From: a virus
UHGV virus genome: UHGV-0115609
Length of the DNA stretch: 34,273 nucleotides
Reading direction: 5' to 3' (one strand)
Below are positions 1 through 34,273 of the stretch, one piece after another. The number at the start of each line of letters is the position of its first letter. The stretch's first letter is position 1. The notes beneath the pieces were generated by a model. It saw only the letters and a list, made by a program, of their open reading frames with translations, had not been told where the DNA came from and searched no databases. The translations under genes were made by a program, and so were the position numbers.

Positions 1-354
1 TCTGGCAGCCTGAGTTCACAGATAAAACACTCTCCAGGAAACCCGGGGCGGTTCAACACCGATTTACGTGCTCTTTATGACAAGCATAACGTTGCTGGGA
101 TCACGGCATCGCAGACAAACCGTGAAGGTGGCGCGTCAGAAGTTGCCACAATGATGCACGCTGCCGACAACATCGAAAAAGTACGTATTGCTGACCTGGT
201 AATAACGATCAACAAAACCGAAGAAGAAGAAGCGAAAGGAGAGGCTCGTCTCTACTTTGCTGGTTCACGTAACCAGCAGGGAGGGATCAGCATTCGCGTT
301 AAACAAAACCTCGAACAAATGCGCTTCATTGAGCGAATCTTAGACGTTACCTAA
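1..354 (+). CDS. Replicative DNA helicase (DnaB-like), C-terminal fragment; 5' end lies outside the window
   Basis: Frame 1 is open from base 1 to the stop at 352-354. The tail (...ITASQTNREGGASEV..., ...RLYFAGSRNQQGGISIRVKQNLEQMRF) resembles the C-terminal region of DnaB-family helicases; a primase gene follows immediately, as in helicase-primase operons. Confidence 0.55.
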   Translation, partial: SGSLSSQIKHSPGNPGRFNTDLRALYDKHNVAGITASQTNREGGASEVATMMHAADNIEKVRIADLVITINKTEEEEAKGEARLYFAGSRNQQGGISIRVKQNLEQMRFIERILDVT

Positions 355-435
355 AAAATAAGCGTGGAGAACACCTCCACGCTTGATTCATTGGTGAAAC
401 AACTTTTCTTTTGCCAAACCACAAAAGAAAAACAC

Positions 436-1617
436 ATGAGCCTTTATGTTATATCAACATTTAGGTTGGTCACAATATTGCCTGTTAAAAGTGGAATTAT
501 CGTGAGCGAGCTGAAAGAGCTAATTACCGAATTAGATTTTGAACAATGGTTGGATACTGAAGGTATCGTTTATCGACGTGGAGGCGTGAGTACTCGCGGT
601 CGTGAAGTGAATATCAAGGAGTGTCCGGTATGCGGCAGCTCCAACTGGAAGGTATATTTCAATCTGACCAGTGGTGTCGGCAAATGCTTTGCTGGTGATC
701 ATCCCGAAGAGATTCAGTTCAATAAGCTGGTCTTCCTCAAGCACTACAGCGGCAAATCACGACGACAGTTCGAGGAATATGTGCAGAACGCCCTTCTTTC
801 CCAGGGGTGGGCACCAAAGAAAGAAGAGATAGTGCTTGCAAGCACAGTCGAGTTAGAGGGACCACTTGCACTCCCTCGTCATTACGAACTTCCTATAGAT
901 GGCCGTCTTCCAGACTATCTGGTTGAACGAAACATATCGCCTGAAATGGCAAAGTATTTTGACCTACGATACTGCGTCGAAGGTAAGCACGCCTATGTAG
1001 ATCCGTATACAGATCAGGTTAAAGGACAGATATTCGATATGCGAATACTGATACCGGTTTACGATCTGGATGGGGTAATGAAGACATTTCAGGGACGAGA
1101 CATTACCGGTACAGCAGAACGCCGCTATCTCTTTCCTATGCAGCTTCCAGCTTCAGGTAAGTTTCTCTACAACGGCCATAATGCGGTCGGCAAACAGACT
1201 GTAGTTGTCTGTGAGGGGGCGTTCGATGTTATGGGAGTTAAACGAGCTATTTTTGATGAAGAAACATTACGTGATTACGTGGAACCGATAGGAACGTTCG
1301 GGATGCATCTATCTGGTAACACCACTCAGGATGCAGAAGATCAGTTGGGCGCGTTCCTGACGCTCAAGGCGCGTGGATTACGTAATGTGATCATGATGTG
1401 GGATAGTGAAAAGCAAGCTATACGCAACACTATGGCCGCAGCCAGGCGACTGACCAGTATTGGTCTTAATGTCAAAGTAGCATGTTTGGGCGAGGAGGGA
1501 CTCGACCCAGGCGATGCAACGCCAGAACAAATTATCAAAGCCTATTATCGGGCAAAACCGTATACCAAACAGTTGGAGTTGCAAAGCAAGGTTTTGGGCA
1601 TTAAGGCGCTATCGTAA
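436..1617 (+). CDS. DNA primase (DnaG-type: zinc-binding domain plus TOPRIM domain)
   Basis: Cys-rich zinc-finger-like segment KECPVCGSSNWKVYF...GKCFAGDH and TOPRIM-like VVVCEGAFDVMGV. Start placed at ATG 436 (MSLYVIS), preceded by AAAAGAAAAACAC, a context repeated at other gene starts here, rather than at GTG 364 which lies inside a hairpin. Confidence 0.8.
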   Translation: MSLYVISTFRLVTILPVKSGIIVSELKELITELDFEQWLDTEGIVYRRGGVSTRGREVNIKECPVCGSSNWKVYFNLTSGVGKCFAGDHPEEIQFNKLVFLKHYSGKSRRQFEEYVQNALLSQGWAPKKEEIVLASTVELEGPLALPRHYELPIDGRLPDYLVERNISPEMAKYFDLRYCVEGKHAYVDPYTDQVKGQIFDMRILIPVYDLDGVMKTFQGRDITGTAERRYLFPMQLPASGKFLYNGHNAVGKQTVVVCEGAFDVMGVKRAIFDEETLRDYVEPIGTFGMHLSGNTTQDAEDQLGAFLTLKARGLRNVIMMWDSEKQAIRNTMAAARRLTSIGLNVKVACLGEEGLDPGDATPEQIIKAYYRAKPYTKQLELQSKVLGIKALS

Positions 1618-1692
1618 CAAGTGCCGCTAAAATAAGTAGATGATTACTTATCTTTCTGTAAGAATACTTTCATCTGTTAGCTAGGAGTTGGT

Positions 1693-2475
1693 ATGAAAGA
1701 CGAAATTCAGAAATTAGCCTGCGACATCATTGATAAAACTGGTTTAGAAATCAGCGAGTGCAATCGGCTAGACATCATTGAAAAAGCCGTAAAAACAGCA
1801 ATGGATCATATCGCCACTCGTTTGGTTGAGATCCCGCTACCAGGGTTGCCTTATCTGAAAGTTGAGTTACACGTATGGGGAGAACCTTCTTGTGCACGGC
1901 GTTCTGCATTAGTTGTTTTTATTAGCAAAGAAAACCCGCTCAGTCTTAAAGTGCAGGTTGGGGCATGGATGGATGGCAAAGTGATCTACACAAATACCGT
2001 TTTTTGTGCGTCAAATGACAGTATTATTGAAGAGGCTATTCAAGAATCACTTCTAACTATGCATAGCTTAGTTTTGCTGGAAGACAAGCAAAACTACGAA
2101 GAGTACTTACGGTCGATAAAAGGTGAGAGAACATTGTCACTTAAAGCCGATTTCGTTACCCCGACAAACCTGTTGGAAGTCTTGCTTAATAAAGGGGCTA
2201 ATGATGCTGTAAACCTAATCAGGGAGAGCGAATATTCGACTCTTTGGGACATGTGCAAAAGCCAGTTGGATCTTGTGCATATCATTGTTGATGCGGGTAA
2301 GGCGTGTGATGGCGTAATGGCGGAATTTGCTGGGAAGGTGGTCAGGATTGCTAACGAATTACCGATGATAGAGCAAGAGGCTAAATCATACGCCACCAAT
2401 CATGTCACAGAGCTTCTTGCCCCCTATCGCTTAGAAAGCAATCAGCGCAAGATGATTAGCTGGGGAAGTTGGTAA
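1693..2475 (+). CDS. Hypothetical protein (260 aa)
   Basis: Long ORF with ATG start preceded by GGAG (ctaggagttggtATG); no recognisable motif. Confidence 0.6.
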   Translation: MKDEIQKLACDIIDKTGLEISECNRLDIIEKAVKTAMDHIATRLVEIPLPGLPYLKVELHVWGEPSCARRSALVVFISKENPLSLKVQVGAWMDGKVIYTNTVFCASNDSIIEEAIQESLLTMHSLVLLEDKQNYEEYLRSIKGERTLSLKADFVTPTNLLEVLLNKGANDAVNLIRESEYSTLWDMCKSQLDLVHIIVDAGKACDGVMAEFAGKVVRIANELPMIEQEAKSYATNHVTELLAPYRLESNQRKMISWGSW

Positions 2476-2530
2476 TCTCTCAGTGTGTCGTTTTTTACGC
2501 AAAGAATGATAGGTAAGTACAAGATTATTT

Positions 2531-3013
2531 GTGGCGGTGGTTGTGAAAGCTGATTTGTCAAAAATCCCCTCTATTTCAGGAAATAATGGTTATTCACTTC
2601 GTTGTGAGGAAGTAAAGATAAACGGTGAGTCGGCATATTGCAGCTACTCCGTTTGCCAGCACACCATTCTTGCCTTCAAAGAAAACCGTCTTCCTCGAAC
2701 TTCATTCCAGTCGTGCGCAACCGTTATCAAAGCAGGCAAATGCAAGGCGTTAAAAATGATGGTTGAAGAGATTCGTAAAGGAGAATCTCTGTATTTCGAA
2801 GATATGACCGCACTCATTAAGGAGGTTGAAGAACGGAATAAACAAGCCAGAACTATAAAACGAAAACGTGACAGTGTAACGATTAATAGCATGGTTAAGA
2901 AGAGCGCCACATCACAAACAGCGATCACTGACGTGTATGCGGCGTTGCTTGAAGAAACAACAAAAGAAACACATGAGCAAATCGATCAACATATGGAGGC
3001 AAAACAACAATGA
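2531..3013 (+). CDS. Hypothetical protein, Cys-rich N-terminal part; start uncertain (GTG 2531 or internal ATG 2756)
   Basis: ORF in the same orientation as its neighbours, its stop overlapping the ligase start (ATGA at 3010-3013). No clear RBS before 2531. Confidence 0.45.
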   Translation: MAVVVKADLSKIPSISGNNGYSLRCEEVKINGESAYCSYSVCQHTILAFKENRLPRTSFQSCATVIKAGKCKALKMMVEEIRKGESLYFEDMTALIKEVEERNKQARTIKRKRDSVTINSMVKKSATSQTAITDVYAALLEETTKETHEQIDQHMEAKQQ

Positions 3014-4332
3014 AAAAGTTGATCGCACTTAAGCATAAGCTGGACGAAATGAAAGCTATGGGAACCAATGCAAAAAAAGAGGCATTGGCCAACATGGATG
3101 ACTTTGAACAAAGCATGGTTTCATTGATGCTCAACCCTTTCATCCGTTTTGGGGTAAAGAAATACAAAGTGGCAGAGCCGCTTAGTGAGTCCGTCCCAAG
3201 TGACGAAAAAGCCATTGATGTACTGAATAAGCTGGCCTCTCGCGAGCTGACGGGGAACGCAGCAATAGCAGCTGTTGAGTCTATCGTGGCGTCAATGTGC
3301 GCCGATGGGCAGGACGTGTTCCGTCGTTTCCTCTTAAAAGACCCGAAAGCAGGTGTTGGGATTAGCCTATGCAACAAGGTTTTTGAAAATCCCATTCCGA
3401 AATTCGAGGTGCAGCTGGCGTCACCGTATAAAGAAAAAGGCGACAAATACCCCTTCAAGCCAAATCCTAAAGCAAAATGGCCGATGATTGGCAGTCTTAA
3501 GCTCGATGGTTTGCGAGTAATTTGCGAGGTTATTGTTGACGAGGAAGAGGTTAACTTCCTTTCTCGTACTGGTAATCCAATCACGTCTCTCGATCACCTA
3601 AAGCCAGCAATGCTCGAATTAGGCAAACTTTCAGGCCACAAACACATCTTCTTCGATGGTGAAGGAACAGCCGGTTCATTTAACCAGTCCGTATCTGCAT
3701 TGCGCAAAAAGAACGTGCAGGCAATTGGCGCTATTTATCATGTTTTCGACTTCTTCCTACCGGAATGGCGGGCACAGGCTAAATCCAAAGAGTATGCAAA
3801 GACAGGTATGAAGCTGAAAGAGCGCCTGGCTATTCTCGTGGCGTTGTTCAAAAACGATCGCAGTGAAGGCTACGCACAAGACATTCACCTGCATCCGTTC
3901 TATATCATCCATAGCCACGAAGATTTCATCGAACGCTTCATGAAACGCCTGGACGATAACGAAGAAGGGGAGATGGGCAAAGATCCGAACTCTGTTTACG
4001 AGTTTAAACGTACCCGCAGCTGGTGGAAGTTAAAAGACGAAGATTCAGAAGATGGTGAAATTATCGACTTTGAGCCGGGCGACCCGGACTCTGGTTTTGC
4101 CAACACACTTGGAAAAATTGTTATTCGTCTTGAAAACGGCGTCATCGTTCGTGCGAGCGGCATTAAGCATAAATATCTGGACGAGATCTGGAACAACAAA
4201 GAGAAGTACCGTGGTCGTATTGTCGAGGTTCATTGTCACGAGAAAACACCTGATGGCAGCTTACGCCACCCACGACTGAAATGGCCGCGTTGCTTACGCG
4301 ATACCGAAGATCGAATCGGAGATAAAGAATGA
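3010..4332 (+). CDS. ATP-dependent DNA ligase
   Basis: Adenylation motif I KxDGxR present as SLKLDGLRVI; size (440 aa) fits phage ATP-dependent ligases. Translationally coupled to neighbours (ATGA overlaps at both ends). Confidence 0.8.
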   Translation: MKKLIALKHKLDEMKAMGTNAKKEALANMDDFEQSMVSLMLNPFIRFGVKKYKVAEPLSESVPSDEKAIDVLNKLASRELTGNAAIAAVESIVASMCADGQDVFRRFLLKDPKAGVGISLCNKVFENPIPKFEVQLASPYKEKGDKYPFKPNPKAKWPMIGSLKLDGLRVICEVIVDEEEVNFLSRTGNPITSLDHLKPAMLELGKLSGHKHIFFDGEGTAGSFNQSVSALRKKNVQAIGAIYHVFDFFLPEWRAQAKSKEYAKTGMKLKERLAILVALFKNDRSEGYAQDIHLHPFYIIHSHEDFIERFMKRLDDNEEGEMGKDPNSVYEFKRTRSWWKLKDEDSEDGEIIDFEPGDPDSGFANTLGKIVIRLENGVIVRASGIKHKYLDEIWNNKEKYRGRIVEVHCHEKTPDGSLRHPRLKWPRCLRDTEDRIGDKE

Positions 4333-4544
4333 TCGTATTAAGTAAACGGGAGAAAGAAACGCTTCATGAAATAAGTAAGTGGCCGGAGTTCCCTGAGTAC
4401 TGGAAGCCTAAAACGCGAGCTAAGTTAGAGCGTTTAGGGTTGGTTGCAAACGTTTCTGAAACGCGGTGTTCGGCCAACTACCAGTTAACTGATAAAGGGA
4501 AAGTATTGCTAAAGCAATTAGTAGAATCAGGAGTGTTAAAATGA
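4329..4544 (+). CDS. Hypothetical small protein (71 aa)
   Basis: ORF overlapping the ligase stop (ATGA at 4329-4332) and the next small gene; coding-like composition. Confidence 0.5.
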   Translation: MIVLSKREKETLHEISKWPEFPEYWKPKTRAKLERLGLVANVSETRCSANYQLTDKGKVLLKQLVESGVLK

Positions 4545-4693
4545 TTCCATACATCTCATTAGCTTTTATGGGTGGCTTCCTTATCGGCTTCGGCATCTGT
4601 CGTGATTTAATTAAGCAGGAACTTAAAACCAAAACACTGTGCATCGGAAAGCGTGTGTATCGGGTAGTTCATGAAACAAAGGTTAGAAAATGA
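4541..4693 (+). CDS. Small predicted membrane protein (50 aa; below the ORF-track cutoff)
   Basis: ATG 4541 preceded by AGGAGTG; hand translation MIPYISLAFMGGFLIGFGICRDLIKQELKTKTLCIGKRVYRVVHETKVRK with a hydrophobic N-terminal segment; ATGA overlaps with both flanking genes. Confidence 0.45.
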   Translation: MIPYISLAFMGGFLIGFGICRDLIKQELKTKTLCIGKRVYRVVHETKVRK

Positions 4694-4980
4694 GCAATTT
4701 AACTTCTTGGGACTGGTGGTTGGCCACCTATTTCTTAGCGGCCGGAGTCGCATTCGCCTTTTACGTAGGTCAGTTAGTCGTAAAACTGTTGCTGATAAAA
4801 TTTGCTAGTCATAAACGTATCGATGATGGTCTGTGGCGTCTTGGCACCCTGGTGGAAACTCGCTACGGGCAACTTAAGGAGAACGAAACCATTACTATCC
4901 AAGCGAAACGGTTCACTGCCACCATCACAAGAACACCTAGTCGTAGAGTGGCCTTGATCAAAAAAGTCACAACCGAATAA
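4690..4980 (+). CDS. Hypothetical membrane protein (96 aa)
   Basis: N-terminal hydrophobic helix WWLATYFLAAGVAFAFYVGQLVV; coupled to the upstream small ORF. Confidence 0.55.
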   Translation: MSNLTSWDWWLATYFLAAGVAFAFYVGQLVVKLLLIKFASHKRIDDGLWRLGTLVETRYGQLKENETITIQAKRFTATITRTPSRRVALIKKVTTE

Positions 4981-5185
4981 AAATACAATGATAAGTATTT
5001 ACTTACTTATCTTTTATGTATAAGATGACTTTGTTTTCGTTGAGACGCGACTGTTTGAACTTAAATACAAGTGCAAACGAAGAAGTCTATCTGGCAGTAG
5101 CCTAATAAGCCAAACACCAGCGAGGTCAGTTTCCAGCCTCGTTACCGAAATGGGACACACTGAGCGAGTGTGATTGCAGAACGCA

Positions 5186-5209
5186 GGAGGGAACATTCAT
5201 GTTCCCTCC
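5186..5209 (+). other. Perfect hairpin GGAGGGAAC-ATTCAT-GTTCCCTCC (9-bp stem)
   Basis: Directly visible inverted repeat in the non-coding leader of the tRNA cluster; encloses a GGAGG...ATG arrangement. Confidence 0.5.
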
Positions 5210-5370
5210 GATGAAGTAACAGAATGGGCGGTTGGTATATTTTCAACTCCATATGACTCCCGGATTCTTAGCCACTGACCGCCCATCCTGTTACGTCATT
5301 TTGTTCAATTATGTCGTTTATACTGGGTTAAAAAGCGGCGACGTAGCCCGGCTGGTATGGTTAGCCAGCA

Positions 5371-5492
5371 CACAACGTTGAGGCCATTACATTTTTATCA
5401 ATTCTAAGGTTCTATTCACAGAGATACCGGCGAGCGTTGATATGTAACATGTTGGGCAAACATTCAATCGGAGTAGTGGCCTCAACGTTGTG
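5371..5492 (+). ncRNA. Long hairpin H1 (stem about 20 bp, loop about 82 nt) in the tRNA-cluster leader
   Basis: Left arm CACAACGTTGAGGCCATTAC (5371-5390) pairs with right arm GTAGTGGCCTCAACGTTGTG (5473-5492) with one G-U-type mismatch. Confidence 0.45.
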
Positions 5493-5758
5493 AAGACAGG
5501 ATTGTTGTGTAGGTTTAACCACTGTTGCCATTGGTGCCTGTTTTCACAACAAATGATTCCATACATCACATTGTATAAATTACAAAGTAGGTGCTGTCCT
5601 CAGAAACATCATCTACTTAAAGATTTTGCCTTCTACTATTGAGCGAAGTCGAAAGCGTCTGGCACTAACGAAAAGTGCAAGTAGCGGTGCGTTTCCTGGC
5701 AGAAACTAAACCGTCGCGATTGGCACTGTTGAGTAATAAATACTGGCAGTGCTGAATT

Positions 5759-5833
5759 GATGGTGTAGCTCAGCGGTAGAGCAGTTGGCTGTTAACCAAC
5801 TGGTCGGTGGTTCGAATCCACCCACCATCGCCA
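5759..5833 (+). tRNA. tRNA-Asn (anticodon GTT)
   Basis: Cloverleaf by hand: acceptor GATGGTG/CACCATC, D-arm GCTCAGCGGTAGAGC, anticodon stem GTTGG/CCAAC with loop CTGTTAA, T-arm GGTGG-TTCGAAT-CCACC, discriminator G, encoded CCA. Confidence 0.85.
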
Positions 5834-5838
5834 ATTTA

Positions 5839-5925
5839 GGGGAGTTAGTCCGTAGGGGCAGCGGGGTAGACTGTAAATCTACTGTCATTGCGACTCGGGT
5901 GGTTCGACTCCATCACTCCCCACCA
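5839..5925 (+). tRNA. tRNA-Tyr (anticodon GTA), type II with long variable arm
   Basis: Acceptor GGGGAGT/ACTCCCC, anticodon stem GTAGA/TCTAC with loop CTGTAAA, long variable arm, T-loop TTCGACT, encoded CCA. The anticodon arm closely resembles E. coli tRNA-Tyr. Confidence 0.75.
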
Positions 5926-5929
5926 AATT

Positions 5930-6005
5930 GCCGGTTTAGCTCAGTTGGTAGAGCGCCTGCCTTGTAAGCAGGATGTCAGCGGTTCGATCCCGTTAACCGG
6001 CACCA
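5930..6005 (+). tRNA. tRNA-Thr (anticodon TGT)
   Basis: Acceptor GCCGGTT/AACCGGC, D-arm AGCTCAGTTGGTAGAGC, anticodon stem CCTGC/GCAGG with loop CTTGTAA, T-loop TTCGATC, encoded CCA. Confidence 0.8.
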
Positions 6006-6006
6006 A

Positions 6007-6095
6007 CACAACAGGTAAGAGCATTGGGCGAATCGGCGATACTGACCCACAAGCCCGTAAATCGATAGAGTCAGACCAGTGCTCTTACCGTTGTG
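6007..6095 (+). ncRNA. Long hairpin H2 starting 1 nt after the tRNA-Thr CCA
   Basis: Left arm CACAACAGGTAAGAGCATTGG (6007-6027) pairs with right arm CCAGTGCTCTTACCGTTGTG (6076-6095), with one bulge and one mismatch. Confidence 0.45.
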
Positions 6096-6145
6096 AGGAA
6101 GTGCAGCTCTTTGAAGCAACCAGAAGATAAGCATCTGGCTTCACA

Positions 6146-6228
6146 ACACAACGATAAGATCATTACGGTTAATCGTCGTTCATGTGCACAATGACTGGTC
6201 GAAAGGTAGTGATCTTACCGTTGTGGTG
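6146..6228 (+). ncRNA. Long hairpin H3, paralogous to H2
   Basis: Left arm CACAACGATAAGATCATTAC pairs with right arm GGTAGTGATCTTACCGTTGTGGTG; shares the CACAAC...GTAAGA...CGTTGTG framework with H2. Confidence 0.4.
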
Positions 6229-6369
6229 GATTCGCAGACTGATGCGATAGCTTTCTTGGATGTTAGGGAAATGCGGCCGCAAATCTTCCCTTTCGCGAGC
6301 GGTGATCGTCCGTAGTCCTAATTGGCTGCACCGTATGCCGGAGATTCAGTACCGGCCACCACAACGGCC

Positions 6370-6456
6370 GGAGAGTAGGGAGCATGGTGCTCAAGCGGTC
6401 TTGAAAACCGTCCCATTGCGCAAGCGATGATGGTTCGATTCCATTACTCTCCGCCA
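6370..6456 (+). tRNA. tRNA-Ser (anticodon TGA), type II with long variable arm
   Basis: Acceptor GGAGAGT/ACTCTCC, anticodon stem GCGGT/ACCGT with loop CTTGAAA, long variable arm, T-loop TTCGATT, discriminator G, encoded CCA. Confidence 0.75.
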
Positions 6457-6457
6457 G

Positions 6458-6537
6458 ACACAGCGTTGAGCGGTTTGGCCTTTTAATCACCCAGATTAAG
6501 ACTCCGCTAACATAAACCAGACCGCTCAACGCTGTGA
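6458..6537 (+). ncRNA. Long hairpin H4 starting 1 nt after the tRNA-Ser CCA
   Basis: Left arm ACACAGCGTTGAGCGGTTTGG (6458-6478) pairs with right arm CCAGACCGCTCAACGCTGTGA (6517-6537) with one mismatch; the arm sequence resembles H1. Confidence 0.45.
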
Positions 6538-6611
6538 TAGACAATTACGGCAGACGTTCTTAACCATAGCTTGCTAACATCCTAGCAACACTTTTTTTCA
6601 GCGCAAAATTC

Positions 6612-6636
6612 AAAGGGGCTTCGGCCCCTTTTTTGC
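6612..6636 (+). terminator. Rho-independent terminator closing the tRNA region
   Basis: AAAGGGGC-TTCG-GCCCCTTTTTTG: GC-rich stem, tetraloop and T-tract. Confidence 0.8.
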
Positions 6637-6677
6637 AACTGAAAGAGTCAAGTCTACGAACTTTGTAGGAAGAAATA

Positions 6678-7028
6678 ATGACCAGCAAAGATAACACACC
6701 ACTAAAAGTCACCCCTGAACACATTGAACAACTCATTCAAAGTGAACATTATTTCACTGCATATGATGCCAGCCACGGGGATAACTTCATCTCCGTTTAC
6801 AATTCAAAAACAGATATCGACAAATGTCATGAGTCGTTAAAACTCTTAACGTTCTGCGTTATGGTTCTCAAAAATGGATATACCGTAACGGGAAAATCTG
6901 CGTGCGTAAGACCAGAAATCTTCAACTTTGATGTTGGTCGCGAGTACGCTCGAAAAGATGCTATCGATCAAATCTGGCCCCTGGAAGGCTATCTCCTGAA
7001 GCAAAAGTGGCATGAGGCAAAGCAATGA
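6678..7028 (+). CDS. Hypothetical protein (116 aa)
   Basis: ORF with RBS-like GGAAG upstream of the ATG; its stop overlaps the start of the glutaredoxin gene. Confidence 0.55.
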   Translation: MTSKDNTPLKVTPEHIEQLIQSEHYFTAYDASHGDNFISVYNSKTDIDKCHESLKLLTFCVMVLKNGYTVTGKSACVRPEIFNFDVGREYARKDAIDQIWPLEGYLLKQKWHEAKQ

Positions 7029-7270
7029 CGATCACTATCTACGGACGAGATAACTGCTCATACTGCAAACGTGCGGTCGAGCTGGCGAAGCAACTAAAGG
7101 GACATGGCTACGGTGATTATGAGTACATCGACATCACCACTGCCGGTATCGACAAGGAAAAACTAAGTGAAATTGTTGGTAAACCGGTAGAGACTATCCC
7201 CCAAGTGCTGATCGATGGCCAACCGATTGGCGGATACACAGAACTGGCTGCATACGTCAGCACCCTCTGA
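7025..7270 (+). CDS. Glutaredoxin-like protein (NrdH/Grx-type thiol-disulfide oxidoreductase)
   Basis: 81 aa with IYGRDNCSYCKRA (CxxC active site after a beta-strand) and C-terminal PQVLIDGQPIGGYTEL, the glutaredoxin fold signature. Confidence 0.75.
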   Translation: MTITIYGRDNCSYCKRAVELAKQLKGHGYGDYEYIDITTAGIDKEKLSEIVGKPVETIPQVLIDGQPIGGYTELAAYVSTL

Positions 7271-7274
7271 TTTT

Positions 7275-7300
7275 AACGGCTCACAGGAGCCGTTTTTATT
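7275..7300 (+). terminator. Rho-independent terminator after the glutaredoxin gene
   Basis: AACGGCTC-ACAG-GAGCCGTT followed by TTTTATT. Confidence 0.75.
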
Positions 7301-7349
7301 CCCACCAAACTCACTCCCGTTTCCCTTAAAATTCAAAAAACAACGTCAA

Positions 7350-7382
7350 AATGATTCCATACCTACTATGTATGGAATCATT
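7350..7382. promoter_or_regulatory. Perfect 13-7-13 inverted repeat AATGATTCCATAC-CTACTAT-GTATGGAATCATT; candidate recombinase core site or operator
   Basis: Seen directly in the sequence, about 100 bp upstream of the tyrosine recombinase gene. The geometry matches the arm-spacer-arm layout of tyrosine-recombinase core sites. Confidence 0.45.
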
Positions 7383-7480
7383 AGTAAAAATGAGTTACTT
7401 TTACTCTTGATCCTATAAGAATCTATGCCTAATATACTGTTTACTTATACAGTACATCGGCGTAACTCGGTGATTGTCAT

Positions 7481-8584
7481 ATGAAAAATAGCTTTGACAG
7501 AGCACGCGCTGCGGAGAACACCTCAAAAGAGGCGATAGAGTATCTCGAAAGAGCATCTCAAATGCAGGCCGTTACGATCTCCCAGGTCAGCAATGACATG
7601 AGATTCTCGGACGCATTCATGTTATTCACTCGCTTATCTCTGCTGATAACCAGACGTCGGCCAGAGATCGCTGTTCATTGTATTTTGATACATGTTTTGC
7701 CGCACATTGCCGATGTAAAAGTAAGTGACATTAATAGGTTCATGGTGAACCAACTGGTCAACCCACTAATACTGGATGGCAAAATTGTTATGGGTCGCCG
7801 CGTTTTCTCTCTGATGAAGCAGTTCCTTAGCTGGTGCGCCTTCCAGGGGATGATAGACGTGTCACCGTTAAACGATATGTCACTTAACAAAGTTGCCGGT
7901 GGCGCAAAGCCCACACCTCGCGAGCGGAAGCTGACCGACGCAGAGGTATGGGTGTTCTGGAATATATGGGACTACTTCAATGTGTGTGCTGGTACAAAAT
8001 GGGCGGCCAGGCTATGTCTTGTATCCGCAAGACGACCTGACGAAGTACTGCGTGCTAAAAAAAGTGAGTTCAATCTTAAGCGTGGGGTTTGGAATCAAGG
8101 CAAGAGGAACAAATCTGCCCGTGAGCATTCTCTGCCTTTAAGCTCATTAATGCGCACTTGTATTGAAGAGTTGTTCGAATATGGTAAAGACAGCCAGTGG
8201 CTCGTGCCTTCGAATAAAAAAATCGGGAAAGACCTTCCTATGTCTAAAGTGGCAATAGCCCAGGCATTACGTCGTATTCTGGAACGACCAGAACTGATGG
8301 AGCTTGAGCCATTTACACCCCGAGATTTGCGCCGTACTGCGCGTAGTTACTTCCCAGCATTAGGCATAAGCCAGGAGGTATCACGTAAAATCATGAACCA
8401 CAGTCTTGAGGGGATAGATCGGGTCTACGACCGGCACGATTATATGGACGAGATGCGAGACGCCTTAGAAAGTTTCTCGACGTACATCGCATCAATCGTA
8501 GAGCAACCGGATTTAGACGAAATTGACCACAAATTTAAGGGAGATCGTCTATCAACAGAGCTTATTCGTGTAAATTTTTCATAG
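7481..8584 (+). CDS. Tyrosine site-specific recombinase (phage integrase family)
   Basis: C-terminal catalytic region with the conserved pattern: TPRDLRRTARSY (box I Arg), IMNHSLEGIDRVYDRHDY (His-x-x-Arg and Tyr nucleophile); size 367 aa. Confidence 0.8.
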   Translation: MKNSFDRARAAENTSKEAIEYLERASQMQAVTISQVSNDMRFSDAFMLFTRLSLLITRRRPEIAVHCILIHVLPHIADVKVSDINRFMVNQLVNPLILDGKIVMGRRVFSLMKQFLSWCAFQGMIDVSPLNDMSLNKVAGGAKPTPRERKLTDAEVWVFWNIWDYFNVCAGTKWAARLCLVSARRPDEVLRAKKSEFNLKRGVWNQGKRNKSAREHSLPLSSLMRTCIEELFEYGKDSQWLVPSNKKIGKDLPMSKVAIAQALRRILERPELMELEPFTPRDLRRTARSYFPALGISQEVSRKIMNHSLEGIDRVYDRHDYMDEMRDALESFSTYIASIVEQPDLDEIDHKFKGDRLSTELIRVNFS

Positions 8585-8965
8585 AGACTTTATGGCCTCA
8601 ACAACCTTTTGTGATGCGCCTTTCTCTTTACCGAATCGCTCGTTATATGCAGCAAGAACCTGTTTTTCGTCCTCGTTAAGAGGAGCAGTGCCTTCTTTGT
8701 ATAAAAATGCTGCGAGTTCGGGTTGGCGTTCTTCCAGCACCATCATCATAAGACGACTTGGCTCAATACCCAGTGCCAGCGCCAGCGGACGAACCTTATC
8801 GATAGGCAAAGGAATTTTGCCGCTTTTAATTAAAGAAAGGTTGTTGGCGTTTTTATACCCAATTGTTTTGGCTATCTGGGCCTGGCTCATAGGTGAGGAT
8901 TCAATCAACCCTGCGATAAAAGCAGCGTAGCGACTTTCTATAAATTCAATCTTGTTATCAGACAT
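8579..8965 (-). CDS. HTH (XRE/Cro-CI-type) transcriptional regulator
   Basis: Helix-turn-helix signature MSQAQIAKTIGYKNANNLSLIKSGK; convergent with the recombinase gene and divergent from the ORF at 9217 across an AT-rich intergenic region. Confidence 0.7.
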   Translation of the reverse strand: MSDNKIEFIESRYAAFIAGLIESSPMSQAQIAKTIGYKNANNLSLIKSGKIPLPIDKVRPLALALGIEPSRLMMMVLEERQPELAAFLYKEGTAPLNEDEKQVLAAYNERFGKEKGASQKVVEAIKSL

Positions 8966-9216
8966 GGTTACAACCTTTGCGCGTTCAATTCTCTCTGGTA
9001 AGTGCTTACCGATATTACATCAAAGGTTAGGGTTGTAAAGCTATTATCATTTTTTTCGATAGGCACTTAAAAGACCGGTTAAAGGCCATTGCACGGAGAA
9101 AAATTAGCCAAAAATAGGTAAGAAAATCAACTTGCATATGATATGAATGTATTCAGTATTGATACAAATTTTAGTAGTATTCCTTACCATAGTATAAGTT
9201 AGAATGGACTGATTGA

Positions 9217-9429
9217 ATGAACACCACTATTTCCAGCCTAATCGCTCTTGAGATCGGACACGTACAGAAATTAGTTGATGAGTGTGTAGCTGACATCCTC
9301 ACCGATCTACCGAATGAGCAGATTCAGGTTGGTGTGAATGACACAACTGGATTTATATTCGAACTTAACAACAAACGCTTCACGCTTCTCAATACCGGCT
9401 CCGGGTCTTTAGCCGTCAGAATCTGTTAA
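9217..9429 (+). CDS. Hypothetical small protein (70 aa)
   Basis: ORF divergent from the HTH regulator; followed by the inverted repeat CTGCGCGAA...TTCGCGCAG (9442-9475). Confidence 0.45.
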   Translation: MNTTISSLIALEIGHVQKLVDECVADILTDLPNEQIQVGVNDTTGFIFELNNKRFTLLNTGSGSLAVRIC

Positions 9430-9527
9430 CCCCTCTTCTCCCTGCGCGAATGGCTTAGTTCCCTGTTCGCGCAGTGCTACATTAAACACACTAGTAAATA
9501 ATTTGTTTTCATAACAAAGGATTAGCC

Positions 9528-11636
9528 ATGTCTAAAAAACGTTCCATCAAAGAGGTTCAGGACTTCCGTGACAGTGTAAAACGAGTAGTCGCTCTCCTTT
9601 CAGGTAAAAACATCCCTGTTGCAGAACGAGGGGACGACGCTTATGTACGCTATAACGATGATGGAGAGCCAATTCTCGTAAACATCCCATCAATCCCGGA
9701 TAACGCAACACCGGCATTGATGAATGCTGTGCGCGGATTTCTCGATCATGAGGTTGCTCACATTTTGTTTACCGATATTCGTGTGTCCAACAAAATGAGA
9801 GAAAAAGGACGCGTTCCTTCCTGGTCGCTATGGAATGCCTTAGAAGACGTGTTCATCGAGCGAAAAATGGGTCAGGTCTTTAACGGAACAAGACGTAATC
9901 TGATGGCAACTCAGCGCCTTATAATCGAAAAAGTCTTTAAACCAAAGGCTTCAGAGGCTATTGCTTATTGTGGCAAAGATCAGCGCGCGCTTTTTCTAAA
10001 CTTCTTTCTCTGTCCGGTTGTAAGAGCCTGGGATGGCCAAGCACCGTTCGTAGATTTCATGGATGAATACTGGCCTGTCATTGAGAAACCAATTTCATTA
10101 TTAAAAGAACATGGTATCGATGTGGCCGTGCGTAACATGTCTTGCACCGAGGATTGTGTAAAGGTGGCTGCGACCATAGCTAAGATCCTCAAAGACACTG
10201 AAAGTGAAAGCAAAGGTAAGGAGTCAGCTCCGGGAAAAACTTCCGATCCTTCTGACGCTGACCAGACGGATGCCTCTGGAGAAAACAATGAAGACAACGA
10301 AGATCATGAGACACCTTCATTGTTAGATAATCACAAATCTATCAAATCAGAATCACATAGTAAGCACAAACATGATAATAACAACAGTGATGATTCAGAT
10401 AATTCTGAATCATCAGAAACAATATTCGATGATACAGAAAATGATAAAGAGGTATCAGATTCTGATGCTTCTGATAACGCGGCGTCAGAATCATTAACCG
10501 CTGACCACGAAAAAAGAAAAACGACAGAAGACGGCTCTTCAGATATCCCAACTCCGTCAAAAATGAGTCTGGAAGAGGCTTTAGAGGAGCTGGATAGCAT
10601 AGAAGATGAAGTCGGAGGCATGACAGAAGATGCTCTATCCGAAACGATTAAAAGCGAGTTAACAGAAAGCTCGAAAAGCGAATACAGGCCATACAATCGC
10701 TCATACGACTTCATCGGCTCGATTGATCAGGCAGAAGCCCATATCAAACGGCTTATTAAAACATTCTCCGATATTGATTTAGGAGGATGTCCAATCAGCC
10801 GCTATCGCATCGTTCCTGAAGGCAACCAGCTCTTCGACAAATATATTGAAAAGCATCTTTCGTCAGGTGTTTCGTCGACGCTGGCAAAAGACCTGGAGCG
10901 AGCAATAGCAAGCAGAAACAGAGTTCAGTTTATACCGGGCCAGCGTCGGGGGCGCATTCATGGTTCTAGTATCTACAGATTAGCAATGAATGATGATCGC
11001 GTGTTTCGTAAAAAAGAAGAATCTAAAGCCGTTAACGCCTGTGTTCAACAAGTGATTGATTTATCAGGTTCAATGAGGGGTATAACGATACAATTGGCTC
11101 TTGCAAGTGCATATACCATCGCCGATGCCCTTGATCGAATAAATGTTCCCAACATTATCACCGGCTTCACTACATTTGGTAGTCATATGGCGGCAGGAGA
11201 ACTTAAGGCTGTCAAGTATGAGTTCTCTCGCTTTGAATCTTTAATGCTACCTATCATCAAAAATTGGAATGAAAAGGTAAATTCTCGCGAAGTTCGCTCA
11301 CGTATGGGGTGCGTAGGCTACACATTCCCACTTCTTAATAACGTGGATGGTGAAAGCATAGCCAGCCTTGCATCGTTATTTTCCGGTCGCATGGAGGACA
11401 GGAAGATCATGCTTGTTCTGAGCGATGGCGAGCCGTGGGCTGTTGGGAGAGGTTTTGACGCTCATTTGCGTTCGGTTGCGAAGCAAATTGAAACGCAGAC
11501 TGACATTGATTTGATGGCAATTGGCATCATGACTGACGCACCGGAGAGATTTTACTCAAATCATGCCCTGGTAACGAGCGTTGATAGTCTTGGTTCATCT
11601 GTAGTTACTGAACTATCTCGTATCATTTTAAAGTGA
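9528..11636 (+). CDS. vWA-domain protein (CobT-like) with a long acidic Ser/Asp/Glu-rich low-complexity linker
   Basis: MIDAS-like motif VIDLSGSMRG in the C-terminal part; residues about 225-345 are low complexity (SDSDASDNAASES...). Immediately followed by a MoxR-type AAA+ ATPase gene, the usual partner. Confidence 0.7.
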   Translation: MSKKRSIKEVQDFRDSVKRVVALLSGKNIPVAERGDDAYVRYNDDGEPILVNIPSIPDNATPALMNAVRGFLDHEVAHILFTDIRVSNKMREKGRVPSWSLWNALEDVFIERKMGQVFNGTRRNLMATQRLIIEKVFKPKASEAIAYCGKDQRALFLNFFLCPVVRAWDGQAPFVDFMDEYWPVIEKPISLLKEHGIDVAVRNMSCTEDCVKVAATIAKILKDTESESKGKESAPGKTSDPSDADQTDASGENNEDNEDHETPSLLDNHKSIKSESHSKHKHDNNNSDDSDNSESSETIFDDTENDKEVSDSDASDNAASESLTADHEKRKTTEDGSSDIPTPSKMSLEEALEELDSIEDEVGGMTEDALSETIKSELTESSKSEYRPYNRSYDFIGSIDQAEAHIKRLIKTFSDIDLGGCPISRYRIVPEGNQLFDKYIEKHLSSGVSSTLAKDLERAIASRNRVQFIPGQRRGRIHGSSIYRLAMNDDRVFRKKEESKAVNACVQQVIDLSGSMRGITIQLALASAYTIADALDRINVPNIITGFTTFGSHMAAGELKAVKYEFSRFESLMLPIIKNWNEKVNSREVRSRMGCVGYTFPLLNNVDGESIASLASLFSGRMEDRKIMLVLSDGEPWAVGRGFDAHLRSVAKQIETQTDIDLMAIGIMTDAPERFYSNHALVTSVDSLGSSVVTELSRIILK

Positions 11637-11731
11637 ACAAAACAGCCTTAACGATAAGTAACCACTTACGATAGATAATGATATATTTATATAAGAAGTT
11701 GAACGCTCATTAGAAAACAAAGGAAAAACGC

Positions 11732-12967
11732 ATGACTACTACTGCACTGCAAAATGAAAAAAATCCTTCTGATTACCTTGTTTGCAAGTGGTGCGGAAAA
11801 TCATTTCACTATTTTAAGTCCCATGTAGCCAATGGTAATTGCGAGGGCATTCCTGAGTCAGTAAAAGATGCCGATCCTGACACCGTACTGAAAATGTACA
11901 CAACACAGTTTCCAGATGAGCCAACGCTATCGAAAAAGGCACTTGATGCAATTCAAGCTAAACGTGCCGAGCAAAAAAGCGAAATGGCCAAATCATCTGG
12001 CGTGACCAGTAGCCCAGGCTACACAGGCACAGTTGAGTACAAGACAGATCTGGTCGCAGCTCACGAACTGCTAAATGTAACGGTGAAAGAACTCGGAACA
12101 AAACGTGGGACGCCGCTCATGGTTAGCGTCAACGTCAATACGCCGTTTCCAGAGTTCGTTCCAGAAGTGAAGAAGGGCTACGTATATGGCGACTTCGAAC
12201 TGATCAAAGACATTTTCATGATGCTTGAACTTGGCATACCTGGCTATTTGTGGGGTCATGCAGGAACAGGCAAATCGTCATTGCCTACACAACTATGTGC
12301 TTTGCTCAATCGTCCGTTGATCCGTGCCCAACATACAGCATCAATGGAAGAGGCACATGTTACGGGGCAAATTCTGGCGCGTGATGGCTCTACGTATTTC
12401 GAGCCTGGCTTGCTTGCGCTCGCAATGAAGCATGGCTGGGTTTACCTCGCGGATGAATACGACTTTGCGTTTCCACAGATTCTTGGCGTGTATCAGCCAG
12501 TGCTGGAAGGTGAAGCGTTGGTCATCAAAGAGGCGACTCCAGAATGGCGTCGCATTACTCCGCATGAACGGTTTGCTTTCATTGGCACTGGCAACACGAA
12601 CGGATCTGGTGATGAAACCGGCTTGTACCAGGGTACAAACATCCAGAACGCCGCGAACTTTTCGCGTTTTGGCATCGTTTCGAATGTGAAATACATGAGC
12701 AAAGAGGCAGAGATCAACATGTTGATAAATGCCGGTATCGTGGATGAATACGCAGAAAAGATGGTTAAGTTTGCCGGTATCGTTCGCGATGGATACGAAG
12801 AACACCTTATCAGTCAGCCAATTGGCCCTCGTGAACTTTTGTTGTCGGCCAAGATTGGAATGATGCGAGGCGACTTTGTGACAGGTATTGAGCGTTCTTT
12901 CATTAACAAACTCCCTTCAGCTTCTGCACAAGCGGCTCGTGAAGTTGTTCAAAAAATATTTGGTTGA
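11732..12967 (+). CDS. AAA+ ATPase, MoxR/CobS-like
   Basis: Walker A GHAGTGKSS, Walker B-like VYLADEYD, sensor region FIGTGNTNG; paired with the upstream vWA gene. Confidence 0.8.
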   Translation: MTTTALQNEKNPSDYLVCKWCGKSFHYFKSHVANGNCEGIPESVKDADPDTVLKMYTTQFPDEPTLSKKALDAIQAKRAEQKSEMAKSSGVTSSPGYTGTVEYKTDLVAAHELLNVTVKELGTKRGTPLMVSVNVNTPFPEFVPEVKKGYVYGDFELIKDIFMMLELGIPGYLWGHAGTGKSSLPTQLCALLNRPLIRAQHTASMEEAHVTGQILARDGSTYFEPGLLALAMKHGWVYLADEYDFAFPQILGVYQPVLEGEALVIKEATPEWRRITPHERFAFIGTGNTNGSGDETGLYQGTNIQNAANFSRFGIVSNVKYMSKEAEINMLINAGIVDEYAEKMVKFAGIVRDGYEEHLISQPIGPRELLLSAKIGMMRGDFVTGIERSFINKLPSASAQAAREVVQKIFG

Positions 12968-13173
12968 TCGTGCGTAAAGGATGTTTCGGCTCTCTTATCG
13001 CTGCTTCTGAAACTGGTAAGGCTTGTCTGGTATGTCCAGACAAGACCGATTGTCACCAATCAGCAAAAGAAGTTGCGATTTCGATGTATGGGAAGTTCGT
13101 AGGCTTCCCCAATGACAAAATCAAAAAAACCATAAAGGTAAAAACACATGAAAGCACTGATGGTTCGAACTGA
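12964..13173 (+). CDS. Hypothetical small Cys-containing protein (69 aa)
   Basis: ORF overlapping the AAA+ stop and the dnaE start; weak evidence. Confidence 0.35.
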   Translation: MIVRKGCFGSLIAASETGKACLVCPDKTDCHQSAKEVAISMYGKFVGFPNDKIKKTIKVKTHESTDGSN

Positions 13174-16100
13174 CTTCTCACTTGGGGAGTCGGCTCTAAA
13201 AGCAGAAAACGCGGTGAAGATTGCCAGAGAAGCTGGCTACACCGCTGTAATTTCAGCAGATAGCATGAATATTGCGAGCGTTATTCCACTACAACGTGCC
13301 GCTGGTGACGACATGGCGGTTATTTGTGGTGTGAAACTAAACATCGTTGATGATCCCACATACGAGCACCGGGCTAAACTTGCTAAAGAGTCTAAGGGAT
13401 GTATGGAATCATTGGAGCGAGGACGTAACTACTCGTTTACCGCTCTAATTAAAAATGAGAAAGGATATCGCGACATCTGCGAACTAATGACGGTGGCCAA
13501 CACACGAGAACAGTTCTACTTTGTACCGCGTCTCTCGCTCGAACAGTTGGTTTCTACATATGCCAAAGGCAACATCATCCTGCTCACTTCCGACATCGGT
13601 AGCGTGTTCCAACGCAACGATTTTGCAAAAATCATAAGCTCACTGATTACAGCGGGCGGGAAAGACAACTTCTATAGCGTGGTTTATCCGCACCCTACCC
13701 CATTCTACGACCAGATTAACGTCCGAGCGATGAAAGTAGCCAGCGCATTGAAAATAGAGCCAGTGGCGTTCTATCCCGCTTATTACGAATCGATCGACGA
13801 TGCAGACATTAAAGACATTGCGCACATGGTTACGAACAACATAAAAATCGACCAGCCGCATCGTCTGCGTATCCCCCACCAGCGAGATAACGCCATCAAT
13901 GGTCGTCGCCATCTCCTTGAGGCGCTTAAAGCCTTCTCCGTTCGCATGGATGTGCCGGTAACAGCTGCAATGGCCTCAACAACGCAGGACTCCATTATCG
14001 ATGCCTGCACATGGCGCTGGCATGAATTGCCACCAGCACTGCCCAAGATGGCAGACGACGAACCTGCAACGCTGATGAAACTGGCTGTTGCAGGGCTGCG
14101 TAAACGTCTTACCACAAAAGAGTTTGGATACACACCACCTGCTTCTGAGAACAGGGTTTATGTTGAGCGGCTAAAGTACGAAATGGACACGCTGACTCGC
14201 CTGGGATTCTGTGGTTACTTCCTGATGGTACGCGATCTGATGAATCACAGCCGTGAAACTGGCATTCCTGTCGGGCCTGGTCGTGGTTCCTCTGCCGGTT
14301 CTCTGGTGGCGTGGTGCATAGGCATAACCAACGTCGACCCAATCCGTCACGGTCTTCTGTTTGAGCGTTTCATCAACCCTGAGCGTCTCGACTTGCCGGA
14401 TGCGGACTTGGACTTCAGCCAGGCACGTCGCCATGAGGTGATCGAGTATCTGAATGAACGCTACGGCGAAGATTACGTTGCAGGCATTCCGAACTTCACC
14501 TATCTGGGCGCGGCATCTGCACTACGTGACACCGCTCGTATTTATGGTGTGGAGTCCGCAGATATGGCGGTATCAAAAGAACTGAAGAACGTCGAGGATG
14601 ATAGCCTTCCATTGGAAGAGCTGCGCGAACAACTGGCAAGTCTCGACAAATACGCAACAAAATATCCTGATGCATTCAATGCAGCCTGCAAGTTACAAAG
14701 CCTTATGCGTGGCTTTGGTAGACATGCGGCAGGGATGATCGTAGCAGGTGTTCCTCTGACAGAACGTACACCGGTTGAGCGCCGTGGTGACGCGCGTTGT
14801 ATCGCATTTGACAAGCGTTACTGCGAGGCTATGGGCCTAATTAAGCTGGACGTGCTTGGCCTGGCAACGCTCGATCTTCTGGATAGCGCGAAACGCTACA
14901 TCAAAGAGAGTACCGGGGAAGACATCAATCTCGACGCTATCCCACTGGACGATCGCAAGGTTCTGGATGGGTTCGCTGCAGGGTACACGCAGGGCGTATT
15001 CCAGCTGGAGTCCGGCCCCATGCGTAAGTTGCTTAAAGATCTGGGCGGTGGCATCGAGCCAATGAGCTTCAAGACCGTTGTCGCCACGACCGCACTCTTC
15101 CGACCAGGCCCGATCCAATCCGGCATGTTGGACGACTATGTCTCCGTGGCCAAAGGCTTCATGGCTCCACATTCAATTCATCCGCGTCTTGAGGAAGTCA
15201 CCCGGGAGACTAATGGTGTTTTGCTCTATCAGGAACAAATCATGCAAAGTTCCCGAGTACTTGCCGGGTTCTCTATGGCCGAAGCAGACGCTCTGCGTTC
15301 CGCTATCGGTAAAAAGAACATGGATAAGATGAAAGCGATCGGCAGCGATTTTGTAGAACGAGCACAAGCAGGCTGGGTGACACTGTCACTCAAAAATGGA
15401 GGTACTGTAGAGGTTCACAAACACGCAAAACTGGATTGCTCAGACGGTAAGCGTAGAAGCTACAGCGAGGCTATTAGTGACGGCATAGACTACGTGGAGA
15501 TCGTCTCTGAACAAGAAGGTCTCAGTAAGGAAAAAGCCCAAGAAATATGGGACGCCTTTGAGAAGTTCGGTGGATATGCCTTCAACAAATCACACAGTGT
15601 TGCTTATTCTTTAATCAGTTATCAGTCTATGTGGCTAAAGACGCACTACCCTGCTGAGTTCTTCGCAGCTGCGCTCACCATTCTGGGCGAGGATAAGCAT
15701 CAGGGGCTGGTGAAGGATGCGCTGACCTATGGCATTCGCGTATTGCCACCAGACGTTAATGTGTCATCTAACCGAATTGAGATCCGCACACTCGAAGACG
15801 GCAGTCAGGCACTGTATGCGCCATTCTCTGCTGTGAAAGGCTGTTCTGAAAATGGTTGTCAGGCAATTATGCGTGCGCGTGAGAAAGTTGGTGGCAAATT
15901 CGAGTCAGTGGCACAATTCGATGAAGCGGTCGAGAAGCGTGCATGTAACAGTCGTGTACGCGAGTCGCTTCATAAAGTAGGGGCTTTTGCGTCAATTGAG
16001 CCAGGCAGTCTGCCAGCAACTGATCCTGAACGACTGCGCGACCAGGCTGAGCTGATGGGCAATCTCATCATTGACGCTGTTAAAGCATCACGTCCGTTCG

Positions 16101-16654
16101 AAATGAATCCTAAGCGTTCTGCCGAAATCAACGTACTCATGACACGTATGGCGGCTGAAATGGGCTTGGGTGAGGAGTTGATACGCCCGACTATTGGTAT
16201 TAAACCCAAAATCATGATCATTCTGGACAATGCGAACGGCAATGACGCTCGTACCGGCTACTTCATGGAGAACGGATACGACGACTTTAAGGCAAAACTA
16301 CTGACAGTTGGAGATCTGCGCATGGGCGATCTTTATGTCACGGGTGTTTGTAAGAAGGTTAAGGACAAAGAGAAAGACTATACCAAAGACGAGATAGGCC
16401 AGTTCACAGACTTTATGCGGGAAGAAATTAATCTTGTACGACCAACCTACATTTTGACGTGTGGTAGTCGTTCAACCGCACTATTTAACAATAAGAGTAA
16501 ACCATCAGATCTGATTGGTCGTAAGGAGTACTTCCCAGAGCTTGATGCAACCGTCTTCTACGGATTTAACCCGAATATCCTGTACTTCCGACCGGAAGAA
16601 GGAGAGCGACTGGAGGCCATTCTGGCTGATATCGCGGAGACAATAAATAAGTAA
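13148..16654 (+). CDS. dnaE: DNA polymerase III alpha subunit (DnaE-type, family C polymerase)
   Basis: 1168 aa. Highly characteristic region GFCGYFLMVRDLMNHSRETGIPVGPGRGSSAGSLVAWCIGITNVDPIRHGLLFERFINPERLDLPDADLDF (the PDxD catalytic region of Pol III alpha); the length matches bacterial DnaE. Confidence 0.95.
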   Translation: MKALMVRTDFSLGESALKAENAVKIAREAGYTAVISADSMNIASVIPLQRAAGDDMAVICGVKLNIVDDPTYEHRAKLAKESKGCMESLERGRNYSFTALIKNEKGYRDICELMTVANTREQFYFVPRLSLEQLVSTYAKGNIILLTSDIGSVFQRNDFAKIISSLITAGGKDNFYSVVYPHPTPFYDQINVRAMKVASALKIEPVAFYPAYYESIDDADIKDIAHMVTNNIKIDQPHRLRIPHQRDNAINGRRHLLEALKAFSVRMDVPVTAAMASTTQDSIIDACTWRWHELPPALPKMADDEPATLMKLAVAGLRKRLTTKEFGYTPPASENRVYVERLKYEMDTLTRLGFCGYFLMVRDLMNHSRETGIPVGPGRGSSAGSLVAWCIGITNVDPIRHGLLFERFINPERLDLPDADLDFSQARRHEVIEYLNERYGEDYVAGIPNFTYLGAASALRDTARIYGVESADMAVSKELKNVEDDSLPLEELREQLASLDKYATKYPDAFNAACKLQSLMRGFGRHAAGMIVAGVPLTERTPVERRGDARCIAFDKRYCEAMGLIKLDVLGLATLDLLDSAKRYIKESTGEDINLDAIPLDDRKVLDGFAAGYTQGVFQLESGPMRKLLKDLGGGIEPMSFKTVVATTALFRPGPIQSGMLDDYVSVAKGFMAPHSIHPRLEEVTRETNGVLLYQEQIMQSSRVLAGFSMAEADALRSAIGKKNMDKMKAIGSDFVERAQAGWVTLSLKNGGTVEVHKHAKLDCSDGKRRSYSEAISDGIDYVEIVSEQEGLSKEKAQEIWDAFEKFGGYAFNKSHSVAYSLISYQSMWLKTHYPAEFFAAALTILGEDKHQGLVKDALTYGIRVLPPDVNVSSNRIEIRTLEDGSQALYAPFSAVKGCSENGCQAIMRAREKVGGKFESVAQFDEAVEKRACNSRVRESLHKVGAFASIEPGSLPATDPERLRDQAELMGNLIIDAVKASRPFEMNPKRSAEINVLMTRMAAEMGLGEELIRPTIGIKPKIMIILDNANGNDARTGYFMENGYDDFKAKLLTVGDLRMGDLYVTGVCKKVKDKEKDYTKDEIGQFTDFMREEINLVRPTYILTCGSRSTALFNNKSKPSDLIGRKEYFPELDATVFYGFNPNILYFRPEEGERLEAILADIAETINK

Positions 16655-16658
16655 TAAA

Positions 16659-16686
16659 GAAAACCCGCCTGTTGGCGGGTTTATAA
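16659..16686. terminator. Bidirectional rho-independent terminator
   Basis: AAACCCGCC-TGTT-GGCGGGTTT flanked by A/T tracts, directly after the dnaE stop. Confidence 0.85.
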
Positions 16687-16957
16687 AGAATTATGGCGCT
16701 TGTTGAGGAAGTCACTCCTCTTACGCACTTTGTTTTGCCATGCCGGCAGTTAGCTTCTGCCTTTGACTATTCATGCGGCAACCCCGCATTTCGCCACAAT
16801 GGGCAATTCACTTTTATGGAATAAACTGGCCGTTGTGTCGATTTAATTAGCATGGCCTTACCATGCTAATTTATTCAACTTGTACAATCCTACAAATCTA
16901 TCCACTCAGGCTTACACCGTCTTCGTTATTGTAGAAATGAGGATCATCAGCGTTGAA

Positions 16958-17173
16958 TCAGCTTAGAGCAACGACATTTGCTGCTGCTGGGCCTTTAGCA
17001 CCATTCTCGATAGAGAATTCGACCTGCTGGCCTTCTTCCAAAGTGCGGAAATTATTACTCTGAATTGCCGAAAAATGTACAAAAACATCTTTACTGCCAT
17101 CAGCAGGAGAAATAAAGCCAAAGCCTTTATCAGAGTTAAACCATTTTACTAAACCAGTCATTTTATTAGACAT
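16958..17173 (-). CDS. Cold-shock protein, CspA family (71 aa)
   Basis: [38 protein letters not shown]... carries the RNP1/RNP2 motifs (KGFGFI, VFVHF) and is near-colinear with E. coli CspA. Start at ATG 17173 with RBS AAGAAGG; the longer ORF-track start is rejected. Confidence 0.9.
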
Positions 17174-17502
17174 AGATATTACCTTCTTAATTTTGTGAGC
17201 CACATAGTGCGGCGAGAATTTGATCTGTATAGATTGGGACTTACTTAGGCACTTAAGGAGGAGACTCACGAAGAAGGGAAATCAGAAGATAACACTGAAC
17301 TGAGACTGCTTTACTAAAACTGCTTACATAAGGTCTGTCTTGCAAACCAACGATGCTATTAACGCATACCCCTTCTTTTCATGCAACCTTTATTTTTCAA
17401 AGATAACTAATTTTTGTCACCATTGGTTTAGTAAACGTTAACGAACCAGACGATGCCAGACACCTTTACAGAGAACAGATGCCCGCCAATTGGCGGGCAT
17501 CA

Positions 17503-18066
17503 TTATGCGCATTTCGCAATATCTTTGCGGCGTTTAATCAGTTTCTCCGCAATTTGCTCTATTTCGTTGAAATCTTTCGAGACGCTGTTTCGAAGCGCCA
17601 GATTCCATTTACTCAAAGTTCGGGCATTTTGGACAATTTGATCGCCCTCTTTAAGTCGTCCGTTATTCATGAGCCATTCAGCCACATCAGCCCAATCCCA
17701 GAGAGGAGACTGGCCTTTTATGCGTTGTACAGGGCAAGGGAAGTCGCCGCTTCCGCGCTTACCGTCTTTGAGCAACGCCACTGCCTGGCGAGACAGGTCT
17801 GTCAGTTCCGCGATATCGCTTAAGCCCACAAGAGCCGAGTCGACGGATTCAACAATTGCACCGATACCGGCTGATTCAATATTGTCGACCGCAGATGCGA
17901 TAGCTGCATCAAGTGATTGTGCTTCGCGGTCAAATTCTACATAGACGGAGTTTCCATATGCGCAAATTAGCGCATCGTCACAGCCGTTTTGGTACAGCGC
18001 GTCTTCCAGTCCTTCCGTCTCATACGATACGCCTGAGAGCGTCAGAGTGAAGTTATAAAGCGCCAT
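17503..18066 (-). CDS. Hypothetical protein (187 aa), possible DNA-binding C-terminal region; candidate antitoxin-like partner of the upstream small gene
   Basis: ATG 18066 with RBS AAGGAA (the ORF-track start at 18102 is a TTG). No confident family match; the C-terminal segment SPLWDWADVAEWL resembles small DNA-binding modules. Confidence 0.5.
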   Translation of the reverse strand: MALYNFTLTLSGVSYETEGLEDALYQNGCDDALICAYGNSVYVEFDREAQSLDAAIASAVDNIESAGIGAIVESVDSALVGLSDIAELTDLSRQAVALLKDGKRGSGDFPCPVQRIKGQSPLWDWADVAEWLMNNGRLKEGDQIVQNARTLSKWNLALRNSVSKDFNEIEQIAEKLIKRRKDIAKCA

Positions 18067-18126
18067 AGTTTTCCTTTGAAGATAGTTGGACAGTTTCTGC
18101 AAAAGGCGGCTAATGCCGCCTTGAAA

Positions 18127-18351
18127 TCATTTACAACGATCAACCATTCGTTTGATCTGTTTGGCATGGTTTTCGGGATTACCCGGAGTCGACCATACGC
18201 TCATTTGGTGAGTTTTGTGTTCACCTTCTGGATTACCGCATCGCAGTCTGCAAAAACAATGTGCAGCACCACCAGCAGCTACCCAGATCCAGCCTTTACT
18301 TAATGCATAGTCAATGGCTGCTTGAATATGCTTATTCGGATGTTGCTTCAT
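18127..18351 (-). CDS. Small protein (74 aa), weak HicA-like pattern (possible toxin)
   Basis: ATG with GGAGG RBS. The segment KGWIWVAAGGAAHCF loosely fits the HicA G-x-x-x-x-x-x-x-GSHH region; the assignment is tentative. Confidence 0.4.
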   Translation of the reverse strand: MKQHPNKHIQAAIDYALSKGWIWVAAGGAAHCFCRLRCGNPEGEHKTHQMSVWSTPGNPENHAKQIKRMVDRCK

Positions 18352-18605
18352 TCGCCTCCGATAATAGTATTCTATTCACAGTGTTGACATCTGTCAACGG
18401 CGACTGAATTTCATCCGTTCATGCCACACCACCATCCATCTCATGTATGTGACCTAAAGATGGTCAGCACAGCTTACCAAAATAAGACAACTAATTATCT
18501 TCGGTGATCTCAATATCTTCCCCTGAACAAAGTTGACATGACGCCATAAACCCGTTCTCTGTTTGATATAATTGATACAGATTTTATAAGTAGGAACCTA
18601 TTAGA

Positions 18606-19037
18606 GTGAACACTGATATTTTTTCTAAAATCATGGCCGATCTGGAGTTCGACCGCGACAACCTTGAGGAAGTATGGCGTAAACAGCCACGGCTTTTAAT
18701 GGAGTATGGGTCAAAACTAGCGCAGGCAGATCGAGATGTCGCAGAGGCAAAACTTAACCTTGAAGCTGTTGAAGCAAAGCTATACGACACAGAGCGTAAG
18801 AACTTGAGTATGAACGGCATTAAGTTCAACGAGTCTGTACTGGACGCTAAGGTTAAAACAAACCCACAGTATCTGTCTAAACGGCAGAAGTTGGATGAAG
18901 CACGGCACATCGCAGACATATACAAACATGCTGTCGCCGCCTTTTCGCATCGCCGAGACATGATCGTTCAGGCGTCAAAGATGGCCATCGTTGAATTAGA
19001 GCGATTAGGCTCTGAACGCTTTATTACTCCCCGTTGA
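18606..19037 (+). CDS. Hypothetical protein (143 aa), possibly a UvsY-like recombination mediator
   Basis: GTG start with AGGAAC upstream. The gene sits directly before the gp32-like SSB, FEN and RecA genes; the role is suggested by position and size only. Confidence 0.45.
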   Translation: MNTDIFSKIMADLEFDRDNLEEVWRKQPRLLMEYGSKLAQADRDVAEAKLNLEAVEAKLYDTERKNLSMNGIKFNESVLDAKVKTNPQYLSKRQKLDEARHIADIYKHAVAAFSHRRDMIVQASKMAIVELERLGSERFITPR

Positions 19038-19154
19038 TTTTTGATAGATAATAAGTAAGTACTGATCTATCATTTAACAGCTCGAAAGAGCCACGAATGA
19101 ACGAAAGCCCAACGCGCATAGCGCCATCGGCCAAATCACAACAAGGAGAAACAC

Positions 19155-20183
19155 ATGTCTAAGACATTACTTGATTTGCTTAACAAAACTCGTGAAGACA
19201 TTGCCGCCAAACGTGGCAACAACGTTGATCTGACTCGCTTAAAAGACGGCGTCAACTATATCCGCATCTTCCCGAATAAAGACGACCCAAACGGTAAGTT
19301 CTTCCAGACTTTCGGTATGCACTACGTTAAGTATCAGAACGAGGAAGGTAAAGAAGCAACCAACGCTTATATTTGTGAGCAACATACTCACGGTCGCGCT
19401 TGTCAGCTATGCGAAATGGTGATGGAAGGTCGCGCTCGTCACAAGGGTAACAAAGCAATGGAAGAACGCATCGGTCAAATGCGTGCCACTCCTCGCTACC
19501 TGGTCAACGGCATTCTTTCTGCTCGTGAGGATTTCGCAGATGCTGAGAAATGCCAGTTAATCGAGCTGCCGTCTACTGTATTCGATGATATCTGCAAAGC
19601 AATCACCGAAGACATCGCTGATGATATCGGCAATCCACTGAGCAAAGAGGAAGGCTACGCATTCCTGATTAAACGTACTGGCTCTGGTCGCGATACCAAA
19701 TATGACGTCTCGCCTAAGCGTAAAGTCTACAAAGGCGATATCGAAGATAAATTCTGGAACACCCAGCATGATCTGATCGCATACGCAAATCAGGCTGATG
19801 AAACTCGTCTTCTGTCGACAGTTCGCACTATGGGTCGTCTGATTGGCATCGCTGCACCAACTGCCGCAGCATCTGCACCAGCAATTTCCTCAACCGCGAA
19901 AACATCGGCTGCGGCACTACCTGGATTTGGCTCTGTCACTGGTCATACAGAAGGAGCGACGGCTGTAGCAACCGCGCACACACCGGCTTCTGAACCAACC
20001 AGTCTGGTTGATGAAGAAATCCTCCGTGCCGTTGAAACTGAATTTAAACCAGAGGCAAGTTCCGCTGCCGTTGCCGTATCAGTCAAAGAGTCTGAAGCAG
20101 TCGCAGCGACATCTGTAGCAACCGCATCTGCGACGGAAGATGAAGGTCTGGATGACCTACTGAGAGAGCTGGACTCTCTGTAA
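19155..20183 (+). CDS. Single-stranded DNA-binding protein, T4 gp32-like
   Basis: NGVNYIRIFPNKDDPNGKFF resembles the gp32 N-terminal core; zinc-binding-like CEQHTHGRACQLC; Ala/Ser-rich linker and acidic C-terminal tail (EDEGLDDLLRELDSL) as in gp32. Confidence 0.65.
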   Translation: MSKTLLDLLNKTREDIAAKRGNNVDLTRLKDGVNYIRIFPNKDDPNGKFFQTFGMHYVKYQNEEGKEATNAYICEQHTHGRACQLCEMVMEGRARHKGNKAMEERIGQMRATPRYLVNGILSAREDFADAEKCQLIELPSTVFDDICKAITEDIADDIGNPLSKEEGYAFLIKRTGSGRDTKYDVSPKRKVYKGDIEDKFWNTQHDLIAYANQADETRLLSTVRTMGRLIGIAAPTAAASAPAISSTAKTSAAALPGFGSVTGHTEGATAVATAHTPASEPTSLVDEEILRAVETEFKPEASSAAVAVSVKESEAVAATSVATASATEDEGLDDLLRELDSL

Positions 20184-20200
20184 TCCCATTACGTGACCAG

Positions 20201-20230
20201 TAAGGCGTCTACGGACGCCTTACTTTTTGG
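20201..20230 (+). terminator. Rho-independent terminator after the SSB gene
   Basis: AAGGCGTC-TACG-GACGCCTT followed by ACTTTTTGG. Confidence 0.75.
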
Positions 20231-20243
20231 AAGGAATGTACCG

Positions 20244-21188
20244 GTGAATTATCTCTTCGTAGATGGCAATAGCCTGGGTTATTACCACCAACAATCTGAC
20301 AAATTGCACAACGGCGAAATGGAAGTACAGGCTGCTTTCGGCTTTGTTAAGAACGTCCGTCGTTATGCCTCCATCCTCCATGCCCGACCTATGATTCTTT
20401 GGGATGGATTTAGTGACAAGCGTCGCGACTTTTACCCGGACTACAAAGCAAATCGCGACGACGATCCTGATATGAAAAAGATGAAGGAAGGCTTTGCTAT
20501 CCAGAAGCCATACATCCTCAAAATGATGACCGCGCTTGGAGTTACCCAACTCATTGCAAAAGATGCAGAAGCGGATGATCTGGCCGGGCTGCTGGTATCC
20601 CGCATGGCACCGCAGCCAACCGTTGAACACATCTATCTGTTAACAGGCGATAGCGACTGGCTTCAGTTAGTTCGTGAAAACGTAAGCTGGGTAAGCCTGC
20701 GTGAAGACGCCAAAAACAAGCAGGTTAATTTTGAGCAATTTGCGGAGCTGACAGGATTCGCCACGCCTCGCGCATTTTTGGAAGCAAAAGCATTACAAGG
20801 CGATAAATCGGACAACATTAGCGGTGTTGGTGGCATTGGTGCTGGCGGTGCGAAAGAGCTGCTGCATGAATGGGGAAGTGTCGCAACGATGGTACGCGGC
20901 ATCAACGACGGCTCAATCGTGGTTGACAAAGGACGCCATAAGACCGCCTTCAACAAACTAGCGAAGAATGCCTTCAACGAGAAAACAGGCTGTCGAATGC
21001 TCGAAGCGTTCAAGAGAAACATCACGCTAATGAACCTGATTGAGACGAAGTTTCCGCCTACCGAAATCGAAACAATCAAAAGCAATCGTGACGTGAAAGC
21101 ATTCGAGCAACTGTGCTACGAGCTGAATTTCCGTTCGTTCCTTGAAGACCTTGAAGTGTTTGTTCTTCCATTCGAAAGGTATTGCTAA
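20244..21188 (+). CDS. 5'-3' exonuclease / flap endonuclease (RNase H-like, FEN family)
   Basis: N-terminal YLFVDGNSLGYY, acidic clusters ILWDGFSD and AKDAEADDLAG, and the H3TH-like region GDKSDNISGVGGIG. Start set to GTG 20244 (RBS GGAAGGA) because the longer ORF would read through the terminator hairpin. Confidence 0.85.
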   Translation: MNYLFVDGNSLGYYHQQSDKLHNGEMEVQAAFGFVKNVRRYASILHARPMILWDGFSDKRRDFYPDYKANRDDDPDMKKMKEGFAIQKPYILKMMTALGVTQLIAKDAEADDLAGLLVSRMAPQPTVEHIYLLTGDSDWLQLVRENVSWVSLREDAKNKQVNFEQFAELTGFATPRAFLEAKALQGDKSDNISGVGGIGAGGAKELLHEWGSVATMVRGINDGSIVVDKGRHKTAFNKLAKNAFNEKTGCRMLEAFKRNITLMNLIETKFPPTEIETIKSNRDVKAFEQLCYELNFRSFLEDLEVFVLPFERYC

Positions 21189-21454
21189 TGCTTAAATCGA
21201 TTATTAATGGCGCTACAACCACCCCCACCCAACTGGCAAAAGAGATTGTCTTTTATCGCGGTGAGTACGCTGTCATCGCACTGCCGTCAATTCTAGGCGC
21301 TGCCGGAATGAAAGCGACAGATCGCGAGTTTGGATTAGTCAGCGAGCAGGTCGTAAAAATCCTCGCTCGTGTATCCAGACTCCTTAATCACGATGCGATT
21401 GTATTCGACGAATCCGCCGCTTTAAAACGAATCAACGAAACAAAAGGAGCCTGA
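21182..21454 (+). CDS. Hypothetical protein (90 aa)
   Basis: ORF overlapping the FEN stop and ending 2 nt before the recA start. Confidence 0.5.
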   Translation: MLMLKSIINGATTTPTQLAKEIVFYRGEYAVIALPSILGAAGMKATDREFGLVSEQVVKILARVSRLLNHDAIVFDESAALKRINETKGA

Positions 21455-21456
21455 TC

Positions 21457-23796
21457 ATGGCAAAAGGAAAATCCGCACTGGCACTTGCTCTGAAAAAGAA
21501 AATCGGTAGCAACGACGAAATTCAGAAAGTAACTCATTGGATTGACACAGGCTTTCCTCCGTTAAACAAAGCTATTTCCGGTCGTTACGATGGCGGTTTC
21601 CCATGTGGTCGTATCGTAGAAGTATTCGGGCCACCAAGCGCGGGGAAATGTGTTACCGCAGACACCATGCTGCTGACGGAGCGTGGAATGGTAACAGTGA
21701 AAGAACTGTTTGAGATTGAGGGGCACAAAGCAACATGCACTACTCGCGATGTAGAGCATAACGTTGGACTCATCAATGAAAATGGCGTGATAGAGAAGAC
21801 CTCACACCTGACATGGAACAACCGTCGCAAATTCAAGCGTATTAAGCTGGCATCAGGCGGTTATATCGAGGCTACGTTCCGTCACCCAATCCGTGTGGTT
21901 GACGACTTAGGTAATGTCGTCTGGCGACATGCTGAAAAAATCAGTGTAGGCGACACGATTCCTTCAATGGTTGGCACACATCAATTCGGCGATCAGCACC
22001 TGGATGCCAATATCGCAAAACTGATGGGCTATTTAATTGCTGACGGATACGTGGCCTCTGAAAATTCAGTGAATTTTTCTAACACAGATCCTTTCATCAA
22101 GGATGAGTACTACCGCCTCATTTCGCTGGTATCAGACAAGATGCCAGTTACGAGAAAACATAACGGCTCGGAAGACCATGTGCTGTTTAGCAAAGAGGTG
22201 CGTTCGCTGCTTTTTAAAGAGTATGGTCTGGAGTATGAGAAAGCTGCTGGCAAGCAGGTTCCGTTGAGTGTGCGTCGCGCCAATAGCGAGGCTCAAATTG
22301 CATTCCTTCGCGGCTACTTTGAGCTGGAATGCCACGTCAATGATGGTCGCTGCATTGAGGTTGTGAGCGCGAGTGGGCTGCTGCTACAGCAAATTCGCCT
22401 CATGCTCCTGAATCTGGGGATTACGTCAACTATCTCTGAAAAACACGTCGCGGGTTATGAAAATACATATTACCGGCTGTCATTCAGTGGCTCTAATTAC
22501 GACCTTTTTCTGTCAACGATTGGTTTCGAATCTCCGGCACGTTTATCAGTGGCAACCAAACGGGACATTGGTTTTGACCGCACTTACTCAGGCTATGTTC
22601 CGCACATCAGCGGCTTAGTGAAATCACTCTACGAGTCGCTCACCAAGACCACCCGTGAAGACTACGCTCTGGTAGACCACGTTATTGGCCGCGGCGATCG
22701 TGTCGGAATAGACAAACTGCGAGAAATCTATGTCTCCTTCATTGGCAGAAAGAATCGTTTTAACGAGCATCTGTTTGCACAACTGGCAGCGGTAATTGGC
22801 TCTAACTTGTTCTACGACGAAGTCGTGGCTATTGAGGAAGGTGAAGCACCAACGTTCGACGTAGCGATGCCGGAAACACACTCTTTCTGGTCTAACGGGA
22901 TTATCAGCCACAACACATTCCTTGCAACAGCAGCGATGATCTCCGCTCAAAAACAAGATGGTCTGGCGGTATTCCTCGATCATGAAAACAGTTTTGACGT
23001 TGGCCTGGCTGTAGCCAATGGCCTGAACGCAGATGAGGATGACGGTCAGTGGGTATACAAGCAGCCAGATACCTTCGAAGACTCTGTAGAGTTGATCGGC
23101 ACAATACTTAAATTGGTTCGTGATGAAGAGCTTATCCCCGAATCAGCACCTATCTGTATCGTGGCTGACTCTCTTGCGTCTATGGTTCCGAACTCCAAAG
23201 CCGAGAAGTTCGAAAAGATGGCTGAAGGCACTGCCAAAGACAAAGATCAGCTAAACATGAACGACAATACGGCACTGGCTCGTGCGACGAGTGCGAACTT
23301 CCCTACTCTGGCTTTGTGGGCACGCAAATACAACGCCTGCATCATCTTCTTGAATCAGGTTCGCACAAAAATCGGTGTAATGTTTGGCGACCCTACTACG
23401 TCGCCAGGTGGAGATTCACCGAAGTTTTACGCTTCTGTGCGCATCCGTCTCGGTGCATCGGTGATGAAGGATGGGAAAGAGAAGATCGGCCAGGACGTAG
23501 GCGCAGAATGCATCAAAAACAAAGTTGCACCACCGTATGGCAAATGCACCTGGAAATTCTACTTCGATCCTACTCGTGGCCTCGACGTTATCGAGTCGCT
23601 CGTCGAGTACATGCTGGAAGAAGGATACCTGCCAAAGAACGCCAGCGGGCGAGTTGAAATTGGTGACAAGAAATACACCAAATCGCAGATCGTCGACATG
23701 TATCGGGAGAAGCCATTAGCAGAAATCATTGCTGCGTTACAGGCGATAGATGACCGACGAGAGAAGACATCACCAACAGAAGAACTAGAAGATTAA
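21457..23796 (+). CDS. recA: RecA-family recombinase precursor containing an intein
   Basis: N-extein ...PCGRIVEVFGPPSAGK and C-extein TFLATAAM...AVFLDHENSFD...QPDTFEDS...IFLNQVRTKIGVMFGDPTTSPGGDSPKFYASVRIRL are near-colinear with bacterial RecA. The P-loop GPPSAGK/T is split by a 422-aa insertion. Confidence 0.9.
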   Translation: MAKGKSALALALKKKIGSNDEIQKVTHWIDTGFPPLNKAISGRYDGGFPCGRIVEVFGPPSAGKCVTADTMLLTERGMVTVKELFEIEGHKATCTTRDVEHNVGLINENGVIEKTSHLTWNNRRKFKRIKLASGGYIEATFRHPIRVVDDLGNVVWRHAEKISVGDTIPSMVGTHQFGDQHLDANIAKLMGYLIADGYVASENSVNFSNTDPFIKDEYYRLISLVSDKMPVTRKHNGSEDHVLFSKEVRSLLFKEYGLEYEKAAGKQVPLSVRRANSEAQIAFLRGYFELECHVNDGRCIEVVSASGLLLQQIRLMLLNLGITSTISEKHVAGYENTYYRLSFSGSNYDLFLSTIGFESPARLSVATKRDIGFDRTYSGYVPHISGLVKSLYESLTKTTREDYALVDHVIGRGDRVGIDKLREIYVSFIGRKNRFNEHLFAQLAAVIGSNLFYDEVVAIEEGEAPTFDVAMPETHSFWSNGIISHNTFLATAAMISAQKQDGLAVFLDHENSFDVGLAVANGLNADEDDGQWVYKQPDTFEDSVELIGTILKLVRDEELIPESAPICIVADSLASMVPNSKAEKFEKMAEGTAKDKDQLNMNDNTALARATSANFPTLALWARKYNACIIFLNQVRTKIGVMFGDPTTSPGGDSPKFYASVRIRLGASVMKDGKEKIGQDVGAECIKNKVAPPYGKCTWKFYFDPTRGLDVIESLVEYMLEEGYLPKNASGRVEIGDKKYTKSQIVDMYREKPLAEIIAALQAIDDRREKTSPTEELED
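21649..22914 (+). mobile_element. Intein (class 1) with LAGLIDADG homing-endonuclease domain, inserted in the RecA Walker A motif
   Basis: Begins with Cys (CVTADTMLL, block A), has a TxxH block B (ATFRHP) and ends ...HSFWSNGIISHN followed by Thr (+1). Internal LAGLIDADG motifs KLMGYLIADGYV and FLRGYFELECHV. Removing it restores GPPSAGKT. Confidence 0.85.
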
Positions 23797-23799
23797 TTA

Positions 23800-23827
23800 T
23801 CAGGCGTCCAAACGGACGCCTTTATTG
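23800..23827 (+). terminator. Rho-independent terminator after recA
   Basis: AGGCGTCC-AAAC-GGACGCCT followed by TTATTG; the same stem sequence recurs at 20201 and 24939. Confidence 0.75.
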
Positions 23828-23889
23828 TATGTTGAAAATGTATAAGCACTTACTTATCATTAGCACACAATAACCACATAGGAAAACAC

Positions 23890-24078
23890 ATGATCAAACT
23901 CTATCTTATGGCAGTAGTTACAGGTCTATCTGTAGTTTTCATCTACTGTTTGCTGGTTCCGTCGCTGATCTCTGCTAAAAGCGACATTGCCGTAATGCTT
24001 GGAATCATCGTTGCTTTTGGTGCTCCTGTGATCGGGTTTATTGCAGGTCGTAAGTTTCTAAAGTCACTCATCAATTAG
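23890..24078 (+). CDS. Small membrane protein (62 aa), possible NfeD-like partner of the downstream SPFH protein
   Basis: Two hydrophobic helices (LMAVVTGLSVVFIYCLLV, VMLGIIVAFGAPVIGFIAG); located 15 nt upstream of the SPFH gene. Confidence 0.5.
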   Translation: MIKLYLMAVVTGLSVVFIYCLLVPSLISAKSDIAVMLGIIVAFGAPVIGFIAGRKFLKSLIN

Positions 24079-24093
24079 AAGGAGAAGTAAGTA

Positions 24094-24924
24094 ATGAAGA
24101 AAGGTTTACTTGCAGTTGCTCTGGCGGCTATTTGCACAATGGGTCTTACTGGCTGCGATCGCGTGGAGCCTGGATACGTTGGCATCAAAGTAAACAAATT
24201 AGGTGAAGACAAAGGGATTGGTGAAGTGGTTGGCGTTGGTCGCCAATGGACAGGTCTTAACACCGAACTTTACGTATTCCCGACCTTCAAACAAATGAAG
24301 ACCTACGACGAGCCGTTCACATTCCAGATGAGTGACGGTACTGCTATTGGTCACAAAATTGGCGTTGCGTATCTGGTTAATCGTGACAAGGTAACGACGG
24401 TGTTCCAGACCTATCGCAAAGGCGTAGACGATATCACCGAATCAGATCTGCGTCAGAAAATTGCCGACTCTCTAAACCGTTTGGCCAGCCGTATGACCAC
24501 TGACTCATTTATCGACGGTGGTAAGGCACAATTGCTGGACAACGCACTGAAAGATATTCAGAAAGAGATGTCTCCGGTTGGTATTGAGGTACTGAGCCTG
24601 TCATGGGTTGGAAAGCCTGATTACCCAAAAACTGTCATTGAATCTATTAACGCCAAAGTAACGGCTAACCAGCGTACTCTGCAACGTCAGCAGGAAGTCG
24701 AACAGCGTAAAGCTGAGGCGAATATGCTACGTGAACAGGCTAATGGTGAAGCTGATGCTATCCGTGCTCGTGCGCAAGCAGAAGCAGACGCCATTCGTCT
24801 GCGCGGTGAAGCTCTGCGTCAAAACCCGAACGTTATGGAACTGGAAGCCATCAATAAATGGAATGGCCAGTTACCGCAGTACATGACTCAAGGGGCTAAC
24901 ACTCCTTTCATTACAGTGAAATAA
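24094..24924 (+). CDS. SPFH/band-7 (stomatin/prohibitin-like) domain lipoprotein
   Basis: Lipoprotein signal with lipobox LTGC; C-terminal Ala/Glu-rich helical region REQANGEADAIRARAQAEADAIRLRGEALRQNPNVMELEAINKW typical of SPFH proteins. Confidence 0.65.
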   Translation: MKKGLLAVALAAICTMGLTGCDRVEPGYVGIKVNKLGEDKGIGEVVGVGRQWTGLNTELYVFPTFKQMKTYDEPFTFQMSDGTAIGHKIGVAYLVNRDKVTTVFQTYRKGVDDITESDLRQKIADSLNRLASRMTTDSFIDGGKAQLLDNALKDIQKEMSPVGIEVLSLSWVGKPDYPKTVIESINAKVTANQRTLQRQQEVEQRKAEANMLREQANGEADAIRARAQAEADAIRLRGEALRQNPNVMELEAINKWNGQLPQYMTQGANTPFITVK

Positions 24925-24938
24925 CTCCCCTAAAAAGT

Positions 24939-24967
24939 TCAGGCGTCCAGTTGGACGCCTTTTTTAT
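24939..24967 (+). terminator. Rho-independent terminator
   Basis: AGGCGTCC-AGTT-GGACGCCT followed by TTTTTTATC. Confidence 0.8.
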
Positions 24968-25015
24968 CGCAATTATCTTATTAAGAAAACAATTTGTTTA
25001 AAAGGATAAGAAAAC

Positions 25016-25441
25016 ATGACAGCTATTAAGAAACTCTACGATGCCGCAAACGTGGCTCTGGATGTTATTGATGATGAAGTAGCAAAAGGCTTTCCTGAAC
25101 CTGATTGGGCGCATCAGCTACGAAACGCTATCGCAGAAATGACCCCACCAGATCCAACCCCCGACGAGACAGACTGGCAGCGATTCATCCGTATGTACGC
25201 TCAGGAAATAGGTCCAACGCCAACGGCAGAGCAGGCAATGCTGCTGAAATACTTCAAAGAGGCGGGAGAGGATTTACCAATTGATGACTCAGCATATTGG
25301 TTCCACTGCGCATGGCGTAAGTATGACGTGATATTCACACAAGGCATGGGAAGCAAAGATATGGTTGTGTGGCATCTACTCCATATAGACACAGCCGTTG
25401 ACAGAGTTATTGAACAGTTTTTCCCTAACCAAGAAGATTGA
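25016..25441 (+). CDS. Hypothetical protein (141 aa)
   Basis: ORF with the recurring AAAACATG-type start context; no motif recognised. Confidence 0.55.
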   Translation: MTAIKKLYDAANVALDVIDDEVAKGFPEPDWAHQLRNAIAEMTPPDPTPDETDWQRFIRMYAQEIGPTPTAEQAMLLKYFKEAGEDLPIDDSAYWFHCAWRKYDVIFTQGMGSKDMVVWHLLHIDTAVDRVIEQFFPNQED

Positions 25442-25496
25442 TCGCCTATTCATAACTAACAAAATAAGTAAACACTAACCACAAAAGGAAAAACAC

Positions 25497-25772
25497 ATGA
25501 GAGTTTTAGTTCGAATCGTTACCAGCACTGTCTATGACGTGTTTCCGCTTTTTATGGTCAAAGCCGATGGCCTTAACGACGAAGAAACTGACGCGCTGAT
25601 CCAGCGTATTCTCGTTGGATATACAGGTTATGACGCTGATTCAGTGATGGTTGATGATGATGGTGTTTGTTGGCATAACGGCAACTGTTGGTACGTAGAA
25701 GAGACTCAACAAATCAGTGATGAAGATGCCGCACATCTTGAGCGTATTTTAAGCATCAGCACTTTTGAGTGA
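25497..25772 (+). CDS. Hypothetical protein (91 aa)
   Basis: ORF preceded by the conserved ACCACAAAAGGAAAAACAC initiation context. Confidence 0.55.
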   Translation: MRVLVRIVTSTVYDVFPLFMVKADGLNDEETDALIQRILVGYTGYDADSVMVDDDGVCWHNGNCWYVEETQQISDEDAAHLERILSISTFE

Positions 25773-25811
25773 GTTTACAGTAAAATTTATATAAGTTAGT
25801 ATCTACCTATC

Positions 25812-25991
25812 ATGAAGATTTTTATTGAATACTTGTTACTCATCGTTTCAATAGCTTTTGTCATCGACTGCATTTTCACCGGTGTCATTCGTAAAGTCTT
25901 TTCCCCGGTGAACGACGTAGTCATAAACGCTTTGGCTATCGTGCTCGTATTTAATTCAGCATTTGATGTAATCAAAGAGGTGGCAGCATGA
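25812..25991 (+). CDS. Small membrane protein (59 aa; below the ORF-track cutoff)
   Basis: Hand translation MKIFIEYLLLIVSIAFVIDCIFTGVIRKVFSPVNDVVINALAIVLVFNSAFDVIKEVAA; its stop overlaps the next start (ATGA). Confidence 0.4.
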   Translation: MKIFIEYLLLIVSIAFVIDCIFTGVIRKVFSPVNDVVINALAIVLVFNSAFDVIKEVAA

Positions 25992-26323
25992 AGGCCATCC
26001 CATTCGCTCTGTTGTTCCTTTCCTCGATCGTTGTGGCCGACACCACTGTTTATCAGTGTGAAATGTCTGTAGCCGACGTTAAGAATGGCGCTCTTACCGA
26101 CGTCATAAAAGCACCATATGGAGCGATGGTCGTAGACAGCGGCGACCAGTTCTATGTTGTGCGTGACGATCGAGTGTTGTCATCCCCATATCTCACAAAT
26201 CGTAATGGCAAATTAACCGGCGTCGGAGAAGACCACTTCGTATACAACAAATACAAGGGCTTCTATGGCGTTCACGCTTCTCAGCAAAGCTACCTTTTCG
26301 ATGACTGCAAGGAGGTTGGATAA
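25988..26323 (+). CDS. Secreted hypothetical protein with N-terminal signal peptide (111 aa)
   Basis: Signal-like MKAIPFALLFLSSIVVADT; RBS AGAGGTGG upstream. Confidence 0.55.
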   Translation: MKAIPFALLFLSSIVVADTTVYQCEMSVADVKNGALTDVIKAPYGAMVVDSGDQFYVVRDDRVLSSPYLTNRNGKLTGVGEDHFVYNKYKGFYGVHASQQSYLFDDCKEVG

Positions 26324-26535
26324 TGGCATTAACACTGGCAGGTCTGGAAATCGAGAAAACAAGCGGCTACTGGCGTGCTAAGGGTTTCAAGCAGCCTGGC
26401 ATTCTTGAGCGTCTGGAACGTGAAGATGGGTATATCGTCCACCAGCGGCGTGAATGGCGTATGTACGATCCAGAAACAGGAAAACTGACTACAAAAGCCG
26501 GAACACTTTGGGGCCTGTTGAAGAAAATACACTAA
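26323..26535 (+). CDS. Hypothetical protein (70 aa)
   Basis: ORF coupled to the upstream gene (ATAATGG overlap). Confidence 0.45.
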   Translation: MALTLAGLEIEKTSGYWRAKGFKQPGILERLEREDGYIVHQRREWRMYDPETGKLTTKAGTLWGLLKKIH

Positions 26536-26543
26536 TAGCACCA

Positions 26544-27025
26544 ACCACTGCGGTGAGTAGCCAGCTCACCGCATTCGTATCAGCTCATTATCCACTGTGG
26601 TCTGCAGTCCTCTCTTCCTACATATCTGCTAACCACTGTAGCGAGTAGACAGCCTTTCATTCGCATCAAACAACCACTATGGTGAGTATTGGAGTGAGAT
26701 GTCCAGCGGGTATCCACTATGGTGAGTAAGCCTTTGCTGTTTTCAGTGGATATCCACTCGCCACAGTGGATACGCTCAAAGATGAGGGCGACAACAACCA
26801 CTATAGACAGTAAATTTTCCAAGATACCCAGTGACCACTAACCTCGCAGCCCTTGTTTCATCAGTGTTAGTGATCACTAACATTTAATTCAGTATTTGCA
26901 TTCTACTGCCTACAGTGGTTATCAACAGATAACGATACTCACTATAGTGGATAGCGAATTACAGATATAAGTAAGGCTCACTACAGTGGATAGTGAGCCT
27001 TACTACTAACTACAGTGGTTGGGCT
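26544..27025. repeat. Iteron array downstream of repA (incA-like copy-control locus): at least 11 copies of a CCACT(A/G)T(A/G)G / C(T/C)A(T/C)AGTGG(A/T)T core in both orientations
   Basis: Visible repeats: AACCACTGCGGTGAGTAG, ATCCACTGTGG, AACCACTGTAGCGAGTAG, AACCACTATGGTGAGTA (twice), CAGTGGATA, CACAGTGGATAC, AACCACTATAGACAG, CTACAGTGGTTATC, CACTATAGTGGATAG, CACTACAGTGGATAG, CTACAGTGGTTGGG. Also contains the 16-bp perfect palindrome GTTAGTGATCACTAAC (26866-26881). Confidence 0.8.
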
Positions 27026-28079
27026 ATTTGCGAGTCTTTGCCTTGCGCAACTCTTCGAGAAGCGCCAGTTCTTCTTTACTCAACATGACCATTTTGCCTT
27101 CTTTTTCGTCAGGCACAACGTCGATAATGTCATCTTGATTCTCATCTGGGAGGCTATATTCCGTCTCATCATTATCGATTTTTGTTGATATTTGTGCCTG
27201 GCGTAACTTTGGCCGCCTATAGTGGATGATGAAGTAGACCGAGTTTCCGCGCTTAACTTCCGTGTAATCGAGATATCCTATCTCTCGCAGCTGTTCCATA
27301 GCCTTTCTTACCGTCGCATTCTGAGTAATAGTGCGACTTGTCAGATTAAGTCTGGCGCGTAAACGAGCTAGTGATATTGGTGCCGGATCAGGCGGCAAAC
27401 TTTCAATAAAAGTATAAAGCGCCTGAGCGGATTCTTTTCTTGAGAGTTCGTTTATAGCCCGGAGTTGCAGAAGAACCTTTTTGTCGAACTGGTAGAGTTC
27501 GAAAATCTTGGGATCTGCTTTCAGTTCGACCGTATCGTGCTTGACACTATATTTTGCCGTTTGCACAAGATGCGTTACGTAAAACTCATCAGAGCCTTTG
27601 CTACGGAACGAGATGGTATTTGTGGCAATACGGCTTAGCGAACTGTCCAGGCGTTTGCGTAACTTCGCTGATGACCTGGCGGTCGGAATGCCACACAGCC
27701 TTACAAACTCAACGAACGGCAACGTGACAGTATCGCCAACGACCTTGTGTTTGGCAAACGCGTGGATTATTCCCACCCACGTTTTAAAGTCGTTATCCAT
27801 ATCAAGCCGAAGGCCAGAGATCCTTATGTCTTCGTACCCTTCGGCTTTTGCCAGAGACAGCTGTTTGAGTTCAGCAGAGGCATCCATAGAGACCATTTGC
27901 CCCTTTCTTCCTCTGGATGTCGATTTCAGCGTCGGAACGAAGAGGCCCAGACGCATCAAAGCAACAGGCTGAACAGTGTTATTAGTGTTAGGAACCAACG
28001 TAACAACTTCGCCTGTCTTTTTATCTGTTTCTGAAAATGCTTCAACGATCGCTATGTTTTTATTGCCGTTTTCGCTCAT
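27024..28079 (-). CDS. repA: Replication initiator RepA (P1/IncFIB RepA-like iteron-binding protein)
   Basis: Segments [59 protein letters not shown] and [27 protein letters not shown] match my recollection of the P1 RepA family; the gene is bracketed by iteron arrays. Confidence 0.85.
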
Positions 28080-28122
28080 TCCAAATGTCTCTTGTTATTC
28101 GACGGCTTTGGTGGCCTTTGCT

Positions 28123-28243
28123 GATTACAGTGGATAGTAGCACTCATCACAGCGGTTATCCTACCGTCTATAGTGGTTTTTCTCCTCTCTATAGTGGTTG
28201 CTTTGCTCCCTATAGTGGATTATTCGCTCTCTATAGTGGATAT
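28123..28243. repeat. Six direct iterons (consensus CTCTATAGTGG(A/T)T) at 21-22 bp spacing, abutting the repA start (incC-like, probable autoregulated promoter/origin iterons)
   Basis: AGTGG/AGCGG cores at 28129, 28151, 28172, 28193, 28214 and 28235 (spacings 22, 21, 21, 21, 21), about two helical turns apart as in iteron replicons. Confidence 0.85.
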
Positions 28244-28289
28244 CGATCATGTCTGAAGGCAGATGGCGCAACGGTTTGAGGTGGGCGGG

Positions 28290-28408
28290 GATCTTATTGG
28301 GTCTTTATGGGTCTCTTTGGTTCTCTTTGTGATCTGAATTACTGGATCGGGCCTGTGGATAAAATCAGAGGATTTCAAGAACAGGTAACTCTACTCTTCT
28401 GTGGATAT
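28290..28408. promoter_or_regulatory. Origin-like module B: GATC sites and degenerate (G)GGTCTCTTTG repeats plus DnaA boxes
   Basis: GATC at 28290, 28331 and 28345; three tandem GGTCT/GTTCT-containing 11-mers (28297-28330); perfect DnaA box TGTGGATAA (28354-28362, complement of TTATCCACA) and near-perfect TGTGGATAT (28400-28408). Confidence 0.7.
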
Positions 28409-28519
28409 TTAAGGACATAAGAATCATGACTAAGAGTAGAGTTTAAAATATATCTATGTATATCAGTATGTTAATGAAGAATTAAGTCATTAAGTTATCC
28501 ATAAAAGACAATGTGCTCT

Positions 28520-28625
28520 ACTCTCTACAGTGGATATATACAGCTCTCCAGAGTGGTTGTTTTACTCTTCATAGCGGTTATTCAGCTCTCTACAGAGGTT
28601 TCTTTGCTCTCCATAGTGGATGGCA
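28520..28625. repeat. Second set of five direct iterons at 21-23 bp spacing
   Basis: Cores AGTGG 28529, AGTGG 28552, AGCGG 28573, AGAGG 28594, AGTGG 28615, each preceded by CTCT(A/C)(C/T); separated from the first set by an AT-rich stretch (28410-28510). Confidence 0.8.
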
Positions 28626-28662
28626 ACACCCTTTCAGACCAGTAACCGCAACGGCTAGAGGC

Positions 28663-28734
28663 GATCGGGGATCTCTTTGGATCTTCTATTTGATCTTACT
28701 TGGGATCTCTTATTTGGATCTATCCAGTGGATAA
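28663..28734. promoter_or_regulatory. Origin-like module A: cluster of six GATC (Dam) sites plus a DnaA-like box
   Basis: GATC at 28663, 28670, 28680, 28692, 28704 and 28717 within 58 bp, embedded in (T/G)GGATCT repeats; AGTGGATAA (28726-28734) is one mismatch from a DnaA box. Confidence 0.75.
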
Positions 28735-28821
28735 CTGGGATAAGTAAAACAGGCAAATGCAGATTAAGGTATGCCTAATGAGTTATCGTAGCATCGGCCA
28801 ATAACTACTGAAAAAACGATT

Positions 28822-29466
28822 ATGGATCTAAAACGCACGCGCTGGGTTCGTCGTCTTGAGGACGGCTCCTACACTATCGAATCAAATTCCAACCTGAATA
28901 AGCAGAAGTTGCTTTGTGACATCTGCGGTATAGCGGCGAAGTGCCCGATCTACGAAACCAGAATTAAACTTGATAAGGCTGGTGTGAATTTTCATTTAAA
29001 CAGTTGCATCAGGTACGTTCCATTGCTCGCATTTCGTAAACCGATCATCGGATTGGATGCACCCTACTTCAACACACTCCGTTCAGGTGTGACGTGGCAA
29101 GATCGTTTATCACCAGACAAGCTGATTTGCCTTGTATCCGCAGACACAGGGAAAATCATCCGTTTTGGGAAAGTAGACAAGGTTTACTCAGGCCCAGTAG
29201 ACGAAATGTTGCGGAAACACAGCCGGTTTAATCATCTCTGTATGGGTGGTGAGAAAATCGAGAAGGTAGAAGAAGTGATCCGCAAATCCTACGGACACTT
29301 CCTGACCAAAGATAGCCTGCTCACCGCAATCTACATCAGACATGTAAAACGTGAGTTCGACCTCGAATACCACAGTGAAGAAGAGCTTAACCTTGTTGAC
29401 CCACGTCCAAAAGCTGGCGTCATAAGCATAAACGCAGCGCGTAAAAAGCCCACTGAGACGTTTTAA
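28822..29466 (+). CDS. Hypothetical protein (214 aa)
   Basis: Long ORF just beyond the origin region; no motif recognised. Confidence 0.55.
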   Translation: MDLKRTRWVRRLEDGSYTIESNSNLNKQKLLCDICGIAAKCPIYETRIKLDKAGVNFHLNSCIRYVPLLAFRKPIIGLDAPYFNTLRSGVTWQDRLSPDKLICLVSADTGKIIRFGKVDKVYSGPVDEMLRKHSRFNHLCMGGEKIEKVEEVIRKSYGHFLTKDSLLTAIYIRHVKREFDLEYHSEEELNLVDPRPKAGVISINAARKKPTETF

Positions 29467-29541
29467 ACGTAATCTCAGGGTTTAACCGAGGCATAAAATA
29501 TGGTGCATTAGAAAGACACTGAGGGCTTTTAGGATTAATAC

Positions 29542-29983
29542 ATGAGTGAATTTTATTCAAGGGCAGCAACTGTGACAGACATGCCTTTTATCATGGCTGA
29601 GTTCGAGGACGGCGCACGCAAAGGTCACTTCTACGAAGAGATCCTCACATCAAAGGGGGGGGTAAAACCTTTGAGCAGCAGACCAGACTGGCAATCAAGA
29701 CGAACGAGCGGGGCCAATACTCCGGGCATTTTATCTACATCCTGCTGCATCGTTCTGATGACAAAAAGTAGGACTAATCTGGTTCTGTGCCGCACTCGAT
29801 CCGACTGGCGCACCTTGACTTGAACTCCGTGCCGTCAGTATTGTCAAAGAGCTTCGCGGAAAAGGCTATGGGTCAATGCTGGTGTCCGACATGATCGCAT
29901 CAAACCCTAGTCAGCCGATGATGGCAAAGTGCTACGTCAAATCCTCGCAAATGGCCGACATGCTGTTTCGCGACCCAAAATAA
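29542..29983 (+). pseudogene. GNAT-family N-acetyltransferase, disrupted (at least two frameshifts plus an in-frame TGA)
   Basis: Frame 1 from ATG 29542 through a G8 tract (29655-29662); protein-like sequence continues in the -1 frame (KTFEQQTRLAIKTNERGQYSGHFIYILLHRSDDKK) to an A5 tract (29763-29767), then in the +1 frame (VGLIWFCAALDPTGAP, TGA at 29816, then LELRAVSIVKELRGKGYGSMLV... with the GNAT motif A R-G-x-G-x-G) to the stop at 29981-29983. Confidence 0.55.
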
Positions 29984-30014
29984 AAAGCACCCCATACGAG
30001 GTGCTCCTGAAGAA

Positions 30015-30518
30015 TTAATCACAAGTCGTTTTGCCCGTGCCGTCTGGGTACACGATTGATTCGCACGACTTGCCATTCAAGAAGCTGTAGCTGCGAATAG
30101 TACCGTCCGGATCGCGTTCTGTGTAAGACTCCAGCTTCTTCGGATCAGCGTTCTTACGGCGCACTTCTTTCAGCTCATATTGGGCCTTGTACATCTCCTT
30201 GTAGGCTTCCTCTATGCGTTTCATTTTGATCTCCTTTGCCTCTTTGCTGCCCAGATAAGCGGCCATTTCAAGATCACAGTTGAACCTGATTTTTGGGAAT
30301 GAAGGCGCGTATCTACCCATGACTTTGGTTAAATCATTGTCGTTAGAGACATAATAGGCATGGCTTCCACACAATTTGTCGGCTCTGTCTTGGGCAATTG
30401 CTACGCTTGAAGTGGAGTAAATATCAACGTACCCGCCAGCTGACTTTTCATCTTGAGGTGGTTTTGGTACGCATCCGATCAGAGCAATGGCCATCGTCCC
30501 TATAATTACGCGTTTCAC
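30015..30518 (-). CDS. Hypothetical lipoprotein (167 aa)
   Basis: GTG start with GGAG RBS; signal peptide with lipobox ALIGC; convergent with the GNAT pseudogene across the hairpin AGCACC...GGTGCT (29986-30007). Confidence 0.6.
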   Translation of the reverse strand: MKRVIIGTMAIALIGCVPKPPQDEKSAGGYVDIYSTSSVAIAQDRADKLCGSHAYYVSNDNDLTKVMGRYAPSFPKIRFNCDLEMAAYLGSKEAKEIKMKRIEEAYKEMYKAQYELKEVRRKNADPKKLESYTERDPDGTIRSYSFLNGKSCESIVYPDGTGKTTCD

Positions 30519-30744
30519 CGTCAGTTCTCCTTTTTCGTTTGGTTGTCATCATTAAGTGACTGCGATTATAGAGTGGCTTGTAACATCTAGAAGTCTTTGC
30601 TGTCCATAAAAATAGGTATTCACTTACCTATGAATTTGCCATAATCATGTGTCTGTGAACATTCTTAATGGCCGTGTTATCTGGATTGTTCGCCTCTCAA
30701 ACACACTTAATATCTGTATCAAAATAACCACAAAGGAAAAACAC

Positions 30745-31830
30745 ATGACTTTGCCATACGGCGTCATTTCTGACTGCCACTACCACAAATGGGATGCGTT
30801 CTCCACGACGAACGCTGAGGGGCTTAACTCCAGACTTGAAATACAGTTGGAAGCAACGAAAGAAGCAGCCATCGCCATGAAGAAGGCCGGTTGTAAGTAC
30901 ATGTTGGTTGCCGGTGATACATTTCACGTCCGAGGAACTGTGTCCCCTTCTGTTTTGCATTACGTAACTGAAACGTACAAGTGGATTATCAACGAGCTTG
31001 ATCTGACAGTAGTAATGCTGGCCGGTAATCACGATCTTGAAACCAACGATTCAGTATATAGCGCCAACGCAGCAGCATCGCTGAGTTCTATCGGCGTGGT
31101 AATCGTATGTGGCAAGCGCCCACACTCAATAAAAATTGGTGATGTGACTGTCCACCTGATTAGCTGGCGTAACAATCATGCGGAGCTTATCAGCGATCTG
31201 AAAGCATTACGTAAGAGCGTAGAAGGTGACAATCATGACGTTGTTATCCATACATCCATTAACAAAGCCATTCCAACAATGCCTGACGTCGGTATCGATG
31301 CGCAGGAGTTAAAGGATATCGGCTTTCGTCTCGTGCTTAGTGGGCATTACCACAACCACAAAGAGGTCATTCCTGGAGTTATCAGTGTCGGTGCACTGAC
31401 TCATCAAAATTGGGGAGATGTTGGATCTCTGGCTGGCTACATGATCGTAAACCCGGACGGCAGTTTCAGTCACTACGAAACCAGTGCGCCTAAATTCATT
31501 AACCTGGAAGATGATGTTGCTGATGACCAAATTCGCGGCAACTACGTGCGTTTCCGCGCCGTAATTGAGAACGATGAAGAAGGCATTAAGTACCAGAACA
31601 TCCTCAAAACAATGGGTGCAAAAGGTGTCGTGTGCAACTTCATCCGTAAGTCATCAATGATGGAAGGGACAGCCAGCACAACTGAAACCAGCAAAATCGA
31701 TAGCCTGGGAGAGTCGGTATCTGCTTATTGCAAGATTGTCCACGATACTGACGGCGGATTTGATCTGAGCAAATTGGATATTTTGTGTCAGGAAATCCTC
31801 ACCGAAGCGGAGAGTTCGGAGGCTGTGTGA
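30745..31830 (+). CDS. sbcD: SbcD/Mre11-like nuclease (calcineurin-like phosphoesterase; T4 gp47 analogue)
   Basis: Phosphoesterase motifs DCHYH, AGDTFH, AGNHD and SGHYHNH in the canonical order. Start at ATG 30745 with the conserved CCACAAAGGAAAAACAC context. Confidence 0.85.
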   Translation: MTLPYGVISDCHYHKWDAFSTTNAEGLNSRLEIQLEATKEAAIAMKKAGCKYMLVAGDTFHVRGTVSPSVLHYVTETYKWIINELDLTVVMLAGNHDLETNDSVYSANAAASLSSIGVVIVCGKRPHSIKIGDVTVHLISWRNNHAELISDLKALRKSVEGDNHDVVIHTSINKAIPTMPDVGIDAQELKDIGFRLVLSGHYHNHKEVIPGVISVGALTHQNWGDVGSLAGYMIVNPDGSFSHYETSAPKFINLEDDVADDQIRGNYVRFRAVIENDEEGIKYQNILKTMGAKGVVCNFIRKSSMMEGTASTTETSKIDSLGESVSAYCKIVHDTDGGFDLSKLDILCQEILTEAESSEAV

Positions 31831-32063
31831 AGCAAAGTCGTTATGGGAGCTTTCGAGACTTTGCCATCGCGATGAAAAGACTTGAACGAGGCCAGACGGT
31901 GATGTTTCACAAGCCCTACCCGCCACAAGGAAATCCCGTAGCGTTTTATCTTGGAAGGTTAACAAGAAAAGGCGTATTGAGGCGCAGATCCTTCCCGGCG
32001 CATACGGAGTTCAGATTGAAAGAAGGCCAAAAGCTAACACACGGTATCAGAGGTGTTATATGA
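31827..32063 (+). CDS. Small basic hypothetical protein between sbcD and sbcC (start uncertain)
   Basis: ORF bridging the two nuclease genes, overlapping the sbcD stop and the sbcC start; possible GTG start; Arg/Lys-rich. Weak evidence. Confidence 0.3.
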   Translation: MKQSRYGSFRDFAIAMKRLERGQTVMFHKPYPPQGNPVAFYLGRLTRKGVLRRRSFPAHTEFRLKEGQKLTHGIRGVI

Positions 32064-33976
32064 AGTTTTTAAAGCTCCAGGTTGAGAATTTTATGGCTAT
32101 CGCCAGCGCGGAGGTCGAGTTAGATCAGCGTGGTTTAGTGCTCATTCAGGGTGTTAATAGTGATGATAGTTCCGCATCAAGTAATGGCGCTGGTAAATCT
32201 ACTTTGATGAACAGCCTGATGTGGTGTCTGTATGGCGAAACTGCGCATGGAGTCAAAGGTGACGACGTGCTGTCTACAGGCTACGAGAAAAACTGTCGTG
32301 TAATGGTGACTGTTGAGGATGAAGGCAAGAGATACGCGATCATTCGTCACCGTAAACACAAAGAGTTCAAGAACCGGCTGATCGTCCGCGGTGAAGACGG
32401 TGACATGACCAAAGGCAAGGACACGCTGACGCAGGAGTTCGTTGAACGCCTGATTGGTGCATCGAAAGAGGTGTTCATGGCGTCCATCTACGCCAGTCAG
32501 GAAGCAATGCCAGATCTACCTGGAATGTCCGACAAAAACCTCAAAACCATCGTAGAAGAAGCCGCTGGCGTTGACAGACTGACACGCGCCTACGCTATTG
32601 CTCGTGAACGAGCTAACGCAGCTGCCGCACGTATGGACGTGGTTAAAACCAAATTGGAGTCGACAATCTCGACCATTGAGGCAACACAGTCAGAAATTGA
32701 GTCAGCGAAAGCCTCCTCTGAATCATGGGAGCAAGAGCGTTCTAAACGTTATGACGATGCCCTGGCTGGGCTGGCCAGTGCCGAAGTTGAGTTAACGGAA
32801 GTTGAACTTGAGATCCGCACTCTTCCCGAACAGATACGTGATACCGAGAAGGCAATCGAAAGTGAGCGCAAAAAGTTAGCCTCAAAAGAAGAACATGACG
32901 CCAAGTTGCTCAAAGTTCGTGGTGCGATAACTGATATTCGGGCAAGCATCAAAGCTACAGAAAATAGTCAGGCTGATGCAATGAACCGCGCGCGTAATTT
33001 TAAGACCAAAGCAGAAGAGGTTGGTACTAAAGTGGGATCACCATGCCCTACTTGTGGCAAAGCCTACTGCGAAGAAGATCTATCAACGGTGAAGGAGAGT
33101 TTCATTGAACAAGCACGTCAGGAAATTGGTCAGGCGAAGACACTTGCAGAGGCAATGGCTAAACACAAAACGAATCTTGAGAAAGCGTTAAGCATTGAGT
33201 CTGCCCTTGTTAAAACGACACCTGATGTAACGGCTATCATTGCCCGGATTGAAGAGCTTACGAAACAACTCTCATCTTTGCGTCATCGTGAGAAGGAGGT
33301 TGTTGCTATTGAGTCTCTTGTGACTCGTGCTCGTACTGAGGTCGATCGTATATCAAAAGAGATTAATCCGTTTATTGCTCTTATCGCCAGACACGAAGAT
33401 AACCTGGTATCCAGTAAGTCTACCTTAAAGTCCTTAAAAGATGAGTTGAAGGCTATTAAGGAACAAACGTTGCTATTGGAAAAAGCTCGTCAGGTCTACT
33501 CTCCTGCCGGGGTGCGTTCTCATATTTTGACGTCTGTTACGCCTTTCCTGAATACACGCACTGCCGAGTATCTCAATACGTTGTCTGACGGGAATATTAC
33601 TGCTGAGTGGTCGACGATGGATACCACTAAAAAAGGTGAGTATCGCGACAAATTCAACATTAGTGTGCAGAAGAAAGGTTCAAGTAAGTCGTTCCAAACC
33701 CTCTCTGGTGGTGAGAAGCGGAAGGTTCGCATTGCGTGTTCTTTGGCATTGCAGGATCTGGTTAGTAACCGGGCGAGTAAAAACATCGATTTGTTTATCG
33801 GCGACGAAATTGACGATGCACTCGATACAGCCGGTCTTGAACGCCTCATGGGTATTCTGGAGTCCAAAGCTCGCGAGCGAGGTACTGTGCTGATTATCTC
33901 CCATAAAGAGATGAAGTCATGGTTCCGGGAAACTATTACGCTGGAAGTTAAAGAGGGGCGCAGCTATGTCGTTTAA
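32060..33976 (+). CDS. sbcC: SbcC/Rad50-like ATPase (T4 gp46 analogue)
   Basis: N-terminal Walker A NGAGKST, central coiled-coil region with CxxC zinc-hook-like SPCPTCGK, C-terminal ABC signature LSGGEKRKV and Walker B LFIGDEIDDALD. Confidence 0.9.
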   Translation: MKFLKLQVENFMAIASAEVELDQRGLVLIQGVNSDDSSASSNGAGKSTLMNSLMWCLYGETAHGVKGDDVLSTGYEKNCRVMVTVEDEGKRYAIIRHRKHKEFKNRLIVRGEDGDMTKGKDTLTQEFVERLIGASKEVFMASIYASQEAMPDLPGMSDKNLKTIVEEAAGVDRLTRAYAIARERANAAAARMDVVKTKLESTISTIEATQSEIESAKASSESWEQERSKRYDDALAGLASAEVELTEVELEIRTLPEQIRDTEKAIESERKKLASKEEHDAKLLKVRGAITDIRASIKATENSQADAMNRARNFKTKAEEVGTKVGSPCPTCGKAYCEEDLSTVKESFIEQARQEIGQAKTLAEAMAKHKTNLEKALSIESALVKTTPDVTAIIARIEELTKQLSSLRHREKEVVAIESLVTRARTEVDRISKEINPFIALIARHEDNLVSSKSTLKSLKDELKAIKEQTLLLEKARQVYSPAGVRSHILTSVTPFLNTRTAEYLNTLSDGNITAEWSTMDTTKKGEYRDKFNISVQKKGSSKSFQTLSGGEKRKVRIACSLALQDLVSNRASKNIDLFIGDEIDDALDTAGLERLMGILESKARERGTVLIISHKEMKSWFRETITLEVKEGRSYVV

Positions 33977-34226
33977 ATTAAGCCGCTCGCAGTTTTTGCA
34001 GGTATTTGCAGTGATGCAGTCGATAAAACTGATCAATGGGCATACTTCCAATGGTTCGGCTCCACGTATTCTGTGGGGCAGCAACAATATTGACGGAGTA
34101 CAATTCGCCTCGTTGCTTGGTCTAATATCCGAGACACCATTGATGCAAAGTTTGAAATCACTACCACCTGGATGTATTGCGCCGATCCTGATTAATCCTT
34201 TTGTTGAGGGGGGATATCTCCCATAA
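33966..34226 (+). CDS. Hypothetical protein (86 aa)
   Basis: ORF overlapping the sbcC stop by 11 nt; no motif recognised. Confidence 0.4.
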   Translation: MSFKLSRSQFLQVFAVMQSIKLINGHTSNGSAPRILWGSNNIDGVQFASLLGLISETPLMQSLKSLPPGCIAPILINPFVEGGYLP

Positions 34227-34273
34227 GCGCTAACTTAAGGGTTGAACCATCTGAAGAATGCGACGCCTCGGTG

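What the first reader, a model, noticed from the sequence alone, without database searches (positions are those of the whole stretch)
4988..5012. Recurrent palindromic ATAAGTA...TACTTAT motif in intergenic regions
GATAAGTA paired with an inverted TACTTATC a few bases away occurs at 1632-1651 (ATAAGTA-GATGAT-TACTTAT), 4991-5010 (ATAAGTA-TTTACT-TACTTAT), 19047-19071 (GATAGATAATAAGTAAGTACTGATCTATC) and 23842-23858 (ATAAGCACTTACTTATC). A looser version lies at 11654-11675. All lie upstream of genes. This looks like the operator of a dimeric regulator or a phage-specific promoter class.
Basis: seen in the sequence. Interest (0 to 1): 0.5.

Follow-up and report, generated by a model that had tools for sequence, protein, structure and literature searches.

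The report
Dispersed repressor-operator palindrome in phage-plasmid
The repeated palindrome is real: it is a conserved 14-18 bp DNA site found in about thirty gene-free gaps of SSU5-like phage-plasmids, where it overlaps promoter-like sequences and most likely serves as the docking site of a phage repressor that keeps the virus silent while it lives as a plasmid.

Summary
The window is 99% identical to part of Escherichia phage Cyrano (pLF82), an SSU5-like phage-plasmid. The window has 10 intergenic sites within 2 mismatches, against about 1 expected.

Genome-wide, ATAAGTAA is the most enriched intergenic 8-mer in Cyrano and second in SSU5. Sites lie at orthologous positions across E. coli, Salmonella and Klebsiella relatives and are more conserved than their flanks.

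Non-Watson-Crick arm pairs show no strand bias, so this is a DNA site, not an RNA hairpin. Sites overlap sigma-70-like promoters on the gene strand at varying registers. In the published LF82 lysogen RNA-seq the downstream genes sit at background. That fits a repressor operator better than an activator box.

Its own predicted promoter is followed by an invariant GGTAAG-YR-CTTACC copy, it is expressed in the lysogen, and its recognition helix is invariant. Binding is untested, spacing is oddly variable, and SSU5 lacks this HTH yet keeps the sites. No description was found in the literature searched.

The parts
4990..5011 (.). Strongest site: GATAAGTA-TTTACT-TACTTATC (8-6-8). It contains the perfect 14-mer TAAGTATTTACTTA (4992-5005) and a second register at 4996-5009.
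   Evidence: orthologous site in SSU5 at 41774
5019..5026 (+). -10-like TATAAGAT, starting 9 nt after the last TACTTA arm. Inferred promoter reading into a non-coding leader and the tRNA cluster.
   Evidence: read; same spacing in SSU5; tRNAs. Inference only.
1632..1652 (.). Site ATAAGTA-GATGAT-TACTTATC (N6 arms). The N2 register 1633-1646 has 2 mismatches.
   Evidence: SSU5 orthologue at 38179
1657..1665 (+). TGTAAGAAT, an extended -10-like element 8-9 nt after the right arm, upstream of ORF 1693-2475.
   Evidence: The same TGTAAGAAT follows orthologous and paralogous sites (Cyrano 84621, SSU5 38191 and 84187). Inference only.
8997..9010 (.). GGTAAGTGCTTACC palindrome (gap-0 class), covering about -5 to +9 of the predicted promoter of the HTH gene.
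   Evidence: invariant block in E. coli, Y. pestis pMT1, Citrobacter and Klebsiella
9012..9039 (-). Predicted sigma-70 promoter of the HTH gene: TTTACA-16-TAATAT.
   Evidence: both hexamers invariant
8579..8965 (-). XRE/HTH_19-type regulator (CYRAN_45 homologue), the candidate binder and lysogeny repressor.
   Evidence: Pfam/PHROG; about 10x background in the lysogen; 865 plasmid records; recognition helix invariant
11653..11668 (.). Site GATAAGTAACCACTTA, between the cobT-like and cobalamin-synthetase-like genes. Overlaps a possible -35 (TTACGA-18-TATAAG).
   Evidence: Arm conservation 0.96 against 0.79 for flanks and 0.77 for the central NN, across 50 distinct relatives.
18587..18600 (.). 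Site TAAGTAGGAACCTA, overlapping TATAAG (-10-like) upstream of the UvsY-like gene 18606-19037.
19043..19073 (+). Site TAAGTAAGTACTGA (19052-19065) inside the outer repeat GATAGAT..ATCTATC. It lies in the spacer of predicted promoter TAGATA-17-TATCAT, upstream of the gp32-like SSB.
   Evidence: conserved in 38 distinct upstream regions
23832..23860 (+). Predicted promoter TTGAAA-17-TATCAT, with site TAAGCACTTACTTA (23843-23856) filling the spacer and reaching the -10. Lies after the RecA terminator and upstream of ORF 23890-24078.
   Evidence: downstream gene CYRAN_56 at the read floor in the lysogen
25465..25478 (.). Weaker site TAAGTAAACACTAA, 32 nt before ORF 25497-25772.
25774..25809 (+). 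Predicted promoter TTTACA-17-TAGTAT, with site TTAGTATCTACCTA (25796-25809) over the -10 and start point, directly before ORF 25812-25991.
   Evidence: Arm conservation 0.99 against 0.82 for flanks. CYRAN_60 at the read floor in the lysogen.
30613..30630 (.). Site TAGGTATTCACTTA plus a CCTA unit, 9 nt before CATAAT (30640-30645), upstream of the SbcD-like gene.
28739..28746 (.). Isolated GATAAGTA half-site next to the last repA iteron. Membership doubtful.

Best explanation
The motif is a family-wide operator. It is a dyad-symmetric double-stranded DNA site with core TA(A/G)GTA-NN-TAC(T/C)TA, often extended to GATAAGTA..TACTTATC and often with extra 4-nt-phased arm copies. It is dispersed over about 25-30 intergenic regions of SSU5-like phage-plasmids, ten of them in this window.

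Each copy lies on or next to a host sigma-70-type promoter, variously over the -35, the spacer, the -10 or the start point. A dimeric phage repressor bound there would exclude RNA polymerase. That would keep replication, recombination, nucleotide-metabolism and structural operons silent while the element is maintained as a plasmid, an architecture like the dispersed C1 operators of phage P1.

The most likely binder is the XRE-type HTH protein at 8579-8965, which would also autoregulate through the copy at 8997-9010.

Shown: existence, enrichment, conservation, DNA-level symmetry, co-location with predicted promoters, silence of the downstream genes in a lysogen.

Inferred: protein binding, repression, and the identity of the binder.
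For: - Enrichment far beyond chance, almost exclusively intergenic.
- Orthologous sites retained in SSU5 and in IMG/VR relatives with 77-100% SSB identity.
- Arms more conserved than flanks at all six sites tested, and more than the central NN at three of them (0.96 vs 0.77 NN and 0.79 flanks; 0.99 vs 0.82 and 0.82).
- Non-Watson-Crick arm pairs split 12 G-T to 12 A-C, and hairpin energy averages -1.6 kcal/mol. This points to duplex DNA rather than RNA.
- 8 of 25 Cyrano intergenic sites overlap a strict gene-strand sigma-70 prediction, against 5.2% of intergenic 14-mers (p = 2.5e-5). There is no enrichment on the opposite strand, and the registers vary. Window examples are at 19045-19073, 23832-23860 and 25774-25802.
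- Near-consensus promoters carrying the site drive genes that sit at the read floor in the LF82 lysogen (CYRAN_56 and CYRAN_60 = 5.0). None of the genes more than 5x above background has a site directly upstream (PMC9928086 S1 Table).
- HTH gene: the block TTTACA..TAATAT-C-(R)GTAAG(Y)ACTTACC is invariant across four genera, in an intergenic region with 70% mean column identity.
- The HTH is about 10x background in the lysogen, near-core in 865 plasmid records, and its recognition helix GYKNxNxLSLIKxGxIPLP is invariant at 56-66% overall identity.
Against: - There are no binding or transcription-start data.
- Arm spacing varies (gap 0, 4 or 8 between AAGT and ACTT). A rigid dimer should not tolerate this. 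The HTH's own site is the gap-0 class, while most sites are gap 4.
- SSU5 lacks the HTH and integrase yet has as many intact sites as Cyrano. Recent loss is possible but unproven: the nearest plasmids are only 92-96% identical at that junction.
- Several sites in the late operon sit between a stop codon and a terminator, or 25-30 nt before a start codon, where no promoter is evident.
- CYRAN_34, downstream of window site 1, is 4.5x background in the lysogen.
- The promoter predictions are consensus matches only.
Confidence: 0.55

Rival explanations
1. Activator box of a phage-specific promoter class, in the manner of P1 Lpa or T4 MotA. A phage activator binds the palindrome in place of a -35 element and recruits host RNA polymerase to -10-only promoters.
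For: - P1 late promoters carry AAGTnACTT followed after 4 nt by a -10 (read from AF234172). The half-sites AAGT/ACTT are the same as here.
- A subset of sites has the last arm a fixed 8-9 nt before a -10-like hexamer and no obvious -35: window 1632-1665, 4990-5026 and 30613-30645; Cyrano 63200 and 84621.
- The family shares some genes with P1, such as Cra and TciA/B.
Against: - Only about 5-6 of 25 sites have that geometry. Others sit in the spacer, on the -10 or on +1 of promoters whose good -35 boxes are themselves conserved (TTGAAA, TTTACA).
- Spacing between arms differs from P1 (gap 4, 0 or 8 against 1).
- No Lpa homologue is present (tblastn best E = 0.66).
- Sites occur in early and late modules alike, which is unusual for one activator.
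Confidence: 0.2
2. Operator for a different protein: another phage regulator or a host factor, not the HTH at 8579-8965. Phage candidates are the lysogen-expressed 92-aa protein CYRAN_117/SSU5_123, encoded outside the window, and the 71-aa winged-helix-like protein at 4329-4544.
For: - SSU5 keeps the sites without the HTH.
- CYRAN_117 is core (788 plasmid records and all 12 SSU5-like phage records) and 12x background in the lysogen. It lies in the operon that diverges from the site at Cyrano 105112.
- The 71-aa protein is family-specific and models as a MarR/AspA-like winged helix (TM 0.6-0.7).
- Tandem 4-nt-phased arms with variable spacing recall the repeat arrays bound by ribbon-helix-helix proteins (my own knowledge).
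- The half-site ATAAGTA fits the NarL heptamer AKRRGTA (my own knowledge).
Against: - The ribbon-helix-helix reading of CYRAN_117 rests on inspection only. There is no Pfam hit, the AF2 model has pLDDT 54, and hhalign against Arc and Mnt gives nothing.
- The 71-aa protein is silent in the lysogen.
- The NarL 7-2-7 arrangement has the arms in the opposite orientation.
- The RcsB box differs at the symmetric positions 5 and 10.
- The invariant copy at the HTH promoter is most simply autoregulation.
Confidence: 0.15
3. Not a protein site. Instead an RNA hairpin (processing or terminator signal), or a gene-boundary sequence. The boundary sequence could act as a three-frame stop (TAAGTAAGTAA) or as a recombination linker that promotes module shuffling.
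For: - Many copies overlap or directly follow stop codons.
- TAGGTAAGTAA and TAAGTAAGTAA give stops in all three frames.
- Some copies adjoin terminator hairpins.
Against: - There is no strand bias in wobble-type pairs, and the stems are very weak.
- The right arm TACTTA carries no stop codon on the gene strand, yet it is as conserved as the left arm.
- Stems are AT-rich and lack a proper U tract.
- Promoter co-location is specific to the gene strand.
Confidence: 0.07

Closest known systems
Phage P1 C1 repressor and its dispersed operators (more than 17 sites controlling many operons of a plasmid prophage)
   Same: Both elements are plasmid prophages of about 100 kb with many transcription units. 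In both, one short site is scattered through the genome and overlaps promoters of replication, recombination and other lytic genes. In P1 the record annotates operators directly on promoters (Oref, Ossb, OrepL, Olpa).
   Different: C1 operators are asymmetric 17-mers (ATTGCTCTAATAAATTT type, my own knowledge), whereas this site is a palindrome. C1 is an unrelated 283-aa protein. Here sites also lie inside the structural-gene block, which in P1 is controlled through Lpa.
P1 Lpa-dependent late promoters (-22 box AAGTnACTT plus -10)
   Same: Both have an inverted repeat with AAGT/ACTT half-sites, dispersed and placed inside the promoter region.
   Different: In P1 the gap between half-sites is 1 nt and the distance to the -10 is fixed at 4 nt, with no -35. 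Here the gap is 4, 0 or 8 nt and the position is variable. Several sites have good -35 boxes, and there is no Lpa homologue.
14-18 bp operators of Cro/CI-type (XRE) HTH repressors of phages 434, P22 and lambda
   Same: The size is similar (14 bp core). Both have dyad symmetry with conserved outer bases and a variable centre, overlap promoter cores, and include an autoregulatory copy at the repressor's own promoter.
   Different: Lambdoid operators are clustered at OL and OR, whereas these are spread over about 100 kb. Arm spacing here is variable, with tandem 4-nt-phased arm copies.
RK2 KorA/KorB global regulon (palindromic operators dispersed over a plasmid)
   Same: A few short palindromes coordinate many operons of a large plasmid.
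   Different: KorB is a ParB-family CTPase. The two ParB_N proteins of Cyrano are at or near background in the lysogen (5.0 and 9.5 against a median of 9.8), so they are unlikely binders. No KorA or KorB homology was found.
NarL/NarP 7-2-7 sites and the RcsB box (GerE/LuxR-type HTH sites in the host)
   Same: ATAAGTA fits the NarL heptamer AKRRGTA. The 14-bp frame TAAG-N6-CTTA matches the RcsB box outline. Both comparisons are from my own knowledge.
   Different: In 7-2-7 sites the TAC ends face outward (TACYYMT-NN-AKRRGTA), whereas here they face inward. RcsB requires GA..TC at positions 4-5 and 10-11, where this site has GT..AC.

Membership tests
Operator of a dimeric HTH repressor | Dyad-symmetric duplex DNA site with conserved arms and a less constrained centre | tested here: met
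   Position counts. Arms more conserved than the central NN at three of six sites: 0.96 vs 0.77, 0.99 vs 0.82 and 0.90 vs 0.80. At the other three the NN is as conserved as the arms or more so. Symmetric distribution of G-T and A-C deviations.
Operator of a dimeric HTH repressor | Overlap with promoter core elements of the controlled genes | tested here: inconclusive
   Strong enrichment of gene-strand sigma-70 predictions over the sites (32% vs 5.2%, p = 2.5e-5). These are consensus matches, no transcription-start data exist, and several sites have no evident promoter.
Operator of a dimeric HTH repressor | Autoregulatory copy at the repressor's own promoter | tested here: met
   GGTAAGTGCTTACC at 8997-9010, directly after the predicted -10 of the HTH gene. 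The block is invariant in four genera. It is of the gap-0 spacing class.
Operator of a dimeric HTH repressor | Controlled genes silent when the repressor is expressed | tested here: met
   LF82 lysogen RNA-seq: site-associated genes have a median near background and two are at the floor, while the HTH is at about 96 against a median of 9.8. This is correlative only.
Operator of a dimeric HTH repressor | Direct sequence-specific binding by the protein, with derepression on its loss | not testable with these tools
   Needs EMSA or footprinting, ChIP-seq, and a knockout.
Operator of a dimeric HTH repressor | Fixed half-site spacing | tested here: not met
   Gaps of 0, 4 and 8 nt between AAGT and ACTT all occur at conserved sites.
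P1 Lpa-type late promoter | 9-bp box AAGTnACTT at a fixed 4 nt from a -10, with no -35 | tested here: not met
   P1 boxes read. Here the gap and position differ, and -35 boxes are present at 23832 and 25774.
P1 Lpa-type late promoter | An Lpa homologue is encoded | tested here: not met
   tblastn of P1 Lpa against Cyrano, SSU5 and the window gives a best E of 0.66. The pairwise alignment is weak.
Intrinsic terminator or structured RNA element | Stable stem with strand-consistent pairing (G-U tolerated on the transcribed strand only) and a U tract | tested here: not met
   12 G-T against 12 A-C pairs, and a mean MFE of -1.6 kcal/mol. Not called by the terminator scan. No Rfam hit at the sites.
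NarL/NarP 7-2-7 site | TACYYMT-NN-AKRRGTA orientation of the heptamers | tested here: not met
   All sites have the inverse order, AKRRGTA-NN-TACYYMT. The consensus itself is recalled from my own knowledge.

The most novel reading that the evidence does not exclude
A single small XRE-type repressor directly silences an entire phage-plasmid of about 100 kb, late structural genes included, through about 30 dispersed operators. These operators are built from 4-nt-phased TAAG/CTTA units and are read at several spacings. This regulatory code would be shared by hundreds of clinically relevant plasmids, including S. Typhi pHCM2, Y. pestis pMT1 and Klebsiella and E. coli phage-plasmids. SSU5 itself would be a repressor-less lytic derivative that still carries the operators.
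Probability: 0.3. Interest if true: 0.55.

Novelty: new member of a known kind. Interest (0 to 1): 0.45.

Why it matters
SSU5-like phage-plasmids are common in Enterobacterales. About 800 plasmid records carry the linked core genes, among them pHCM2 and pMT1, and the family can carry resistance genes.

Their lysis-lysogeny control is essentially uncharacterised, and I found no description of this motif in the literature library. A defined operator sequence, a map of about 30 controlled sites and a named candidate repressor together give a directly testable model. The model covers how these elements stay silent as plasmids and how they are induced, and it offers a handle for annotating promoters across the family.

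It is a new instance of a familiar principle (a repressor regulon), not a new principle.

Tried and rejected
- Using 'SSU5 lacks the HTH, so the HTH cannot be the binder': I first held this view and then withdrew it. The HTH and integrase module proved near-core in 865 plasmid records, including pHCM2 and pMT1, and carries its own invariant site.
- ParB/KorB-like binder: the two ParB_N proteins are at or near background in the lysogen.
- FljA-like CYRAN_114 (PF03614): no site at its promoter, and a different known biology.
- P1 Lpa homology: none found.
- Pfam and PHROG scans of about 30 small proteins gave no further regulator.
- CYRAN_117 as a ribbon-helix-helix protein: a PDB profile search, hhalign against Arc and Mnt, and an AF2 monomer model were all uninformative.
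- Acinetobacter HTH homologue (48% identity): it has a different recognition helix and no TAAGT/ACTTA palindrome upstream, so it is uninformative.
- Rfam scan: nothing at the sites.
- Literature: no paper on SSU5 or pHCM2 operators, and no hit for the motif strings. One 2026 preprint could not be opened.
- k-mer discovery on single 21-kb relatives was dominated by repA iterons and had to be replaced by targeted scans.

Full report
**Identity of the window.** Megablast places the window in Escherichia phage Cyrano (OV696614.1, 108,379 bp) at 99.3% identity. More distant relatives are Salmonella phage SSU5 and Klebsiella phage-plasmids at 78-80% identity. Cyrano is pLF82 of E. coli LF82, an SSU5-like phage-plasmid (PMC9928086). 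The window covers the replication, recombination and repA part of the genome, with nearly all genes on the + strand.

Aligning every intergenic TAAGTA shows that the preferred partner lies 2 nt away. The consensus is TAAGTA-A-n-TACTTA: A at +8 in 42 of 51 copies and T at +7 in 34 of 51. The core is therefore the 14-mer TAAGTANNTACTTA. Purines usually flank it on the left and pyrimidines on the right, giving GATAAGTA..TACTTATC.

In the window this 14-mer has 4 hits at <=1 mismatch (0.08 expected). At <=2 mismatches it has 11 hits (1.05 expected), ten of them intergenic.

**Genome-wide picture.** I assembled Cyrano and SSU5 from annotated records.
- In Cyrano, ATAAGTAA/TTACTTAT is the most enriched intergenic 8-mer: 18 copies in 14.5 kb of intergenic DNA against 2 in 94 kb of coding DNA (p about 1e-15).
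- In SSU5 it ranks second.
- The 14-mer at <=1 mismatch occurs 14 times in Cyrano (0.17 expected) and 19 times in SSU5 (0.10 expected).
- About 25 distinct intergenic loci carry it in Cyrano, in every module, including between structural genes.

Sites occupy orthologous intergenic positions in SSU5. The same holds in 80 IMG/VR relatives fetched through the gp32-like SSB, which share 77-100% protein identity. Six window sites were aligned across 21-50 distinct relatives. In all six the twelve specified positions are more conserved than the 50-nt flanks. In three of the six they are also more conserved than the central NN, for example 0.96 against 0.79 flanks and 0.77 NN at 11655, and 0.99 against 0.82 and 0.82 at 25796.

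**DNA or RNA?** Deviations from perfect pairing between the arms are 12 G-T and 12 A-C. They would be wobble pairs on opposite strands equally often. The hairpins are very weak, with a mean of -1.6 kcal/mol. The terminator scan does not call them and Rfam finds nothing there. The half-site is best written TA(A/G)GTA on either arm independently. This is what a protein reading duplex DNA would give.

**Relation to promoters.** The consensus scan finds few + strand promoter-like sites in the window, and three of them sit on motif copies:
- TAGATA-17-TATCAT at 19045-19073.
- TTGAAA-17-TATCAT at 23832-23860.
- TTTACA-17-TAGTAT at 25774-25802.

Using the same strict rule on the whole Cyrano genome, 8 of 25 intergenic sites are overlapped by a gene-strand prediction, against 5.2% of all intergenic 14-mers (p = 2.5e-5). 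The opposite strand shows no enrichment (4% against 5.3%), although the motif itself is palindromic.

The register differs from site to site: over the -35, in the spacer, on the -10, or at +1. Other sites have the last arm 8-9 nt before a -10-like hexamer, often TGTAAGAAT (window 1632-1665, 4990-5026, 30613-30645). The -35 boxes TTGAAA and TTTACA are themselves invariant in relatives. Complete promoters with the palindrome laid across them at varying registers are what operators look like. An activator box would sit at a fixed position.

**Expression.** In the published LF82 lysogen RNA-seq (S1 Table of PMC9928086) the Cyrano median is 9.8.
- Genes directly downstream of sites lie at about that level. 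CYRAN_56 and CYRAN_60, behind the two best-looking promoters, are at the floor (5.0) and rise strongly in macrophage samples.
- None of the genes more than 5x above background has a site directly upstream.
- Exceptions exist: CYRAN_34 is at 44, and the tRNA region downstream of site 4990-5011 gives reads.

That argument does not hold.

The pair is present in 9 of 12 SSU5-like phage records. It is also present in 865 plasmid records, with the same genus distribution as a core gene of the family. These include S. Typhi pHCM2 and Y. pestis pMT1. SSU5 is the exception.

The HTH gene's predicted promoter (minus strand, TTTACA 9039-9034, 16 nt, TAATAT 9017-9012) is followed two bases later by GGTAAGTGCTTACC at 8997-9010. 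In an alignment of this divergent region from E. coli, Y. pestis, Citrobacter and Klebsiella (70% mean column identity) one block is invariant. That block comprises the -35, the -10 and (R)GTAAG(Y)ACTTACC. This is a textbook autoregulatory layout with the same half-sites.

The protein matches HTH_19 and a PHROG 'transcriptional regulator' family. It is about 10x background in the lysogen. Its helix-turn-helix GYKNxNxLSLIKxGxIPLP is invariant although orthologues are only 56-66% identical overall.

I therefore regard it as the best candidate, with two reservations. Its own site is of the gap-0 class, while most sites are gap 4. SSU5 retains undecayed sites without it, and the nearest plasmids are 92-96% identical at the deletion junction, so the age of the loss is unknown.

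Other candidates were examined:
- CYRAN_117/SSU5_123 (92 aa). It is core and 12x background in the lysogen, and it lies in the operon diverging from a site. It looks ribbon-helix-helix-like to the eye, but nothing confirms this.
- The 71-aa protein at 4329-4544. It is family-specific with a winged-helix-like model, but silent in the lysogen.
- The two ParB_N proteins. They are at or near background in the lysogen.

**Comparison with known systems.** The architecture works like P1's C1 network: many operators dispersed over a plasmid prophage (P1 record). The site itself is a palindrome, unlike C1's asymmetric operator.

The half-sites AAGT/ACTT are those of the P1 Lpa late-promoter box AAGTnACTT. 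However, the spacing, the fixed geometry and the Lpa protein are all missing here.

The size and symmetry resemble 434- and P22-type operators. ATAAGTA fits the NarL heptamer, but the arms are in the opposite orientation to 7-2-7 sites. The RcsB box differs at the symmetric positions 5 and 10. These last three comparisons rest on my own knowledge.

**Novelty.** Searches for SSU5 or pHCM2 with promoter, operator or repressor, and for the motif strings, found no description. The library is limited and one recent preprint was not readable. I class the finding as a new member of a known kind: a repressor regulon motif for an important but little-studied phage-plasmid family.

**What remains unexplained.**
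- The three spacing classes and the 4-nt-phased tandem arms.
- Sites lying between stop codons and terminators, or immediately before ribosome-binding sites, in the late operon.
- Intact sites in the HTH-less SSU5.

Noticed in passing
window 21457-23796 (+): The RecA-like gene is 779 aa and contains an intein with a LAGLIDADG homing endonuclease (Intein_splicing covering residues 73-486, LAGLIDADG_3 at 279-356). The SSU5 homologue is annotated as about 358 aa, without it.
   Followed up: partly
window 16933-17351 (-): A full-length cspA 5'UTR thermoregulator (Rfam RF01766, 188 bits) precedes a cold-shock-domain protein (16958-17269). This stretch is unannotated in the Cyrano record.
   Followed up: partly
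window 5012-6456 (+): Site 4990-5011 is followed by about 740 nt without a convincing ORF, conserved with SSU5 at its start (ttttcgttgagacgcgactg). Then come four tRNA genes (Asn, Tyr, Thr, Ser). This may be a long leader or an unannotated RNA.
   Followed up: no
window 26589-26992 and 28129-28733: Eleven copies of AGTGGATA (12 in the window against 0.76 expected), often next to CCACTGTAG, flank repA (27024-28079, minus strand). They are presumably iterons. Relatives of other clades carry different iterons (ACCGCTGACAGCATA type).
   Followed up: partly
window 19066-19154 (+): The roughly 90-nt leader before the gp32-like SSB gene is highly conserved in 38 distinct relatives and is GC-rich with dyads. 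It could be a translational autoregulation site, as in T4 gene 32.
   Followed up: no
Cyrano record 31176, 78100 and 108365 (outside the window): Three copies of a palindrome of about 55 bp, CCTGCTTCTGTATATA..TATATACAGAAGCAGG, with a TAAGTA-like centre. They sit at module borders, one just upstream of the small terminase gene.
   Followed up: no
many start regions, e.g. window 11706-11731, 23877-23889, 25484-25496: Purine-rich GAAAACA(A/C) or AGGAAAAACAC occurs directly before start codons. GAAAACAA has 15 intergenic copies in Cyrano against 0.8 expected. It is probably a shared ribosome-binding or leader motif.
   Followed up: no
Cyrano record 100780-101301 (outside the window): The protein annotated 'transcriptional regulator' CYRAN_114 is a full-length FljA homologue (PF03614, repressor of phase-1 flagellin, E = 1e-80). 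This hints at host flagellin control by the phage-plasmid.
   Followed up: no

Follow-up and report, generated by a model that had tools for sequence, protein, structure and literature searches.

The window, that is, the whole stretch of 34,273 nt of viral DNA that was analysed, belongs to the genome of an SSU5-like phage-plasmid. Four long hairpins, H1 to H4, are most likely transcribed RNA modules of one non-coding operon on the + strand at about 5030–6634. The operon contains a leader, the genes for tRNA-Asn, tRNA-Tyr and tRNA-Thr, further modules, tRNA-Ser and a terminator. A-type hairpins have a CACAAC-type box at the 5' end and a GTTGTG-type box at the 3' end, and B-type modules carry the same boxes in inverse polarity. 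Fold z-scores were obtained by RNA folding against 200 dinucleotide shuffles per hairpin. The features are as follows:

5211–5299, + strand: H0, fifth long family hairpin, 22 bp, stem ATGAAGTAACAGAATGGGCGGT / ACCGCCCATCCTGTTACGTCAT, z −5.3
5371–5492, + strand: H1, A-type hairpin (CACAAC 5' end, GTTGTG 3' end), 20 bp stem, 82 nt structured loop
5487–5550, + strand: H1b, B-type module (GTTGTG 5' end, CACAAC 3' end), z −3.2
5759–5833, + strand: tRNA-Asn (ARAGORN; Rfam tRNA)
5839–5925, + strand: tRNA-Tyr (ARAGORN; Rfam tRNA)
5930–6005, + strand: tRNA-Thr (ARAGORN; Rfam tRNA)
6007–6095, + strand: H2, A-type hairpin, stem CACAAC-A-GGTAAGAGCATTGG / CCAGTGCTCTTACC-GTTGTG, of a type shared with the late-leader hairpin of lambda
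6090–6147, + strand: S, short 58-nt B-type module, GTTGTGAGGAAG...CCAGAAGATAAGCATCTGG...CTTCACAAC
6147–6225, + strand: H3, A-type hairpin
6218–6367, + strand: M, long B-type module closed by CCGTTGTGGTGG / CCACCACAACGG
6370–6456, + strand: tRNA-Ser(UGA) (ARAGORN and Rfam), tRNA-Sec-like shape
6459–6536, + strand: H4, A-type hairpin, base CACAGC/GCTGTG
6612–6634, + strand: intrinsic terminator, AAAGGGGC TTCG GCCCCTTT followed by a T run, read directly and folded

The first-pass annotation had described H1 to H4 as long hairpins, and all of their inverted repeats were present, with z-scores from −4.5 to −11 and stems of 20–22 bp. The inverted repeats of H1 (5371–5390/5473–5492) and H4 (6459–6478/6517–6536) had 20-nt arms that were 95% complementary, with loops of 82 and 38 nt, respectively, and that of H3 was located at 6144–6166/6206–6228. 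H1, H2, H3 and H4 folded at −47.8, −37.3, −31.8 and −41.2 kcal/mol with z-scores of −6.8, −6.2, −4.5 and −11.1, respectively. For each of the four, none of the 200 shuffles was as stable as the native sequence, and the + strand was the more stable strand in all cases. A motif scan for CACAAC-type/GTTGTG-type ends and an arm duplex energy of −24 kcal/mol or better found H1 to H4 as the sole motif hairpins in the whole 34 kb window, in one cluster.

The shared base CACA(A/G)C...G(C/T)TGTG and the two arm subfamilies, H1/H4 with GTTGAG and H2/H3 with [A]GGTAAGAG / GATAAGAT, agreed with the earlier description. A start 1 nt after the encoded CCA had been given for both H2 and H4. This was true of H2 behind tRNA-Thr (CCA 6003–6005, A6006, C6007), but H4 starts 2 nt past the CCA of tRNA-Ser (CCA 6454–6456, G6457, A6458, C6459). 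H3 does come after H2, but the S module lies between them as a 58-nt module of its own. The inventory of four had overlooked H0 and also the inverse-polarity modules with the same boxes at 5487–5550, 6090–6147 and 6218–6367.

H0 corresponds in position to the leader hairpin of P1/D6, CACAACAGGTAAGGGCGCTGG, and in its orthologues in SSU5, a Klebsiella phage, P1 and D6 the stems differ yet stay complementary. H1b and the 3' arm of H1 have a GTTGTG box in common. The S module is homologous to the 58 nt immediately upstream of the N-like gene in P22-like phages, and its closing stem covaries, being GATGCGATG/CATCGCATC in SPN9CC and GTTGTGGTG/CACCACAAC in Sasha. S was also considered as a nut site (boxA/boxB), and this was rejected because the boxA-like GCTCTTT was not kept in the Sasha, SPN9CC and Klebsiella copies.

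The terminator at 6612–6634 closes the non-coding operon and was absent from the listing of a simple scanner. At the other end, a sigma-70 promoter scan of 4600–6800 returned nothing that passed, and a weak candidate, TTTACT-17-TAAGAT, was seen by eye near 5005–5035. ARAGORN found no tmRNA gene at default settings. At the 60% threshold only, it gave a permuted tmRNA call with a tag, for which no tRNA-like domain was located. Phage-plasmid operons also include a tmRNA-like tag-encoding module.

Conservation and spread of the stem family

H1 to H4 are members of an unannotated family of RNA stem modules that is widespread in phages and not private to this SSU5-like phage-plasmid. Rfam searches of the window and 12 related loci at gathering and permissive thresholds gave no family for the A-type hairpins, and literature searches with the sequence strings gave no match. 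In the family stem, the base (YRYAAC/GUURYG) and the top (CAYUG/CAGUG) are conserved and the middle covaries. Among 42 distinct stems, changes on both sides were found at 15 of the 18 aligned pairs. In this alignment 96% of cells were paired, compared with 35–56% when the partner was slid, a percentage that is partly circular because the hairpins had been selected for pairing. An unfitted MAFFT/RNAalifold alignment of orthologues recovered the stem with three compensatory pairs.

Folding and covariance analysis across relatives had been proposed as a check on the pairing, and the pairing was kept, with compensatory changes. Such changes were found in the H1 orthologues of SSU5 and a Klebsiella phage. 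In Phapecoctavirus and Klebsiella phages the loop of H3 was itself kept and has an inner hairpin with compensatory changes, and H4 was kept in Cyrano and a Klebsiella phage.

The family was strongly oriented. In the IMG/VR sample, all 37 hairpins with a tRNA within 1 kb had the tRNAs on the same strand. In loci oriented by their tRNAs, 20 of 25 hairpins had the more stable arm duplex on the sense strand, where 43 G.U pairs were counted versus 22 on the other strand. This strand bias points to an RNA rather than a DNA function and argues against mobility at the DNA level.

Family members were carried by P1, P7, D6, lambda, N4-like phages, Phapecoctavirus, Sashavirus and lambdoid Klebsiella phages, spanning at least 17 Enterobacterales species. 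On one exact stem, 68 distinct loops were found, which are independent folded domains and form 35 unrelated families. The proposal that a structured element had been duplicated is too narrow, since the stems are a shared scaffold with unrelated loops in many phage families. Recent spread by recombination could also account for stems of extreme nucleotide conservation that carry unrelated loops. Whole modules were present or absent between plasmids that were about 98–99% identical, with the junctions inside the CACAAC boxes. When the 68 loops were searched for CRISPR-like guides by blastn-short against all fetched loci, a small database, only other family hairpins were matched.

The hairpins had been named for their position at tRNA 3' ends, and this position does not define the family. 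Of the 122 IMG/VR copies, only 5 had their start at most 5 nt from a tRNA end and 85 lacked a tRNA within 1 kb, so a tRNA 3'-end-specific element was rejected. Members were also found in the lambda late leader, after a Sashavirus capsid gene and in the leader of the operon described here; the lambda and Sasha copies had no tRNA nearby.

In lambda, an H2-type hairpin (44787–44862) and a B-type module (44857–44941) lie between tR' and S. The hairpin has the stem CACAAC-A-GGTAAGAGCATTG...CAGTGCTCTTTCC-GTTGTG as in H2, is followed by the B-type module with a GTTGTG box in common, and lies in a non-coding part of a long transcript, as H2 does. It differs from H2 in its place, with tR' before it and the lysis genes behind it. 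As a precedent, Daniels et al. (1988, Virology 167:568, cited in PMC7547250) reported that the lambda Q-dependent late transcript is processed by RNase III, at sites that may lie elsewhere in the lambda leader than in this hairpin.

Candidate processing by host RNase III

Processing signals that define tRNA 3' ends, stable small RNAs and miniature mobile elements had been offered as three options for the hairpins. Processing is the best supported of the three, with RNase III as the candidate enzyme, though not as a signal that belongs to tRNA ends. By analogy and from the sequence features described below, it is moderately probable that the stems are host RNase III processing sites in a polycistronic non-coding RNA operon. 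Unrelated phage families with Enterobacterales hosts and no obvious shared phage protein have these stems in common, which suggests a host factor.

Each module consists of a "clamp" stem of about 20 bp with fixed geometry around an exchangeable inner RNA domain. The determinants for the host enzyme would be the base box and an upper-half G-C/C-G core between A-U pairs. RNase III would cut both arms co-transcriptionally and part the tRNAs from the neighbouring modules, exonucleases would then trim the short tRNA 3' trailers, and each loop domain would be freed as a small capped hairpin RNA.

A close counterpart was found in E. coli pre-rRNA, where tRNAs and structured RNAs are likewise cut out of a polycistronic non-coding transcript. 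The flanks of E. coli rrlH read GG-GTTGTGA-GGTTAAGC and AACCTT-ACAAC-GCCGAAG. RNase III cuts pre-23S at position +7 relative to the mature end on both the 5' and the 3' side (PMC8708148). These positions fall exactly at the edge of the GUUGUGA/ACAAC duplex, to which the family base duplex is identical, over 6–7 bp only. The S module starts with CCGTTGTGAGGAAGTGC, compared with GGGTTGTGAGGTTAAGC in rrl. Similar boxes are present at the pre-16S site (CUGUGUG/CACACAG) and in the lambda N-leader stem, which is closed by GGUGUGUG...CACACACC. The pre-rRNA stems differ in that their arms are 1.5–2.9 kb apart and enclose an rRNA, and the box polarity relative to the enclosed domain is opposite to that of the A-type hairpins.

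In the RNase III motif determined in vivo, G-C/C-G predominates in the two pairs that separate the cuts, WSSW (W, A/U; S, G/C) is favoured at the four central positions, and the fourth pair outward on each side (D/D') is A-U/U-A (PMC6212723). With the motif centred on pairs 14 and 15 of the family stem, each of these pairs was G-C/C-G in 35 of 42 stems. Pair 11 was A-U/U-A in 41 of 42 stems and pair 18 was U-A in 35 of 42. H1, H3 and H4 each missed one of the four positions of the WSSW centre, and the fit was dominated by the abundant H2-type stems. The length of the window stems agrees with the two helical turns (about 20 bp or more) of RNase III substrates, cleavage of which leaves 2-nt 3' overhangs. 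The predicted cut register is ambiguous, because the in vivo motif places the cuts between pairs 13/14 and 15/16, and by the 23S analogy they would fall where the base box ends on its inner side. The motif register predicts cuts at 5385|5386 and 5479|5480 in H1, 6022|6023 and 6082|6083 in H2, 6161|6162 and 6212|6213 in H3, 6473|6474 and 6523|6524 in H4, and 44802|44803 and 44849|44850 in lambda. The 23S-like register predicts them immediately 5' of every GUUGUG and 2 nt 3' of every CACAAC, which in lambda means 44794|44795 and 44856|44857. If the cuts are high in the stem, the tRNA trailer would stay paired with the 3' arm, and this is of no obvious help to 3' maturation.

The RNase III sites of T7 early and late mRNAs, and the lambda sites at the N leader, sib and cIII, are intercistronic hairpins of about two helical turns that are cut by the host enzyme. 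The family hairpins resemble them as intercistronic hairpins in phage polycistronic RNA, but the T7 and lambda sites have small loops and do not form a sequence family across unrelated phages with swappable loops. The T4 species 1 and 2 RNAs (rnaC, rnaD) are, like the modules, structured non-tRNA RNAs in a phage tRNA operon. They are co-transcribed with the T4 tRNAs and released by host processing enzymes, and in vitro RNase III acts on species 1 RNA. They show no apparent sequence relationship to the modules and form no constant-stem family across many phages.

Alternative roles and occurrence in phage genomes

The stems may instead stay uncleaved, as clamps that insulate RNA domains from misfolding or block 3'-to-5' exonucleases, with the tRNA ends made by RNase E, RNase P and exonucleases. 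This is unlikely in our view. The stems are very stable, start 0–2 nt past the CCA in several phages and enclose independent domains, as such clamps would. At the same CCA-proximal position, E. coli tRNA genes often have terminator hairpins, which are removed by RNase E (PMC5291269). A clamp without cleavage leaves unexplained the sequence-conserved base box and stem top around covarying middles, the identity with the 23S RNase III duplex and the constant length of about 20 bp. Cleavage by another host nuclease, either RNase P, with the stem as an acceptor/T-stem mimic as in the precursors of 4.5S RNA and P1 C4 RNA, or RNase E at the single-stranded CCA-N-box junction, is extremely unlikely. 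The juxtaposition of CCA, 0–2 nt and box is precise and was seen repeatedly, namely in the window and in P1, D6, a Klebsiella phage and DE16, and T-arm-like elements were found in 8 of the 68 loops versus 0.16 expected. RNase P processes long hairpin RNAs, a capacity that also speaks for it. However, the 3' arms are not followed by RCCA (the flanks are AGG, GTG, AAG and ATA), most copies are not beside tRNAs, and the T-arm is missing from most loops.

That the hairpins are precursors of Hfq-dependent base-pairing sRNAs of the Pas/STnc100 kind, with the loops as seed or cargo against host or rival-phage mRNAs and the stem as scaffold, is improbable, though 35 unrelated loop families on one exact stem would fit such a role. 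STnc100 and PasD are prophage sRNAs encoded between Q and the lysis genes (bioRxiv 10.64898/2026.05.13.724894). This prophage niche is shared with P1/D6-type modules and is that of many hairpin copies. In P1 and D6 the M modules lie behind an A-type hairpin and align to positions 31–147 of the STnc100 model (Rfam RF02076), across the closing stem UGGUG...CACCA and both inner hairpins, and M is an architectural relative of this family. The B-type modules of P1, D6 and an IMG/VR prophage scored 33.4–39.6 bits, below the gathering threshold of 47, and STnc100 had no match in the window, where M itself was without a match at E < 5. Against this role, the A-type hairpins never matched STnc100 and are covered neither by RF02076 nor by any other Rfam sRNA family, and they have no terminator-type 3' end or U-tail. 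Such precursors would also be compatible with excision by RNase III and do not exclude it.

A DNA-level explanation, with the hairpins as miniature palindromic mobile elements or as attC-like recombination sites that move cassettes, is very unlikely. The earlier suggestion of miniature mobile elements holds insofar as modules are gained, lost and swapped at the conserved boxes between near-identical plasmids, and the stems resemble conserved terminal inverted repeats with variable interiors. However, target-site duplications or flanking direct repeats were found at no copy. This, together with the co-orientation with tRNAs in 37 of 37 cases and the single cluster in the window, led us to reject a MITE- or REP-like palindrome. 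P1, lambda, N4-like phages, Phapecoctavirus and the other carriers share no transposase or integron integrase, and the G.U excess lies on the sense strand. Integron attC cores are RYYYAAC/GTTRRRY. The YRYAAC...GTTRYR ends of the hairpins are reminiscent of them but break the RYYYAAC consensus, and the Thr–H3 junction that was seen is not the product of attC × attC excision between G and TT. An attC site was thus also rejected.

YrlA Y RNA (Rfam RF02553), whose covariance model comprises a Ro-binding stem and a tRNA-like domain, was considered because D-arm-like and T-arm-like elements occur in the loop of the first hairpin of P1. It was rejected, as no hairpin was matched at E < 5, the sole weak match spanned two true tRNAs, and the stem consensus of the model was unrelated to CACAACAGGUAAGAGC.

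If the stems are RNase III sites, they would provide a common explanation for many unannotated intergenic hairpins in P1, lambda, SSU5-like phage-plasmids, N4-like phages and Phapecoctavirus. The annotated ORFs plp and upl of P1, orf-64 of lambda and CYRAN_40 of Cyrano would then lie across structured RNA and probably not be genes. That one constant stem is combined with unrelated loops suggests an inexpensive way for phages to swap small RNAs, and putative functions of the loops, as well as those of the tmRNA-like tag module next to them, would be directly testable in lambda and P1. A broader and rather doubtful extension is that the constant stems are a universal "cassette holder" of enterobacterial phages, which would express and excise rapidly exchanged small structured RNAs under diversifying selection, acting as decoys or regulators in phage–host or phage–phage conflict. 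At least 35 unrelated loop families were counted, which include mimics of the tRNA elbow, and in phage-plasmids the modules are joined with tRNAs and the tag-encoding module in one operon. About 13% of complete E. coli genomes matched an H2-to-M query, corresponding to SSU5-like phage-plasmids.

Layout of the non-coding operon

The 1.7 kb between 4981 and 6677 contained no credible ORF on either strand and was flanked on both sides by + strand genes of the SSU5-like phage-plasmid. The closest matches to the window were Escherichia phage CMS-2020a (98.6%) and Cyrano (98%), and in those phages the adjoining genes carry the annotations DNA ligase, Gp49-family protein and glutaredoxin. ARAGORN identified four tRNA genes in the unit. 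The first-pass annotation had described four long hairpins at 5371-6537, and all of them (H1 to H4, A-type, CACAAC at the 5' end and GTTGTG at the 3' end) were present in an inverted-repeat search. Modules of inverse polarity (B-type, with GTTGTG on the 5' side and CACAAC on the 3' side) lay between and after them.

Features of the non-coding operon (coordinates, strand where assigned, feature)
5211-5299, fifth long hairpin, H0
5371-5492, +, hairpin H1
5487-5550, B-type module
5759-5833, +, tRNA-Asn
5839-5925, +, tRNA-Tyr
5930-6005, +, tRNA-Thr
6007-6095, +, hairpin H2
6090-6147, short B-type module S
6147-6225, +, hairpin H3
6218-6367, long B-type module M
6370-6456, +, tRNA-Ser
6459-6536, +, hairpin H4
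6612-6634, +, GC-rich hairpin with a T run, read from the sequence, closing the unit

RNA folding gave z values of -6.8, -6.2, -4.5 and -11.1 for H1, H2, H3 and H4, respectively, against dinucleotide shuffles, none of which equalled any of the hairpins; H0 had a z of -5.3. When the whole window was scanned for the end motifs with a strong arm duplex, only the sites of H1 to H4 were found. H4 had been placed 1 nt after the CCA of tRNA-Ser, and the actual gap is 2 nt. The GTTGTG box of each of these B-type modules is common to the 3' arm of the hairpin before it.

Conserved stems and exchangeable loops

In an alignment of 42 distinct stems, with pairs numbered from the base, 96% of cells were paired, a value that is in part circular because pairing was the ground for choosing the stems. 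The base was conserved (consensus YRYAAC/GUURYG), with pairs 4-6 (A-U, A-U and C-G) essentially invariant, the middle (pairs 7-16) was variable with compensation, and the top was conserved as CAYUG/CAGUG, where pair 17 was U.G or C-G and pair 18 was U-A. Double changes occurred at 15 of 18 stem pairs, in 115 cells versus 25 in shuffles. An unfitted alignment of orthologues recovered the stem nonetheless, with three compensatory pairs.

The loops had no such conservation. Among the matches listed, one exact stem carried 68 distinct loops of 35-64 nt, which formed 35 clusters at 70% identity, and one loop can occur in different stems. The inner domain of the H2 loop (GAATCGGCGATAC.G.CCCACAAG.CCGTAAATCGA.AGAG, window 6030-6078) recurs in a Klebsiella phage-plasmid (locus L004, 1440-1500), just upstream of tRNA-Asn and closed by the unrelated stem GACACCG/CGGTGTC, so loop domains are modules independent of the stem. 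Some loops are themselves conserved structured domains, and the inner hairpin of the H3 loop is kept through changes from CAT/ATG to CCT/AGG. T-arm-like motifs were found in 8 of the 68 loops, versus 0.16 expected by shuffling, and the P1 loop after tRNA-Thr (locus L001, 1606-1692) contains D-arm-like GCGA-CGTCGGAGA-TCGC and T-arm-like GAGGG-TTCGAAT-CCCTA. Judged by sequence, some loops (P1, several from IMG/VR) look like tRNA elbows.

Distribution and exchange of the modules

A query without tRNAs found individual modules of the window in unrelated phages. H2 and S followed the capsid gene in Sashavirus, with no tRNA nearby; an H2-like and H3-like pair lay directly 3' of tRNA-Thr inside the tRNA cluster of a lytic Phapecoctavirus; in lambdoid Klebsiella phages, H3 with M lay either between Q, a cluster of tRNAs and the holin gene or upstream of tRNAs; an N4-like phage had H2 with M, and a Jedunavirus had M without other modules. 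In P22-like phages, S was immediately upstream of the N-like gene, 22 nt from the antiterminator start codon in SPN9CC, epsilon34 and g341c, and its closing stem was compensatory (GATGCGATG/CATCGCATC); 1501-1558 of the Salmonella phage SPN9CC locus L010 corresponds to window 6092-6149. In its position upstream of the N-like gene, S matches the N-leader structure of lambda, which is sensitive to RNase III. In lambda itself, an H2-type hairpin occupies 44787-44862, immediately 3' of the tR' terminator of 6S RNA, and a B-type module follows at 44857-44941, upstream of the S gene. The ban operon of P1, P7 and D6 contains three or four hairpins of this kind, and on the other strand these overlap ORFs annotated as plp and upl.

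An exact-stem pattern search matched at least 120 IMG/VR contigs and 38 species-representative genomes, 17 of them Enterobacterales; the remaining 21 matches were lambda DNA (99.6-100% identity) contaminating unrelated assemblies. These assemblies (L141-L176) included Pseudomonas, Bradyrhizobium, Enterococcus, Kitasatospora, Segatella and others, with low-coverage contigs matching lambda 43800-45600. Among 5,426 complete E. coli genomes, 696 had such sites, most of which were on plasmids, and PGAP, the NCBI annotation pipeline, annotated no feature at them. The A-type hairpins fall outside every Rfam family, and the stem strings had no match in the literature text searched. P1 plp and upl (L001 1575-2144), lambda orf-64 (L178 822-1016) and Cyrano CYRAN_40 (L003 2384-2596) are annotated hypothetical ORFs that overlap hairpins, tRNAs or 6S RNA, for the most part in antisense, and they are probably not genes.

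Among near-identical plasmids, the modules behaved at the DNA level as gain and loss units in four arrangements, and the CACAAC/GTTGTG boxes hold every junction between them.

Arrangements between tRNA-Thr and tRNA-Ser
Cyrano: Thr and Ser adjoining, no module between
pMRY16-002_2: Thr-H3-M-Ser
Window: Thr-H2-S-H3-M-Ser
Strain 3385: Thr-H2-S-H3-M-Ser with P1-type M

The suggestion that the hairpins are miniature mobile elements held only in the sense that modules are gained and lost as units. No target-site duplications were found at the hairpins, and in our reading the modules are exchanged by recombination at short stretches of conserved sequence rather than by transposition. Among the matches listed, tRNAs within 1 kb were co-oriented with the hairpin in 37 of 37 cases. 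The more stable arm duplex was on the sense strand in 20 of 25 oriented hairpins, which had 43 G.U pairs on that strand versus 22 on the other. Together with the lack of target-site duplications, these sequence features favour a function in the + strand transcript, and DNA-level mobile or attC-like sites appear improbable.

Proposed processing by RNase III and accompanying features

The base duplex of the stems is the duplex flanking mature 23S rRNA; in E. coli rrlH the 5' flank reads ...CGG/GUUGUGA/GGUUAAGC and the 3' flank ...AACCUU/ACAAC/GC. RNase III cuts pre-23S at +7 on both the 5' and the 3' side (PMC8708148), and these cuts coincide exactly with the edge of the GUUGUGA/ACAAC duplex. 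The 5' start of S, CCGUUGUGAGGAAGUGC, was likened to the 23S flank, and related GUGUG/CACAC boxes are present at the 16S site and in the N-leader stem of lambda. In a transcriptome-wide RNase III study, pairs between the two cuts were mostly G-C/C-G, the central four positions preferred WSSW (W = A/U, S = G/C), and the fourth pair out on each side (D, D') was A-U/U-A (PMC6212723). Stem pairs 14 and 15, mapped to the between-cut pairs, were G-C/C-G in 35 of 42 stems each, and pairs 13 and 16, mapped to the outer central positions, were mostly A-U. Pairs 11 and 18, mapped to D/D', were A-U/U-A in 41 and U-A in 35 of 42 stems, respectively, and all independent stem types, H0, H1, H3 and H4 among them, had A-U pairs at both.

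Hairpins cut by RNase III are classic features of polycistronic phage RNA (T7, lambda), and Daniels et al. in 1988 reportedly described processing of the lambda late transcript by RNase III. Lambda, the phage of that report, also carries one member of the present family. The 23S-type base duplex, the partial fit to the pair preferences and the lambda report point to host RNase III as the enzyme most likely to recognise the stems; a different nuclease (RNase P or RNase E, for instance) would be very improbable. We lean towards the hairpins being host RNase III processing stems in a non-coding operon, with an enzyme and a cut register that we infer. Cleavage, for which there are two candidate registers, would separate the tRNAs and modules from each other and set every loop free in the form of a small hairpin RNA with a putative role. 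That the same stems instead act uncleaved, as clamps or exonuclease barriers, is unlikely. We regard as equally unlikely that they are scaffolds for Hfq-type small RNAs like STnc100/PasD, which would be compatible with excision; B-type modules align with STnc100 over the closing stem and both inner hairpins, but the link is limited to these modules and below threshold (33-40 bits versus 47).

A description of the family itself was not found in the literature searched. Apparently undescribed are a constant box-bearing stem common to many enterobacterial phage lineages, unrelated swappable loops, modules of alternating polarity and the tRNA association. The proposal would offer a tidy explanation for much unannotated phage sequence, and any role of the loops can be tested.

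The operon leader contains a tmRNA-like tag reading frame without a start codon at 5073-5108 (+), GCA AAC GAA GAA GTC TAT CTG GCA GTA GCC TAA TAA (ANEEVYLAVA and two stops; the E. coli tmRNA tag is ANDENYALAA and two stops). It scored 31.9 bits with Rfam tmRNA_permuted (gathering score 47) and 26.7 bits with beta_tmRNA, with the resume-codon context aligned, and ARAGORN called the region only at the 60% threshold. A tRNA-like domain for the tag module was looked for and not found.

Counterparts of the tag
SSU5, L005 ~2085: ANEDTYLAVA
Klebsiella phage, L004 ~846: ANDNQYLAVA
P1, L001 ~1047: ANDDLMMVAA
SCNJ1-C, L015 ~1390: ANEDRFLMAA
N4-like phage, L014 ~1213: ANDDVILMAA

The gene called tRNA-Ser(UGA) at 6370-6456 has a tRNA-Sec-like shape (6 bp D stem, 4 nt D loop, long variable arm) and scored 46.6 bits with the Rfam tRNA-Sec model (gathering score 47); tRNAscan-SE left the amino acid of the corresponding tRNA uncalled in the D6 record. 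The Gp49-family gene (N4 gp49-like) at 6678-7028, just 3' of the hairpin cluster, is likewise downstream in 2 of 12 sampled IMG/VR prophage contexts (L101, L108), which are otherwise dissimilar. Elsewhere in the window, 16933-17351 (-) matched the model of the cspA thermoregulator 5' UTR over its full length (RF01766, 187.6 bits), which shows, at the level of the sequence model, that the phage-plasmid carries a cold-shock-type leader.

Follow-up and report, generated by a model that had tools for sequence, protein, structure and literature searches.

The window, that is the whole stretch of 34,273 nucleotides of UHGV virus genome UHGV-0115609 that was analysed, carries genes for a primase and a ligase, small ORFs, tRNAs, and genes for glutaredoxin, an integrase, an HTH protein, CobT/CobS-like proteins, DnaE and, further on, RepA. 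Judged by its sequence, it belongs to a phage-plasmid of the SSU5/pHCM2/pMT1 type. In the region around the palindrome described below it shows 98% identity to Escherichia phage Cyrano (pLF82); Klebsiella phage-plasmids are also related there, at lower nucleotide identity, and the E. coli plasmid CP057560.1 is 100% identical to the window across the stretches tested. Such phage-plasmids are frequently found in E. coli, Klebsiella, Salmonella, Enterobacter and Yersinia pestis, and resistance genes are present on some of them (PMC9600943). A tyrosine recombinase is listed among the persistent genes of the family, without a named site (PMC7969092).

Between the terminator of the glutaredoxin gene grx (7275-7294) and the start codon of the recombinase gene lies an inverted repeat (7350-7382) that reads AATGATTCCATAC-CTACTAT-GTATGGAATCATT, with perfect 13-nt arms at 7350-7362 and 7370-7382 and a 7-nt spacer at 7363-7369. 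Given the repeat itself and its counterparts at 105 homologous loci, it is treated here as a putative core recombination site. The 13-7-13 geometry described in the first-pass annotation was confirmed from the sequence, and the distance of about 100 bp to the recombinase that it gave corresponds to 98 bp between the end of the palindrome and the ATG, at 7481, of a 367-aa ORF. The perfect arms cannot be extended, either outward or inward. When arms of 16 nt are taken, 15 of the 16 positions are complementary, which makes the 7-bp spacer nearly palindromic, so that direction is carried only by spacer positions 1/7 and 4. The arm centres, read from the sequence, are 20 bp apart, a distance more in keeping with a pair of recombinase monomers than with a small HTH dimer. 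By our own estimate, which is not the output of a tool, about 0.006 perfect 13-nt inverted repeats with spacers of at most 10 nt would be expected in 34 kb. The window contains five exact matches to the 13-mer, at 4540(+), 5552(+), 7350(+), 7370(-) and 13401(-); in a shuffle control allowing up to 2 mismatches, the mean number of matches was 1.05 and none of 100 shuffles reached five.

The adjacent gene, int (7481-8584, plus strand), is assigned to the tyrosine recombinases through a match to Pfam PF00589 (E 3e-10), its catalytic residues and its predicted fold; a further match to PF22022 is below threshold. Across 44 homologs, no variation is seen at R185, R284, R285 and Y316 and almost none at K211 and H307, a conservation from which it can be argued that catalysis by Int is under selection. 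The AlphaFold2 model (pLDDT 86), in which residues 1-60 are all helical, has as its best Foldseek matches lambda Int (E 2e-7), Tn1549 Int and Xer, and matches Cre structures weakly (E ~0.02). A phmmer comparison of Int with all PDB chains returned nothing at E <=0.01 and revealed no sequence relationship to Cre. The nearest sequence relatives outside the Int family are P4-type integrases (27-34% identical); these possess the arm-binding domain PF13356, which is absent from Int. Downstream, the HTH gene (8579-8965, minus strand) is convergent with int and overlaps it by 6 bp.

The association of palindrome and recombinase was followed through loci pooled from annotated phages and plasmids, a set with one genome per species, and IMG/VR, plus two more distant homologs. 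These loci range from 100% to about 45% recombinase identity and cover E. coli, Klebsiella, Yersinia pMT1, Kluyvera, Buttiauxella, Chimaeribacter, Pantoea, Erwinia, Xenorhabdus, Photorhabdus and Providencia. At each of 105 loci, int is preceded at 60-220 bp by one and only one perfect inverted repeat, its arms always 7 nt apart. The arms fall into two classes: TGATTCCATAC, found where Int is at least 56% identical to that of the window, and TGACTCCAGAC, found in Pantoea, Erwinia, Xenorhabdus, Photorhabdus and Providencia, where Int is ~44-50% identical. Between the classes the identical two substitutions occur in both arms, a symmetric change that tracks the Int clade. The arm sequence itself, beyond its capacity to pair, is invariant across lineages whose flanks cannot be aligned. 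The spacer is variable in sequence (consensus CTAnnAn) and constant in length, with 7 nt in all 105 loci. More than 20 loci that have no HTH gene, those of Pantoea and Chimaeribacter among them, still have the palindrome; the site is thus tied to Int and not to the HTH protein, which was rejected as its binder. The constant linkage and spacer length, the clade-wise change of the arms and the independence from the HTH gene strongly support the tyrosine-recombinase core site that had been proposed from the arm-spacer-arm geometry.

Close relatives differ by an exact inversion of the spacer relative to int in at least three separate instances: between Cyrano and PhiR41_1, between Kluyvera and Buttiauxella, and within Pantoea (window 7363-7369 and locus L002 6014-6020; loci L014, L018, L031 and L032 versus other relatives). 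Both orientations could occur without harm only where the recombination partner of the site is a copy of itself. A separate feature of PhiR41_1 is that its perfect arms are lengthened to 17 nt (CAGT...ACTG). The spacer inversions and this arm extension would fit hairpin-templated repair or template switching at the palindrome.

The anatomy of the flanks was derived from an alignment of one representative per distinct left flank. On the left, a conserved box with the consensus TCAGAWTT (TTAAAATT in the window, 7326-7333, plus strand) is located 17-24 nt from the palindrome and is followed by an A-tract (7335-7340). Whichever arm class is present, the box keeps a fixed distance from the palindrome, also at loci where the left flank is otherwise unrelated, and it is itself unchanged between the classes; it forms the true left border of the conserved module. 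The idea that it is a third, degenerate arm at -24 was discarded, the likeness being weak (4.85/11 matches). On the right, a -10-like hexamer, TACTTT (7396-7401, plus strand; family pattern TAnnnT), is found at a fixed 13 nt from the palindrome in both arm classes and is the only promoter-like element ahead of int in Pantoea. With this spacing the right arm covers the -35 region of a promoter directed at int, which suggests that Int regulates its own expression. A second candidate int promoter, an addition found in SSU5-type elements, follows on the plus strand (-35 TTGATC, 7407-7412; -10 TAATAT, 7430-7435; 17-nt spacing). Its -10 is overlapped by a palindrome resembling a LexA box, TACTGTTTACTTATACAGTA (7435-7454), which is unique within the window and conserved in the Klebsiella, Yersinia, Kluyvera and L006 lineages. 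Since int and the HTH gene, a putative repressor gene, are convergent, SOS-induced transcription of int would run antisense into the latter; such antisense transcription could act as an induction switch.

The palindrome also coincides with a sharp boundary of homology. In 794 plasmids, and likewise in phage records, homology to the window starts at 7330-7352, and the DNA to the left (window ~5500-7349) falls into 41 unrelated flank groups among the 105 loci. From this comparison of flanks, the left side is a slot for cargo, a hotspot of gene turnover. In Yersinia pestis pMT1 the slot (L005 1113-6241) contains the F1 capsule operon caf1R-caf1M-caf1A-caf1, in PhiR41_1 a chaperone-usher-like operon with an IS remnant, and in other relatives YafO-like or RelE toxin modules or type I restriction genes. 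In Cyrano, a gene of the slot is reported to stand 723-fold above background in the lysogen (PMC9928086). Two Kluyvera-type elements that are 97-98% identical differ by the clean swap of a 1-kb two-gene module; on the right the module ends at base 0 of the palindrome, and its left junction bears no site. Capture of cargo by Int was considered and rejected, as neither a second palindrome nor a hybrid site was ever seen in the 105 loci and the left junction of the swap is siteless. Given this siteless junction, all that the sharp boundary reveals is that the conserved elements begin with the palindrome.

Isolated copies of the arm, designated half-sites A to D, are distributed on both sides of the palindrome, at 0.7-6 kb. 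Half-site A (AATGATTCCATACATC, 4540-4555, plus strand) coincides with the ATGA at which the stop and start codons of two ORFs (71 aa and 50 aa) overlap, and half-site B (5552-5567, plus strand) is intergenic, ~200 bp upstream of tRNA-Asn. Half-site D (13398-13413, minus strand, with the exact 13-mer at 13401) lies inside the dnaE-like ORF, over codons C-M-E-S-L. The position of half-site C (8084-8099, minus strand) is inside int, over codons D-V-W-N-Q; it is degenerate in the window (GATTCCAAAC) and lost in E. coli, but intact with a following ATC in the Klebsiella, Yersinia, Kluyvera, L006 and L007 lineages. The contexts given in the first-pass annotation for the copies at 4540 and 5552 were right, and a fourth locus, that in the dnaE-like ORF, had been missed. 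It came from the wider search for the arm sequence that had been recommended, which yielded this further copy at 13398-13413(-). Beyond the neighbourhood of int no copy of arm plus ATC was present in the complete Cyrano genome (outside a region of 9.2 kb) or in ~99% of pMT1 (outside 13 kb). The same annotation had described the copies as the left arm with an extension; isolated copies of the arm do exist, and A, B and D in the window share AATGATTCCATACATC, the arm plus ATC, but the extension does not belong to the left arm of the palindrome, which is followed by CTA, not ATC. The ATC resembles only the sequence next to the right arm on the other strand (ATA).

Conservation of the half-sites was scored in alignments built from their flanks, which hence were not selected for the motif. 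Half-site D (TGTATGGAATCATT) is invariant in 65/65 aligned loci, representing 19 haplotypes, and neighbouring third codon positions vary. Half-site A is intact in 52 of the 54 aligned loci despite variable flanks, and half-site B is retained in lineages whose flanks cannot be aligned and share only a short upstream CACAAC stretch. The ATC extension is nearly invariant, though it was not used for finding the half-sites. In these alignments the conservation of the isolated half-sites against diverged flanks is real and indicates that they are under selection. Their orientation is equally regular: in ~100 loci, copies to the left are all on the plus strand and copies to the right all on the minus strand, so that they point at the palindrome. 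Isolated copies are confined to the clade with TGATTCCATAC arms and phage-plasmid synteny; none was present within 8-10 kb in the Pantoea-class, Providencia and Chimaeribacter loci.

Several roles for these copies were examined and set aside. A promoter scan detected no promoters at the half-sites, and inspection of A, B and D found no consistently spaced -10. No local secondary structure and no Rfam match accompany them, which speaks against hairpins or RNA elements. As crossover sites they would have 'spacers' sharing only ATC, and neither inversions nor deletions occur there; ~100 loci preserve their collinear order, and 783 of 790 plasmids have an uninterrupted D region. The two functions that had been suggested for them earlier did not gain ground: for classical accessory sites the copies, 1.8-6 kb from the palindrome on either side, are too far away, and as a reused operator motif they would be expected to overlap recognisable promoters, which they do not. 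In the most economical reading, half-sites A, B and D (and C in relatives) are most likely additional, non-recombining binding sites for single Int monomers. In two loci, L068 and L064, in-frame insertions of 9 nt and 6 nt are seen immediately beside half-site D in dnaE (~+5926 to +5929 from the int start); in L068, part of the half-site motif is duplicated by them (TCATACATC).

The distribution of the site bears on the question of whether it serves resolution or integration, both of which had been put forward. Among 5,426 complete E. coli genomes, in a search limited to hits that have an exact 28-base word in common with the query, the palindrome was found in 206, once per genome, at 206 plasmid places and with 0 chromosomal copies. 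A site with a flipped spacer is the reverse complement of the original, so that querying these genomes with the flipped spacer is uninformative. The pair of gene and site is also present on 250-600-kb Pantoea plasmids without phage genes nearby, and toxin-antitoxin stability modules are often found directly beside the palindrome. Resolution of multimers is more likely than integration on these data: it is favoured by the absence of chromosomal copies together with exactly one copy per plasmid in the 206 genomes, and also by the non-phage Pantoea plasmids, the spacer flips and the toxin-antitoxin neighbours. The first of the two proposed functions is thereby upheld and the second disfavoured. 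In pMT1, a serine 'recombinase family protein' is encoded next to a RelE/Phd pair and parAB (L116 37386-38006; record 88370-88990). This serine recombinase, a second candidate for multimer resolution in pMT1, could do the resolving, which counts against resolution by Int.

From sequence comparison we infer binding by Int, catalysis at the site, a role in resolution and autoregulation. The reading that brings these together, to which we give fairly good odds, is that the palindrome is the cognate core site at which the adjacent Int resolves phage-plasmid multimers, with Int autoregulated and the half-sites binding Int. Two Int monomers would bind the inverted arms over 11-13 bp, with strand exchange across the 7-bp spacer. 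With a single site per replicon, it would recombine with its identical counterpart, either on a sister copy or in the same multimer, and multimers of the ~108-kb phage-plasmid would be turned into monomers, as Cre/loxP does for P1. Through occupation of the -35 region of the conserved promoter by the right arm, Int would probably autoregulate, and in SSU5-type elements the LexA-controlled second promoter would raise Int during the SOS response. The half-sites with ATC would bind Int singly, without recombination, and act in cis near the core. Several facts count against this model. P4-type integrases, the nearest outgroup of Int, integrate, and Int has no sequence relationship to Cre; a housekeeping resolvase would not usually be under LexA control; symmetric covariation of the arms is equally expected for a pure operator or a hairpin; and conserved, oriented half-sites are left unexplained by simple resolution.

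Other explanations share part of this evidence. The palindrome and half-sites could be pure operators through which a repressor, either a DNA-binding Int or the HTH protein, controls int and early genes without recombination. The scattered single and paired operators of the P1 C1 repressor offer a model for such an arrangement, and the overlap of the right arm with the -35 region of the TAnnnT promoter, as well as the single asymmetric copies dispersed through the early and replication region, would suit it. Expression of the HTH gene in the Cyrano lysogen (PMC9928086) is also in its favour. Yet the palindrome persists where the HTH gene is missing, Photorhabdus and Xenorhabdus loci that do have this gene lack isolated copies, half-site centres 20 bp apart are a poor fit for a small HTH dimer, A, C and D are embedded in operons or coding sequence with no consistent promoter overlap on inspection of the sequence, and the conserved catalytic residues of Int point to selection for catalysis; control by operators alone is held to be unlikely. 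Another explanation is a purely structural palindrome, acting as a terminator, cruciform or RNA stem-loop, with the half-sites as coincidences of coding or RNA pairing. The 13-bp stem does fold well as single-stranded DNA (-11.2 kcal/mol, z -6.2), a T-rich tract follows the palindrome on the minus strand, and transcripts of A and B would be complementary to the mRNAs of int (at C) and dnaE (at D). This complementarity, however, ends exactly at the arm boundary; the isolated copies are structureless and without an Rfam match, grx has its own terminator, and mere pairing does not account for arms that stay invariant among unalignable flanks. A hairpin alone is extremely improbable. An integrase proper, for which the palindrome would be the attP core used for insertion into the chromosome or another replicon, would agree with the kinship of Int to P4-type integrases, with lambda Int as best structural match, with SOS control, which is typical of prophage functions, and with some records being large plasmids, possibly fusions (183-247 kb). 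It is nonetheless very unlikely, given that none of the 206 E. coli occurrences is chromosomal and no genome has a second copy, that each of the 105 loci has one palindrome, that the pair resides on non-phage Pantoea plasmids, that Int lacks an arm-binding domain, that no Xis-like gene was noticed and that the site is a perfect palindrome rather than an attP with flanking arm-type sites.

A further possibility concerns the half-sites, which as binding sites for Int monomers might form a polar barrier or domain organiser that halts or unloads a DNA-tracking machine such as replication forks, MukBEF or RNA polymerase, with the core lying in a terminus-like trap. Their convergent strand pattern in ~100 loci, their absence elsewhere in the Cyrano and pMT1 genomes, their conservation at synonymous positions within coding sequence and the fact that they are not crossover points are all compatible with it. 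A precedent exists in the XerCD/dif system, in which dif-like XDS sites near dif have a recombination-independent role with XerD in Bacillus (Karaboja et al. 2021, in the terms in which PMC11840125 cites it). The flanking of a core by single asymmetric sites in opposed orientation (+ + [core] - -) is common to XerD/XDS, Tus/Ter and the window; XDS and Ter, however, operate at chromosomal scale with known machinery, and the element in the window has 3-4 sites within 13 kb of plasmid. Oppositely oriented groups of Ter sites flank dif. With only 3-4 site families, the orientation pattern alone would arise by chance about 1 time in 8; the region is not opposite repA, and the GC skew, a monotonic curve dominated by gene orientation, gives no terminus signal; and enterobacteria use MukBEF/MatP, not Smc/XerD. 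A barrier of this kind is decidedly unlikely, and it would be something of a long shot to credit Int with a second, non-recombination job in which monomers on convergent half-sites form a polar trap or looped domain. Were it true, the trap or loop would focus forks, condensin or transcription on the resolution site, switched by SOS via the LexA-controlled int promoter, and would be a plasmid-scale counterpart of Tus/Ter or of XerD/XDS around dif.

Comparison with known systems places the preferred reading, a core site resolved by its own Int, within a familiar framework. The window pair fits the general pattern of a simple tyrosine recombinase with a palindromic core, by its catalytic residues, arms of 11-14 bp with a spacer of 6-8 bp, and co-evolution of protein and site. 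Cre/loxP of P1, Dre/rox, Vika/vox, Nigri/nox and Panto/pox likewise associate a single palindromic target with its own recombinase gene, and they share with the window site 13-bp arms, a short asymmetric spacer and an expected role in multimer resolution; the distance of 20 bp between arm centres is that of loxP or FRT. The published Cre-type sites were themselves found by the logic of a palindrome near the gene (PMC4957104). The pair nevertheless does not fit the Cre family proper: the spacer is 7 bp rather than 8 bp, so that there is no 13-8-13 site, Int has no Cre homology and its fold is nearer to lambda Int than to Cre. To our knowledge, loxP has neither dispersed half-sites nor LexA control. 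Identity of the Pantoea Int homologs with the published Panto recombinase was ruled out, as Panto is 41% identical to Cre and has a 13-8-13 site (PMC4957104).

The closest arrangement of half-sites is found in TnpI/IRS of Tn4430 (and in the TnpI of Tn5401), where the motif occurs as an inverted core pair and as single uncut copies recognised by regulatory subunits; the core has perfectly symmetric arms and a short asymmetric spacer, and its reversal relative to the accessory motifs is tolerated (PMC2847244). This tolerance parallels the natural spacer flips at the window site. The accessory motifs of TnpI are direct repeats on one side within a 116-bp site, whereas the window copies are two-sided and convergent, at 0.7-6 kb, with no one-sided accessory copies within ~100 bp; moreover, the window site has no transposon context, unlike TnpI/IRS. 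The accessory motifs of TnpI and the sites bound by XerD only are thus partial precedents, neither of which, in this comparison, appears to match both the kilobase spacing and the two-sided convergent layout. In the Rci/sfx shufflon of R64, sites with a 7-bp spacer and one conserved arm exist in both orientations. The sfx sites share their spacer and invert DNA, whereas the window half-sites share only ATC and, unlike those of the shufflon, show no inversion in ~100 loci or in 783/790 plasmids. The lambda and P4-type integrases provide both the closest fold and the closest sequence outgroup of Int, and a 7-bp overlap is typical of lambda Int. Unlike lambda- or P4-type attP systems, the window element has no N-terminal arm-binding domain in its recombinase and no distinct arm-type sites, and neither a chromosomal attB nor an integrated state was found in the 5,426 E. 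coli genomes; its half-sites are core-type, not arm-type.

A search of the literature other than subscription journals returned no description of the motif, nor of a site in pMT1, pHCM2 or SSU5. The pair therefore appears to be a previously undescribed recombinase/site pair of a familiar kind, and probably constitutes a resolution system with autoregulation and SOS input. Until now, the persistent tyrosine recombinase of SSU5-type elements was without an assigned target in the searchable literature. A defined 33-bp site would make its role in plasmid stability directly testable, and would add to the engineering toolbox a 13-7-13 recombinase/site pair with two natural specificity classes. It would also put a recombination site at the edge of a slot that holds the F1 capsule operon in pMT1, or fimbrial, toxin-antitoxin and restriction genes. 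Conserved, oriented half-sites in essential genes could in turn reveal a non-catalytic role of a tyrosine recombinase.

Three other features of the window were recorded. The tRNA cluster at 5759-6456 comprises Asn, Tyr, Thr and Ser, with Ser apart from the others; its equivalent in Cyrano (L001 19609-19856) comprises Asn, Thr and Ser, packed together, in elements that are otherwise near-identical. Positions 5054-5156 give a weak Rfam match (17 bits, E 0.04) to the tRNA-like 3' part of the tmRNA model, within the 780 bp without ORFs that separate the small ORFs from the tRNA cluster. Finally, just beyond the end of the repA-like ORF (27024-28079, minus strand) there is a 21-nt inverted repeat at 26963-27011, 86% complementary and with a spacer of 7 nt, which could be a terminator or related to the origin.

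What the first reader, a model, noticed from the sequence alone, without database searches (positions are those of the whole stretch)
21649..22914. LAGLIDADG intein splitting the Walker A P-loop of a RecA homologue
The RecA ORF is 779 aa, far longer than a typical bacterial RecA. The excess is one 422-aa insertion that starts with Cys right after GPPSAGK and ends with HN followed by Thr, so excision would restore GPPSAGKT. It has intein blocks A, B and G and two LAGLIDADG motifs (LIADG and a variant FELEC). Placement in the nucleotide-binding loop means the recombinase must be inactive until splicing. The second LAGLIDADG motif lacks the terminal Gly, so endonuclease activity may be impaired.
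Basis: partly seen in the sequence, partly recalled or inferred. Interest (0 to 1): 0.8.

Follow-up and report, generated by a model that had tools for sequence, protein, structure and literature searches.

The report
Mobile intein in phage-plasmid recombinase P-loop
The recombinase gene of this E. coli phage-plasmid is interrupted, exactly inside its ATP-binding loop, by a self-splicing protein element that carries its own DNA-cutting enzyme; this is a well-known kind of selfish element, here apparently still spreading between related plasmids of gut bacteria.

Summary
ORF 21457-23796 (+) encodes 779 aa. Residues 65-486 (nt 21649-22914, 422 aa) start with Cys, end with His-Asn and are followed by Thr. 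Removing them restores GPPSAGK|TFLATAAM, the exact sequence of intein-free homologues (SSU5, CMS-2020a and others).

Profile searches, a confident AlphaFold model and a fold search all identify a class-1 intein with a nested two-motif LAGLIDADG endonuclease. The extein is a phage RecA/UvsX-type recombinase, split between the equivalents of E. coli RecA K72 and T73. The literature already calls this the "classic" P-loop intein site.

- The acidic residue of motif 2 (E227) is kept.
- The Gly-to-Cys/Ser variant is conserved in relatives only 41-47% identical.
- dN/dS is 0.15-0.25.
- Intein DNA is 97-99% identical across plasmid lineages whose exteins are 76-86% identical (dS about 0.08 against 1.2-1.9).
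- All 35 copies share junction-proximal synonymous markers that intein-free alleles lack.

The intein occurs in 248 PLSDB plasmid records, against 690 that carry the recombinase. RefSeq already labels orthologues "intein-containing recombinase RecA". It is a real but ordinary new member of a known kind. Splicing and cleavage are inferred, not shown.

The parts
21457..21648 (+). N-extein of the RecA/UvsX-family recombinase (aa 1-64). It ends in GPPSAGK, the first seven residues of Walker A.
   Evidence: It aligns to E. coli RecA GRIVEIYGPESSGK. It is identical in length to the N-terminal part of intein-free homologues.
21649..22914 (+). Intein, 422 aa (precursor aa 65-486): a class-1 splicing (HINT) domain split by a nested LAGLIDADG homing endonuclease.
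   Evidence: Pfam Intein_splicing and LAGLIDADG_3. TIGR01445 and TIGR01443. AF2 model with pLDDT 80.2 and pTM 0.84. Foldseek top hits are TliVMA intein 7qss (E 4e-19, TM 0.68), PI-PfuI, PI-PkoII and PI-SceI. Absent from six homologues.
21649..21687 (+). Intein block A (CVTADTMLLTERG). Cys1 is the nucleophile for the N-S acyl shift.
   Evidence: C1 is invariant in 34 of 34 full-length copies.
21856..21897 (+). Intein block B (GGYIEATFRHPIRV) with the TxxH motif (T76, H79).
   Evidence: T76 and H79 are invariant and conserved in distant relatives.
22015..22053 (+). Block C, the first LAGLIDADG motif (AKLMGYLIADGYV). D132 is the putative catalytic acid.
   Evidence: It aligns to LGYLIADG of the TliVMA intein. 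It is not among the variable positions in 35 copies.
22243..22278 (+). Block D (AAGKQVPLSVRR), with the conserved Lys202-x-Val-Pro.
   Evidence: K202 is invariant and P205 and R209 are invariant across distant relatives.
22297..22338 (+). Block E, the second LAGLIDADG motif (IAFLRGYFELECHV). E227 is the putative catalytic acid, and C228 replaces the usual Gly.
   Evidence: It aligns to AFINAYIVCDGYY of 7qsu, with E on D and C on G. Relatives read YMELECH, YMELESS and YLELECS.
22378..22437 (+). Block H (LLLQQIRLMLLNLGITSTIS), the most conserved stretch of this intein family.
   Evidence: L253, L254 and G257 are invariant. This pattern retrieved the viral relatives.
22849..22914 (+). Blocks F and G (PTFDVAMPETHSFWSNG-IISHN). 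D404 and H411 lie in block F. His421 is penultimate and Asn422 is terminal, for succinimide formation.
   Evidence: All are invariant in 34 copies. TIGR01443 is above its cut-off.
22915..23796 (+). C-extein (aa 487-779 plus the stop codon). It begins with Thr+1, the last Walker A residue and the nucleophile for trans-esterification. It carries Walker B (ICIVADS) and the L2-loop region (NQVRTKIGVMFGDPTTSPGG).
   Evidence: Alignment to E. coli RecA 3cmu. Pfam RecA.
21642..22922 (+). Mobile unit as seen in populations: the intein plus about 7 nt upstream and about 8 nt downstream of co-converted extein. The junction reads GCG GGG AAA | ACA TTC CT. The empty form of this site in intein-free alleles is the presumed homing site.
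   Evidence: All 35 intein-containing alleles share these bases. Intein-free alleles of each lineage instead have GCA, GCT or GCC, then GGT, then ACG or ACC, and TTT TTG in Eh65 and SSU5.

Best explanation
This is a canonical class-1 intein of 422 aa with a nested double-motif LAGLIDADG homing endonuclease. It sits in frame between the invariant Lys and Thr of the Walker A loop (GPPSAGK|T) of the RecA/UvsX-type recombinase of an SSU5-like E. coli phage-plasmid.

The gene is translated as an 86.6-kDa precursor whose ATP-binding loop is split by 47.5 kDa of foreign protein. The precursor is therefore presumably inactive. The intein then removes itself in four steps:
1. Cys1 makes the N-S acyl shift, assisted by the block-B residues T76 and H79.
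2. Thr+1 attacks the thioester.
3. Asn422, assisted by His421, cyclises and releases the intein.
4. An O-N shift restores GPPSAGKT in a 39.1-kDa recombinase.

The freed intein, or the precursor, acts as a site-specific endonuclease on intein-free alleles of the same gene when two related phage-plasmids meet in one cell. Repair of the break from the intein-containing copy installs the intein together with fewer than about 10 nt of flanking extein. This is homing.

Shown here: the anatomy, the exact empty site, the fold, the conservation of all catalytic residues, and the population signature of recent lateral spread. Inferred: splicing itself, inactivity of the precursor, and cleavage activity.
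For: - **Exact boundaries and restored Walker A:**
- **Profile matches above curated cut-offs:** intein N- and C-terminal regions, the splicing domain, LAGLIDADG_3 and RecA.
- **Fold:** the AF2 model (pLDDT 80.2) is most similar to solved endonuclease-containing inteins, namely TliVMA, PI-PfuI, PI-PkoII and PI-SceI.
- **Precise empty site:** six homologues lack the 422 aa and read GPPSAGK|TFLATAAM.
- **Site in RecA numbering:** the spliced extein aligns to E. coli RecA with GPPSAGKT on GPESSGKT.
- **Intein and extein divergence disagree:** intein DNA is 97.2-98.7% identical between this copy and Klebsiella- and Enterobacter-lineage copies, whose N-extein, C-extein and upstream 1.2 kb are 76-86% identical. 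Intein dS is about 0.08 against extein dS of 1.2-1.9. For Klebsiella p4727 against Enterobacter FUJ80066, intein dS is 0.003 and extein dS is 1.2.
- **Co-conversion:** junction-proximal synonymous markers travel with the intein in all 35 copies examined.
- **Purifying selection:** dN/dS is 0.10-0.25 overall and 0.15-0.25 in the endonuclease region.
- **Intact copies:** 34 of 35 copies are 422 aa and one is 420 aa. None has a stop codon. None of the catalytic positions is among the 36 variable positions.
- **Prevalence:** the intein is in 248 PLSDB plasmid records, and the recombinase is in 690.
- **Same site in distant relatives:** inteins at 30-48% identity occupy the same K|T site of other RecA-family proteins.
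- **Literature:** the K|T position is called the "classic" P-loop intein insertion (PMC5050341). The P-loop intein of P. horikoshii RadA compromises ATPase activity before splicing (PMC8529194).
Against: - No experiment shows splicing, precursor inactivity or DNA cleavage for this intein.
- The second LAGLIDADG motif ends in Cys instead of Gly. This is unusual and could lower activity.
- Only about 25-35 substitutions separate the intein variants, so the dN/dS estimates are coarse.
- Lateral spread with short conversion tracts could in principle come from ordinary recombination between co-resident plasmids.
- The model has low-confidence loops at residues 135-142, 166-175 and 310-312.
Confidence: 0.9

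Rival explanations
1. The intein still splices but its endonuclease is dead. Its patchy distribution would then reflect vertical descent plus ordinary homologous recombination between co-resident phage-plasmids, not endonuclease-driven homing.
For: Motif 2 reads FELEC and lacks the terminal Gly. Endonuclease decay is common in inteins, and three distant relatives (P0007, P0012, P0013) have clearly lost both motifs. These plasmids encode a full recombination module that could move segments without a targeted break.
Against: Both catalytic acids (D132, E227) and the block-D Lys are invariant in 35 copies. The C/S variant of motif 2 is conserved in relatives at 41-47% identity that keep both motifs. 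dN/dS is 0.15-0.25 in the endonuclease region. The transferred segment ends within about 10 nt of the insertion point on both sides, in three extein backgrounds that are only about 80% identical. That pattern is expected for break-initiated conversion and is unlikely for unguided recombination.
Confidence: 0.12
2. The intein has been co-opted as a post-translational switch. Splicing would be conditional, for example triggered by ssDNA, DNA damage or redox state, so that the recombinase is activated only during lytic replication or stress. Its high prevalence would then reflect benefit to the plasmid.
For: It lies in the catalytic loop of a recombinase, like the P. horikoshii RadA intein, whose splicing is environmentally controlled (PMC4760082, PMC5790916). 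Conditional splicing is reported for the M. tuberculosis RecA intein (PMC11377839). The intein has four Cys residues (1, 30, 228, 235), and the N-extein has Cys50 at position -15, so disulfide control is conceivable. The intein is in 123 Escherichia plasmid records, against 189 that carry the recombinase.
Against: Nothing in the sequence data tests conditionality. About two thirds of related plasmids do without the intein, including every Yersinia record found (0 intein records, 63 recombinase records) and nearly every Salmonella record (1 and 42). The intact endonuclease and the homing signature are fully explained by selfish spread.
Confidence: 0.1
3. The 422 aa are a non-splicing native insertion or a gene fusion, or the gene is a pseudogene, and the 87-kDa protein is the final product.
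For: RefSeq names many copies simply "LAGLIDADG family homing endonuclease" and PHROGs lists the family (phrog_9666) as of unknown function.
Against: All splicing residues are present and invariant. The insertion is precisely absent from orthologues. It would leave the Walker A Lys and Thr 422 residues apart. The extein is under very strong purifying selection (dN/dS about 0.01), which makes sense only if a functional recombinase is produced.
Confidence: 0.02

Closest known systems
"Classic" P-loop inteins inserted between the Walker A Lys and Thr/Ser, such as mycobacteriophage TerL1-a inteins and many bacterial and archaeal ATPase inteins (Kelley et al. 2016, PMC5050341; Novikova et al. 2016, PMC4760082)
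   Same: The insertion point is identical within the motif (GxxxxGK|T), with Thr+1 as nucleophile, and it occurs in a phage-borne ATPase. Distant relatives of this intein recovered from viral contigs sit at GK|T of terminases, helicases and clamp-loader-like ATPases.
   Different: The host protein is a RecA/UvsX-type recombinase of enterobacterial phage-plasmids, not a terminase or helicase. Sequence identity to those inteins is only 20-30%.
Pyrococcus horikoshii RadA intein (PDB 4e2t)
   Same: It is an intein in the P-loop of a RecA-superfamily recombinase. The precursor's ATPase is compromised until splicing (PMC8529194). The HINT domain is structurally similar (Foldseek E 1e-4, 21% identity).
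   Different: Pho RadA is a 172-aa mini-intein without an endonuclease, from an archaeal hyperthermophile. The present intein is full length with an apparently active LAGLIDADG domain and is mobile among mesophilic plasmids.
Mycobacterium tuberculosis RecA intein PI-MtuI and the M. leprae RecA intein
   Same: They are LAGLIDADG-type inteins interrupting a RecA. RefSeq uses the same product name, "intein-containing recombinase RecA", for orthologues of this gene.
   Different: The insertion site differs. In the NF007072 model the mycobacterial intein lies after about position 253, and here it lies at the P-loop, about position 72 in E. coli numbering. Scores are far below the family cut-off (99.9 and 24.6 bits against 1024). 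The splicing domains are only remotely similar (2in9, E 2e-3).
Thermococcus litoralis and P. horikoshii VMA inteins, PI-PfuI and PI-PkoII (PDB 7qss, 7qst, 1dq3, 2cw7)
   Same: They are the best structural and sequence matches: a HINT domain with a nested two-motif LAGLIDADG endonuclease.
   Different: They are archaeal, sit in other host proteins, and are 14-21% identical. Their second motif ends in the usual Gly.
Intein-free SSU5-family recombinases (Salmonella phage SSU5 gp60 AFL46987.1, E. coli CMS-2020a, Yersinia pestis pMT1 and others)
   Same: The extein is orthologous at 83-98% DNA identity, sits in the same gene neighbourhood, and has the same length of 357-358 aa once the intein is removed.
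   Different: They carry the empty homing site.

Membership tests
Class-1 intein (HINT splicing domain) | Cys, Ser or Thr at intein position 1 | tested here: met
   Cys1 at nt 21649-21651. It is invariant in 34 copies.
Class-1 intein (HINT splicing domain) | Block B TxxH motif | tested here: met
   T76-F-R-H79 in GGYIEATFRHPIRV. It is invariant and T/H are conserved in relatives.
Class-1 intein (HINT splicing domain) | C-terminal His-Asn followed by a Cys, Ser or Thr +1 residue | tested here: met
   H421-N422|T. TIGR01443 scores 16.9 bits against a cut-off of 15.6.
Class-1 intein (HINT splicing domain) | In-frame insertion precisely absent from orthologues, whose removal restores a conserved host motif | tested here: met
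   Six intein-free alleles read GPPSAGK|TFLATAAM.
Class-1 intein (HINT splicing domain) | HINT fold | tested here: met
   Pfam PF14890 scores 46.5 bits against a cut-off of 35.8. The AF2 model matches solved inteins, including the mini-inteins 4oz6, 1am2 and 4e2t.
Class-1 intein (HINT splicing domain) | Autocatalytic protein splicing demonstrated | not testable with these tools
   This needs expression followed by western blot or mass spectrometry.
LAGLIDADG homing endonuclease (intein-nested, two-motif) | Two LAGLIDADG helices, each carrying a catalytic Asp or Glu | tested here: met
   LIAD132G and FELE227C. PF14528 scores 65.7 bits against a cut-off of 22.5, with two stretches.
LAGLIDADG homing endonuclease (intein-nested, two-motif) | Terminal Gly of each motif, which packs at the helix-helix interface | tested here: not met
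   Motif 1 has G133, but motif 2 has C228. The C/S variant is conserved in relatives at 41-47% identity, so it is a trait of this clade and not a sign of decay.
LAGLIDADG homing endonuclease (intein-nested, two-motif) | Endonuclease-domain fold like PI-PfuI, PI-SceI or I-DmoI | tested here: met
   Foldseek gives 7qss TM 0.68, 1dq3 TM 0.60, and I-DmoI TM 0.60 when normalised to the target.
LAGLIDADG homing endonuclease (intein-nested, two-motif) | Site-specific cleavage of the intein-free allele, and homing | tested here: inconclusive
   Cleavage cannot be tested here. The population signature of homing is strong: the discordance between intein and extein divergence, the co-conversion tracts, and a presence/absence polymorphism.
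RecA-family recombinase (extein) | RecA domain with Walker A, Walker B and the L2 loop | tested here: met
   PF00154 scores 145.6 bits against a cut-off of 27 on the spliced sequence. The alignment to E. coli RecA covers GPESSGKT, VIVVDS and [20 protein letters not shown].
Bacterial RecA proper (TIGR02012 equivalog) | Score above the equivalog cut-off | tested here: not met
   It scores 153.6 bits against a cut-off of 325.3. The best PHROG is phrog_97, UvsX-like recombinase, at 1.6e-91. It is a phage-type RecA homologue that sits next to a gp32-like SSB.
Mycobacterial-type intein-containing RecA (NF007072) | Same insertion site and a model score above the cut-off | tested here: not met
   It scores 99.9 bits (extein) and 24.6 bits (intein) against a cut-off of 1024. 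The intein lies at model positions 305-514, after the extein part 32-253, whereas here it follows aa 64.
"Classic" P-loop intein insertion (K|T of Walker A) | Intein lies between the invariant Lys and the Thr/Ser of GxxxxGK[TS] | tested here: met
   GPPSAGK|C...HN|T. The definition is from PMC5050341.

The most novel reading that the evidence does not exclude
The intein may be more than a parasite. Because it sits in the catalytic loop of the phage-plasmid's own recombinase, splicing could be conditional (DNA damage, ssDNA or redox) and could gate recombination-dependent replication at the switch from plasmid to lytic life. Alternatively, its endonuclease could act as a competition weapon that breaks the recombinase gene of intein-free rival phage-plasmids entering the same cell. 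Either role would help to explain why about two thirds of the Escherichia records of this plasmid family carry it.
Probability: 0.12. Interest if true: 0.6.

Novelty: new member of a known kind. Interest (0 to 1): 0.33.

Why it matters
The biology itself is textbook: an intein with a homing endonuclease in a P-loop ATPase.

Two things give it modest value.
- It is an apparently active homing system in easily handled E. coli, Klebsiella and Enterobacter phage-plasmids. Natural intein-plus and intein-minus alleles differ by almost nothing else (98% extein identity between this window and CMS-2020a or WEM25). Few bacterial inteins offer such clean material for measuring homing, co-conversion and any fitness effect in the native host.
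- Public annotation is inconsistent. The same gene is called "RecA", "LAGLIDADG family homing endonuclease", "hint domain-containing protein", "hypothetical protein", "intein-containing recombinase RecA", and a PHROG of unknown function. The paper describing phage Cyrano does not mention the intein. A correct description would tidy the annotation of several hundred plasmids, many from clinical isolates.

Tried and rejected
1. I first took the window to be phage Cyrano (OV696614.1), because the recombinase gene is 100% identical, and I fetched that record's annotation. Translation errors and a direct comparison showed otherwise. The window is a close relative, collinear in blocks at 97.8-99.3% identity, with indels and an extra segment of about 1.25 kb. 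The Cyrano annotation coordinates are therefore valid only around the recombinase gene. No exact source was found in the phage or plasmid collections.
2. The scan of genome contigs with the intein alignment failed because no stretch was conserved enough. I did not repeat it.
3. In one search I printed residue counts at wrongly indexed LAGLIDADG positions (130, 131, 224, 226, 227). The correct positions (D132, G133, E225, E227, C228) are absent from the complete list of 36 variable positions in the same output, so they are invariant.
4. Literature searches for intein with SSU5, phage-plasmid or UvsX, and for a RecA intein in Klebsiella or E. coli plasmids, found no description of this intein. 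The Cyrano paper has no occurrence of "intein".
5. I considered and rejected a class-3 intein, because Cys1 is present, and a bacterial intein-like (BIL) domain, because the canonical His-Asn and +1 Thr and a precise empty site are present.
6. Base composition gives no sign of foreign origin. Intein GC is 0.483 and extein GC is 0.487.
Full report
**1. The observation**

The window holds one long ORF on the + strand, 21457-23796, encoding 779 aa. GPPSAGK occupies aa 58-64. The next residue, Cys65, begins at nt 21649. The tripeptide Ser-His-Asn ends at aa 486, nt 22914, and is followed by Thr. The inserted block is therefore exactly 422 aa at exactly the reported coordinates. Deleting it gives a 357-aa protein with an intact Walker A motif, GPPSAGKT. 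Calculated masses are 86.6 kDa for the precursor, 47.5 kDa for the intein and 39.1 kDa for the spliced product.

**2. What the parts are**

Profile matches for the insertion and the extein:

| Sequence | Model | Result |
|---|---|---|
| 422 aa | Pfam LAGLIDADG_3 | 4.7e-18, two stretches |
| 422 aa | Pfam Intein_splicing | 4.4e-12, spanning residues 9-422 |
| 422 aa | NCBIfam intein_Nterm, intein_Cterm | both above curated cut-offs |
| Spliced extein | Pfam RecA | 2.6e-42, one continuous stretch |
| Spliced extein | phrog_97, UvsX-like recombinase | 1.6e-91 |
| Spliced extein | TIGR02012, bacterial RecA equivalog | 153.6 bits, below the cut-off of 325.3 |

The Intein_splicing match spans residues 9-422, so the splicing domain is itself split by the endonuclease, as in all endonuclease-containing inteins.

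The extein is therefore a phage-type RecA homologue and not a cellular RecA. Against solved structures it aligns best with E. coli RecA. GRIVEVFGPPSAGKTFL lies on GRIVEIYGPESSGKTTL, and the Walker B and L2 regions are conserved. The intein thus sits between the equivalents of E. coli RecA Lys72 and Thr73.

All eight intein and endonuclease blocks can be placed:
- A: Cys1
- B: T76xxH79
- C: LMGYLIAD132G
- D: K202-Q-V-P
- E: YFELE227C
- H
- F: D404 and H411
- G: H421-N422

An AlphaFold2 model built on a small alignment of relatives is confident (mean pLDDT 80.2, pTM 0.84). Its best structural matches are full-length inteins with homing endonucleases: TliVMA 7qss (E 4e-19, TM 0.68), PI-PfuI, PI-PkoII and PI-SceI. 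Mini-inteins, including P. horikoshii RadA and M. tuberculosis RecA, match the splicing domain, and I-DmoI matches the endonuclease domain.

**3. Source and surroundings**

The recombinase gene is 100% identical to that of Escherichia phage Cyrano, which is plasmid pLF82 of E. coli LF82. The window as a whole is only a close relative of that element: 97.8-99.3% identical in collinear blocks, with indels. It is an SSU5-like phage-plasmid.

The gene sits in a T4-like recombination module:
- a gp32-like SSB at 19155-20183 (PF08804, 1.7e-66)
- a 5'-3' flap exonuclease at 20193-21188
- a conserved 90-aa ORF at 21182-21454 with no family match
- the recombinase
- an SPFH protein at 24094-24924
- SbcD- and SbcC-like proteins at 30649-31830 and 32060-33976

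**4. The empty site**

It fails clearly.

Six homologues lack the block precisely and read GPPSAGK|TFLATAAM: Salmonella phage SSU5, E. coli CMS-2020a and WEM25 p1, Klebsiella 1825-KPC53 and pJN2-26, and Enterobacter Eh65. Their proteins are 357-358 aa.

In PLSDB the spliced extein sequence finds 690 plasmid records, and the intein sequence finds 248:

| Genus | Records with intein | Records with recombinase |
|---|---|---|
| Escherichia | 123 | 189 |
| Klebsiella | 71 | 268 |
| Enterobacter | 41 | 89 |
| Salmonella | 1 | 42 |
| Yersinia | 0 | 63 |

Among 5,426 complete E. coli genomes, 120 carry the intein, always on a plasmid and never on the chromosome.

**5. Is the endonuclease impaired?**

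The evidence points the other way.

- **The catalytic acid is present.** E227 aligns with the Asp of the TliVMA intein's second motif, and C228 aligns with its Gly.
- **The variant is a clade trait.** Relatives only 41-47% identical that keep both motifs read YMELECH, YMELESS and YLELECS. Relatives that really have lost the endonuclease (P0007, P0012, P0013) look quite different.
- **Copies are intact.** Among 35 copies, made of 7 from phage and plasmid records and 28 from viral contigs, 34 are 422 aa and one is 420 aa. None has a stop codon. None of the catalytic residues is among the 36 variable positions.
- **Selection is purifying.** dN/dS between the diverged intein variants is 0.15-0.25 in the endonuclease region.
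- **The intein is much younger than its hosts.** Compared with this window, the intein DNA of Klebsiella- and Enterobacter-lineage plasmids is 97.2-97.3% identical. The N-extein (79-86%), the C-extein (83-86%) and the upstream 1.2 kb (76-80%) are far more diverged. Synonymous divergence is about 0.08 in the intein and 1.2-1.9 in the extein. Between a Klebsiella and an Enterobacter copy it is 0.003 against 1.2.
- **The transferred segment ends within about 10 nt of the insertion point.** All 35 intein-containing alleles read GCG GGG AAA | ACA TTC CT at the junction. Intein-free alleles of the same lineages instead have GCA, GCT or GCC, then GGT, then ACG or ACC, and in Eh65 and SSU5 also TTT TTG.
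- **Tract length varies.** In this window the upstream identity with the Enterobacter-lineage intein-containing alleles extends to -24. In PhiR41_1 it stops between -7 and -10. This suggests separate conversion events, or later recombination, within the E. coli lineage.

This is the classical footprint of endonuclease-initiated homing with short co-conversion tracts. It does not prove cleavage. It does make an inactive endonuclease the less likely reading, which I put at about 0.12.

**6. Mechanism**

*Shown:* the residues and fold required for the standard four-step class-1 pathway, and an insertion point that separates the phosphate-binding Lys from the Mg-coordinating Thr of Walker A by 422 residues.

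*Inferred from established intein chemistry:*
1. N-S acyl shift at Cys1.
2. Trans-esterification by Thr+1.
3. Asn422 cyclisation assisted by His421.
4. O-N shift to give GPPSAGKT.

*Inferred by analogy:* the precursor lacks ATPase and strand-exchange activity. This is reported for the P-loop intein of P. horikoshii RadA (PMC8529194, citing Topilina et al. 2015).

*Inferred from the population data:* the intein's endonuclease cuts the empty allele when two related phage-plasmids share a cell, and repair copies the intein in.

From my own knowledge, not tested here: such repair needs a recombinase. The element therefore resides in a gene of the very pathway that can propagate it, as PI-MtuI does in mycobacterial recA.

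**7. Comparison with what is known**

[quoted passage not shown] About 70% of inteins lie in ATP-binding proteins, and RecA (56 inteins) and RadA are listed hosts (PMC4760082).

Relatives recovered here fit that picture.
- Inteins 45-48% identical lie at the same site of SSU5-type recombinases on other viral contigs of about 100 kb (L042, L043).
- Inteins 30-47% identical lie at GPE[SG][SG]GK|C...HN|TT of other RecA proteins (all carry the Pfam RecA domain). One of them is on a 550-kb contig (P0007).
- More distant ones (20-30%) mostly lie at GK|T of terminases, helicases and clamp-loader-like proteins.

The site differs from that of the mycobacterial RecA inteins. The NF007072 model places its intein after about position 253, and scores are far below the cut-off.

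Database annotation already recognises the element in part. RefSeq WP_022649903.1, the Enterobacter orthologue, is named "intein-containing recombinase RecA". Most E. coli copies are named "LAGLIDADG family homing endonuclease", one "hint domain-containing protein", and GenBank submitters write "RecA" or "hypothetical protein". I found no paper describing it, and the Cyrano paper does not mention an intein.

**8. Verdict**

The finding is real and correctly interpreted. Only the side remark about an impaired endonuclease is contradicted by the comparative data.

It is a new member of a well-known kind, a P-loop intein in a RecA-family recombinase, and is already half-recognised by automated annotation. 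A specialist would not be surprised. Its main value is as a clean, apparently active homing system in tractable enterobacterial phage-plasmids, and as a correction to inconsistent annotation. Interest is 0.33.

Noticed in passing
window 1-34273, especially 29457-30705, 5836-6369 and 1-510: The window is not identical to Escherichia phage Cyrano/pLF82, although the recombinase gene is. It is collinear in blocks at 97.8-99.3% identity with several indels. A segment of about 1.25 kb (29457-30705) is absent from Cyrano and holds a 167-aa ORF on the minus strand (30015-30518) with a lipoprotein-like N-terminus. No exact source record was found.
   Followed up: partly
window 18606-21454 and 30649-33976: There is a T4-style recombination module around the intein-bearing gene. 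It comprises a protein annotated UvsY-like in Cyrano (no Pfam hit), a gp32-like SSB, a 5'-3' flap exonuclease, a conserved 90-aa ORF of unknown function whose first bases overlap the end of the exonuclease gene, and SbcD- and SbcC-like proteins further on.
   Followed up: partly
L004 (PhiR41_1) intein compared with window 21649-22914 and L005: The intein variants are themselves mosaic. In PhiR41_1 the N-terminal splicing region is nearly identical to the Klebsiella/Enterobacter-type intein (1 synonymous difference, against 7 to this window). Its endonuclease region is closer to this window's (4 synonymous differences against 12). This implies recombination between intein variants.
   Followed up: partly
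window 21625-21648 compared with L004, L008 and L010: The last 24 nt of the N-extein in this window match the Enterobacter-lineage intein-containing alleles, not the E. coli-lineage alleles. In PhiR41_1 and in the viral contigs L018-L020 the match to those alleles stops between -7 and -10. Co-conversion tracts therefore differ in length within one host lineage.
   Followed up: partly
loci L044-L091 (IMG/VR contigs): Of 25 distant relatives of this intein inspected in viral contigs, about 15 sit between the Lys and Thr/Ser of a Walker A motif of unrelated ATPases (terminase large subunits, DEAD/SNF2-type and RecD-like helicases, clamp-loader-like proteins). This suggests that this intein clade moves between P-loops.
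   Followed up: no
window 9528-12967: Two large genes are annotated in Cyrano as "dimethylbenzimidazole phosphoribosyltransferase" and "cobalamin synthetase". By Pfam they are a CobT-like protein with a VWA domain and an AAA_5 (MoxR/CobS-like) ATPase. This is the CobT/CobS-like pair common in large phages, so the enzyme names in the record look wrong.
   Followed up: partly
L001 (Cyrano record) 5413-5748, corresponding roughly to window 5400-5750: The Cyrano annotation places a hypothetical CDS (CYRAN_40, minus strand) directly across the tRNA-Thr and tRNA-Ser genes of a three-tRNA cluster (Asn, Thr, Ser). The CDS is probably spurious. I did not check the window itself with a tRNA finder.
   Followed up: no
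window 1-25000: A megablast of the first 25 kb hits 4,032 plasmid records, including 1,640 conjugative plasmids, and many Stx phages. That is far more than the roughly 690 SSU5-family plasmids, so some short segment of the window is a widely shared element such as an IS fragment or a toxin-antitoxin cassette. I did not locate it.
   Followed up: no

Follow-up and report, generated by a model that had tools for sequence, protein, structure and literature searches.

The two genes that follow recA in the viral genome UHGV-0115609 (34,273 nucleotides, referred to here as the window) are predicted to be an autonomous transcription unit encoding a two-component, periplasm-facing scaffold of the inner membrane, a reading to which a probability of about one half is given. 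The pair consists of an ORF of 62 aa (23890-24078) and an ORF of 276 aa (24094-24924), both on the + strand, and represents a known kind of protein in a variant two-gene architecture. The intein-bearing recA adjoins the pair directly upstream and a DUF7238 gene directly downstream. The original prediction gave the same coordinates and placed the pair between recA and hypothetical genes. The window is an SSU5-like phage-plasmid with 99.2% identity to phage Cyrano/pLF82 of Escherichia coli LF82, in agreement with its earlier description as a phage-plasmid, and both genes are already annotated in Cyrano.

The 276-aa protein (24094-24924, + strand) is confirmed as a member of the SPFH/Band-7 family, as had been predicted. 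A profile search gave a match to Pfam Band_7 (PF01145) with E=2.6e-30 and 106.2 bits (gathering cut-off 23.6), spanning profile positions 2-176 of 176, and the fold matches agree with it. The protein comprises a signal peptide (residues 1-20), SPFH1/2 domains (~21-176) and a long helix (179-243), and carries at its C-terminus the conserved motif K-W-N-G-x-L-P, with W256, G258 and P261 invariant. In the AlphaFold2 monomer model (pLDDT 82, with low confidence for the C-terminal 25 residues), strands occupy residues 21-95, helices and a strand residues 97-176, and a 65-residue helix residues 179-243. The best full-length Foldseek matches of this model were HflC, HflK, prohibitin and erlin at about 1e-13; stomatin and flotillin were also matched over the full length, and QmcA was a weaker match (6e-8). 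A sequence match to the coiled coil of prohibitin-2 was found as well. HflK/C, prohibitin and erlin, the best matches of the predicted fold, are SPFH families that face away from the cytoplasm.

The earlier designation of this protein as a lipoprotein was supported by a match to PHROG 200 'lipoprotein' at 3e-108 and by its N-terminus, MKKGLLAVALAAICTMGLTG-C21-D22, a canonical lipobox with Asp at position +2. In the sequence-pattern test (lipobox pattern [LVI][ASTVI][GAS]C), the N-terminus reads MKK-hydrophobic-L18-T-G-C21-D22, that is, the lipobox LTGC followed by D, with the Cys21 codon at 24154-24156 on the + strand. Asp at +2 is the Lol-avoidance signal, which retains lipoproteins in the inner membrane in Enterobacterales. 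Among close relatives, 97/120 have a lipobox continuing as C-D-R, while several sublineages carry Tyr, Trp or Phe in place of the lipobox Cys; such variants would be uncleaved signal anchors and thus be held in the inner membrane only. By sequence pattern, the 276-aa protein has the features of a lipoprotein retained in the inner membrane.

The 62-aa product (23890-24078, + strand), preceded by a ribosome-binding-type sequence AGGA, is a putative inner-membrane protein with two hydrophobic helices, a turn between them and a tail rich in Arg/Lys after helix 2. It matched PHROG 1130 'membrane protein' at 1.1e-23 and no Pfam family, which bears out the short two-helix membrane protein originally described upstream of the SPFH gene. 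The turn P24-S-L-I-S28-A-K-S (P-x-L-I-S) is conserved, and its Pro and Ser are invariant in 62/62 partner sequences. In SSU5, P88, phiP27, S6 and KpS8, the gene immediately before the SPFH gene encodes a homologue of the partner. In bacterial loci, which were found by a scan of genome contigs with a 10-sequence alignment, an HMM of the small protein located the partner immediately in front of the SPFH gene in 57 out of 80 cases, with a single matching site per locus, always on the same strand and always upstream. This linkage spans Enterobacterales to Leptospira, Bacteroidota and Actinomycetota, and also virulent phages. N-terminal fusions of the partner to the SPFH protein in which the lipobox is kept were found in at least 14 of 150 cluster representatives. 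The turn of the partner, its upstream linkage in bacterial loci and the fusions in at least 14 lineages are reported here for the first time. One fusion (P0130) has the reversed order, which is hard to square with the topology proposed below. The Shine-Dalgarno sequence of the SPFH gene, AAGGAG (24079..24084, + strand), lies 5' of the start at 24094, and in relatives it falls within the 3' end of a 66-aa partner ORF, which suggests translational coupling of the two genes.

The pair is bounded by two hairpins on the + strand. The upstream hairpin (23802..23821), AGGCGTCC-AAAC-GGACGCCT followed by TTTATT, probably terminates recA and marks the left edge of the cassette, and the downstream hairpin (24941..24960), AGGCGTCC-AGTT-GGACGCCT followed by TTTTTTAT, is an intrinsic terminator at its right edge. 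GGCGTCC-N4-GGACGCC occurs exactly twice in the 34-kb window (23803-23820 and 24942-24959; 0 expected by chance), and no further GGCGTCC hairpin with a loop of 2-12 nt was found elsewhere in the window, so the 'reused' hairpins of the original prediction are used twice, at both ends of the cassette. Each has an 8-bp stem and folds at -15.1 kcal/mol, with a z of about -4.65 (-4.66 for the upstream hairpin). Between the upstream hairpin and the small gene lies a promoter-like site, TTGAAA-17-TATCAT (23832..23860, + strand; 10/12 consensus matches), which is conserved in five SSU5-like elements and 100% identical to that of Cyrano. Its spacer contains an imperfect palindrome, ATAAGCA-CT-TACTTAT (23842-23857, + strand), and comparable palindromes precede the uvsY-like and ssb-like genes (9 strand matches versus 0.24 expected). 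From these patterns, 23832-23860 may act as a promoter and the palindrome as its operator.

Both hairpins and the promoter-like site are kept in SSU5 and in the Kluyvera, Buttiauxella and Y. pestis elements; the upstream stem shows a compensatory change in Y. pestis (GGCGCCC/GGGCGCC), and the downstream hairpin is invariant across SSU5-like elements. An empty site is found in at least one natural plasmid, which carries recA, one hairpin and the right-hand flank but not the pair; natural deletion variants of this kind indicate that the pair is dispensable for plasmid maintenance. The same pair is also found in unrelated phages that lack the GGCGTCC hairpins. Together with the transcription described below, which is uncoupled from that of the neighbours, these observations sustain the view that the pair is a self-contained, hairpin-bracketed cassette. 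In having its own promoter-like site and terminator and in being separable from its neighbours, the pair resembles a phage moron.

Expression was taken from published RNA-seq data of LF82 (log2(5+FPKM)), in which the regulatory DNA is identical to that of the window. From LB to MB6, a column label read as macrophage at 6 h, the small gene increased from log2 2.3, the floor value in LB-grown lysogens, to 7.6 and the SPFH gene from 3.7 to 7.3. The pair was thus about 10- to 40-fold upregulated at MB6, while recA, ssb and the exonuclease gene were flat; recA stayed at log2 4.05 and the gene downstream of the pair at 4.0, the signal falling from 7.3 to 4.0 across the downstream hairpin. This shows that the pair is transcribed independently of both neighbours in LF82. 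Expression in the lysogen with lytic genes repressed is a further mark of a moron; in LB overnight cultures the pair was not above the 5-fold cut-off. Some structural genes (major capsid protein, tail) also increased at MB6, and the increase of the pair could therefore reflect partial lytic induction and not a stress response.

The SPFH gene is widespread and under constraint. A homologue was present in 377 of 50,697 phage records, an occurrence in 377 phage genomes that is newly recorded here, and many of these phages are strictly virulent. P2-like, Stx, N4-like and jumbo phages have copies with 60-79% amino-acid identity, and the family also occurs in phages of environmental bacteria (Caulobacter, Erwinia and crAss-like phages). 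Compared with SSU5, amino-acid identity is 94% and DNA identity about 78%, with 120 synonymous versus 16 non-synonymous codon differences in the SPFH gene. In Dyella and Leptospira, the module is a vertically inherited chromosomal gene pair.

In the proposed mechanism, the unit is arranged as terminator, own promoter, small gene, SPFH gene and terminator. The 276-aa protein would be exported and lipid-modified at Cys21, and Asp at +2 would keep it in the inner membrane, so that the SPFH domains, the coiled-coil helix and the C-terminal cap would face the periplasm. By analogy with HflK/C, prohibitin and erlin, the protein is expected to form a ring or cage by which part of the inner membrane is set apart. 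The 62-aa protein would be a dedicated transmembrane subunit with both ends in the cytoplasm and its invariant Pro/Ser turn on the periplasmic side, close to the SPFH domain. It is probably present at 1:1 with the SPFH protein, whose anchor is a lipid, and would contribute the membrane span missing from that protein. Virulent as well as temperate phages would have captured this bacterial module, which they carry among early or DNA-metabolism genes; in this phage-plasmid it is near-silent in LB-grown lysogens, and its expression rises in macrophages, where the cell is under stress. As its most likely role, the scaffold would stabilise the inner membrane and its protein quality control, or divide them into compartments, during stress or phage production. 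Of this picture, the data show the fold, the anchor motif, the linkage to the partner, the edges of the cassette and the pattern of expression, while assembly into a cage, stoichiometry, localisation and physiological role are inferred. In a bolder form, the two proteins would make up an SPFH system of a type not described before and found across phyla, with a prohibitin-like periplasmic cage on a lipid anchor and a membrane subunit bearing the invariant Pro/Ser turn. Hundreds of virulent and temperate phages would use it early in infection to insulate the host inner membrane, for example by keeping it energised against depolarising abortive-infection effectors or premature holin firing, so that it would be a general counter-measure of phages and not a housekeeping scaffold; this extension is regarded as a long shot.

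The original prediction named membrane remodelling, superinfection exclusion and protease regulation as candidate roles. Another explanation is that the protein mimics HflK/C and captures or modulates the host protease FtsH, with a cage that encloses FtsH or competes with HflKC; the turnover of CII/CIII-like or Xis-like regulators or of host substrates would then be shifted, tuning the lysis-lysogeny decision or the phage yield. HflK/C and prohibitin, the top fold matches, partner with AAA+ FtsH-type proteases (PMC2636767) and share an orientation towards the periplasm or intermembrane space, a conserved host target would be in keeping with the strong purifying selection seen in unrelated phages, and the idea has been put forward repeatedly in phage genome papers (PMC8540360, PMC10269572, PMC4936722). 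The HflK/HflC cage of E. coli (PDB 7vhp, 7vhq, 7wi3, 9cz2) was the top Foldseek match (9e-14 to 2e-13), and it shares with the phage protein the SPFH1/2 domains, the long coiled-coil helix, the C-terminal cap segment, the N-terminal inner-membrane anchor and a bulk predicted in the periplasm. However, identity to HflK/C is only 16-18%, and HflK/HflC orthology was rejected, the NCBIfam equivalog models for HflK (TIGR01933) and HflC (TIGR01932) giving 18.7 bits (cut-off 159.4) and 30.2 bits (cut-off 134.4). The unit also holds a single SPFH gene without the paired K and C arrangement, uses a lipid anchor where HflK/C use a transmembrane helix, and has a two-helix partner that HflK/C lack; the link to FtsH is drawn here by analogy. 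The family is moreover common in strictly virulent phages, which make no lysogeny decision, and all-against-all clustering of neighbours within 4 kb at 70 loci revealed no conserved third gene that might hint at FtsH or another protease as a client. FtsH mimicry is thus considered rather unlikely.

Superinfection exclusion, in which an inner-membrane complex facing the periplasm would block incoming phage genomes in the manner of T4 Imm and Sp or prophage Sie proteins, is judged clearly unlikely. Blocks to DNA entry act where the complex is predicted to lie, on the periplasmic side of the inner membrane, the pair is found among early genes in virulent phages, as imm and sp are in T4, and PHROG 1130 is assigned to the category 'moron, auxiliary metabolic gene and host takeover'. 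Against this, the near-silence of the pair in LB-grown LF82 lysogens argues against constitutive exclusion, neither protein matched a known anti-phage defence system in PADLOC-DB at E<=0.1, exclusion genes engaged in an arms race are not typically so highly conserved among unrelated phages, and the module is vertically inherited on the Dyella and Leptospira chromosomes. Lysogenic conversion by a prophage lipoprotein that is released in outer-membrane vesicles (OMVs) and sensed by TLR1/2 has a precedent in PM0222 of Pasteurella multocida, an HflK/C-like prophage SPFH protein of 25-35 kDa reported in OMVs, whose deletion attenuates virulence and slows growth (PMC9872710); it was the sole experimentally studied prophage SPFH protein found by literature search. 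PM0222 is of similar size to the phage protein and is likened to it by description, not by sequence. Expression of the LF82 pair was highest inside macrophages at 6 h, as the MB6 label is read, but Asp at +2 and the Cys-to-Tyr/Trp/Phe variants favour inner-membrane retention over export in OMVs, and members of the family abound in virulent phages that infect environmental bacteria. Such a role is highly improbable. The classical NfeD-stomatin operon, to which the original prediction likened the pair, is hardly credible as a family assignment. The two-gene layout of a membrane protein and an SPFH protein is that of QmcA-YbbJ, but the NfeD profile (PF01957) had no match in the 62-aa partner at E<=0.01 and none at E<=1 in three phage partners and five natural fusion proteins, which refutes NfeD membership of the partner at the family level. 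With 62 aa and two helices, the partner has no room for the C-terminal OB-fold domain that NfeD proteins carry with or without a ClpP-type protease domain, the predicted orientation is periplasmic, and QmcA was a weaker fold match than HflK/C, prohibitin and erlin.

The preferred reading, an inner-membrane scaffold with a dedicated small subunit, retains a likely functional analogy to the SPFH-NfeD pairs (QmcA-YbbJ, PDB 8z5g; FloA-NfeD of S. aureus, PMC11222466), which have the same operon of scaffold and partner, natural gene fusions and probable co-assembly at fixed stoichiometry. They differ from the phage pair in the NfeD/OB domain of the partner and in a cytoplasmic orientation. Prohibitins, which include eukaryotic PHB1/2, were an equal fold match (1.3e-13 for 8rrh_B) and are likewise oriented away from the cytoplasm. 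The likeness to the prokaryotic prohibitin 'SPFH4' (Hinderhofer et al. 2009, PMC2636767) comes from the fold match and from NCBI names, distant SPFH homologues being called 'prohibitin family protein'; that survey mentions no lipoprotein anchor, phage copies or small partner. Annotated phage genes of the same family include PHROG 200 and PHROG 1130 members, SSU5_061/062, CYRAN_56/57, P88, phiP27 L05 and S6 gp044/045, those of the SSU5-like elements (SSU5_061/062, CYRAN_56/57) being the same locus. Database records name the two genes separately, some of them wrongly as 'serine protease', 'transposase' or 'RIIB lysis inhibitor', and a literature search on phage SPFH function returned annotations and speculation only, with no description of the partner linkage.

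The structures of SPFH scaffolds (prohibitin, HflK/C, stomatin, flotillin) are well understood, while their bacterial functions are obscure, and for twenty years genome papers have recorded phage copies to which no role was assigned. Deletion of SPFH genes in P. aeruginosa caused no pronounced phenotypes (PMC13086221), and a clear phenotype may therefore be hard to find here as well. The pair offers a compact, tractable case: the two genes form a unit whose boundaries are defined, deletion variants occur naturally, expression data have been published for the pathogen AIEC LF82, and unrelated virulent phages carry homologues at 60-79% identity. A small partner confirmed as a true subunit would be an alternative to NfeD and would reveal the way in which an SPFH protein with a lipid anchor is linked to the bilayer. 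Protection or partitioning of the inner membrane during infection, were the module to provide it, would account for the large number of phages with the pair. In bacteria, the genes around the pair reflect lineage-specific synteny, with BlaR1/BlaI-like genes in Dyella and sdh in Leptospira, and, in several MAGs of the FCB group, a putative SufC-like ATPase, as read from its sequence.

The pair is directly supported as a two-component unit, consisting of an exported, membrane-anchored prohibitin/HflK-like SPFH protein and a dedicated two-helix partner whose connecting turn would face the same compartment. The small partner ORF (23890-24078, + strand, 62 aa) is preceded by an AGGA Shine-Dalgarno sequence and the SPFH ORF (24094-24924, + strand, 276 aa) by AAGGAG at 24079-24084; both share one reading frame, and the spacer between them is TAG-AAG-GAG-AAG-TAA-GTA alone. 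The SPFH protein matched Pfam Band_7 (PF01145) with E=2.6e-30 (106 bits, cut-off 23.6), which places it in the SPFH superfamily, and PHROG 200 'lipoprotein' at 3e-108, and its N-terminus, MKKGLLAVALAAICTMGLTG-C21-D22, is a textbook lipobox whose +2 residue is Asp. The partner is formed by two hydrophobic helices with a short connecting turn and matched PHROG 1130 'membrane protein' (E=1.1e-23); Pfam and NCBIfam profile searches placed it in no family. With both ORFs in place, these matches and the lipobox confirm the original prediction of a band-7 lipoprotein with an upstream small membrane protein.

Escherichia phage Cyrano, the plasmid pLF82 of AIEC strain LF82, shares 99.2% identity with the region; identity is 99.7% to an E. 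coli pig plasmid and ~78% to Salmonella phage SSU5. Since counterparts are already annotated in relatives such as SSU5 (SSU5_061 and SSU5_062), the two genes as such are not newly found. A DNA-level match was present in 314 of 5,426 complete E. coli genomes, at 226 places on plasmids and 101 on chromosomes. In a codon comparison with SSU5, the SPFH gene showed 120 synonymous and 16 non-synonymous differences; amino-acid identity was 94% for the SPFH protein, 95% for RecA, 83% for the SSB-like protein and 58% for the small partner. Judged by these comparisons, the SPFH protein is under strong purifying selection, with RecA-level conservation exceeding that of the SSB-like protein. The small ORF ends at TAG (24076-24078), where Cyrano has TCG (Ser); nearly all listed relatives have 66 aa ending in ...SKEK, and the stretch otherwise differs from Cyrano by I2F alone. 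The upstream recA (21457-23796, + strand, 779 aa) is interrupted by an intein bearing a LAGLIDADG homing endonuclease, and its product matched Pfam RecA, Intein_splicing and LAGLIDADG_3; the SSU5 RecA (358 aa) is without intein and the exteins are 95% identical.

A partner HMM built from 18 sequences was run on six-frame translations of 80 bacterial loci encoding SPFH relatives. In 57 loci there was exactly one matching segment per locus, without exception upstream of the SPFH gene and on its strand, with no further match elsewhere in the ~12-kb loci; the segment abuts or runs into the SPFH gene in 55 and lies ~0.8 kb upstream in two. The 57 loci come from Enterobacterales, Xenorhabdus, Morganella, Dyella and other Xanthomonadales, Leptospira, Saprospirales, Muribaculaceae, an Iamiaceae actinobacterium, Dependentiae and a methanotroph. 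When counterparts from SSU5, P2-like P88 and others are aligned, the turn is conserved as P-x-(L/M)-(I/V)-S-(A/S)-x-(S/D). Among the 64 aligned hits, the turn Pro and Ser are invariant (62 of 62 turn-covering sequences), and helix 2 contains a Gly in 59 of 63 and is followed mostly by Arg/Lys. By the positive-inside rule, both partner ends would be cytoplasmic and the invariant turn periplasmic, on the side of the SPFH domain. Its database relatives are all named 'hypothetical protein' and have no Pfam domain.

At least 14 natural fusions were found among 150 representatives of 50%-identity clusters, in the order two-helix domain, positively charged linker, signal-peptide-like helix with retained lipobox and SPFH domain, and a continuous partner-SPFH ORF also occurs in 2 of the 80 genome loci. 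In the representative P0130 the small domain is at the C-terminus instead, a topology difficult to square with the proposed model, and no weight is placed on it. An internal lipobox Cys is seen in the fusions P0125, P0135, P0144, P0146, P0152, P0166, P0168, P0169, P0171, P0186 and P0192, which might be lipidated and cleaved into two polypeptides or might use an internal start.

In Enterobacterales, Asp at +2 is a Lol-avoidance (inner-membrane retention) signal. The lipobox is followed by C-D-R in 97 of 120 close relatives, and its Cys is replaced by Tyr, Trp or Phe in several sublineages (P0002-P0012, P0075, P0076, P0081, P0082), P0002-P0012 being an abundant E. coli phage-plasmid sublineage. 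In the Cys-less variants, lipidation or cleavage at that site is impossible and an uncleaved signal anchor is predicted. The free swap between a Cys-Asp lipid anchor and a signal anchor argues that the protein works at the periplasmic face of the inner membrane.

The AlphaFold2 monomer model of the SPFH protein (58-sequence alignment, mean pLDDT 82) has its beta-rich SPFH1 part at residues 21-95 and its alpha/beta SPFH2 part at 97-176; a single long helix (179-243), a short helix (245-254) and a low-confidence tail follow. In a Foldseek search of the PDB, HflC and HflK (7vhq), human prohibitin (8rrh) and erlin (9vvg, 9vvj) matched over the full length with E 9e-14 to 6e-13 and 16-18% identity, and stomatin (~1e-10), flotillin (~1e-8) and QmcA (6e-8) matched less well. 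In the best three fold families the SPFH domain lies away from the cytoplasm (periplasm, intermembrane space, ER lumen), and the model thus fits an exported lipoprotein. Sequence-profile E-values to solved structures were 4e-6 for QmcA and ~1e-4 for HflK/C and prohibitin-2, and at this level the family is remote from every solved structure. A C-terminal family signature, K-W-(N/D)-G-x-L-P, has invariant W256, G258 and P261 in two alignments, one of 40 and one of 58 diverse members. The equivalog models of HflK and HflC scored 18.7 and 30.2 bits, below their cut-offs of 159 and 134, and orthology to either was rejected; the protein plausibly belongs to the little-studied 'prokaryotic prohibitin' group, as NCBI labels its homologues.

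The pair is flanked by two hairpins, GGCGTCC-N4-GGACGCC, at 23803-23820 and 24942-24959, each with an 8-bp stem (-15.1 kcal/mol, z ~-4.65) and a following T-run. Exactly two such hairpins occur in the window against a chance expectation of 0, and no other copy with a loop of 2-12 nt was found window-wide. A promoter-like site, TTGAAA-17-TATCAT (23832-23860), lies 3' of the left hairpin. Hairpins and promoter-like site are conserved in SSU5, Kluyvera, Buttiauxella and Y. pestis elements, the left hairpin of Y. pestis showing a compensatory double change (GGCGCCC...GGGCGCC). When the two cassette flanks were joined and used as a query, with one match required to span >=80%, joined flanks were found in 7 of 482 matching plasmids, one of which, pYPE3-114k (NZ_CP041451.1; L092 760-900), was inspected. 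Here the recA stop is followed by a single hairpin, GGCGTCC-ACA-GGACGCC, and then by the DUF7238 gene; the right flank is identical to the window and the SPFH pair is absent, indicating that the hairpins mark the exact limits of the unit and that plasmid maintenance does not depend on it. Since SSU5-like elements carry the pair throughout the group, the simpler, though unproven, reading would be that it was deleted between the two repeats.

Published expression data for LF82 (Table S1 of PMC9928086, log2(5+FPKM); one strain, one study) apply to an identical control region, as the Cyrano terminator-promoter-5'UTR DNA is 100% identical to the window. As we interpret the column labels, BLB is LB overnight, B1/B6 are bacteria alone at 1 h/6 h and MB1/MB6 are macrophage-associated bacteria at 1 h/6 h. 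The partner gene CYRAN_56 had values of 2.32/2.32 (BLB), 4.98/4.89 (B1), 3.48/3.09 (B6), 3.48/5.06 (MB1) and 7.61/7.70 (MB6), and the SPFH gene CYRAN_57 had 4.30/3.02, 5.01/5.24, 5.00/4.76, 5.60/5.32 and 7.25/7.42, respectively. Across all conditions the neighbours stayed flat (recA 3.1-4.2, downstream gene CYRAN_58 2.3-4.2; PMC9928086), indicating that the pair is transcribed independently of both, which fits its own promoter and terminators. The self-contained cassette of the original prediction is therefore borne out by the conserved hairpins and promoter-like site, the empty-site plasmid and this expression pattern. The pair is absent from the moron list of PMC9928086 (>=5-fold above background in LB). 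The rise at MB6 was shared by CYRAN_46, CYRAN_60-62, the major capsid gene and a tail gene, and not by ssb, exonuclease and recA; because of this co-rise, stress response and partial lytic induction are not separable, and the rise of the pair may reflect either. CYRAN_60-62 (25812-26535, + strand), encoding a hydrophobic protein of 59 aa, a 111-aa protein whose N-terminus resembles a signal peptide, and a Cra-like protein, reached 8.3-9.0 at MB6, above the SPFH pair, with the intervening CYRAN_58 low.

Homologues of the SPFH protein were found by tblastn in 377 of 50,697 phage records. Some carriers are temperate, among them P2-like P88, Burkholderia phi1026b and Stx phages (phiP27, for instance), and many are strictly virulent, for example N4-like Schitoviridae (Erwinia S6, Shigella Moo19), Vequintavirinae (Klebsiella KpS8), Ounavirinae (Erwinia phiEa104), Pseudomonas Bruynoghevirus (U47, Clew-1), Caulobacter phiCbK-like phages, a crAss-like phage, a Lak megaphage and jumbo Salmonella phages. 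Enterobacterial copies share 60-79% amino-acid identity between unrelated phage groups. The partner lies directly upstream of the SPFH gene in S6 (gp044) and phiP27 (unannotated there), one gene away in KpS8 (gp225) and two genes away in U47, and gives only a weak signal in phiEa104 and the crAss-like phage. In virulent phages the pair is located among early/DNA-metabolism genes (ligase, exonuclease, DNA polymerase, dUTPase), and in P88 in the early operon between cox and a replication gene. In Dyella and Leptospira it has a conserved chromosomal gene neighbourhood that lacks phage genes, suggesting that the module is bacterial in origin and was repeatedly captured by phages. No third gene conserved beside the pair across taxa was found. 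In six MAG loci from Chloroflexota, Ignavibacteria, Kapaibacteria and Bacteroidota (L060, L062, L065, L074, L080, L083), the SPFH gene lies <=4 kb from an ATPase read as SufC-like from its sequence, and in Dyella it adjoins a BlaR1/BlaI-like sensor-repressor pair; both neighbourhoods probably represent lineage synteny. Databases name members of this SPFH family inconsistently and in part wrongly ('serine protease', 'transposase', 'RIIB lysis inhibitor', 'protein QmcA', 'HflK family protein', 'lipoprotein').

All solved full-length SPFH proteins, namely HflK/C, prohibitin, erlin, stomatin, flotillin and QmcA-YbbJ, form rings or cages fencing a membrane patch (PMC13086221), and by analogy the phage protein would form such a ring or cage around an inner-membrane patch on the periplasmic side. 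The partner would supply the transmembrane palisade, for which HflK/C and prohibitin use their own N-terminal helices, and the natural fusions would resemble just such a one-chain protomer. The likeliest role would be to stabilise or compartmentalise the inner membrane and its protein quality control under stress or phage production. For architecture and role taken jointly we estimate a probability of about 0.5, the architecture alone being more probable and the role less so.

Among the alternatives, capture or modulation of FtsH by the phage unit would fit the best structural relatives and the strong conservation, but a lysogeny-control purpose is odd for virulent phages, and we consider it unlikely. 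Previous phage papers treat these genes as annotation or with FtsH/lysogeny speculation (PMC8540360, PMC10269572, PMC4936722, PMC1524935), one of them calling the role unclear since obligately lytic phages carry the gene. The location would also be right for superinfection exclusion, which is nevertheless distinctly improbable given near-silence of the pair in lysogens, its extreme conservation and the core-like chromosomal copies. It is very doubtful that the product is an OMV-borne lipoprotein directed at the host like PM0222, a possibly related prophage HflK/C-like protein of Pasteurella multocida (PMC9872710), because the inner-membrane retention signals contradict it. A true NfeD-stomatin operon can practically be set aside: three phage partners and five fusion proteins gave no PF01957 match even at E<=1, and 62 residues are too few for the NfeD OB fold. 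The resemblance to such operons in the original prediction holds for the operon logic, a membrane partner with an SPFH protein, but not for NfeD membership.

Compared with the known annotation and superfamily, the partner linkage, the partner-SPFH fusions and the anchor swapping are apparently new; no description of them was found in a literature search of open-access full texts. An imperfect palindrome, ATAAGTA-N2-TACTTAT, lies inside the cassette promoter spacer (23842-23857) and also at 4991-5010, 11654-11669, 18586-18601 and 19051-19066. The recurrences lie in front of the uvsY-like gene and the gp32-like ssb gene, in the gap separating two cob-related genes, and ahead of the tRNA cluster (5759-6456, + strand; Asn-GTT, Tyr-GTA, Thr-TGT and Ser-TGA, four genes). 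With 9 strand matches at <=3 mismatches against 0.24 expected, the palindrome may serve early or middle units of the phage as a common operator or promoter element.

Follow-up and report, generated by a model that had tools for sequence, protein, structure and literature searches.

RepFIB and P1 replicons and the element under study

Apart from the SSU5-like phage-plasmids introduced below, the closest described relatives of the locus reported here are the oriR-repA-incA replicon of phages P1 and P7 and the RepFIB replicons of F, P307 and pO157. In the P1 annotation, nine RepA-binding incA iterons follow repA in the orientation ------+++, with a spacing of 30-41 bp, and on the origin side there are five incC iterons, within which PrepA lies, together with five Dam sites and a DnaA site. 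P1 is kept at about one copy per chromosome, against about 5.5 copies per cell reported for the phage-plasmid Cyrano introduced below. The RepFIB replicons run from DnaA boxes and GATC repeats through the upstream iterons (BCDD'D'') and rep to the downstream iterons (E-K); this last block is of mixed orientation and has a gap free of iterons, and a hairpin immediately follows rep. In F, where it comes straight after the rep stop, this hairpin is an inverted repeat with arms at 6592-6614 and 6622-6644. The pO157 FIB replicon could be cured by providing the downstream EFGHIJ block by itself in trans, but not by the upstream block, and Rep-mediated handcuffing between the two iteron sets was proposed by the authors of that study (PMC11983097).

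The window, by which we mean the whole stretch of 34,273 nucleotides that was analysed, matches Escherichia phage Cyrano (pLF82), a published SSU5-like phage-plasmid of E. coli, at 99% identity; across repA and both flanks the figure is 99.0%, and gene order is the same. E. coli plasmids of ~110 kb typed IncFIB are 99.8% identical to the window, PLSDB holds 186 near-full-length matches, and the ~110-kb PLSDB records that we examined are IncFIB-typed and non-mobilizable. The SSU5 supercommunity has also been typed as IncFIB (PMC7969092). SSU5, pHCM2 and pMT1 have this replicon in common with the window, at ~85% repA nucleotide identity and with the same array layout.

A preliminary description of the locus had taken a RepA initiator among phage-type genes to imply an extrachromosomal phage-plasmid lifestyle, and had recommended a search for partition and structural phage genes. 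Both kinds are present in the 99%-identical Cyrano genome (108 kb), which encodes terminase, capsid, tail, holin/endolysin, ParA, ParB-like and toxin-antitoxin genes; this set is read from Cyrano, the window itself comprising only the DNA-metabolism and replicon part. Cyrano is reported to be present at ~5.5 copies per cell, its virions were detected by qPCR and electron microscopy, and it is induced by ciprofloxacin (PMC9928086). Since Cyrano combines plasmid and virion genes with a plasmid copy number and virions, it is neither an integrated prophage nor a strictly lytic phage without maintenance functions, and the proposed lifestyle is supported. The replicon very probably serves to keep a temperate, SSU5-like siphovirus (Cyrano/pLF82 type) as a plasmid prophage at low copy number. 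The element itself has been described before and is no new kind of system.

The initiator gene and its iteron sets

The initiator gene, the origin-side repeats and their continuations were located as follows.

27024..28079, minus strand: repA, 351 aa, predicted iteron-binding initiator (Pfam and homology)
27210..27229, plus strand: weak iteron-like site within the 3' part of the gene, 14.2 bits, in the same place in all relatives
28118..28243, plus strand: upstream array nearer to repA (module A), six iterons phased at 21-22 bp in a single orientation
28244..28365, no strand: continuation of module A, with a GC-rich spacer, partly decayed GATC-heptamer repeats and a DnaA box
28518..28623, plus strand: upstream array farther from repA (module B), five iterons phased at 21-23 bp in the same orientation as module A
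28624..28745, no strand: continuation of module B, with a GC-rich spacer, GATC sites and tandem DnaA-box-like sequences

By sequence, the repA product belongs to the Rep_3 (WH1/WH2) initiators and, within these, to the RepFIB/P1 RepA subfamily. Pfam matches were obtained for Rep3_N (E 1.3e-10, 42.2 bits, cut-off 22.4) and for Rep3_C (E 1.1e-4, 22.8 bits, cut-off 21.1), which correspond to an N-terminal WH1 and a C-terminal WH2 domain. The protein is 99.7% identical to Cyrano RepA, 60% identical to the Rep of F RepFIB over 329 aa (E 5e-143) and 49% identical to P1 RepA over 267 aa (E 3e-93); a PDB sequence search gave no match at E 0.01 or better. Pfam gave no match for the Cra-like ORF to the left of the array, the 73-aa ORF across module B, the 111-aa ORF or the 214-aa downstream ORF, nor did Rfam, in E-value mode, for 26000-29000.

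Two oriR-like modules lie upstream of repA here, compared with one each in P1 and F, and both align with P1 oriR, the end of module B being almost identical. Module A has GATC at 28245, 28290, 28331 and 28345 and a perfect DnaA box (TGTGGATAA) at 28354-28362, and its end resembles the F RepFIB origin when compared by eye. Module B has six GATC within 55 bp (28663-28720) followed by tandem DnaA-box-like sequences at 28726-28743, which in the alignment are nearly identical to those of P1 oriR; we consider this module the best candidate for the replication origin on these sequence grounds. A sigma-70 promoter scan returned only weak sites, coinciding with the TATAGT of iterons, and none in the iteron-free spacer described below (26814..26902). 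As one of these promoter-like sites (28246-28219, minus strand) overlaps the iterons of module A, that array is the presumed site of repA autoregulation.

To map the repeats downstream of repA, we used a 20-nt weight matrix whose training set was only the 11 repeats upstream of the gene (28118-28243 and 28518-28623). The scan found 12 iterons of 16-25 bits at 26541-27022, six per strand in the order -----++-++++, where a shuffled region averages 0.02 matches. Matches were confined to the replicon: besides the weaker one inside repA (27210-27229), none other of at least 12 bits occurs in the window. The features of the array and its borders are listed below.

26323..26535, plus strand: Cra-like gene, 70 aa, last of the rightward operon (ORF list; CYRAN_62, 'P1 Cra protein', in Cyrano)
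26541..26560, minus strand: iteron 1, CTACTCACCGCAGTGGTTGG on the minus strand, 18.7 bits, kept in all relatives
26549..26573, plus strand: hairpin with a 10-bp stem, overlapping iteron 1 and directly 3' of the Cra-like gene (fold -19.3 kcal/mol, z -4.5)
26588..26607, minus strand: iteron 2, 16.2 bits
26629..26648, minus strand: iteron 3, 21.8 bits
26670..26689, minus strand: iteron 4, 20.8 bits
26710..26729, minus strand: iteron 5, 23.2 bits
26734..26753, plus strand: iteron 6, 19.4 bits
26754..26773, plus strand: iteron 7, 19.6 bits
26794..26813, minus strand: iteron 8, 24.8 bits
26903..26922, plus strand: iteron 9, 22.8 bits
26935..26954, plus strand: iteron 10, 20.0 bits
26970..27004, minus strand: hairpin with a 15-bp stem just after the repA stop, an inverted repeat (fold -26.3 kcal/mol, z -6.5)
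26974..26993, plus strand: iteron 11, embedded in the post-repA hairpin, 16.7 bits
27003..27022, plus strand: iteron 12, abutting the repA stop codon, 18.9 bits

The array occupies the whole gap from the stop of the Cra-like ORF (26535), which forms its left border, to the repA stop (27024). The hairpin after repA, which is equivalent in place to the F inverted repeat, is the probable repA terminator, and the one at 26549..26573 is a possible terminator of the rightward operon, though it has no T-run; a terminator scan called neither. Iteron 11 is identical in sequence in five of the six relatives scanned and differs by two bases in pMT1. A palindrome scan also showed that the junction of iterons 6 and 7 is a 14-bp perfect palindrome (AGTGGATATCCACT, 26745-26758). 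No feature is annotated under the array in the database records examined, and in the open-access literature searched we found no description of it or of the iterons of pMT1, pHCM2 or SSU5.

The 12 downstream sites share their motif with the 11 origin-side iterons. The preliminary description, which had counted at least 11 downstream iterons in both orientations and a RepA gene bracketed by iteron arrays, was therefore accurate in outline, with 12 sites downstream and six plus five in one orientation upstream. It had also linked the two orientations to handcuffing-type copy control; mixed orientation is nothing special to this array, as P1 incA is arranged six plus three and the F RepFIB block is mixed too. 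Part by part, the locus follows the plan of P1 and RepFIB: origin iterons, GATC heptamers and DnaA boxes lie upstream, repA comes next, and an iteron block of mixed orientation ends the series. The arrangement (-)n(+)2-3(-)[89 bp](+)4 recurs in six relatives, and the block is kept with 12 to 16 iterons in SSU5, pHCM2, pMT1 and Enterobacter (12 in the window, 13 in pHCM2, 14 in pMT1, 15 in SSU5 and 16 in an Enterobacter plasmid).

The likeness to the two families is not complete. RepFIB iterons are homologous to those of the window (ACTnnCTAyAG core), but the specificity positions read AGTGGwT in the window and AGTTTAT in F, which makes true incompatibility with F-type FIB doubtful. The window has 12 downstream iterons where RepFIB has ~6-7, the spacer sequences are unrelated, and the carrier is a phage here and a conjugative plasmid in RepFIB. 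P1, likewise a phage kept as a plasmid, also combines Dam-site heptamers and DnaA boxes with five phased iterons at its origin; however, its iteron (GATGTGTGCTGGAGGGAAA) is unrelated to those of the window, it lacks the conserved 89-bp spacer, and its par operon abuts incA whereas ParA lies ~30 kb from the array in Cyrano.

Taken with the plasmid maintenance of the phage, these features make it highly probable that the repeats at 26541-27022, like their counterparts P1 incA and RepFIB iterons E-K, form the control block downstream of the initiator gene in a theta replicon of the RepFIB/P1 family, and the copy-control role first suggested for the array agrees with these homologues. By homology, RepA monomers would bind all iterons. 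At the upstream arrays RepA, together with DnaA, would open the origin, and the same binding would repress the repA promoter. On the downstream block RepA would titrate the initiator and, by handcuffing, pair with the origin iterons both in cis and in trans, such that handcuffing and titration would stop initiation as copy number rises and confer incompatibility. RepA binding, the incompatibility due to the array and its influence on copy number are all inferred in this way, the homologues being 49-60% identical in protein and different in iteron sequence.

The main value of these results lies in the correct filing of the locus as the incA/E-K-type control block of an IncFIB-typed SSU5-like phage-plasmid replicon. 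Phage-plasmids of the SSU5 type, some of them with resistance genes, are often found in E. coli, Salmonella Typhi (pHCM2), Yersinia pestis (pMT1) and Enterobacter. The iteron map (12 control sites, six plus five origin-side sites and two modules) may aid the construction of mini-replicons and the interpretation of copy-number variants and, because the downstream block alone is the effective part in RepFIB, the design of curing or incompatibility cassettes. The variation in iteron number (12-16), the conservation of the spacer core and a palindrome confined to one lineage are small additions rather than a new system.

The iteron-free spacer and its palindrome

Between iterons 8 and 9 the array is interrupted by a spacer with a conserved core.

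26814..26902, no strand: iteron-free spacer, 89 bp, between iterons 8 and 9 (matrix scan)
26823..26862, no strand: conserved spacer core, 40 nt, AGATACCCAGTGACCACTAACCTCGCAGCCCTTGTTTCATC, containing box 1 (AGTGACCACTAACCT, 26831-26845)

The spacer is 89 bp long in all seven replicons scanned (the window and six relatives), and its alignment has a mean column identity of 93%. Boxes of the form CCACT/TCACT at 26835-26839 and 26874-26878 continue the ~40-bp period of the minus-oriented iterons, and for this reason the spacer looks like two decayed repeat units. When the alignments are read against the iteron sequences, all nine positions of the iteron right half, yAGTGGwTA, are matched by box 2 of the relatives (reverse complement TTAGTGGTTAC) and eight of the nine by box 1. 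Among four diverged haplotypes, 90% of the columns of the core are invariant, compared with 80% in the repA coding sequence and 46% in the left part of the array. The core is also identical or near-identical in 28 IMG/VR contigs and four GTDB genomes, matches that were selected for the core in that the search patterns fixed part of it. Its conservation equals that of the best parts of repA, and a simple incA model does not explain this. Neither a DnaA-box consensus nor GATC-heptamer repeats nor an obvious AT-rich block were found in the array, and pattern scans of 26500-28800 for IHF (WATCAANNNNTTR) and Tus-Ter (GNRNGTTGTAAYKA) sites gave no match. The majority haplotype at the box 2 site, GGTTTGTAACCA, resembles a Ter core by eye; this candidate was rejected, as it is without the invariant GTTGTAAC of Ter sites and the window lineage no longer carries it.

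The preliminary description had singled out a 16-bp perfect palindrome with a central GATC (GTTAGTGATCACTAAC, 26866-26881) in this region. The palindrome is there, its perfect symmetry in fact extending to 18 bp (TGTTAGTGATCACTAACA, 26865-26882), and its GATC (26872-26875) is the only one in the 482-bp array. Judged by chance alone, it is no more than modestly unusual: a perfect palindrome of at least 18 bp occurs in 12.5% of shuffled 34-kb windows, or ~0.2% when scaled to 482 bp. The view that it is unrelated to the iteron consensus could not be upheld, since its right arm is a form of the CCACTAAC box, which matches the iteron core. It is the form that box 2 takes in the window lineage, the right arm being a variant of this family-conserved box, and from its coordinates the site is in phase with the minus-oriented iterons, while the arms (TAGTGAT) deviate from the iteron half yAGTGGwT. 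Relatives carry GGTTTGTAACCACTAACA or TGTTTGCAACCACTAACA at this site, each symmetric at five of nine pairs, and the perfect palindrome is absent from the SSU5, pHCM2, pMT1, Enterobacter, Kluyvera and Buttiauxella relatives, whose spacers are conserved in other respects. A 55-mer including the palindrome was found in 63 PLSDB plasmids (62 from Escherichia and one from Shigella), and the palindrome is restricted to one tight Escherichia lineage (Cyrano-type, at least 97% identity).

Two IMG/VR scans and the GTDB genomes yielded only three discrete haplotype classes at the box 2 site, one of them palindromic, and no intermediates between the majority box and the palindrome; the same search returned one chance match in a Bacillota MAG. 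When 15 random substitutions were simulated on the majority haplotype, the perfect 18-bp palindrome arose in 6.5e-5 of simulations, so that pure drift by independent substitutions is unlikely. A templated or concerted mutation is the most likely origin because the changes bring box 2 closer to box 1 and to the palindrome's own right arm, and selection for a function may have acted. In all probability, the palindrome is a lineage-specific remodelling of the second decayed repeat unit and not a conserved separate site.

Several operator types were compared with the palindrome. By eye it matched no LexA, CRP, lac-type or TrpR-type operator. A repeated phage-repressor operator was rejected, as the palindrome is the sole site with at most three mismatches in the window and the 108-kb Cyrano genome, the vicinity of the repressor gene included. 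The inverted half-iteron operators of mini-F RepE, pSC101 RepA and pPS10 RepA are bound by initiator dimers and overlap the rep promoter. The arms of the palindrome and the boxes may be likened to them in their resemblance to the iteron right half; however, the palindrome lies ~140 bp beyond the repA stop and not at the promoter, is not conserved in the family and has imperfect arms, and an assignment to this type was not adopted.

Other readings of the array and spacer

The suggestion that the palindrome may bind a different factor was not supported by its distribution. If it were a dedicated site for another host or phage protein, this could be a dimeric helix-turn-helix regulator or the site could be Dam/SeqA-sensitive, and it does hold the array's only GATC within 18 bp of perfect symmetry in a phage that encodes an adenine methyltransferase and several regulators. 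The rarity of such a palindrome under random substitution points in the same direction, as does its fixation in the 63 plasmids, although in so tight a lineage fixation says little about selection. On the other hand, it is absent from the relatives listed above, and its single copy in 108 kb gives no sign of a second factor with a site of its own. The absence of a LexA, CRP, Ter or IHF consensus match by eye, together with the blank IHF and Ter scans, also counts against it, and we regard this reading as quite unlikely. It is far harder to view the array as a partition centromere or a second replication origin instead of a control locus. Iterated repeats in both orientations can be centromeres, and the replicon already shows duplicated origin-like modules, but these repeats share their motif with the origin iterons beside repA and sit exactly where P1 incA and RepFIB E-K do. 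The array is also devoid of the DnaA-box matches, GATC-heptamer repeats and AT-rich block sought above, and in Cyrano the ParA gene is ~30 kb and the ParB-like genes ~45 kb away, making a centromere or origin highly improbable.

A control block of the incA/E-K type thus remains the preferred reading of the array, within which the spacer could be more than dead iteron debris. As a functional module it would hold a second class of initiator or host-factor sites or a stem-loop, a proposal that we consider unlikely on balance. In one form of it, the boxes and palindrome would be a second RepA site class, either inverted or direct half-iterons bound by dimers, comparable to the inverted ones in the mini-F RepE, pSC101 and pPS10 operators, or sites like the 39-mers of Vibrio cholerae chromosome II; in another, box 1 and box 2 would form a hairpin in RNA or single-stranded DNA. 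The near-complete matches of both boxes to the iteron right half, their ~40-bp phase and the 90% invariance of the core are consistent with this, and further hints come from pGS04EC, where box 1 has G for A and box 2 has C for T, a double change that preserves one predicted pair, and from the window lineage, in which the three palindrome-making substitutions lift box 1-box 2 pairing from 11 to 13 of 15 and the minus-strand fold of the stem reaches -22 kcal/mol. However, the consensus structure is very weak (-2.1 kcal/mol, nine pairs, one covarying pair, three haplotype classes), the fold z-scores are only -2.3 and -2.6, Rfam was blank and the spacer has no convincing promoter. In addition, the site's place 140 bp past the repA stop is not that of a promoter operator, and the arms of the palindrome match the iteron half worse than the ancestral box does. 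We know of no dimer operator for P1 or RepFIB RepA. All told, a second RepA site class or functional stem-loop is improbable.

If the spacer were such a module, the Escherichia lineage would have strengthened it to an 18-bp palindrome and a 13-bp hairpin with a Dam site, perhaps in connection with the higher copy number (~5.5), and together with the tandem oriR-like modules it would make the SSU5-family replicon a mechanistically distinct RepFIB/P1 variant. As for the weak iteron-like site within repA, it is possibly a mere by-product of the conserved ...IIHYRRP... coding sequence.

Iterons on both sides of repA

The array downstream of repA (26541-27022), a block of 20-nt initiator-binding repeats or iterons, occupies the entire non-coding gap between the stops of two converging ORFs. 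We trained a 20-nt weight matrix only on the 11 repeats upstream of the 351-codon ORF and scanned the 34,273 bases of the window on both strands. The scan returned 12 matches of 16-25 bits at 26541-27022, six per strand in the order -----++-++++, and the shuffled region gave a mean of 0.02 matches; besides the array and a weaker match at 27210-27229, no other site on either strand of the 34,273 bases reached 12 bits. The matrix scan and its shuffle control thus confirm what the preliminary description had stated: at least 11 iterons, their mixed orientation, and the bracketing of RepA by repeats (11 upstream, 12 downstream).

Features of the replicon
26323-26535, rightward: small ORF, annotated 'Cra' in the near-identical phage (ORF list)
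26970-27004: hairpin equivalent to the post-rep hairpin of F RepFIB, -26.3 kcal/mol, z -6.5 (RNA fold)
27024-28079, leftward: 351-codon ORF, RepA (ORF list)
28118-28243: six upstream repeats in a single orientation, 21-23-bp phasing (matrix training set)
28118-28365: module A, with partly decayed GATC repeats and a perfect DnaA box at 28354-28362
28518-28623: five upstream repeats in the same orientation as the other six, 21-23-bp phasing (matrix training set)
28518-28745: module B, with six GATC sites in 55 bp and a terminal GGATCTATCCAGTGGATAA

RepA comprises Rep3_N (WH1) and Rep3_C (WH2) domains; it shares 60% identity with the initiator of F RepFIB (E 5e-143) and 49% with RepA of P1 (E 3e-93). 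In the curated record of P1 the parts follow one another as they do in the window: a DnaA site, five Dam sites, five incC iterons with PrepA, repA and nine RepA-binding incA iterons; incA is also mixed, with six iterons facing one way and the three closest to repA oriented as incC. Similarly, in F RepFIB the upstream iterons give way to GATC repeats and DnaA boxes; its downstream block has approximately six iterons facing both ways, with ~100 bp free of iterons, and an inverted pair makes a hairpin immediately after rep. Judging from these comparisons, mixed iteron orientation is a family trait and no special adaptation.

For RepFIB, a FIB replicon was cured when only the EFGHIJ block was supplied in trans and was not cured by the upstream block, and the authors' model is Rep-mediated handcuffing of upstream with downstream iterons (PMC11983097). 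Supplying the array in trans, as had been proposed for this element, has therefore already been done in its closest characterised relative. By homology, RepA would bind the iterons of this element, and the array would titrate RepA and may mediate handcuffing; we judge the earlier copy-control reading to be right, with function assigned by homology.

Upstream of repA lie two tandem oriR-like modules, ~380 bp apart, each with phased iterons, a GC-rich CGCAACGG spacer, GATC-heptamer repeats and DnaA boxes. Module A resembles the F RepFIB origin at its end, and the final GGATCTATCCAGTGGATAA of module B is almost the same as in P1 oriR; P1 and F each possess only one such module. pHCM2, SSU5 and pGS04EC-1 also carry both upstream iteron arrays. 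The AT-rich stretch between the modules (28366-28517) holds a 12-bp inverted repeat (about 28387-28398 and 28431-28443) and the region's best sigma-70-like promoter (TTAACA-16-TATATT, 28474-28447, minus strand), directed toward repA.

Two smaller observations concern the repeats themselves. The 14-bit iteron-like site at 27210-27229 lies in the 3' part of repA, over conserved ...IIHYRRP... codons, and is found at the same position in all relatives; it could be a genuine site for RepA or reflect constraint on the coding sequence. Where the plus-oriented iterons 6 and 7 meet, two inverted iteron right halves compose a 14-bp perfect palindrome, AGTGGATATCCACT (26745-26758); the arrays of the relatives scanned held no perfect palindrome of at least 12 bp.

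A known phage-plasmid with a fast-changing array

The 2.1 kb around the array shares 99.0% identity with Escherichia phage Cyrano, 85% with Salmonella phage SSU5, and 99-99.8% with numerous plasmids of E. coli, Shigella and E. albertii; the plasmids looked at are ~110 kb, non-mobilizable and IncFIB-typed. Remoter copies, with array identity of ~70-78%, occur in pHCM2 (S. Typhi), pMT1 (Y. pestis) and Enterobacter plasmids. The Cyrano annotation (ligase, tRNAs, integrase, repressor, DNA polymerase III alpha, HicAB, UvsY, gp32-like SSB, exonuclease, RecA, RepA, SbcCD) matches the gene list first drawn up for the window, and the remaining Cyrano genome supplies the structural and partition genes that were to be looked for, with terminase, capsid, tail, lysis, ParA, ParB-like and toxin-antitoxin genes. 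Cyrano is pLF82, for which 5.5 copies per cell were measured; ciprofloxacin induces it, and the particles that it makes are siphoviruses (PMC9928086). From the genes and published behaviour of this near-identical element (its identity, gene set, copy number and virions), the earlier inference of a phage-plasmid is therefore correct. That nature is already published, and element and replicon type are both already known.

With the same matrix we counted 13 iterons in pHCM2, 14 in pMT1, 14 in pGS04EC-1, 15 in SSU5, and 14 and 16 in two Enterobacter plasmids, the window lineage having the fewest. The pattern (-)n (+)2-3 (-), 89-bp gap, (+)4 is shared throughout the relatives scanned. Identity to the window is 68-75% in the array (whole-unit indels counted), ~85% in repA and 78-80% in the upstream region, and the array is the fastest-changing portion of the replicon. 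Change in the array is mostly gain or loss of entire repeat units of ~40 bp. Near-full-length matches to repA with its flanks at ≥95% identity occur in 186 PLSDB plasmids, and matches to the downstream array (26536-27023) at ≥95% in only 64; the control array diverges, or is exchanged, at a much higher rate than repA.

The iteron-free spacer and its palindrome

The iteron-free gap within the array (26814-26902) is 89 bp in every relative, with 93% mean column identity in the alignment. In its 40-nt core (26823-26862), 90% of the columns are invariant when four diverged haplotypes are aligned, compared with 80% for repA and 83-84% for the origin iterons; these haplotypes come with repA differing by ~15% and arrays differing by 25-32%. 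Within the core we found no promoter, no Rfam match, and no IHF, Ter or DnaA consensus. The spacer bears two boxes with CCACT or TCACT, represented by GTGACCACTAACC and, in relatives, GTAACCACTAACA. Read on the opposite strand, as TTAGTGGTCAC and TTAGTGGTTAC, they agree with the right half of the iteron (yAGTGGwTA) at 8/9 and 9/9 positions, respectively. Their CCACT cores, at 26835 and 26874, are in step with the ~40-bp series of minus iterons (26545, 26592, 26633, 26674, 26714, 26754 and 26798, read from coordinates). Because the boxes match the right half and keep this phase, the spacer looks like two decayed repeat units, and the right arm of the palindrome, which is the window form of box 2, is an iteron-core remnant. 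The statement that the palindrome is unrelated to the iteron consensus is thus unsupported.

The palindrome lies where it was first placed, and its perfect symmetry extends over 18 bp, TGTTAGTGATCACTAACA, at 26865-26882; its central GATC is the sole GATC in the array. A survey of the loci of this report, 28 IMG/VR contigs and 4 GTDB genomes yielded only three haplotype classes at the site, and no intermediates between them.

Haplotype classes at the palindrome site
Class 1: GGTTTGTAACCACTAACA, with one TGGGTTTG variant; symmetry 5/9 pairs
Class 2: TGTTTGCAACCACTAACA; symmetry 5/9 pairs
Class 3 (window class): TGTTAGTGATCACTAACA; symmetry 9/9 pairs

The perfect palindrome is thus specific to one lineage. 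A 55-mer bearing it occurs in 63 PLSDB plasmids (62 Escherichia, 1 Shigella), approximately all of the 64 whose array is ≥95% identical to the window, and this lineage is too tight for conservation of the palindrome to be informative. Neither the window nor the 108-kb genome of Cyrano has a second copy at up to 3 mismatches.

As two of the three classes share the non-palindromic form, we infer that it is ancestral, the direction being unrooted. The window spacer differs from the pHCM2 haplotype by 15 substitutions, six of which cluster at 26863-26874, and four of these (26865, 26869, 26872 and 26874) make the symmetry. When 15 random substitutions were simulated on the majority haplotype, a palindrome of at least 18 bp arose in only 6.5e-5 of 200,000 trials, so that the palindrome is unlikely to have come about by neutral substitutions independent of one another. 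At two of the three inner positions the change gives box 2 the base of box 1, and each of the three raises the complementarity of box 1 with the left arm. We favour a templated event, either quasi-palindrome correction or conversion from box 1, without demonstrated function; selection is also a candidate. We reject the palindrome as evidence for a different binding factor and regard it as a lineage-specific curiosity derived from an iteron remnant.

In all haplotypes, box 1 is an imperfect inverted repeat of the box 2 region. RNAalifold gave nine pairs with a consensus energy of only -2.1 kcal/mol, from three independent haplotype classes only; in the pGS04EC class one of these pairs is altered on both sides, from A:T to G:C, in a compensatory way. 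The window-lineage hairpin reaches -22 kcal/mol on the minus strand, yet lies only ~2.5 sd from shuffles, and the stem-loop has no Rfam family and no promoter. On these models, a functional stem-loop would be of low probability. Three minor points, namely the conservation of the spacer core, the concerted way in which the palindrome arose and the doubling of the origin module, jointly back a modest novel reading: the spacer would be a functional module of its own which, with the two oriR-like modules, would make this a distinct RepFIB/P1 variant. We consider this rather improbable.

Other features of the window

ARAGORN predicted four tRNA genes at 5759-6456 (Asn, Tyr, Thr, Ser); the Cyrano record annotates three (Asn, Thr, Ser), and around these coordinates the window and Cyrano differ by indels of a few hundred bases. 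A RecA-like ORF of 779 aa lies at 21457-23796. Its length and the annotation of the matching plasmid protein as 'hint domain-containing protein' suggest a recombinase of the RecA/UvsX type interrupted by an intein. The window's longest perfect palindrome, GATGCCCGCCAATTGGCGGGCATC (24 bp, 17478-17501), adjoins a HicB-like gene and is probably a bidirectional terminator.

Follow-up and report, generated by a model that had tools for sequence, protein, structure and literature searches.

Two tandem origin-like modules, both under apparent selection, upstream of repA in an SSU5-type phage-plasmid

Phage P1 and the IncFIB plasmids are textbook models of iteron control, and each of them has a single origin. 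According to the annotated P1 record, five iterons with the repA promoter (PrepA), a 39-nt gap, five Dam sites and a DnaA site follow one another outward from repA, and nine incA iterons, all on one strand, lie downstream of the gene. Opening of the P1 origin can be started by DnaA, and RepA helps greatly (PMC5043065). Replicons of the RepFIB/IncFIB type (P307, F and pO157; REPI of pColV-K30) carry iterons on both sides of rep; for IncFIB, origin function has been attributed to the upstream iterons and control to those downstream, and it is the downstream block that displaces a resident plasmid (PMC11983097). Studies of Dam methylation in P1 and in REPI of pColV-K30 are among the work cited in PMC2865523. 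The IncFIB core comprises five GATC sites and DnaA boxes, and each of the IncFIB loci from E. coli and IncFIB(K) loci from Klebsiella that were examined here has one module upstream of rep.

In R6K, one Rep protein serves several potential start sites per molecule (the alpha, beta and gamma origins), as is proposed below for the present locus, but these origins did not arise as a tandem repeat of a complete module. On chromosome 2 of Vibrio cholerae (ori2-min and ori2-inc), a second, regulatory block of initiator sites adjoins an iteron origin that has a DnaA box, like the present locus, and a GATC-dependent control, as is predicted for the present locus (PMC6090056). However, RctB, the initiator, and the sites of RctB bear no relation to those found here, GATC lies inside the iterons, and the regulatory block is no copy of the origin.

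The locus described here comes from a window of 34,273 nt, i.e., the whole stretch of viral DNA that was analyzed (UHGV-0115609). Its repA gene (27024-28079, minus strand) encodes a Rep_3 initiator of 351 amino acids with WH1 and WH2 domains; as the gene is on the minus strand, “upstream” means rightward in the coordinates of the window. Both Pfam domains pass their cut-offs (Rep3_N, E 1.3e-10; Rep3_C, E 1.1e-4), and RepA is 61-63% identical to E. coli IncFIB RepA and 49% identical to phage P1 RepA (E 3e-93). The intergenic region upstream of repA, 742 bp in length, shares 99.7% identity with Escherichia phage Cyrano and, over its full length and between the same flanking genes, 80% with Salmonella phage SSU5. 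A phage replisome is encoded in the window as well, with genes for primase, ligase, Pol III alpha, a gp32-like protein, a 5'-3' exonuclease, an intein-bearing RecA and SbcCD. The matches to Cyrano and SSU5, together with the phage replisome, identify the element as a phage-plasmid of the SSU5/pHCM2/pMT1 type, which is syntenic with sequenced members and nearly identical to Cyrano. By homology, repA and its flanking regions are assigned as the plasmid-maintenance replicon of this phage-plasmid, belonging to the P1/IncFIB family of iteron replicons.

Matches to the intergenic region are present in 929 plasmid records from Klebsiella, Escherichia, Enterobacter, Pantoea, Yersinia and Salmonella. 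Among 5426 complete E. coli genomes, 91 (~1.7%) carry the region, every time on a plasmid of ~100-160 kb; 90 of these matches are full length at ≥98% identity, and the remaining one is partial, being ended by the start of the record. There are no natural deletion variants among the E. coli matches: both modules are kept in all 90 full-length cases.

The assignment to the P1/RepFIB family rests on a Rep_3 initiator homologous to RepFIB and P1 RepA, on iterons that flank rep on either side and recur every ~21-22 bp, and on a core of spacer, GATC array and DnaA box that is homologous to those of the members. In contrast to the single origin module upstream of rep in P1 and in the IncFIB and IncFIB(K) loci examined, two modules are found here. 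This second module is a point of difference from the family and no ground to exclude membership. By the same homology, the iterons are predicted to be RepA-binding sites, and the region is predicted to be an autonomous replicon.

The original prediction had described two successive modules of the same internal order upstream of repA, and all of their main features were recovered where it had placed them. The proximal module, block B (28121-28362; six iterons and three GATC sites overall), begins next to repA with an array of plus-strand iterons (28121-28245) that start at 28121, 28143, 28164, 28185, 28206 and 28227, i.e., with a period of 21-22 bp. The following G+C-rich spacer (28246-28286) lies inside a fixed interval of 46 nt, which runs from the end of the last iteron match to the first GGGATC that is conserved. 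The repeat core (28287-28349) has a 10-bp period and carries GATC at 28290, GGTCT at 28300 and 28310, GTTCT at 28320, and again GATC at 28331 and 28345. It is followed by a perfect DnaA box on the minus strand, TGTGGATAA (28354-28362), which reads TGTGTATAA in close relatives and there still matches TGTGNATAA. While the six iterons, the GGTCT repeats, the three GATC sites and the box at 28354 were thus borne out, a second DnaA box that had been attributed to block B was not: at 28400-28408, TGTGGATAT is a one-mismatch DnaA box in the present sequence, but close relatives have CTGGGGATAAT at this place, which is not a DnaA box.

The distal module, block A (28495-28744), has five iterons, six GATC sites and DnaA boxes on both flanks. 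Its plus-strand iterons (28521-28625) start at 28521, 28544, 28565, 28586 and 28607, and position-specific variants among them are kept in relatives, namely CCAGAG.GG in iteron 2, AGCGG in iteron 3 and AGAGG in iteron 4. The G+C-rich spacer (28626-28662) repeats the 46-nt geometry of block B. It leads into the GATC array (28663-28720), where six sites at 28663, 28670, 28680, 28692, 28704 and 28717 are packed into 58 bp with spacings of 7, 10, 12, 12 and 13 nt. The window contains 155 GATC sites (4.5 per kb), and this cluster is its densest 60-nt stretch. On the far side, the array is followed by minus-strand DnaA boxes (28726-28744), first AGTGGATAA (28726-28734), and then a weak second box, CTGGGATAA. 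The five iterons, the six GATC sites in 58 bp and the DnaA-like box that had been claimed for block A are therefore all present. Two features had been overlooked, the iteron field downstream of repA and a plus-strand DnaA box, TTATCCATA (28495-28503), which flanks block A towards repA. In several clades, the distal iterons are likewise flanked on the repA side by a second DnaA box: the equivalent site holds the consensus box TTATCCACA in four of the loci compared (L032, L064, L078 and L089) and TTATGCACA in a fifth (L066).

When aligned with each other, the two blocks are colinear over 207 columns with 70% identity (score 78, compared to 17.9 ± 2.5 and a maximum of 32 for shuffles). The internal order of block A is that of P1 oriR: iterons with a period of 21-22 bp, a G+C-rich spacer, a GATC array and tandem DnaA boxes, and both arrays open with GATC spacings of +7 and +10. 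The sequences of the block A core and of the core annotated for P1 oriR can also be aligned (score 73, compared to 17.7 ± 2.3 for shuffles), and the two share an identical 21-mer, TTGGATCTATCCAGTGGATAA. Together with the 49% identity of the initiators, this bears out the likeness to Dam/SeqA-regulated origins that had been proposed for this locus. GATC sites clustered about one helical turn apart, as in such origins, are present throughout the block A array and in part in block B, at 28290, 28331 and 28345. On these alignments, each block is homologous to an experimentally studied kind of origin, and the GATC array of block A is the predicted place of strand opening and of control by Dam and SeqA. 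P1 and the present element differ in that P1 has one module and the present element two in tandem, and in the sequence of the iterons, which are of the CAGCACACAT type in P1 and of the CTATAGTGGWT type here.

The distribution of the second module was followed in 39 viral and 80 genome loci that encode relatives of RepA. The sequence upstream of rep was searched with a profile that spans the spacer, the GATC array and the DnaA boxes, and which was built from ten diverse relatives and applied with a cut-off of 30 bits. Block A scores 81 bits and block B 42 bits, and the scores of proximal cores are partly low by construction, as only distal and single cores served as seeds; GATC counts, spacer lengths and identities are independent of the profile. 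The profile recovers one conserved type of core that is common to block A, E. coli IncFIB, Klebsiella IncFIB(K) and the large Pantoea plasmids. A single core adjoining rep is found in E. coli IncFIB, Klebsiella IncFIB(K), Photorhabdus and the loci of large Pantoea plasmids. Two cores are found in most loci in which RepA is 67-100% identical to that of the present element, including the SSU5 clade, a conjugative 188-kb Rahnella plasmid, Erwinia and Pantoea replicons of 200-800 kb, loci from Buttiauxella and Cedecea, and one Xenorhabdus-type locus. Phage-plasmids with two modules occur in Escherichia, Salmonella and Yersinia. However, as the layout is also present on the non-phage replicons of Rahnella, Erwinia and Pantoea, it is not a phage feature.

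In a rough tree of RepA, the replicons with a distal module form a clade, and the single-module replicons IncFIB, IncFIB(K) and those of the large Pantoea plasmids fall outside it. An ancient duplication, as suggested in the original prediction, is supported by the two-module layout of relatives whose RepA is just 67-77% identical, and with a derived character of the proximal cores. GATC is kept in unit 1 of 45/45 distinct proximal cores, in unit 4 of 45/45 and in unit 5 of 44/45, but in unit 3 of 17/45 and in unit 2 of a single core out of 45, while distinct distal and single cores have GATC in nearly all five units. The derived loss of GATC from unit 2 is common to 44 of the 45 proximal cores across clades, and one old duplication event is the best explanation for it. 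In a short and noisy tree of the 110-nt cores, the distal cores of four clades group together, with P1 among them, and the Rahnella and the Buttiauxella/Cedecea copies cluster by locus; the mean identities hardly differ (0.62 vs 0.59). The unit-2 loss is the better evidence for one duplication event.

The repeats of block B had been regarded as decayed copies of those in block A, and this view is contradicted by their conservation. Within the SSU5 clade, mean pairwise identity is 0.80 for the block B iterons, 0.86 for the block B repeat core and 0.87 for its DnaA box, compared to 0.86 for the block A iterons and 0.83 for the block A GATC core. The neutral reference in the same clade is much lower (four-fold sites of repA, 0.57; inter-module spacer, 0.59). 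The GGTCT and GTTCT units that distinguish block B from block A are themselves conserved. The same pattern is repeated in four other clades. These identities, well above what the neutral rate would leave, indicate purifying selection on both copies. Moreover, the distance that separates the last iteron from the first conserved GGGATC amounts to 45-46 nt in nearly all modules (proximal, 42-43 of 46; distal, 42 of 47; single, 28 of 28), with the few exceptions looking like artefacts of pattern matching. In block B, the sequence of the spacer drifts, with only ~0.72 identity between relatives, while its length is fixed. As the core is more conserved than neutral sites, the altered units are kept and the spacer length does not change, block B is a fixed variant with the geometry of an origin and not a decaying copy.

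The two copies differ in how uniformly their parts are kept. Distal cores have 5-6 GATC sites in 42/42 distinct cases, and all 42 have at least one DnaA box (≤1 mismatch) within 45 nt past the last GATC, whereas such a box past the last GATC is found in 34/45 proximal cores. The proximal core falls below 30 bits or is absent in groups at ≥4 places on the RepA tree (L078/79/89/91, L064/65/84, L056/57, L088 and most Xenorhabdus-type loci). The loci that were inspected (L078, L089, L064, L056 and L098) retain the proximal iterons and a complete distal module. The opposite case, an eroded distal copy next to an intact proximal copy, was found in one locus, L093. A core almost identical to that of block A also occurs next to another initiator: pJN2-26, an SSU5-like phage-plasmid of Klebsiella, has a different Rep, different iterons and a single core of this kind, which adjoins a gene for an ASCH-domain protein, a place equivalent to that of block A. 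The AT content and stacking energy of the block A and block B cores barely differ, too little to predict which of them opens.

Block B very probably carries the autoregulated promoter of repA, with the flanking iterons as its operator. A consensus scan for repA promoters gave weak matches, and it was the comparison of relatives that revealed a conserved extended -10-like element, TGCTACTAT (28134-28142, minus strand), between iterons 1 and 2 of block B and 54 nt before the repA ATG. On the repA-sense strand, the motif TGnTAnn[AG]T is present in 44/45 proximal iteron arrays of distinct two-module loci, compared to 1/45 distal arrays, and in representative loci of most clades it lies 53-54 nt from the start of repA. 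The annotated PrepA of P1 has the equivalent position relative to the iterons. It is on this position, and on the near-universal presence of the element in proximal arrays, that the promoter assignment rests.

Further iterons are found on the other side of repA. A weight matrix trained on the 11 upstream iterons only detects 13 additional sites of 13-24 bits in the window, all of them in 26539-27231, while the maximum elsewhere is 10.4 bits. Twelve of them form a field just downstream of repA (26539-27024), with six on the plus strand (26737, 26757, 26906, 26938, 26977 and 27006) and six on the minus strand (26539, 26586, 26627, 26668, 26708 and 26792), unlike the nine incA iterons of P1, which share one strand; the remaining one lies within repA (27213-27231). 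By position, the field is equivalent to P1 incA and to iterons E-K of IncFIB. The original prediction had rightly not decided which of the two upstream blocks fires, and had asked whether the other one is a copy-control “sink”; for such a role, the 12 downstream iterons are already an obvious candidate.

The anatomy of the locus, its homology to P1 and IncFIB origins, the age and spread of the duplication and the purifying selection on both copies are shown by the results above, while it is from what is established for P1 and F that we infer which copy opens, where the repA promoter lies, and what roles Dam, SeqA and DnaA might have. As the likeliest reading, held with moderate confidence, we propose that block A is the Dam-dependent origin, and that block B is the operator of repA and an auxiliary origin-like element. 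The module from which both are built consists of an optional DnaA box, five to six iterons, a 46-nt G+C-rich spacer, a T-rich GATC-bearing array with a period of ~11 bp, and one or more DnaA boxes. RepA monomers would occupy the iterons of block A and, together with DnaA bound to the flanking boxes, open the methylated GATC array at 28663-28720. After firing, the hemimethylated array of block A would be held by SeqA, which would gate re-initiation as in P1 oriR. RepA bound to iterons 1 and 2 of block B would repress repA. The GATC-poor core of block B might form the same kind of complex with RepA and DnaA as an auxiliary element, and could act either as a negative or pairing partner for block A or as a second origin of low frequency. 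This complex and the 12 downstream iterons may pair with block A via RepA, resulting in a copy limit of the handcuffing type. Given its single closely spaced GATC pair (28331 and 28345), the block B core would be a poor target for SeqA, a protein with a preference for GATC sites that lie close together on the same helical face (PMC2691817).

Block A is favored as the indispensable Dam-type origin because the putative promoter lies in block B, because the block B core has been lost repeatedly, because all 42 distinct distal cores have DnaA boxes, and because pJN2-26 has a core of the block A type. Some observations sit less easily with these assignments. The conservation of the block B core, its fixed spacer and its DnaA box exceed what a promoter and operator would need, which speaks against a purely regulatory block B and would fit a working origin equally well. 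Against block A as the origin, block B occupies the position of the sole origin in every single-module relative, L093 keeps the proximal copy while the distal one is eroded, and neither AT content nor stacking energy differs much between the cores.

The strongest rival, though a tentative one, is that both modules are working origins for one RepA, with block A being fully gated by Dam and SeqA, and block B being Dam-light and escaping sequestration more readily, which would provide redundancy or two modes of initiation. That block B keeps the 46-nt spacer, an AT-rich array that repeats every 10 bp and, 9 nt past the last GATC, a DnaA box, that it is conserved to the same degree as block A, and that the proximal copy is the survivor in L093 would all be expected of a functional origin. 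The loss of GATC is non-random as well, with units 2 and 3 lost and units 1, 4 and 5 kept, and block B has fewer of the closely spaced, same-face pairs that SeqA prefers (PMC2691817). However, the block B core has been dispensed with in several lineages. Single base changes in the GATC heptamers of P1 are also said, in work by Brendler, Abeles and Austin from 1991, to block oriR; if this is so, a core with two to three altered units should not fire. A more specific form of the same idea, which we consider somewhat more doubtful still, is that both copies are active and differently gated, block A with its 5-6 Dam sites being sequestered and block B, with the pattern GATC-x-x-GATC-GATC, acting as a SeqA-light twin, in a two-tier initiation or as a RepA handcuff in cis. 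If true, two-tier initiation or a built-in intramolecular handcuff would be a copy-control device undescribed for iteron plasmids.

It is unlikely that the roles are reversed, i.e., that block B is the real origin and block A an accessory, such as an enhancer, a partner for incompatibility or handcuffing, or a sink for DnaA and SeqA. This reading draws on the position of block B, which lies where IncFIB, IncFIB(K), P1 and the large Pantoea plasmids have their single origin and is thus its positional orthologue, and on the perfect DnaA box of block B, compared to a one-mismatch box in block A. On the other hand, it is block A that has the full set of GATC sites and DnaA boxes on both flanks and that is kept in every lineage but one, while the block B core was lost repeatedly; moreover, the core of block A is the part that is common to Klebsiella phage-plasmids with a different Rep. 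Far less probable is that block B, apart from its promoter, is a non-functional and decaying relic of the duplication: its lower profile scores, its smaller number of GATC sites and the absence of its core from some lineages would fit decay, but a core identity of 0.86 against a neutral 0.57-0.59, the conserved altered units and the invariant spacer length contradict it. That one module is a lytic origin for the phage replisome and the other the origin for plasmid maintenance is the least credible of all, since the replisome encoded in the window and the separate lytic and plasmid origins of P1 are outweighed by the presence of the layout on the 188-kb Rahnella plasmid and on Pantoea and Erwinia contigs of 200-800 kb, and by iterons for one RepA in both modules.

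Every part of the arrangement is of a known kind, and what appears to be new is the tandem, selectively kept twin origin with a fixed GATC pattern in its proximal copy. No description of a duplicated P1/IncFIB-type origin module was found in the searchable literature, where SSU5, pHCM2 and pMT1 were not linked to iterons or to a duplicated origin; older papers on pMT1, P307 and P1 are outside its coverage, and an earlier mention is possible. Experimental data for the present type of replicon were not found in the searchable literature either. The replicon maintains pMT1 of Yersinia pestis, pHCM2 of Salmonella Typhi and the ~110-kb SSU5-like phage-plasmids of E. coli, as well as large plasmids of Pantoea, Erwinia and Rahnella, and its arrangement raises the question how such plasmids time and limit their replication. 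A twin origin under selection amounts to a natural experiment, in which one copy has all Dam sites and the other a fixed subset of them. This bears on separating origin opening, autoregulation of the initiator and methylation-based timing, and also on incompatibility determinants and the design of curing cassettes for these elements.

Other candidate features of the region were examined as well. An Rfam search of 26400-28900 gave no match at E up to 1. A coding role for the repeats was rejected, with the open reading frames at 28513-28734 (plus strand) and 28247-28378 (minus strand) both carrying stop codons in relatives. The inter-module spacer (28367-28490) contains a 12-nt inverted repeat, the DnaA-like or iteron-like TGTGGATAT mentioned above, and a promoter-like match on the minus strand (28474-28447). 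An AT-rich spacer between the blocks, as originally described, is indeed present, with a G+C content of 20-30% (about 28400-28510). However, its AT-richness is confined to the present lineage and the sequence evolves neutrally, and it was therefore rejected as an unwinding element or as a promoter. For the same reasons, the promoter-like match and the inverted repeat within it are probably incidental.

The layout of Klebsiella phage pJN2-26 (L127, 1252-2662) suggests that replicons have been swapped, with the junction lying within or close to the conserved core of the origin-like modules. The backbone of this phage is that of the window, combined with a different Rep and with five iterons that differ from those of the window; its single core is nearly identical to that of block A, the module distal to repA. 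The annotated RepB CDS, 405 aa long, extends across the iterons, and in the pJN2-26 record attL and attR labels flank rep on its two sides. Directly past the DnaA boxes of block A lies GATAAGTAAAACAGGCA (28747-28821), which is almost invariant across the SSU5 clade and pJN2-26. This stretch may be part of the origin, or else of the promoter that serves the ASCH-domain gene at 28822-29466.

The usual polarity of the two modules is reversed at a single locus, on a Buttiauxella MAG contig (L093): upstream of rep, the distal module is eroded to one iteron and three GATC, whereas the proximal module is intact, with five iterons, four GATC and a perfect DnaA box. In the AT-rich spacer between the modules of the window, there are a perfect 12-nt inverted repeat (28387-28398/28432-28443) and a sigma-70-like promoter match on the minus strand (28474-28447, 10/12), neither of which is conserved in the relatives.

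Iterons also occur downstream of repA: the interval from the Cra-like gene to the stop codon of repA (26539-27024) is filled with 12 matches, six per strand, and the ORFs listed here, at 26454-26841, are probably spurious. The iteron core ATAGTGGATA (28121-28245 and relatives, e.g., L019) is similar to a DnaA box (TGTGGATAA), and AGTGGATAA, within one iteron of the relative L019, has one mismatch to the DnaA box consensus. Judged from these sequence similarities, some iterons might therefore also be bound weakly by DnaA.

Among the other genes of the window, the one at 29542-29990 corresponds to SSU5_071, the GNAT acetyltransferase gene of SSU5, but is interrupted where eight G follow one another (near 29655-29662). 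Either this gene is a pseudogene or the homopolymer was misread in sequencing; in phage Cyrano, too, no CDS is annotated at this place. Within a RecA-like ORF of 779 aa (21457-23796) lies an intein that carries a homing-endonuclease domain of the LAGLIDADG type.
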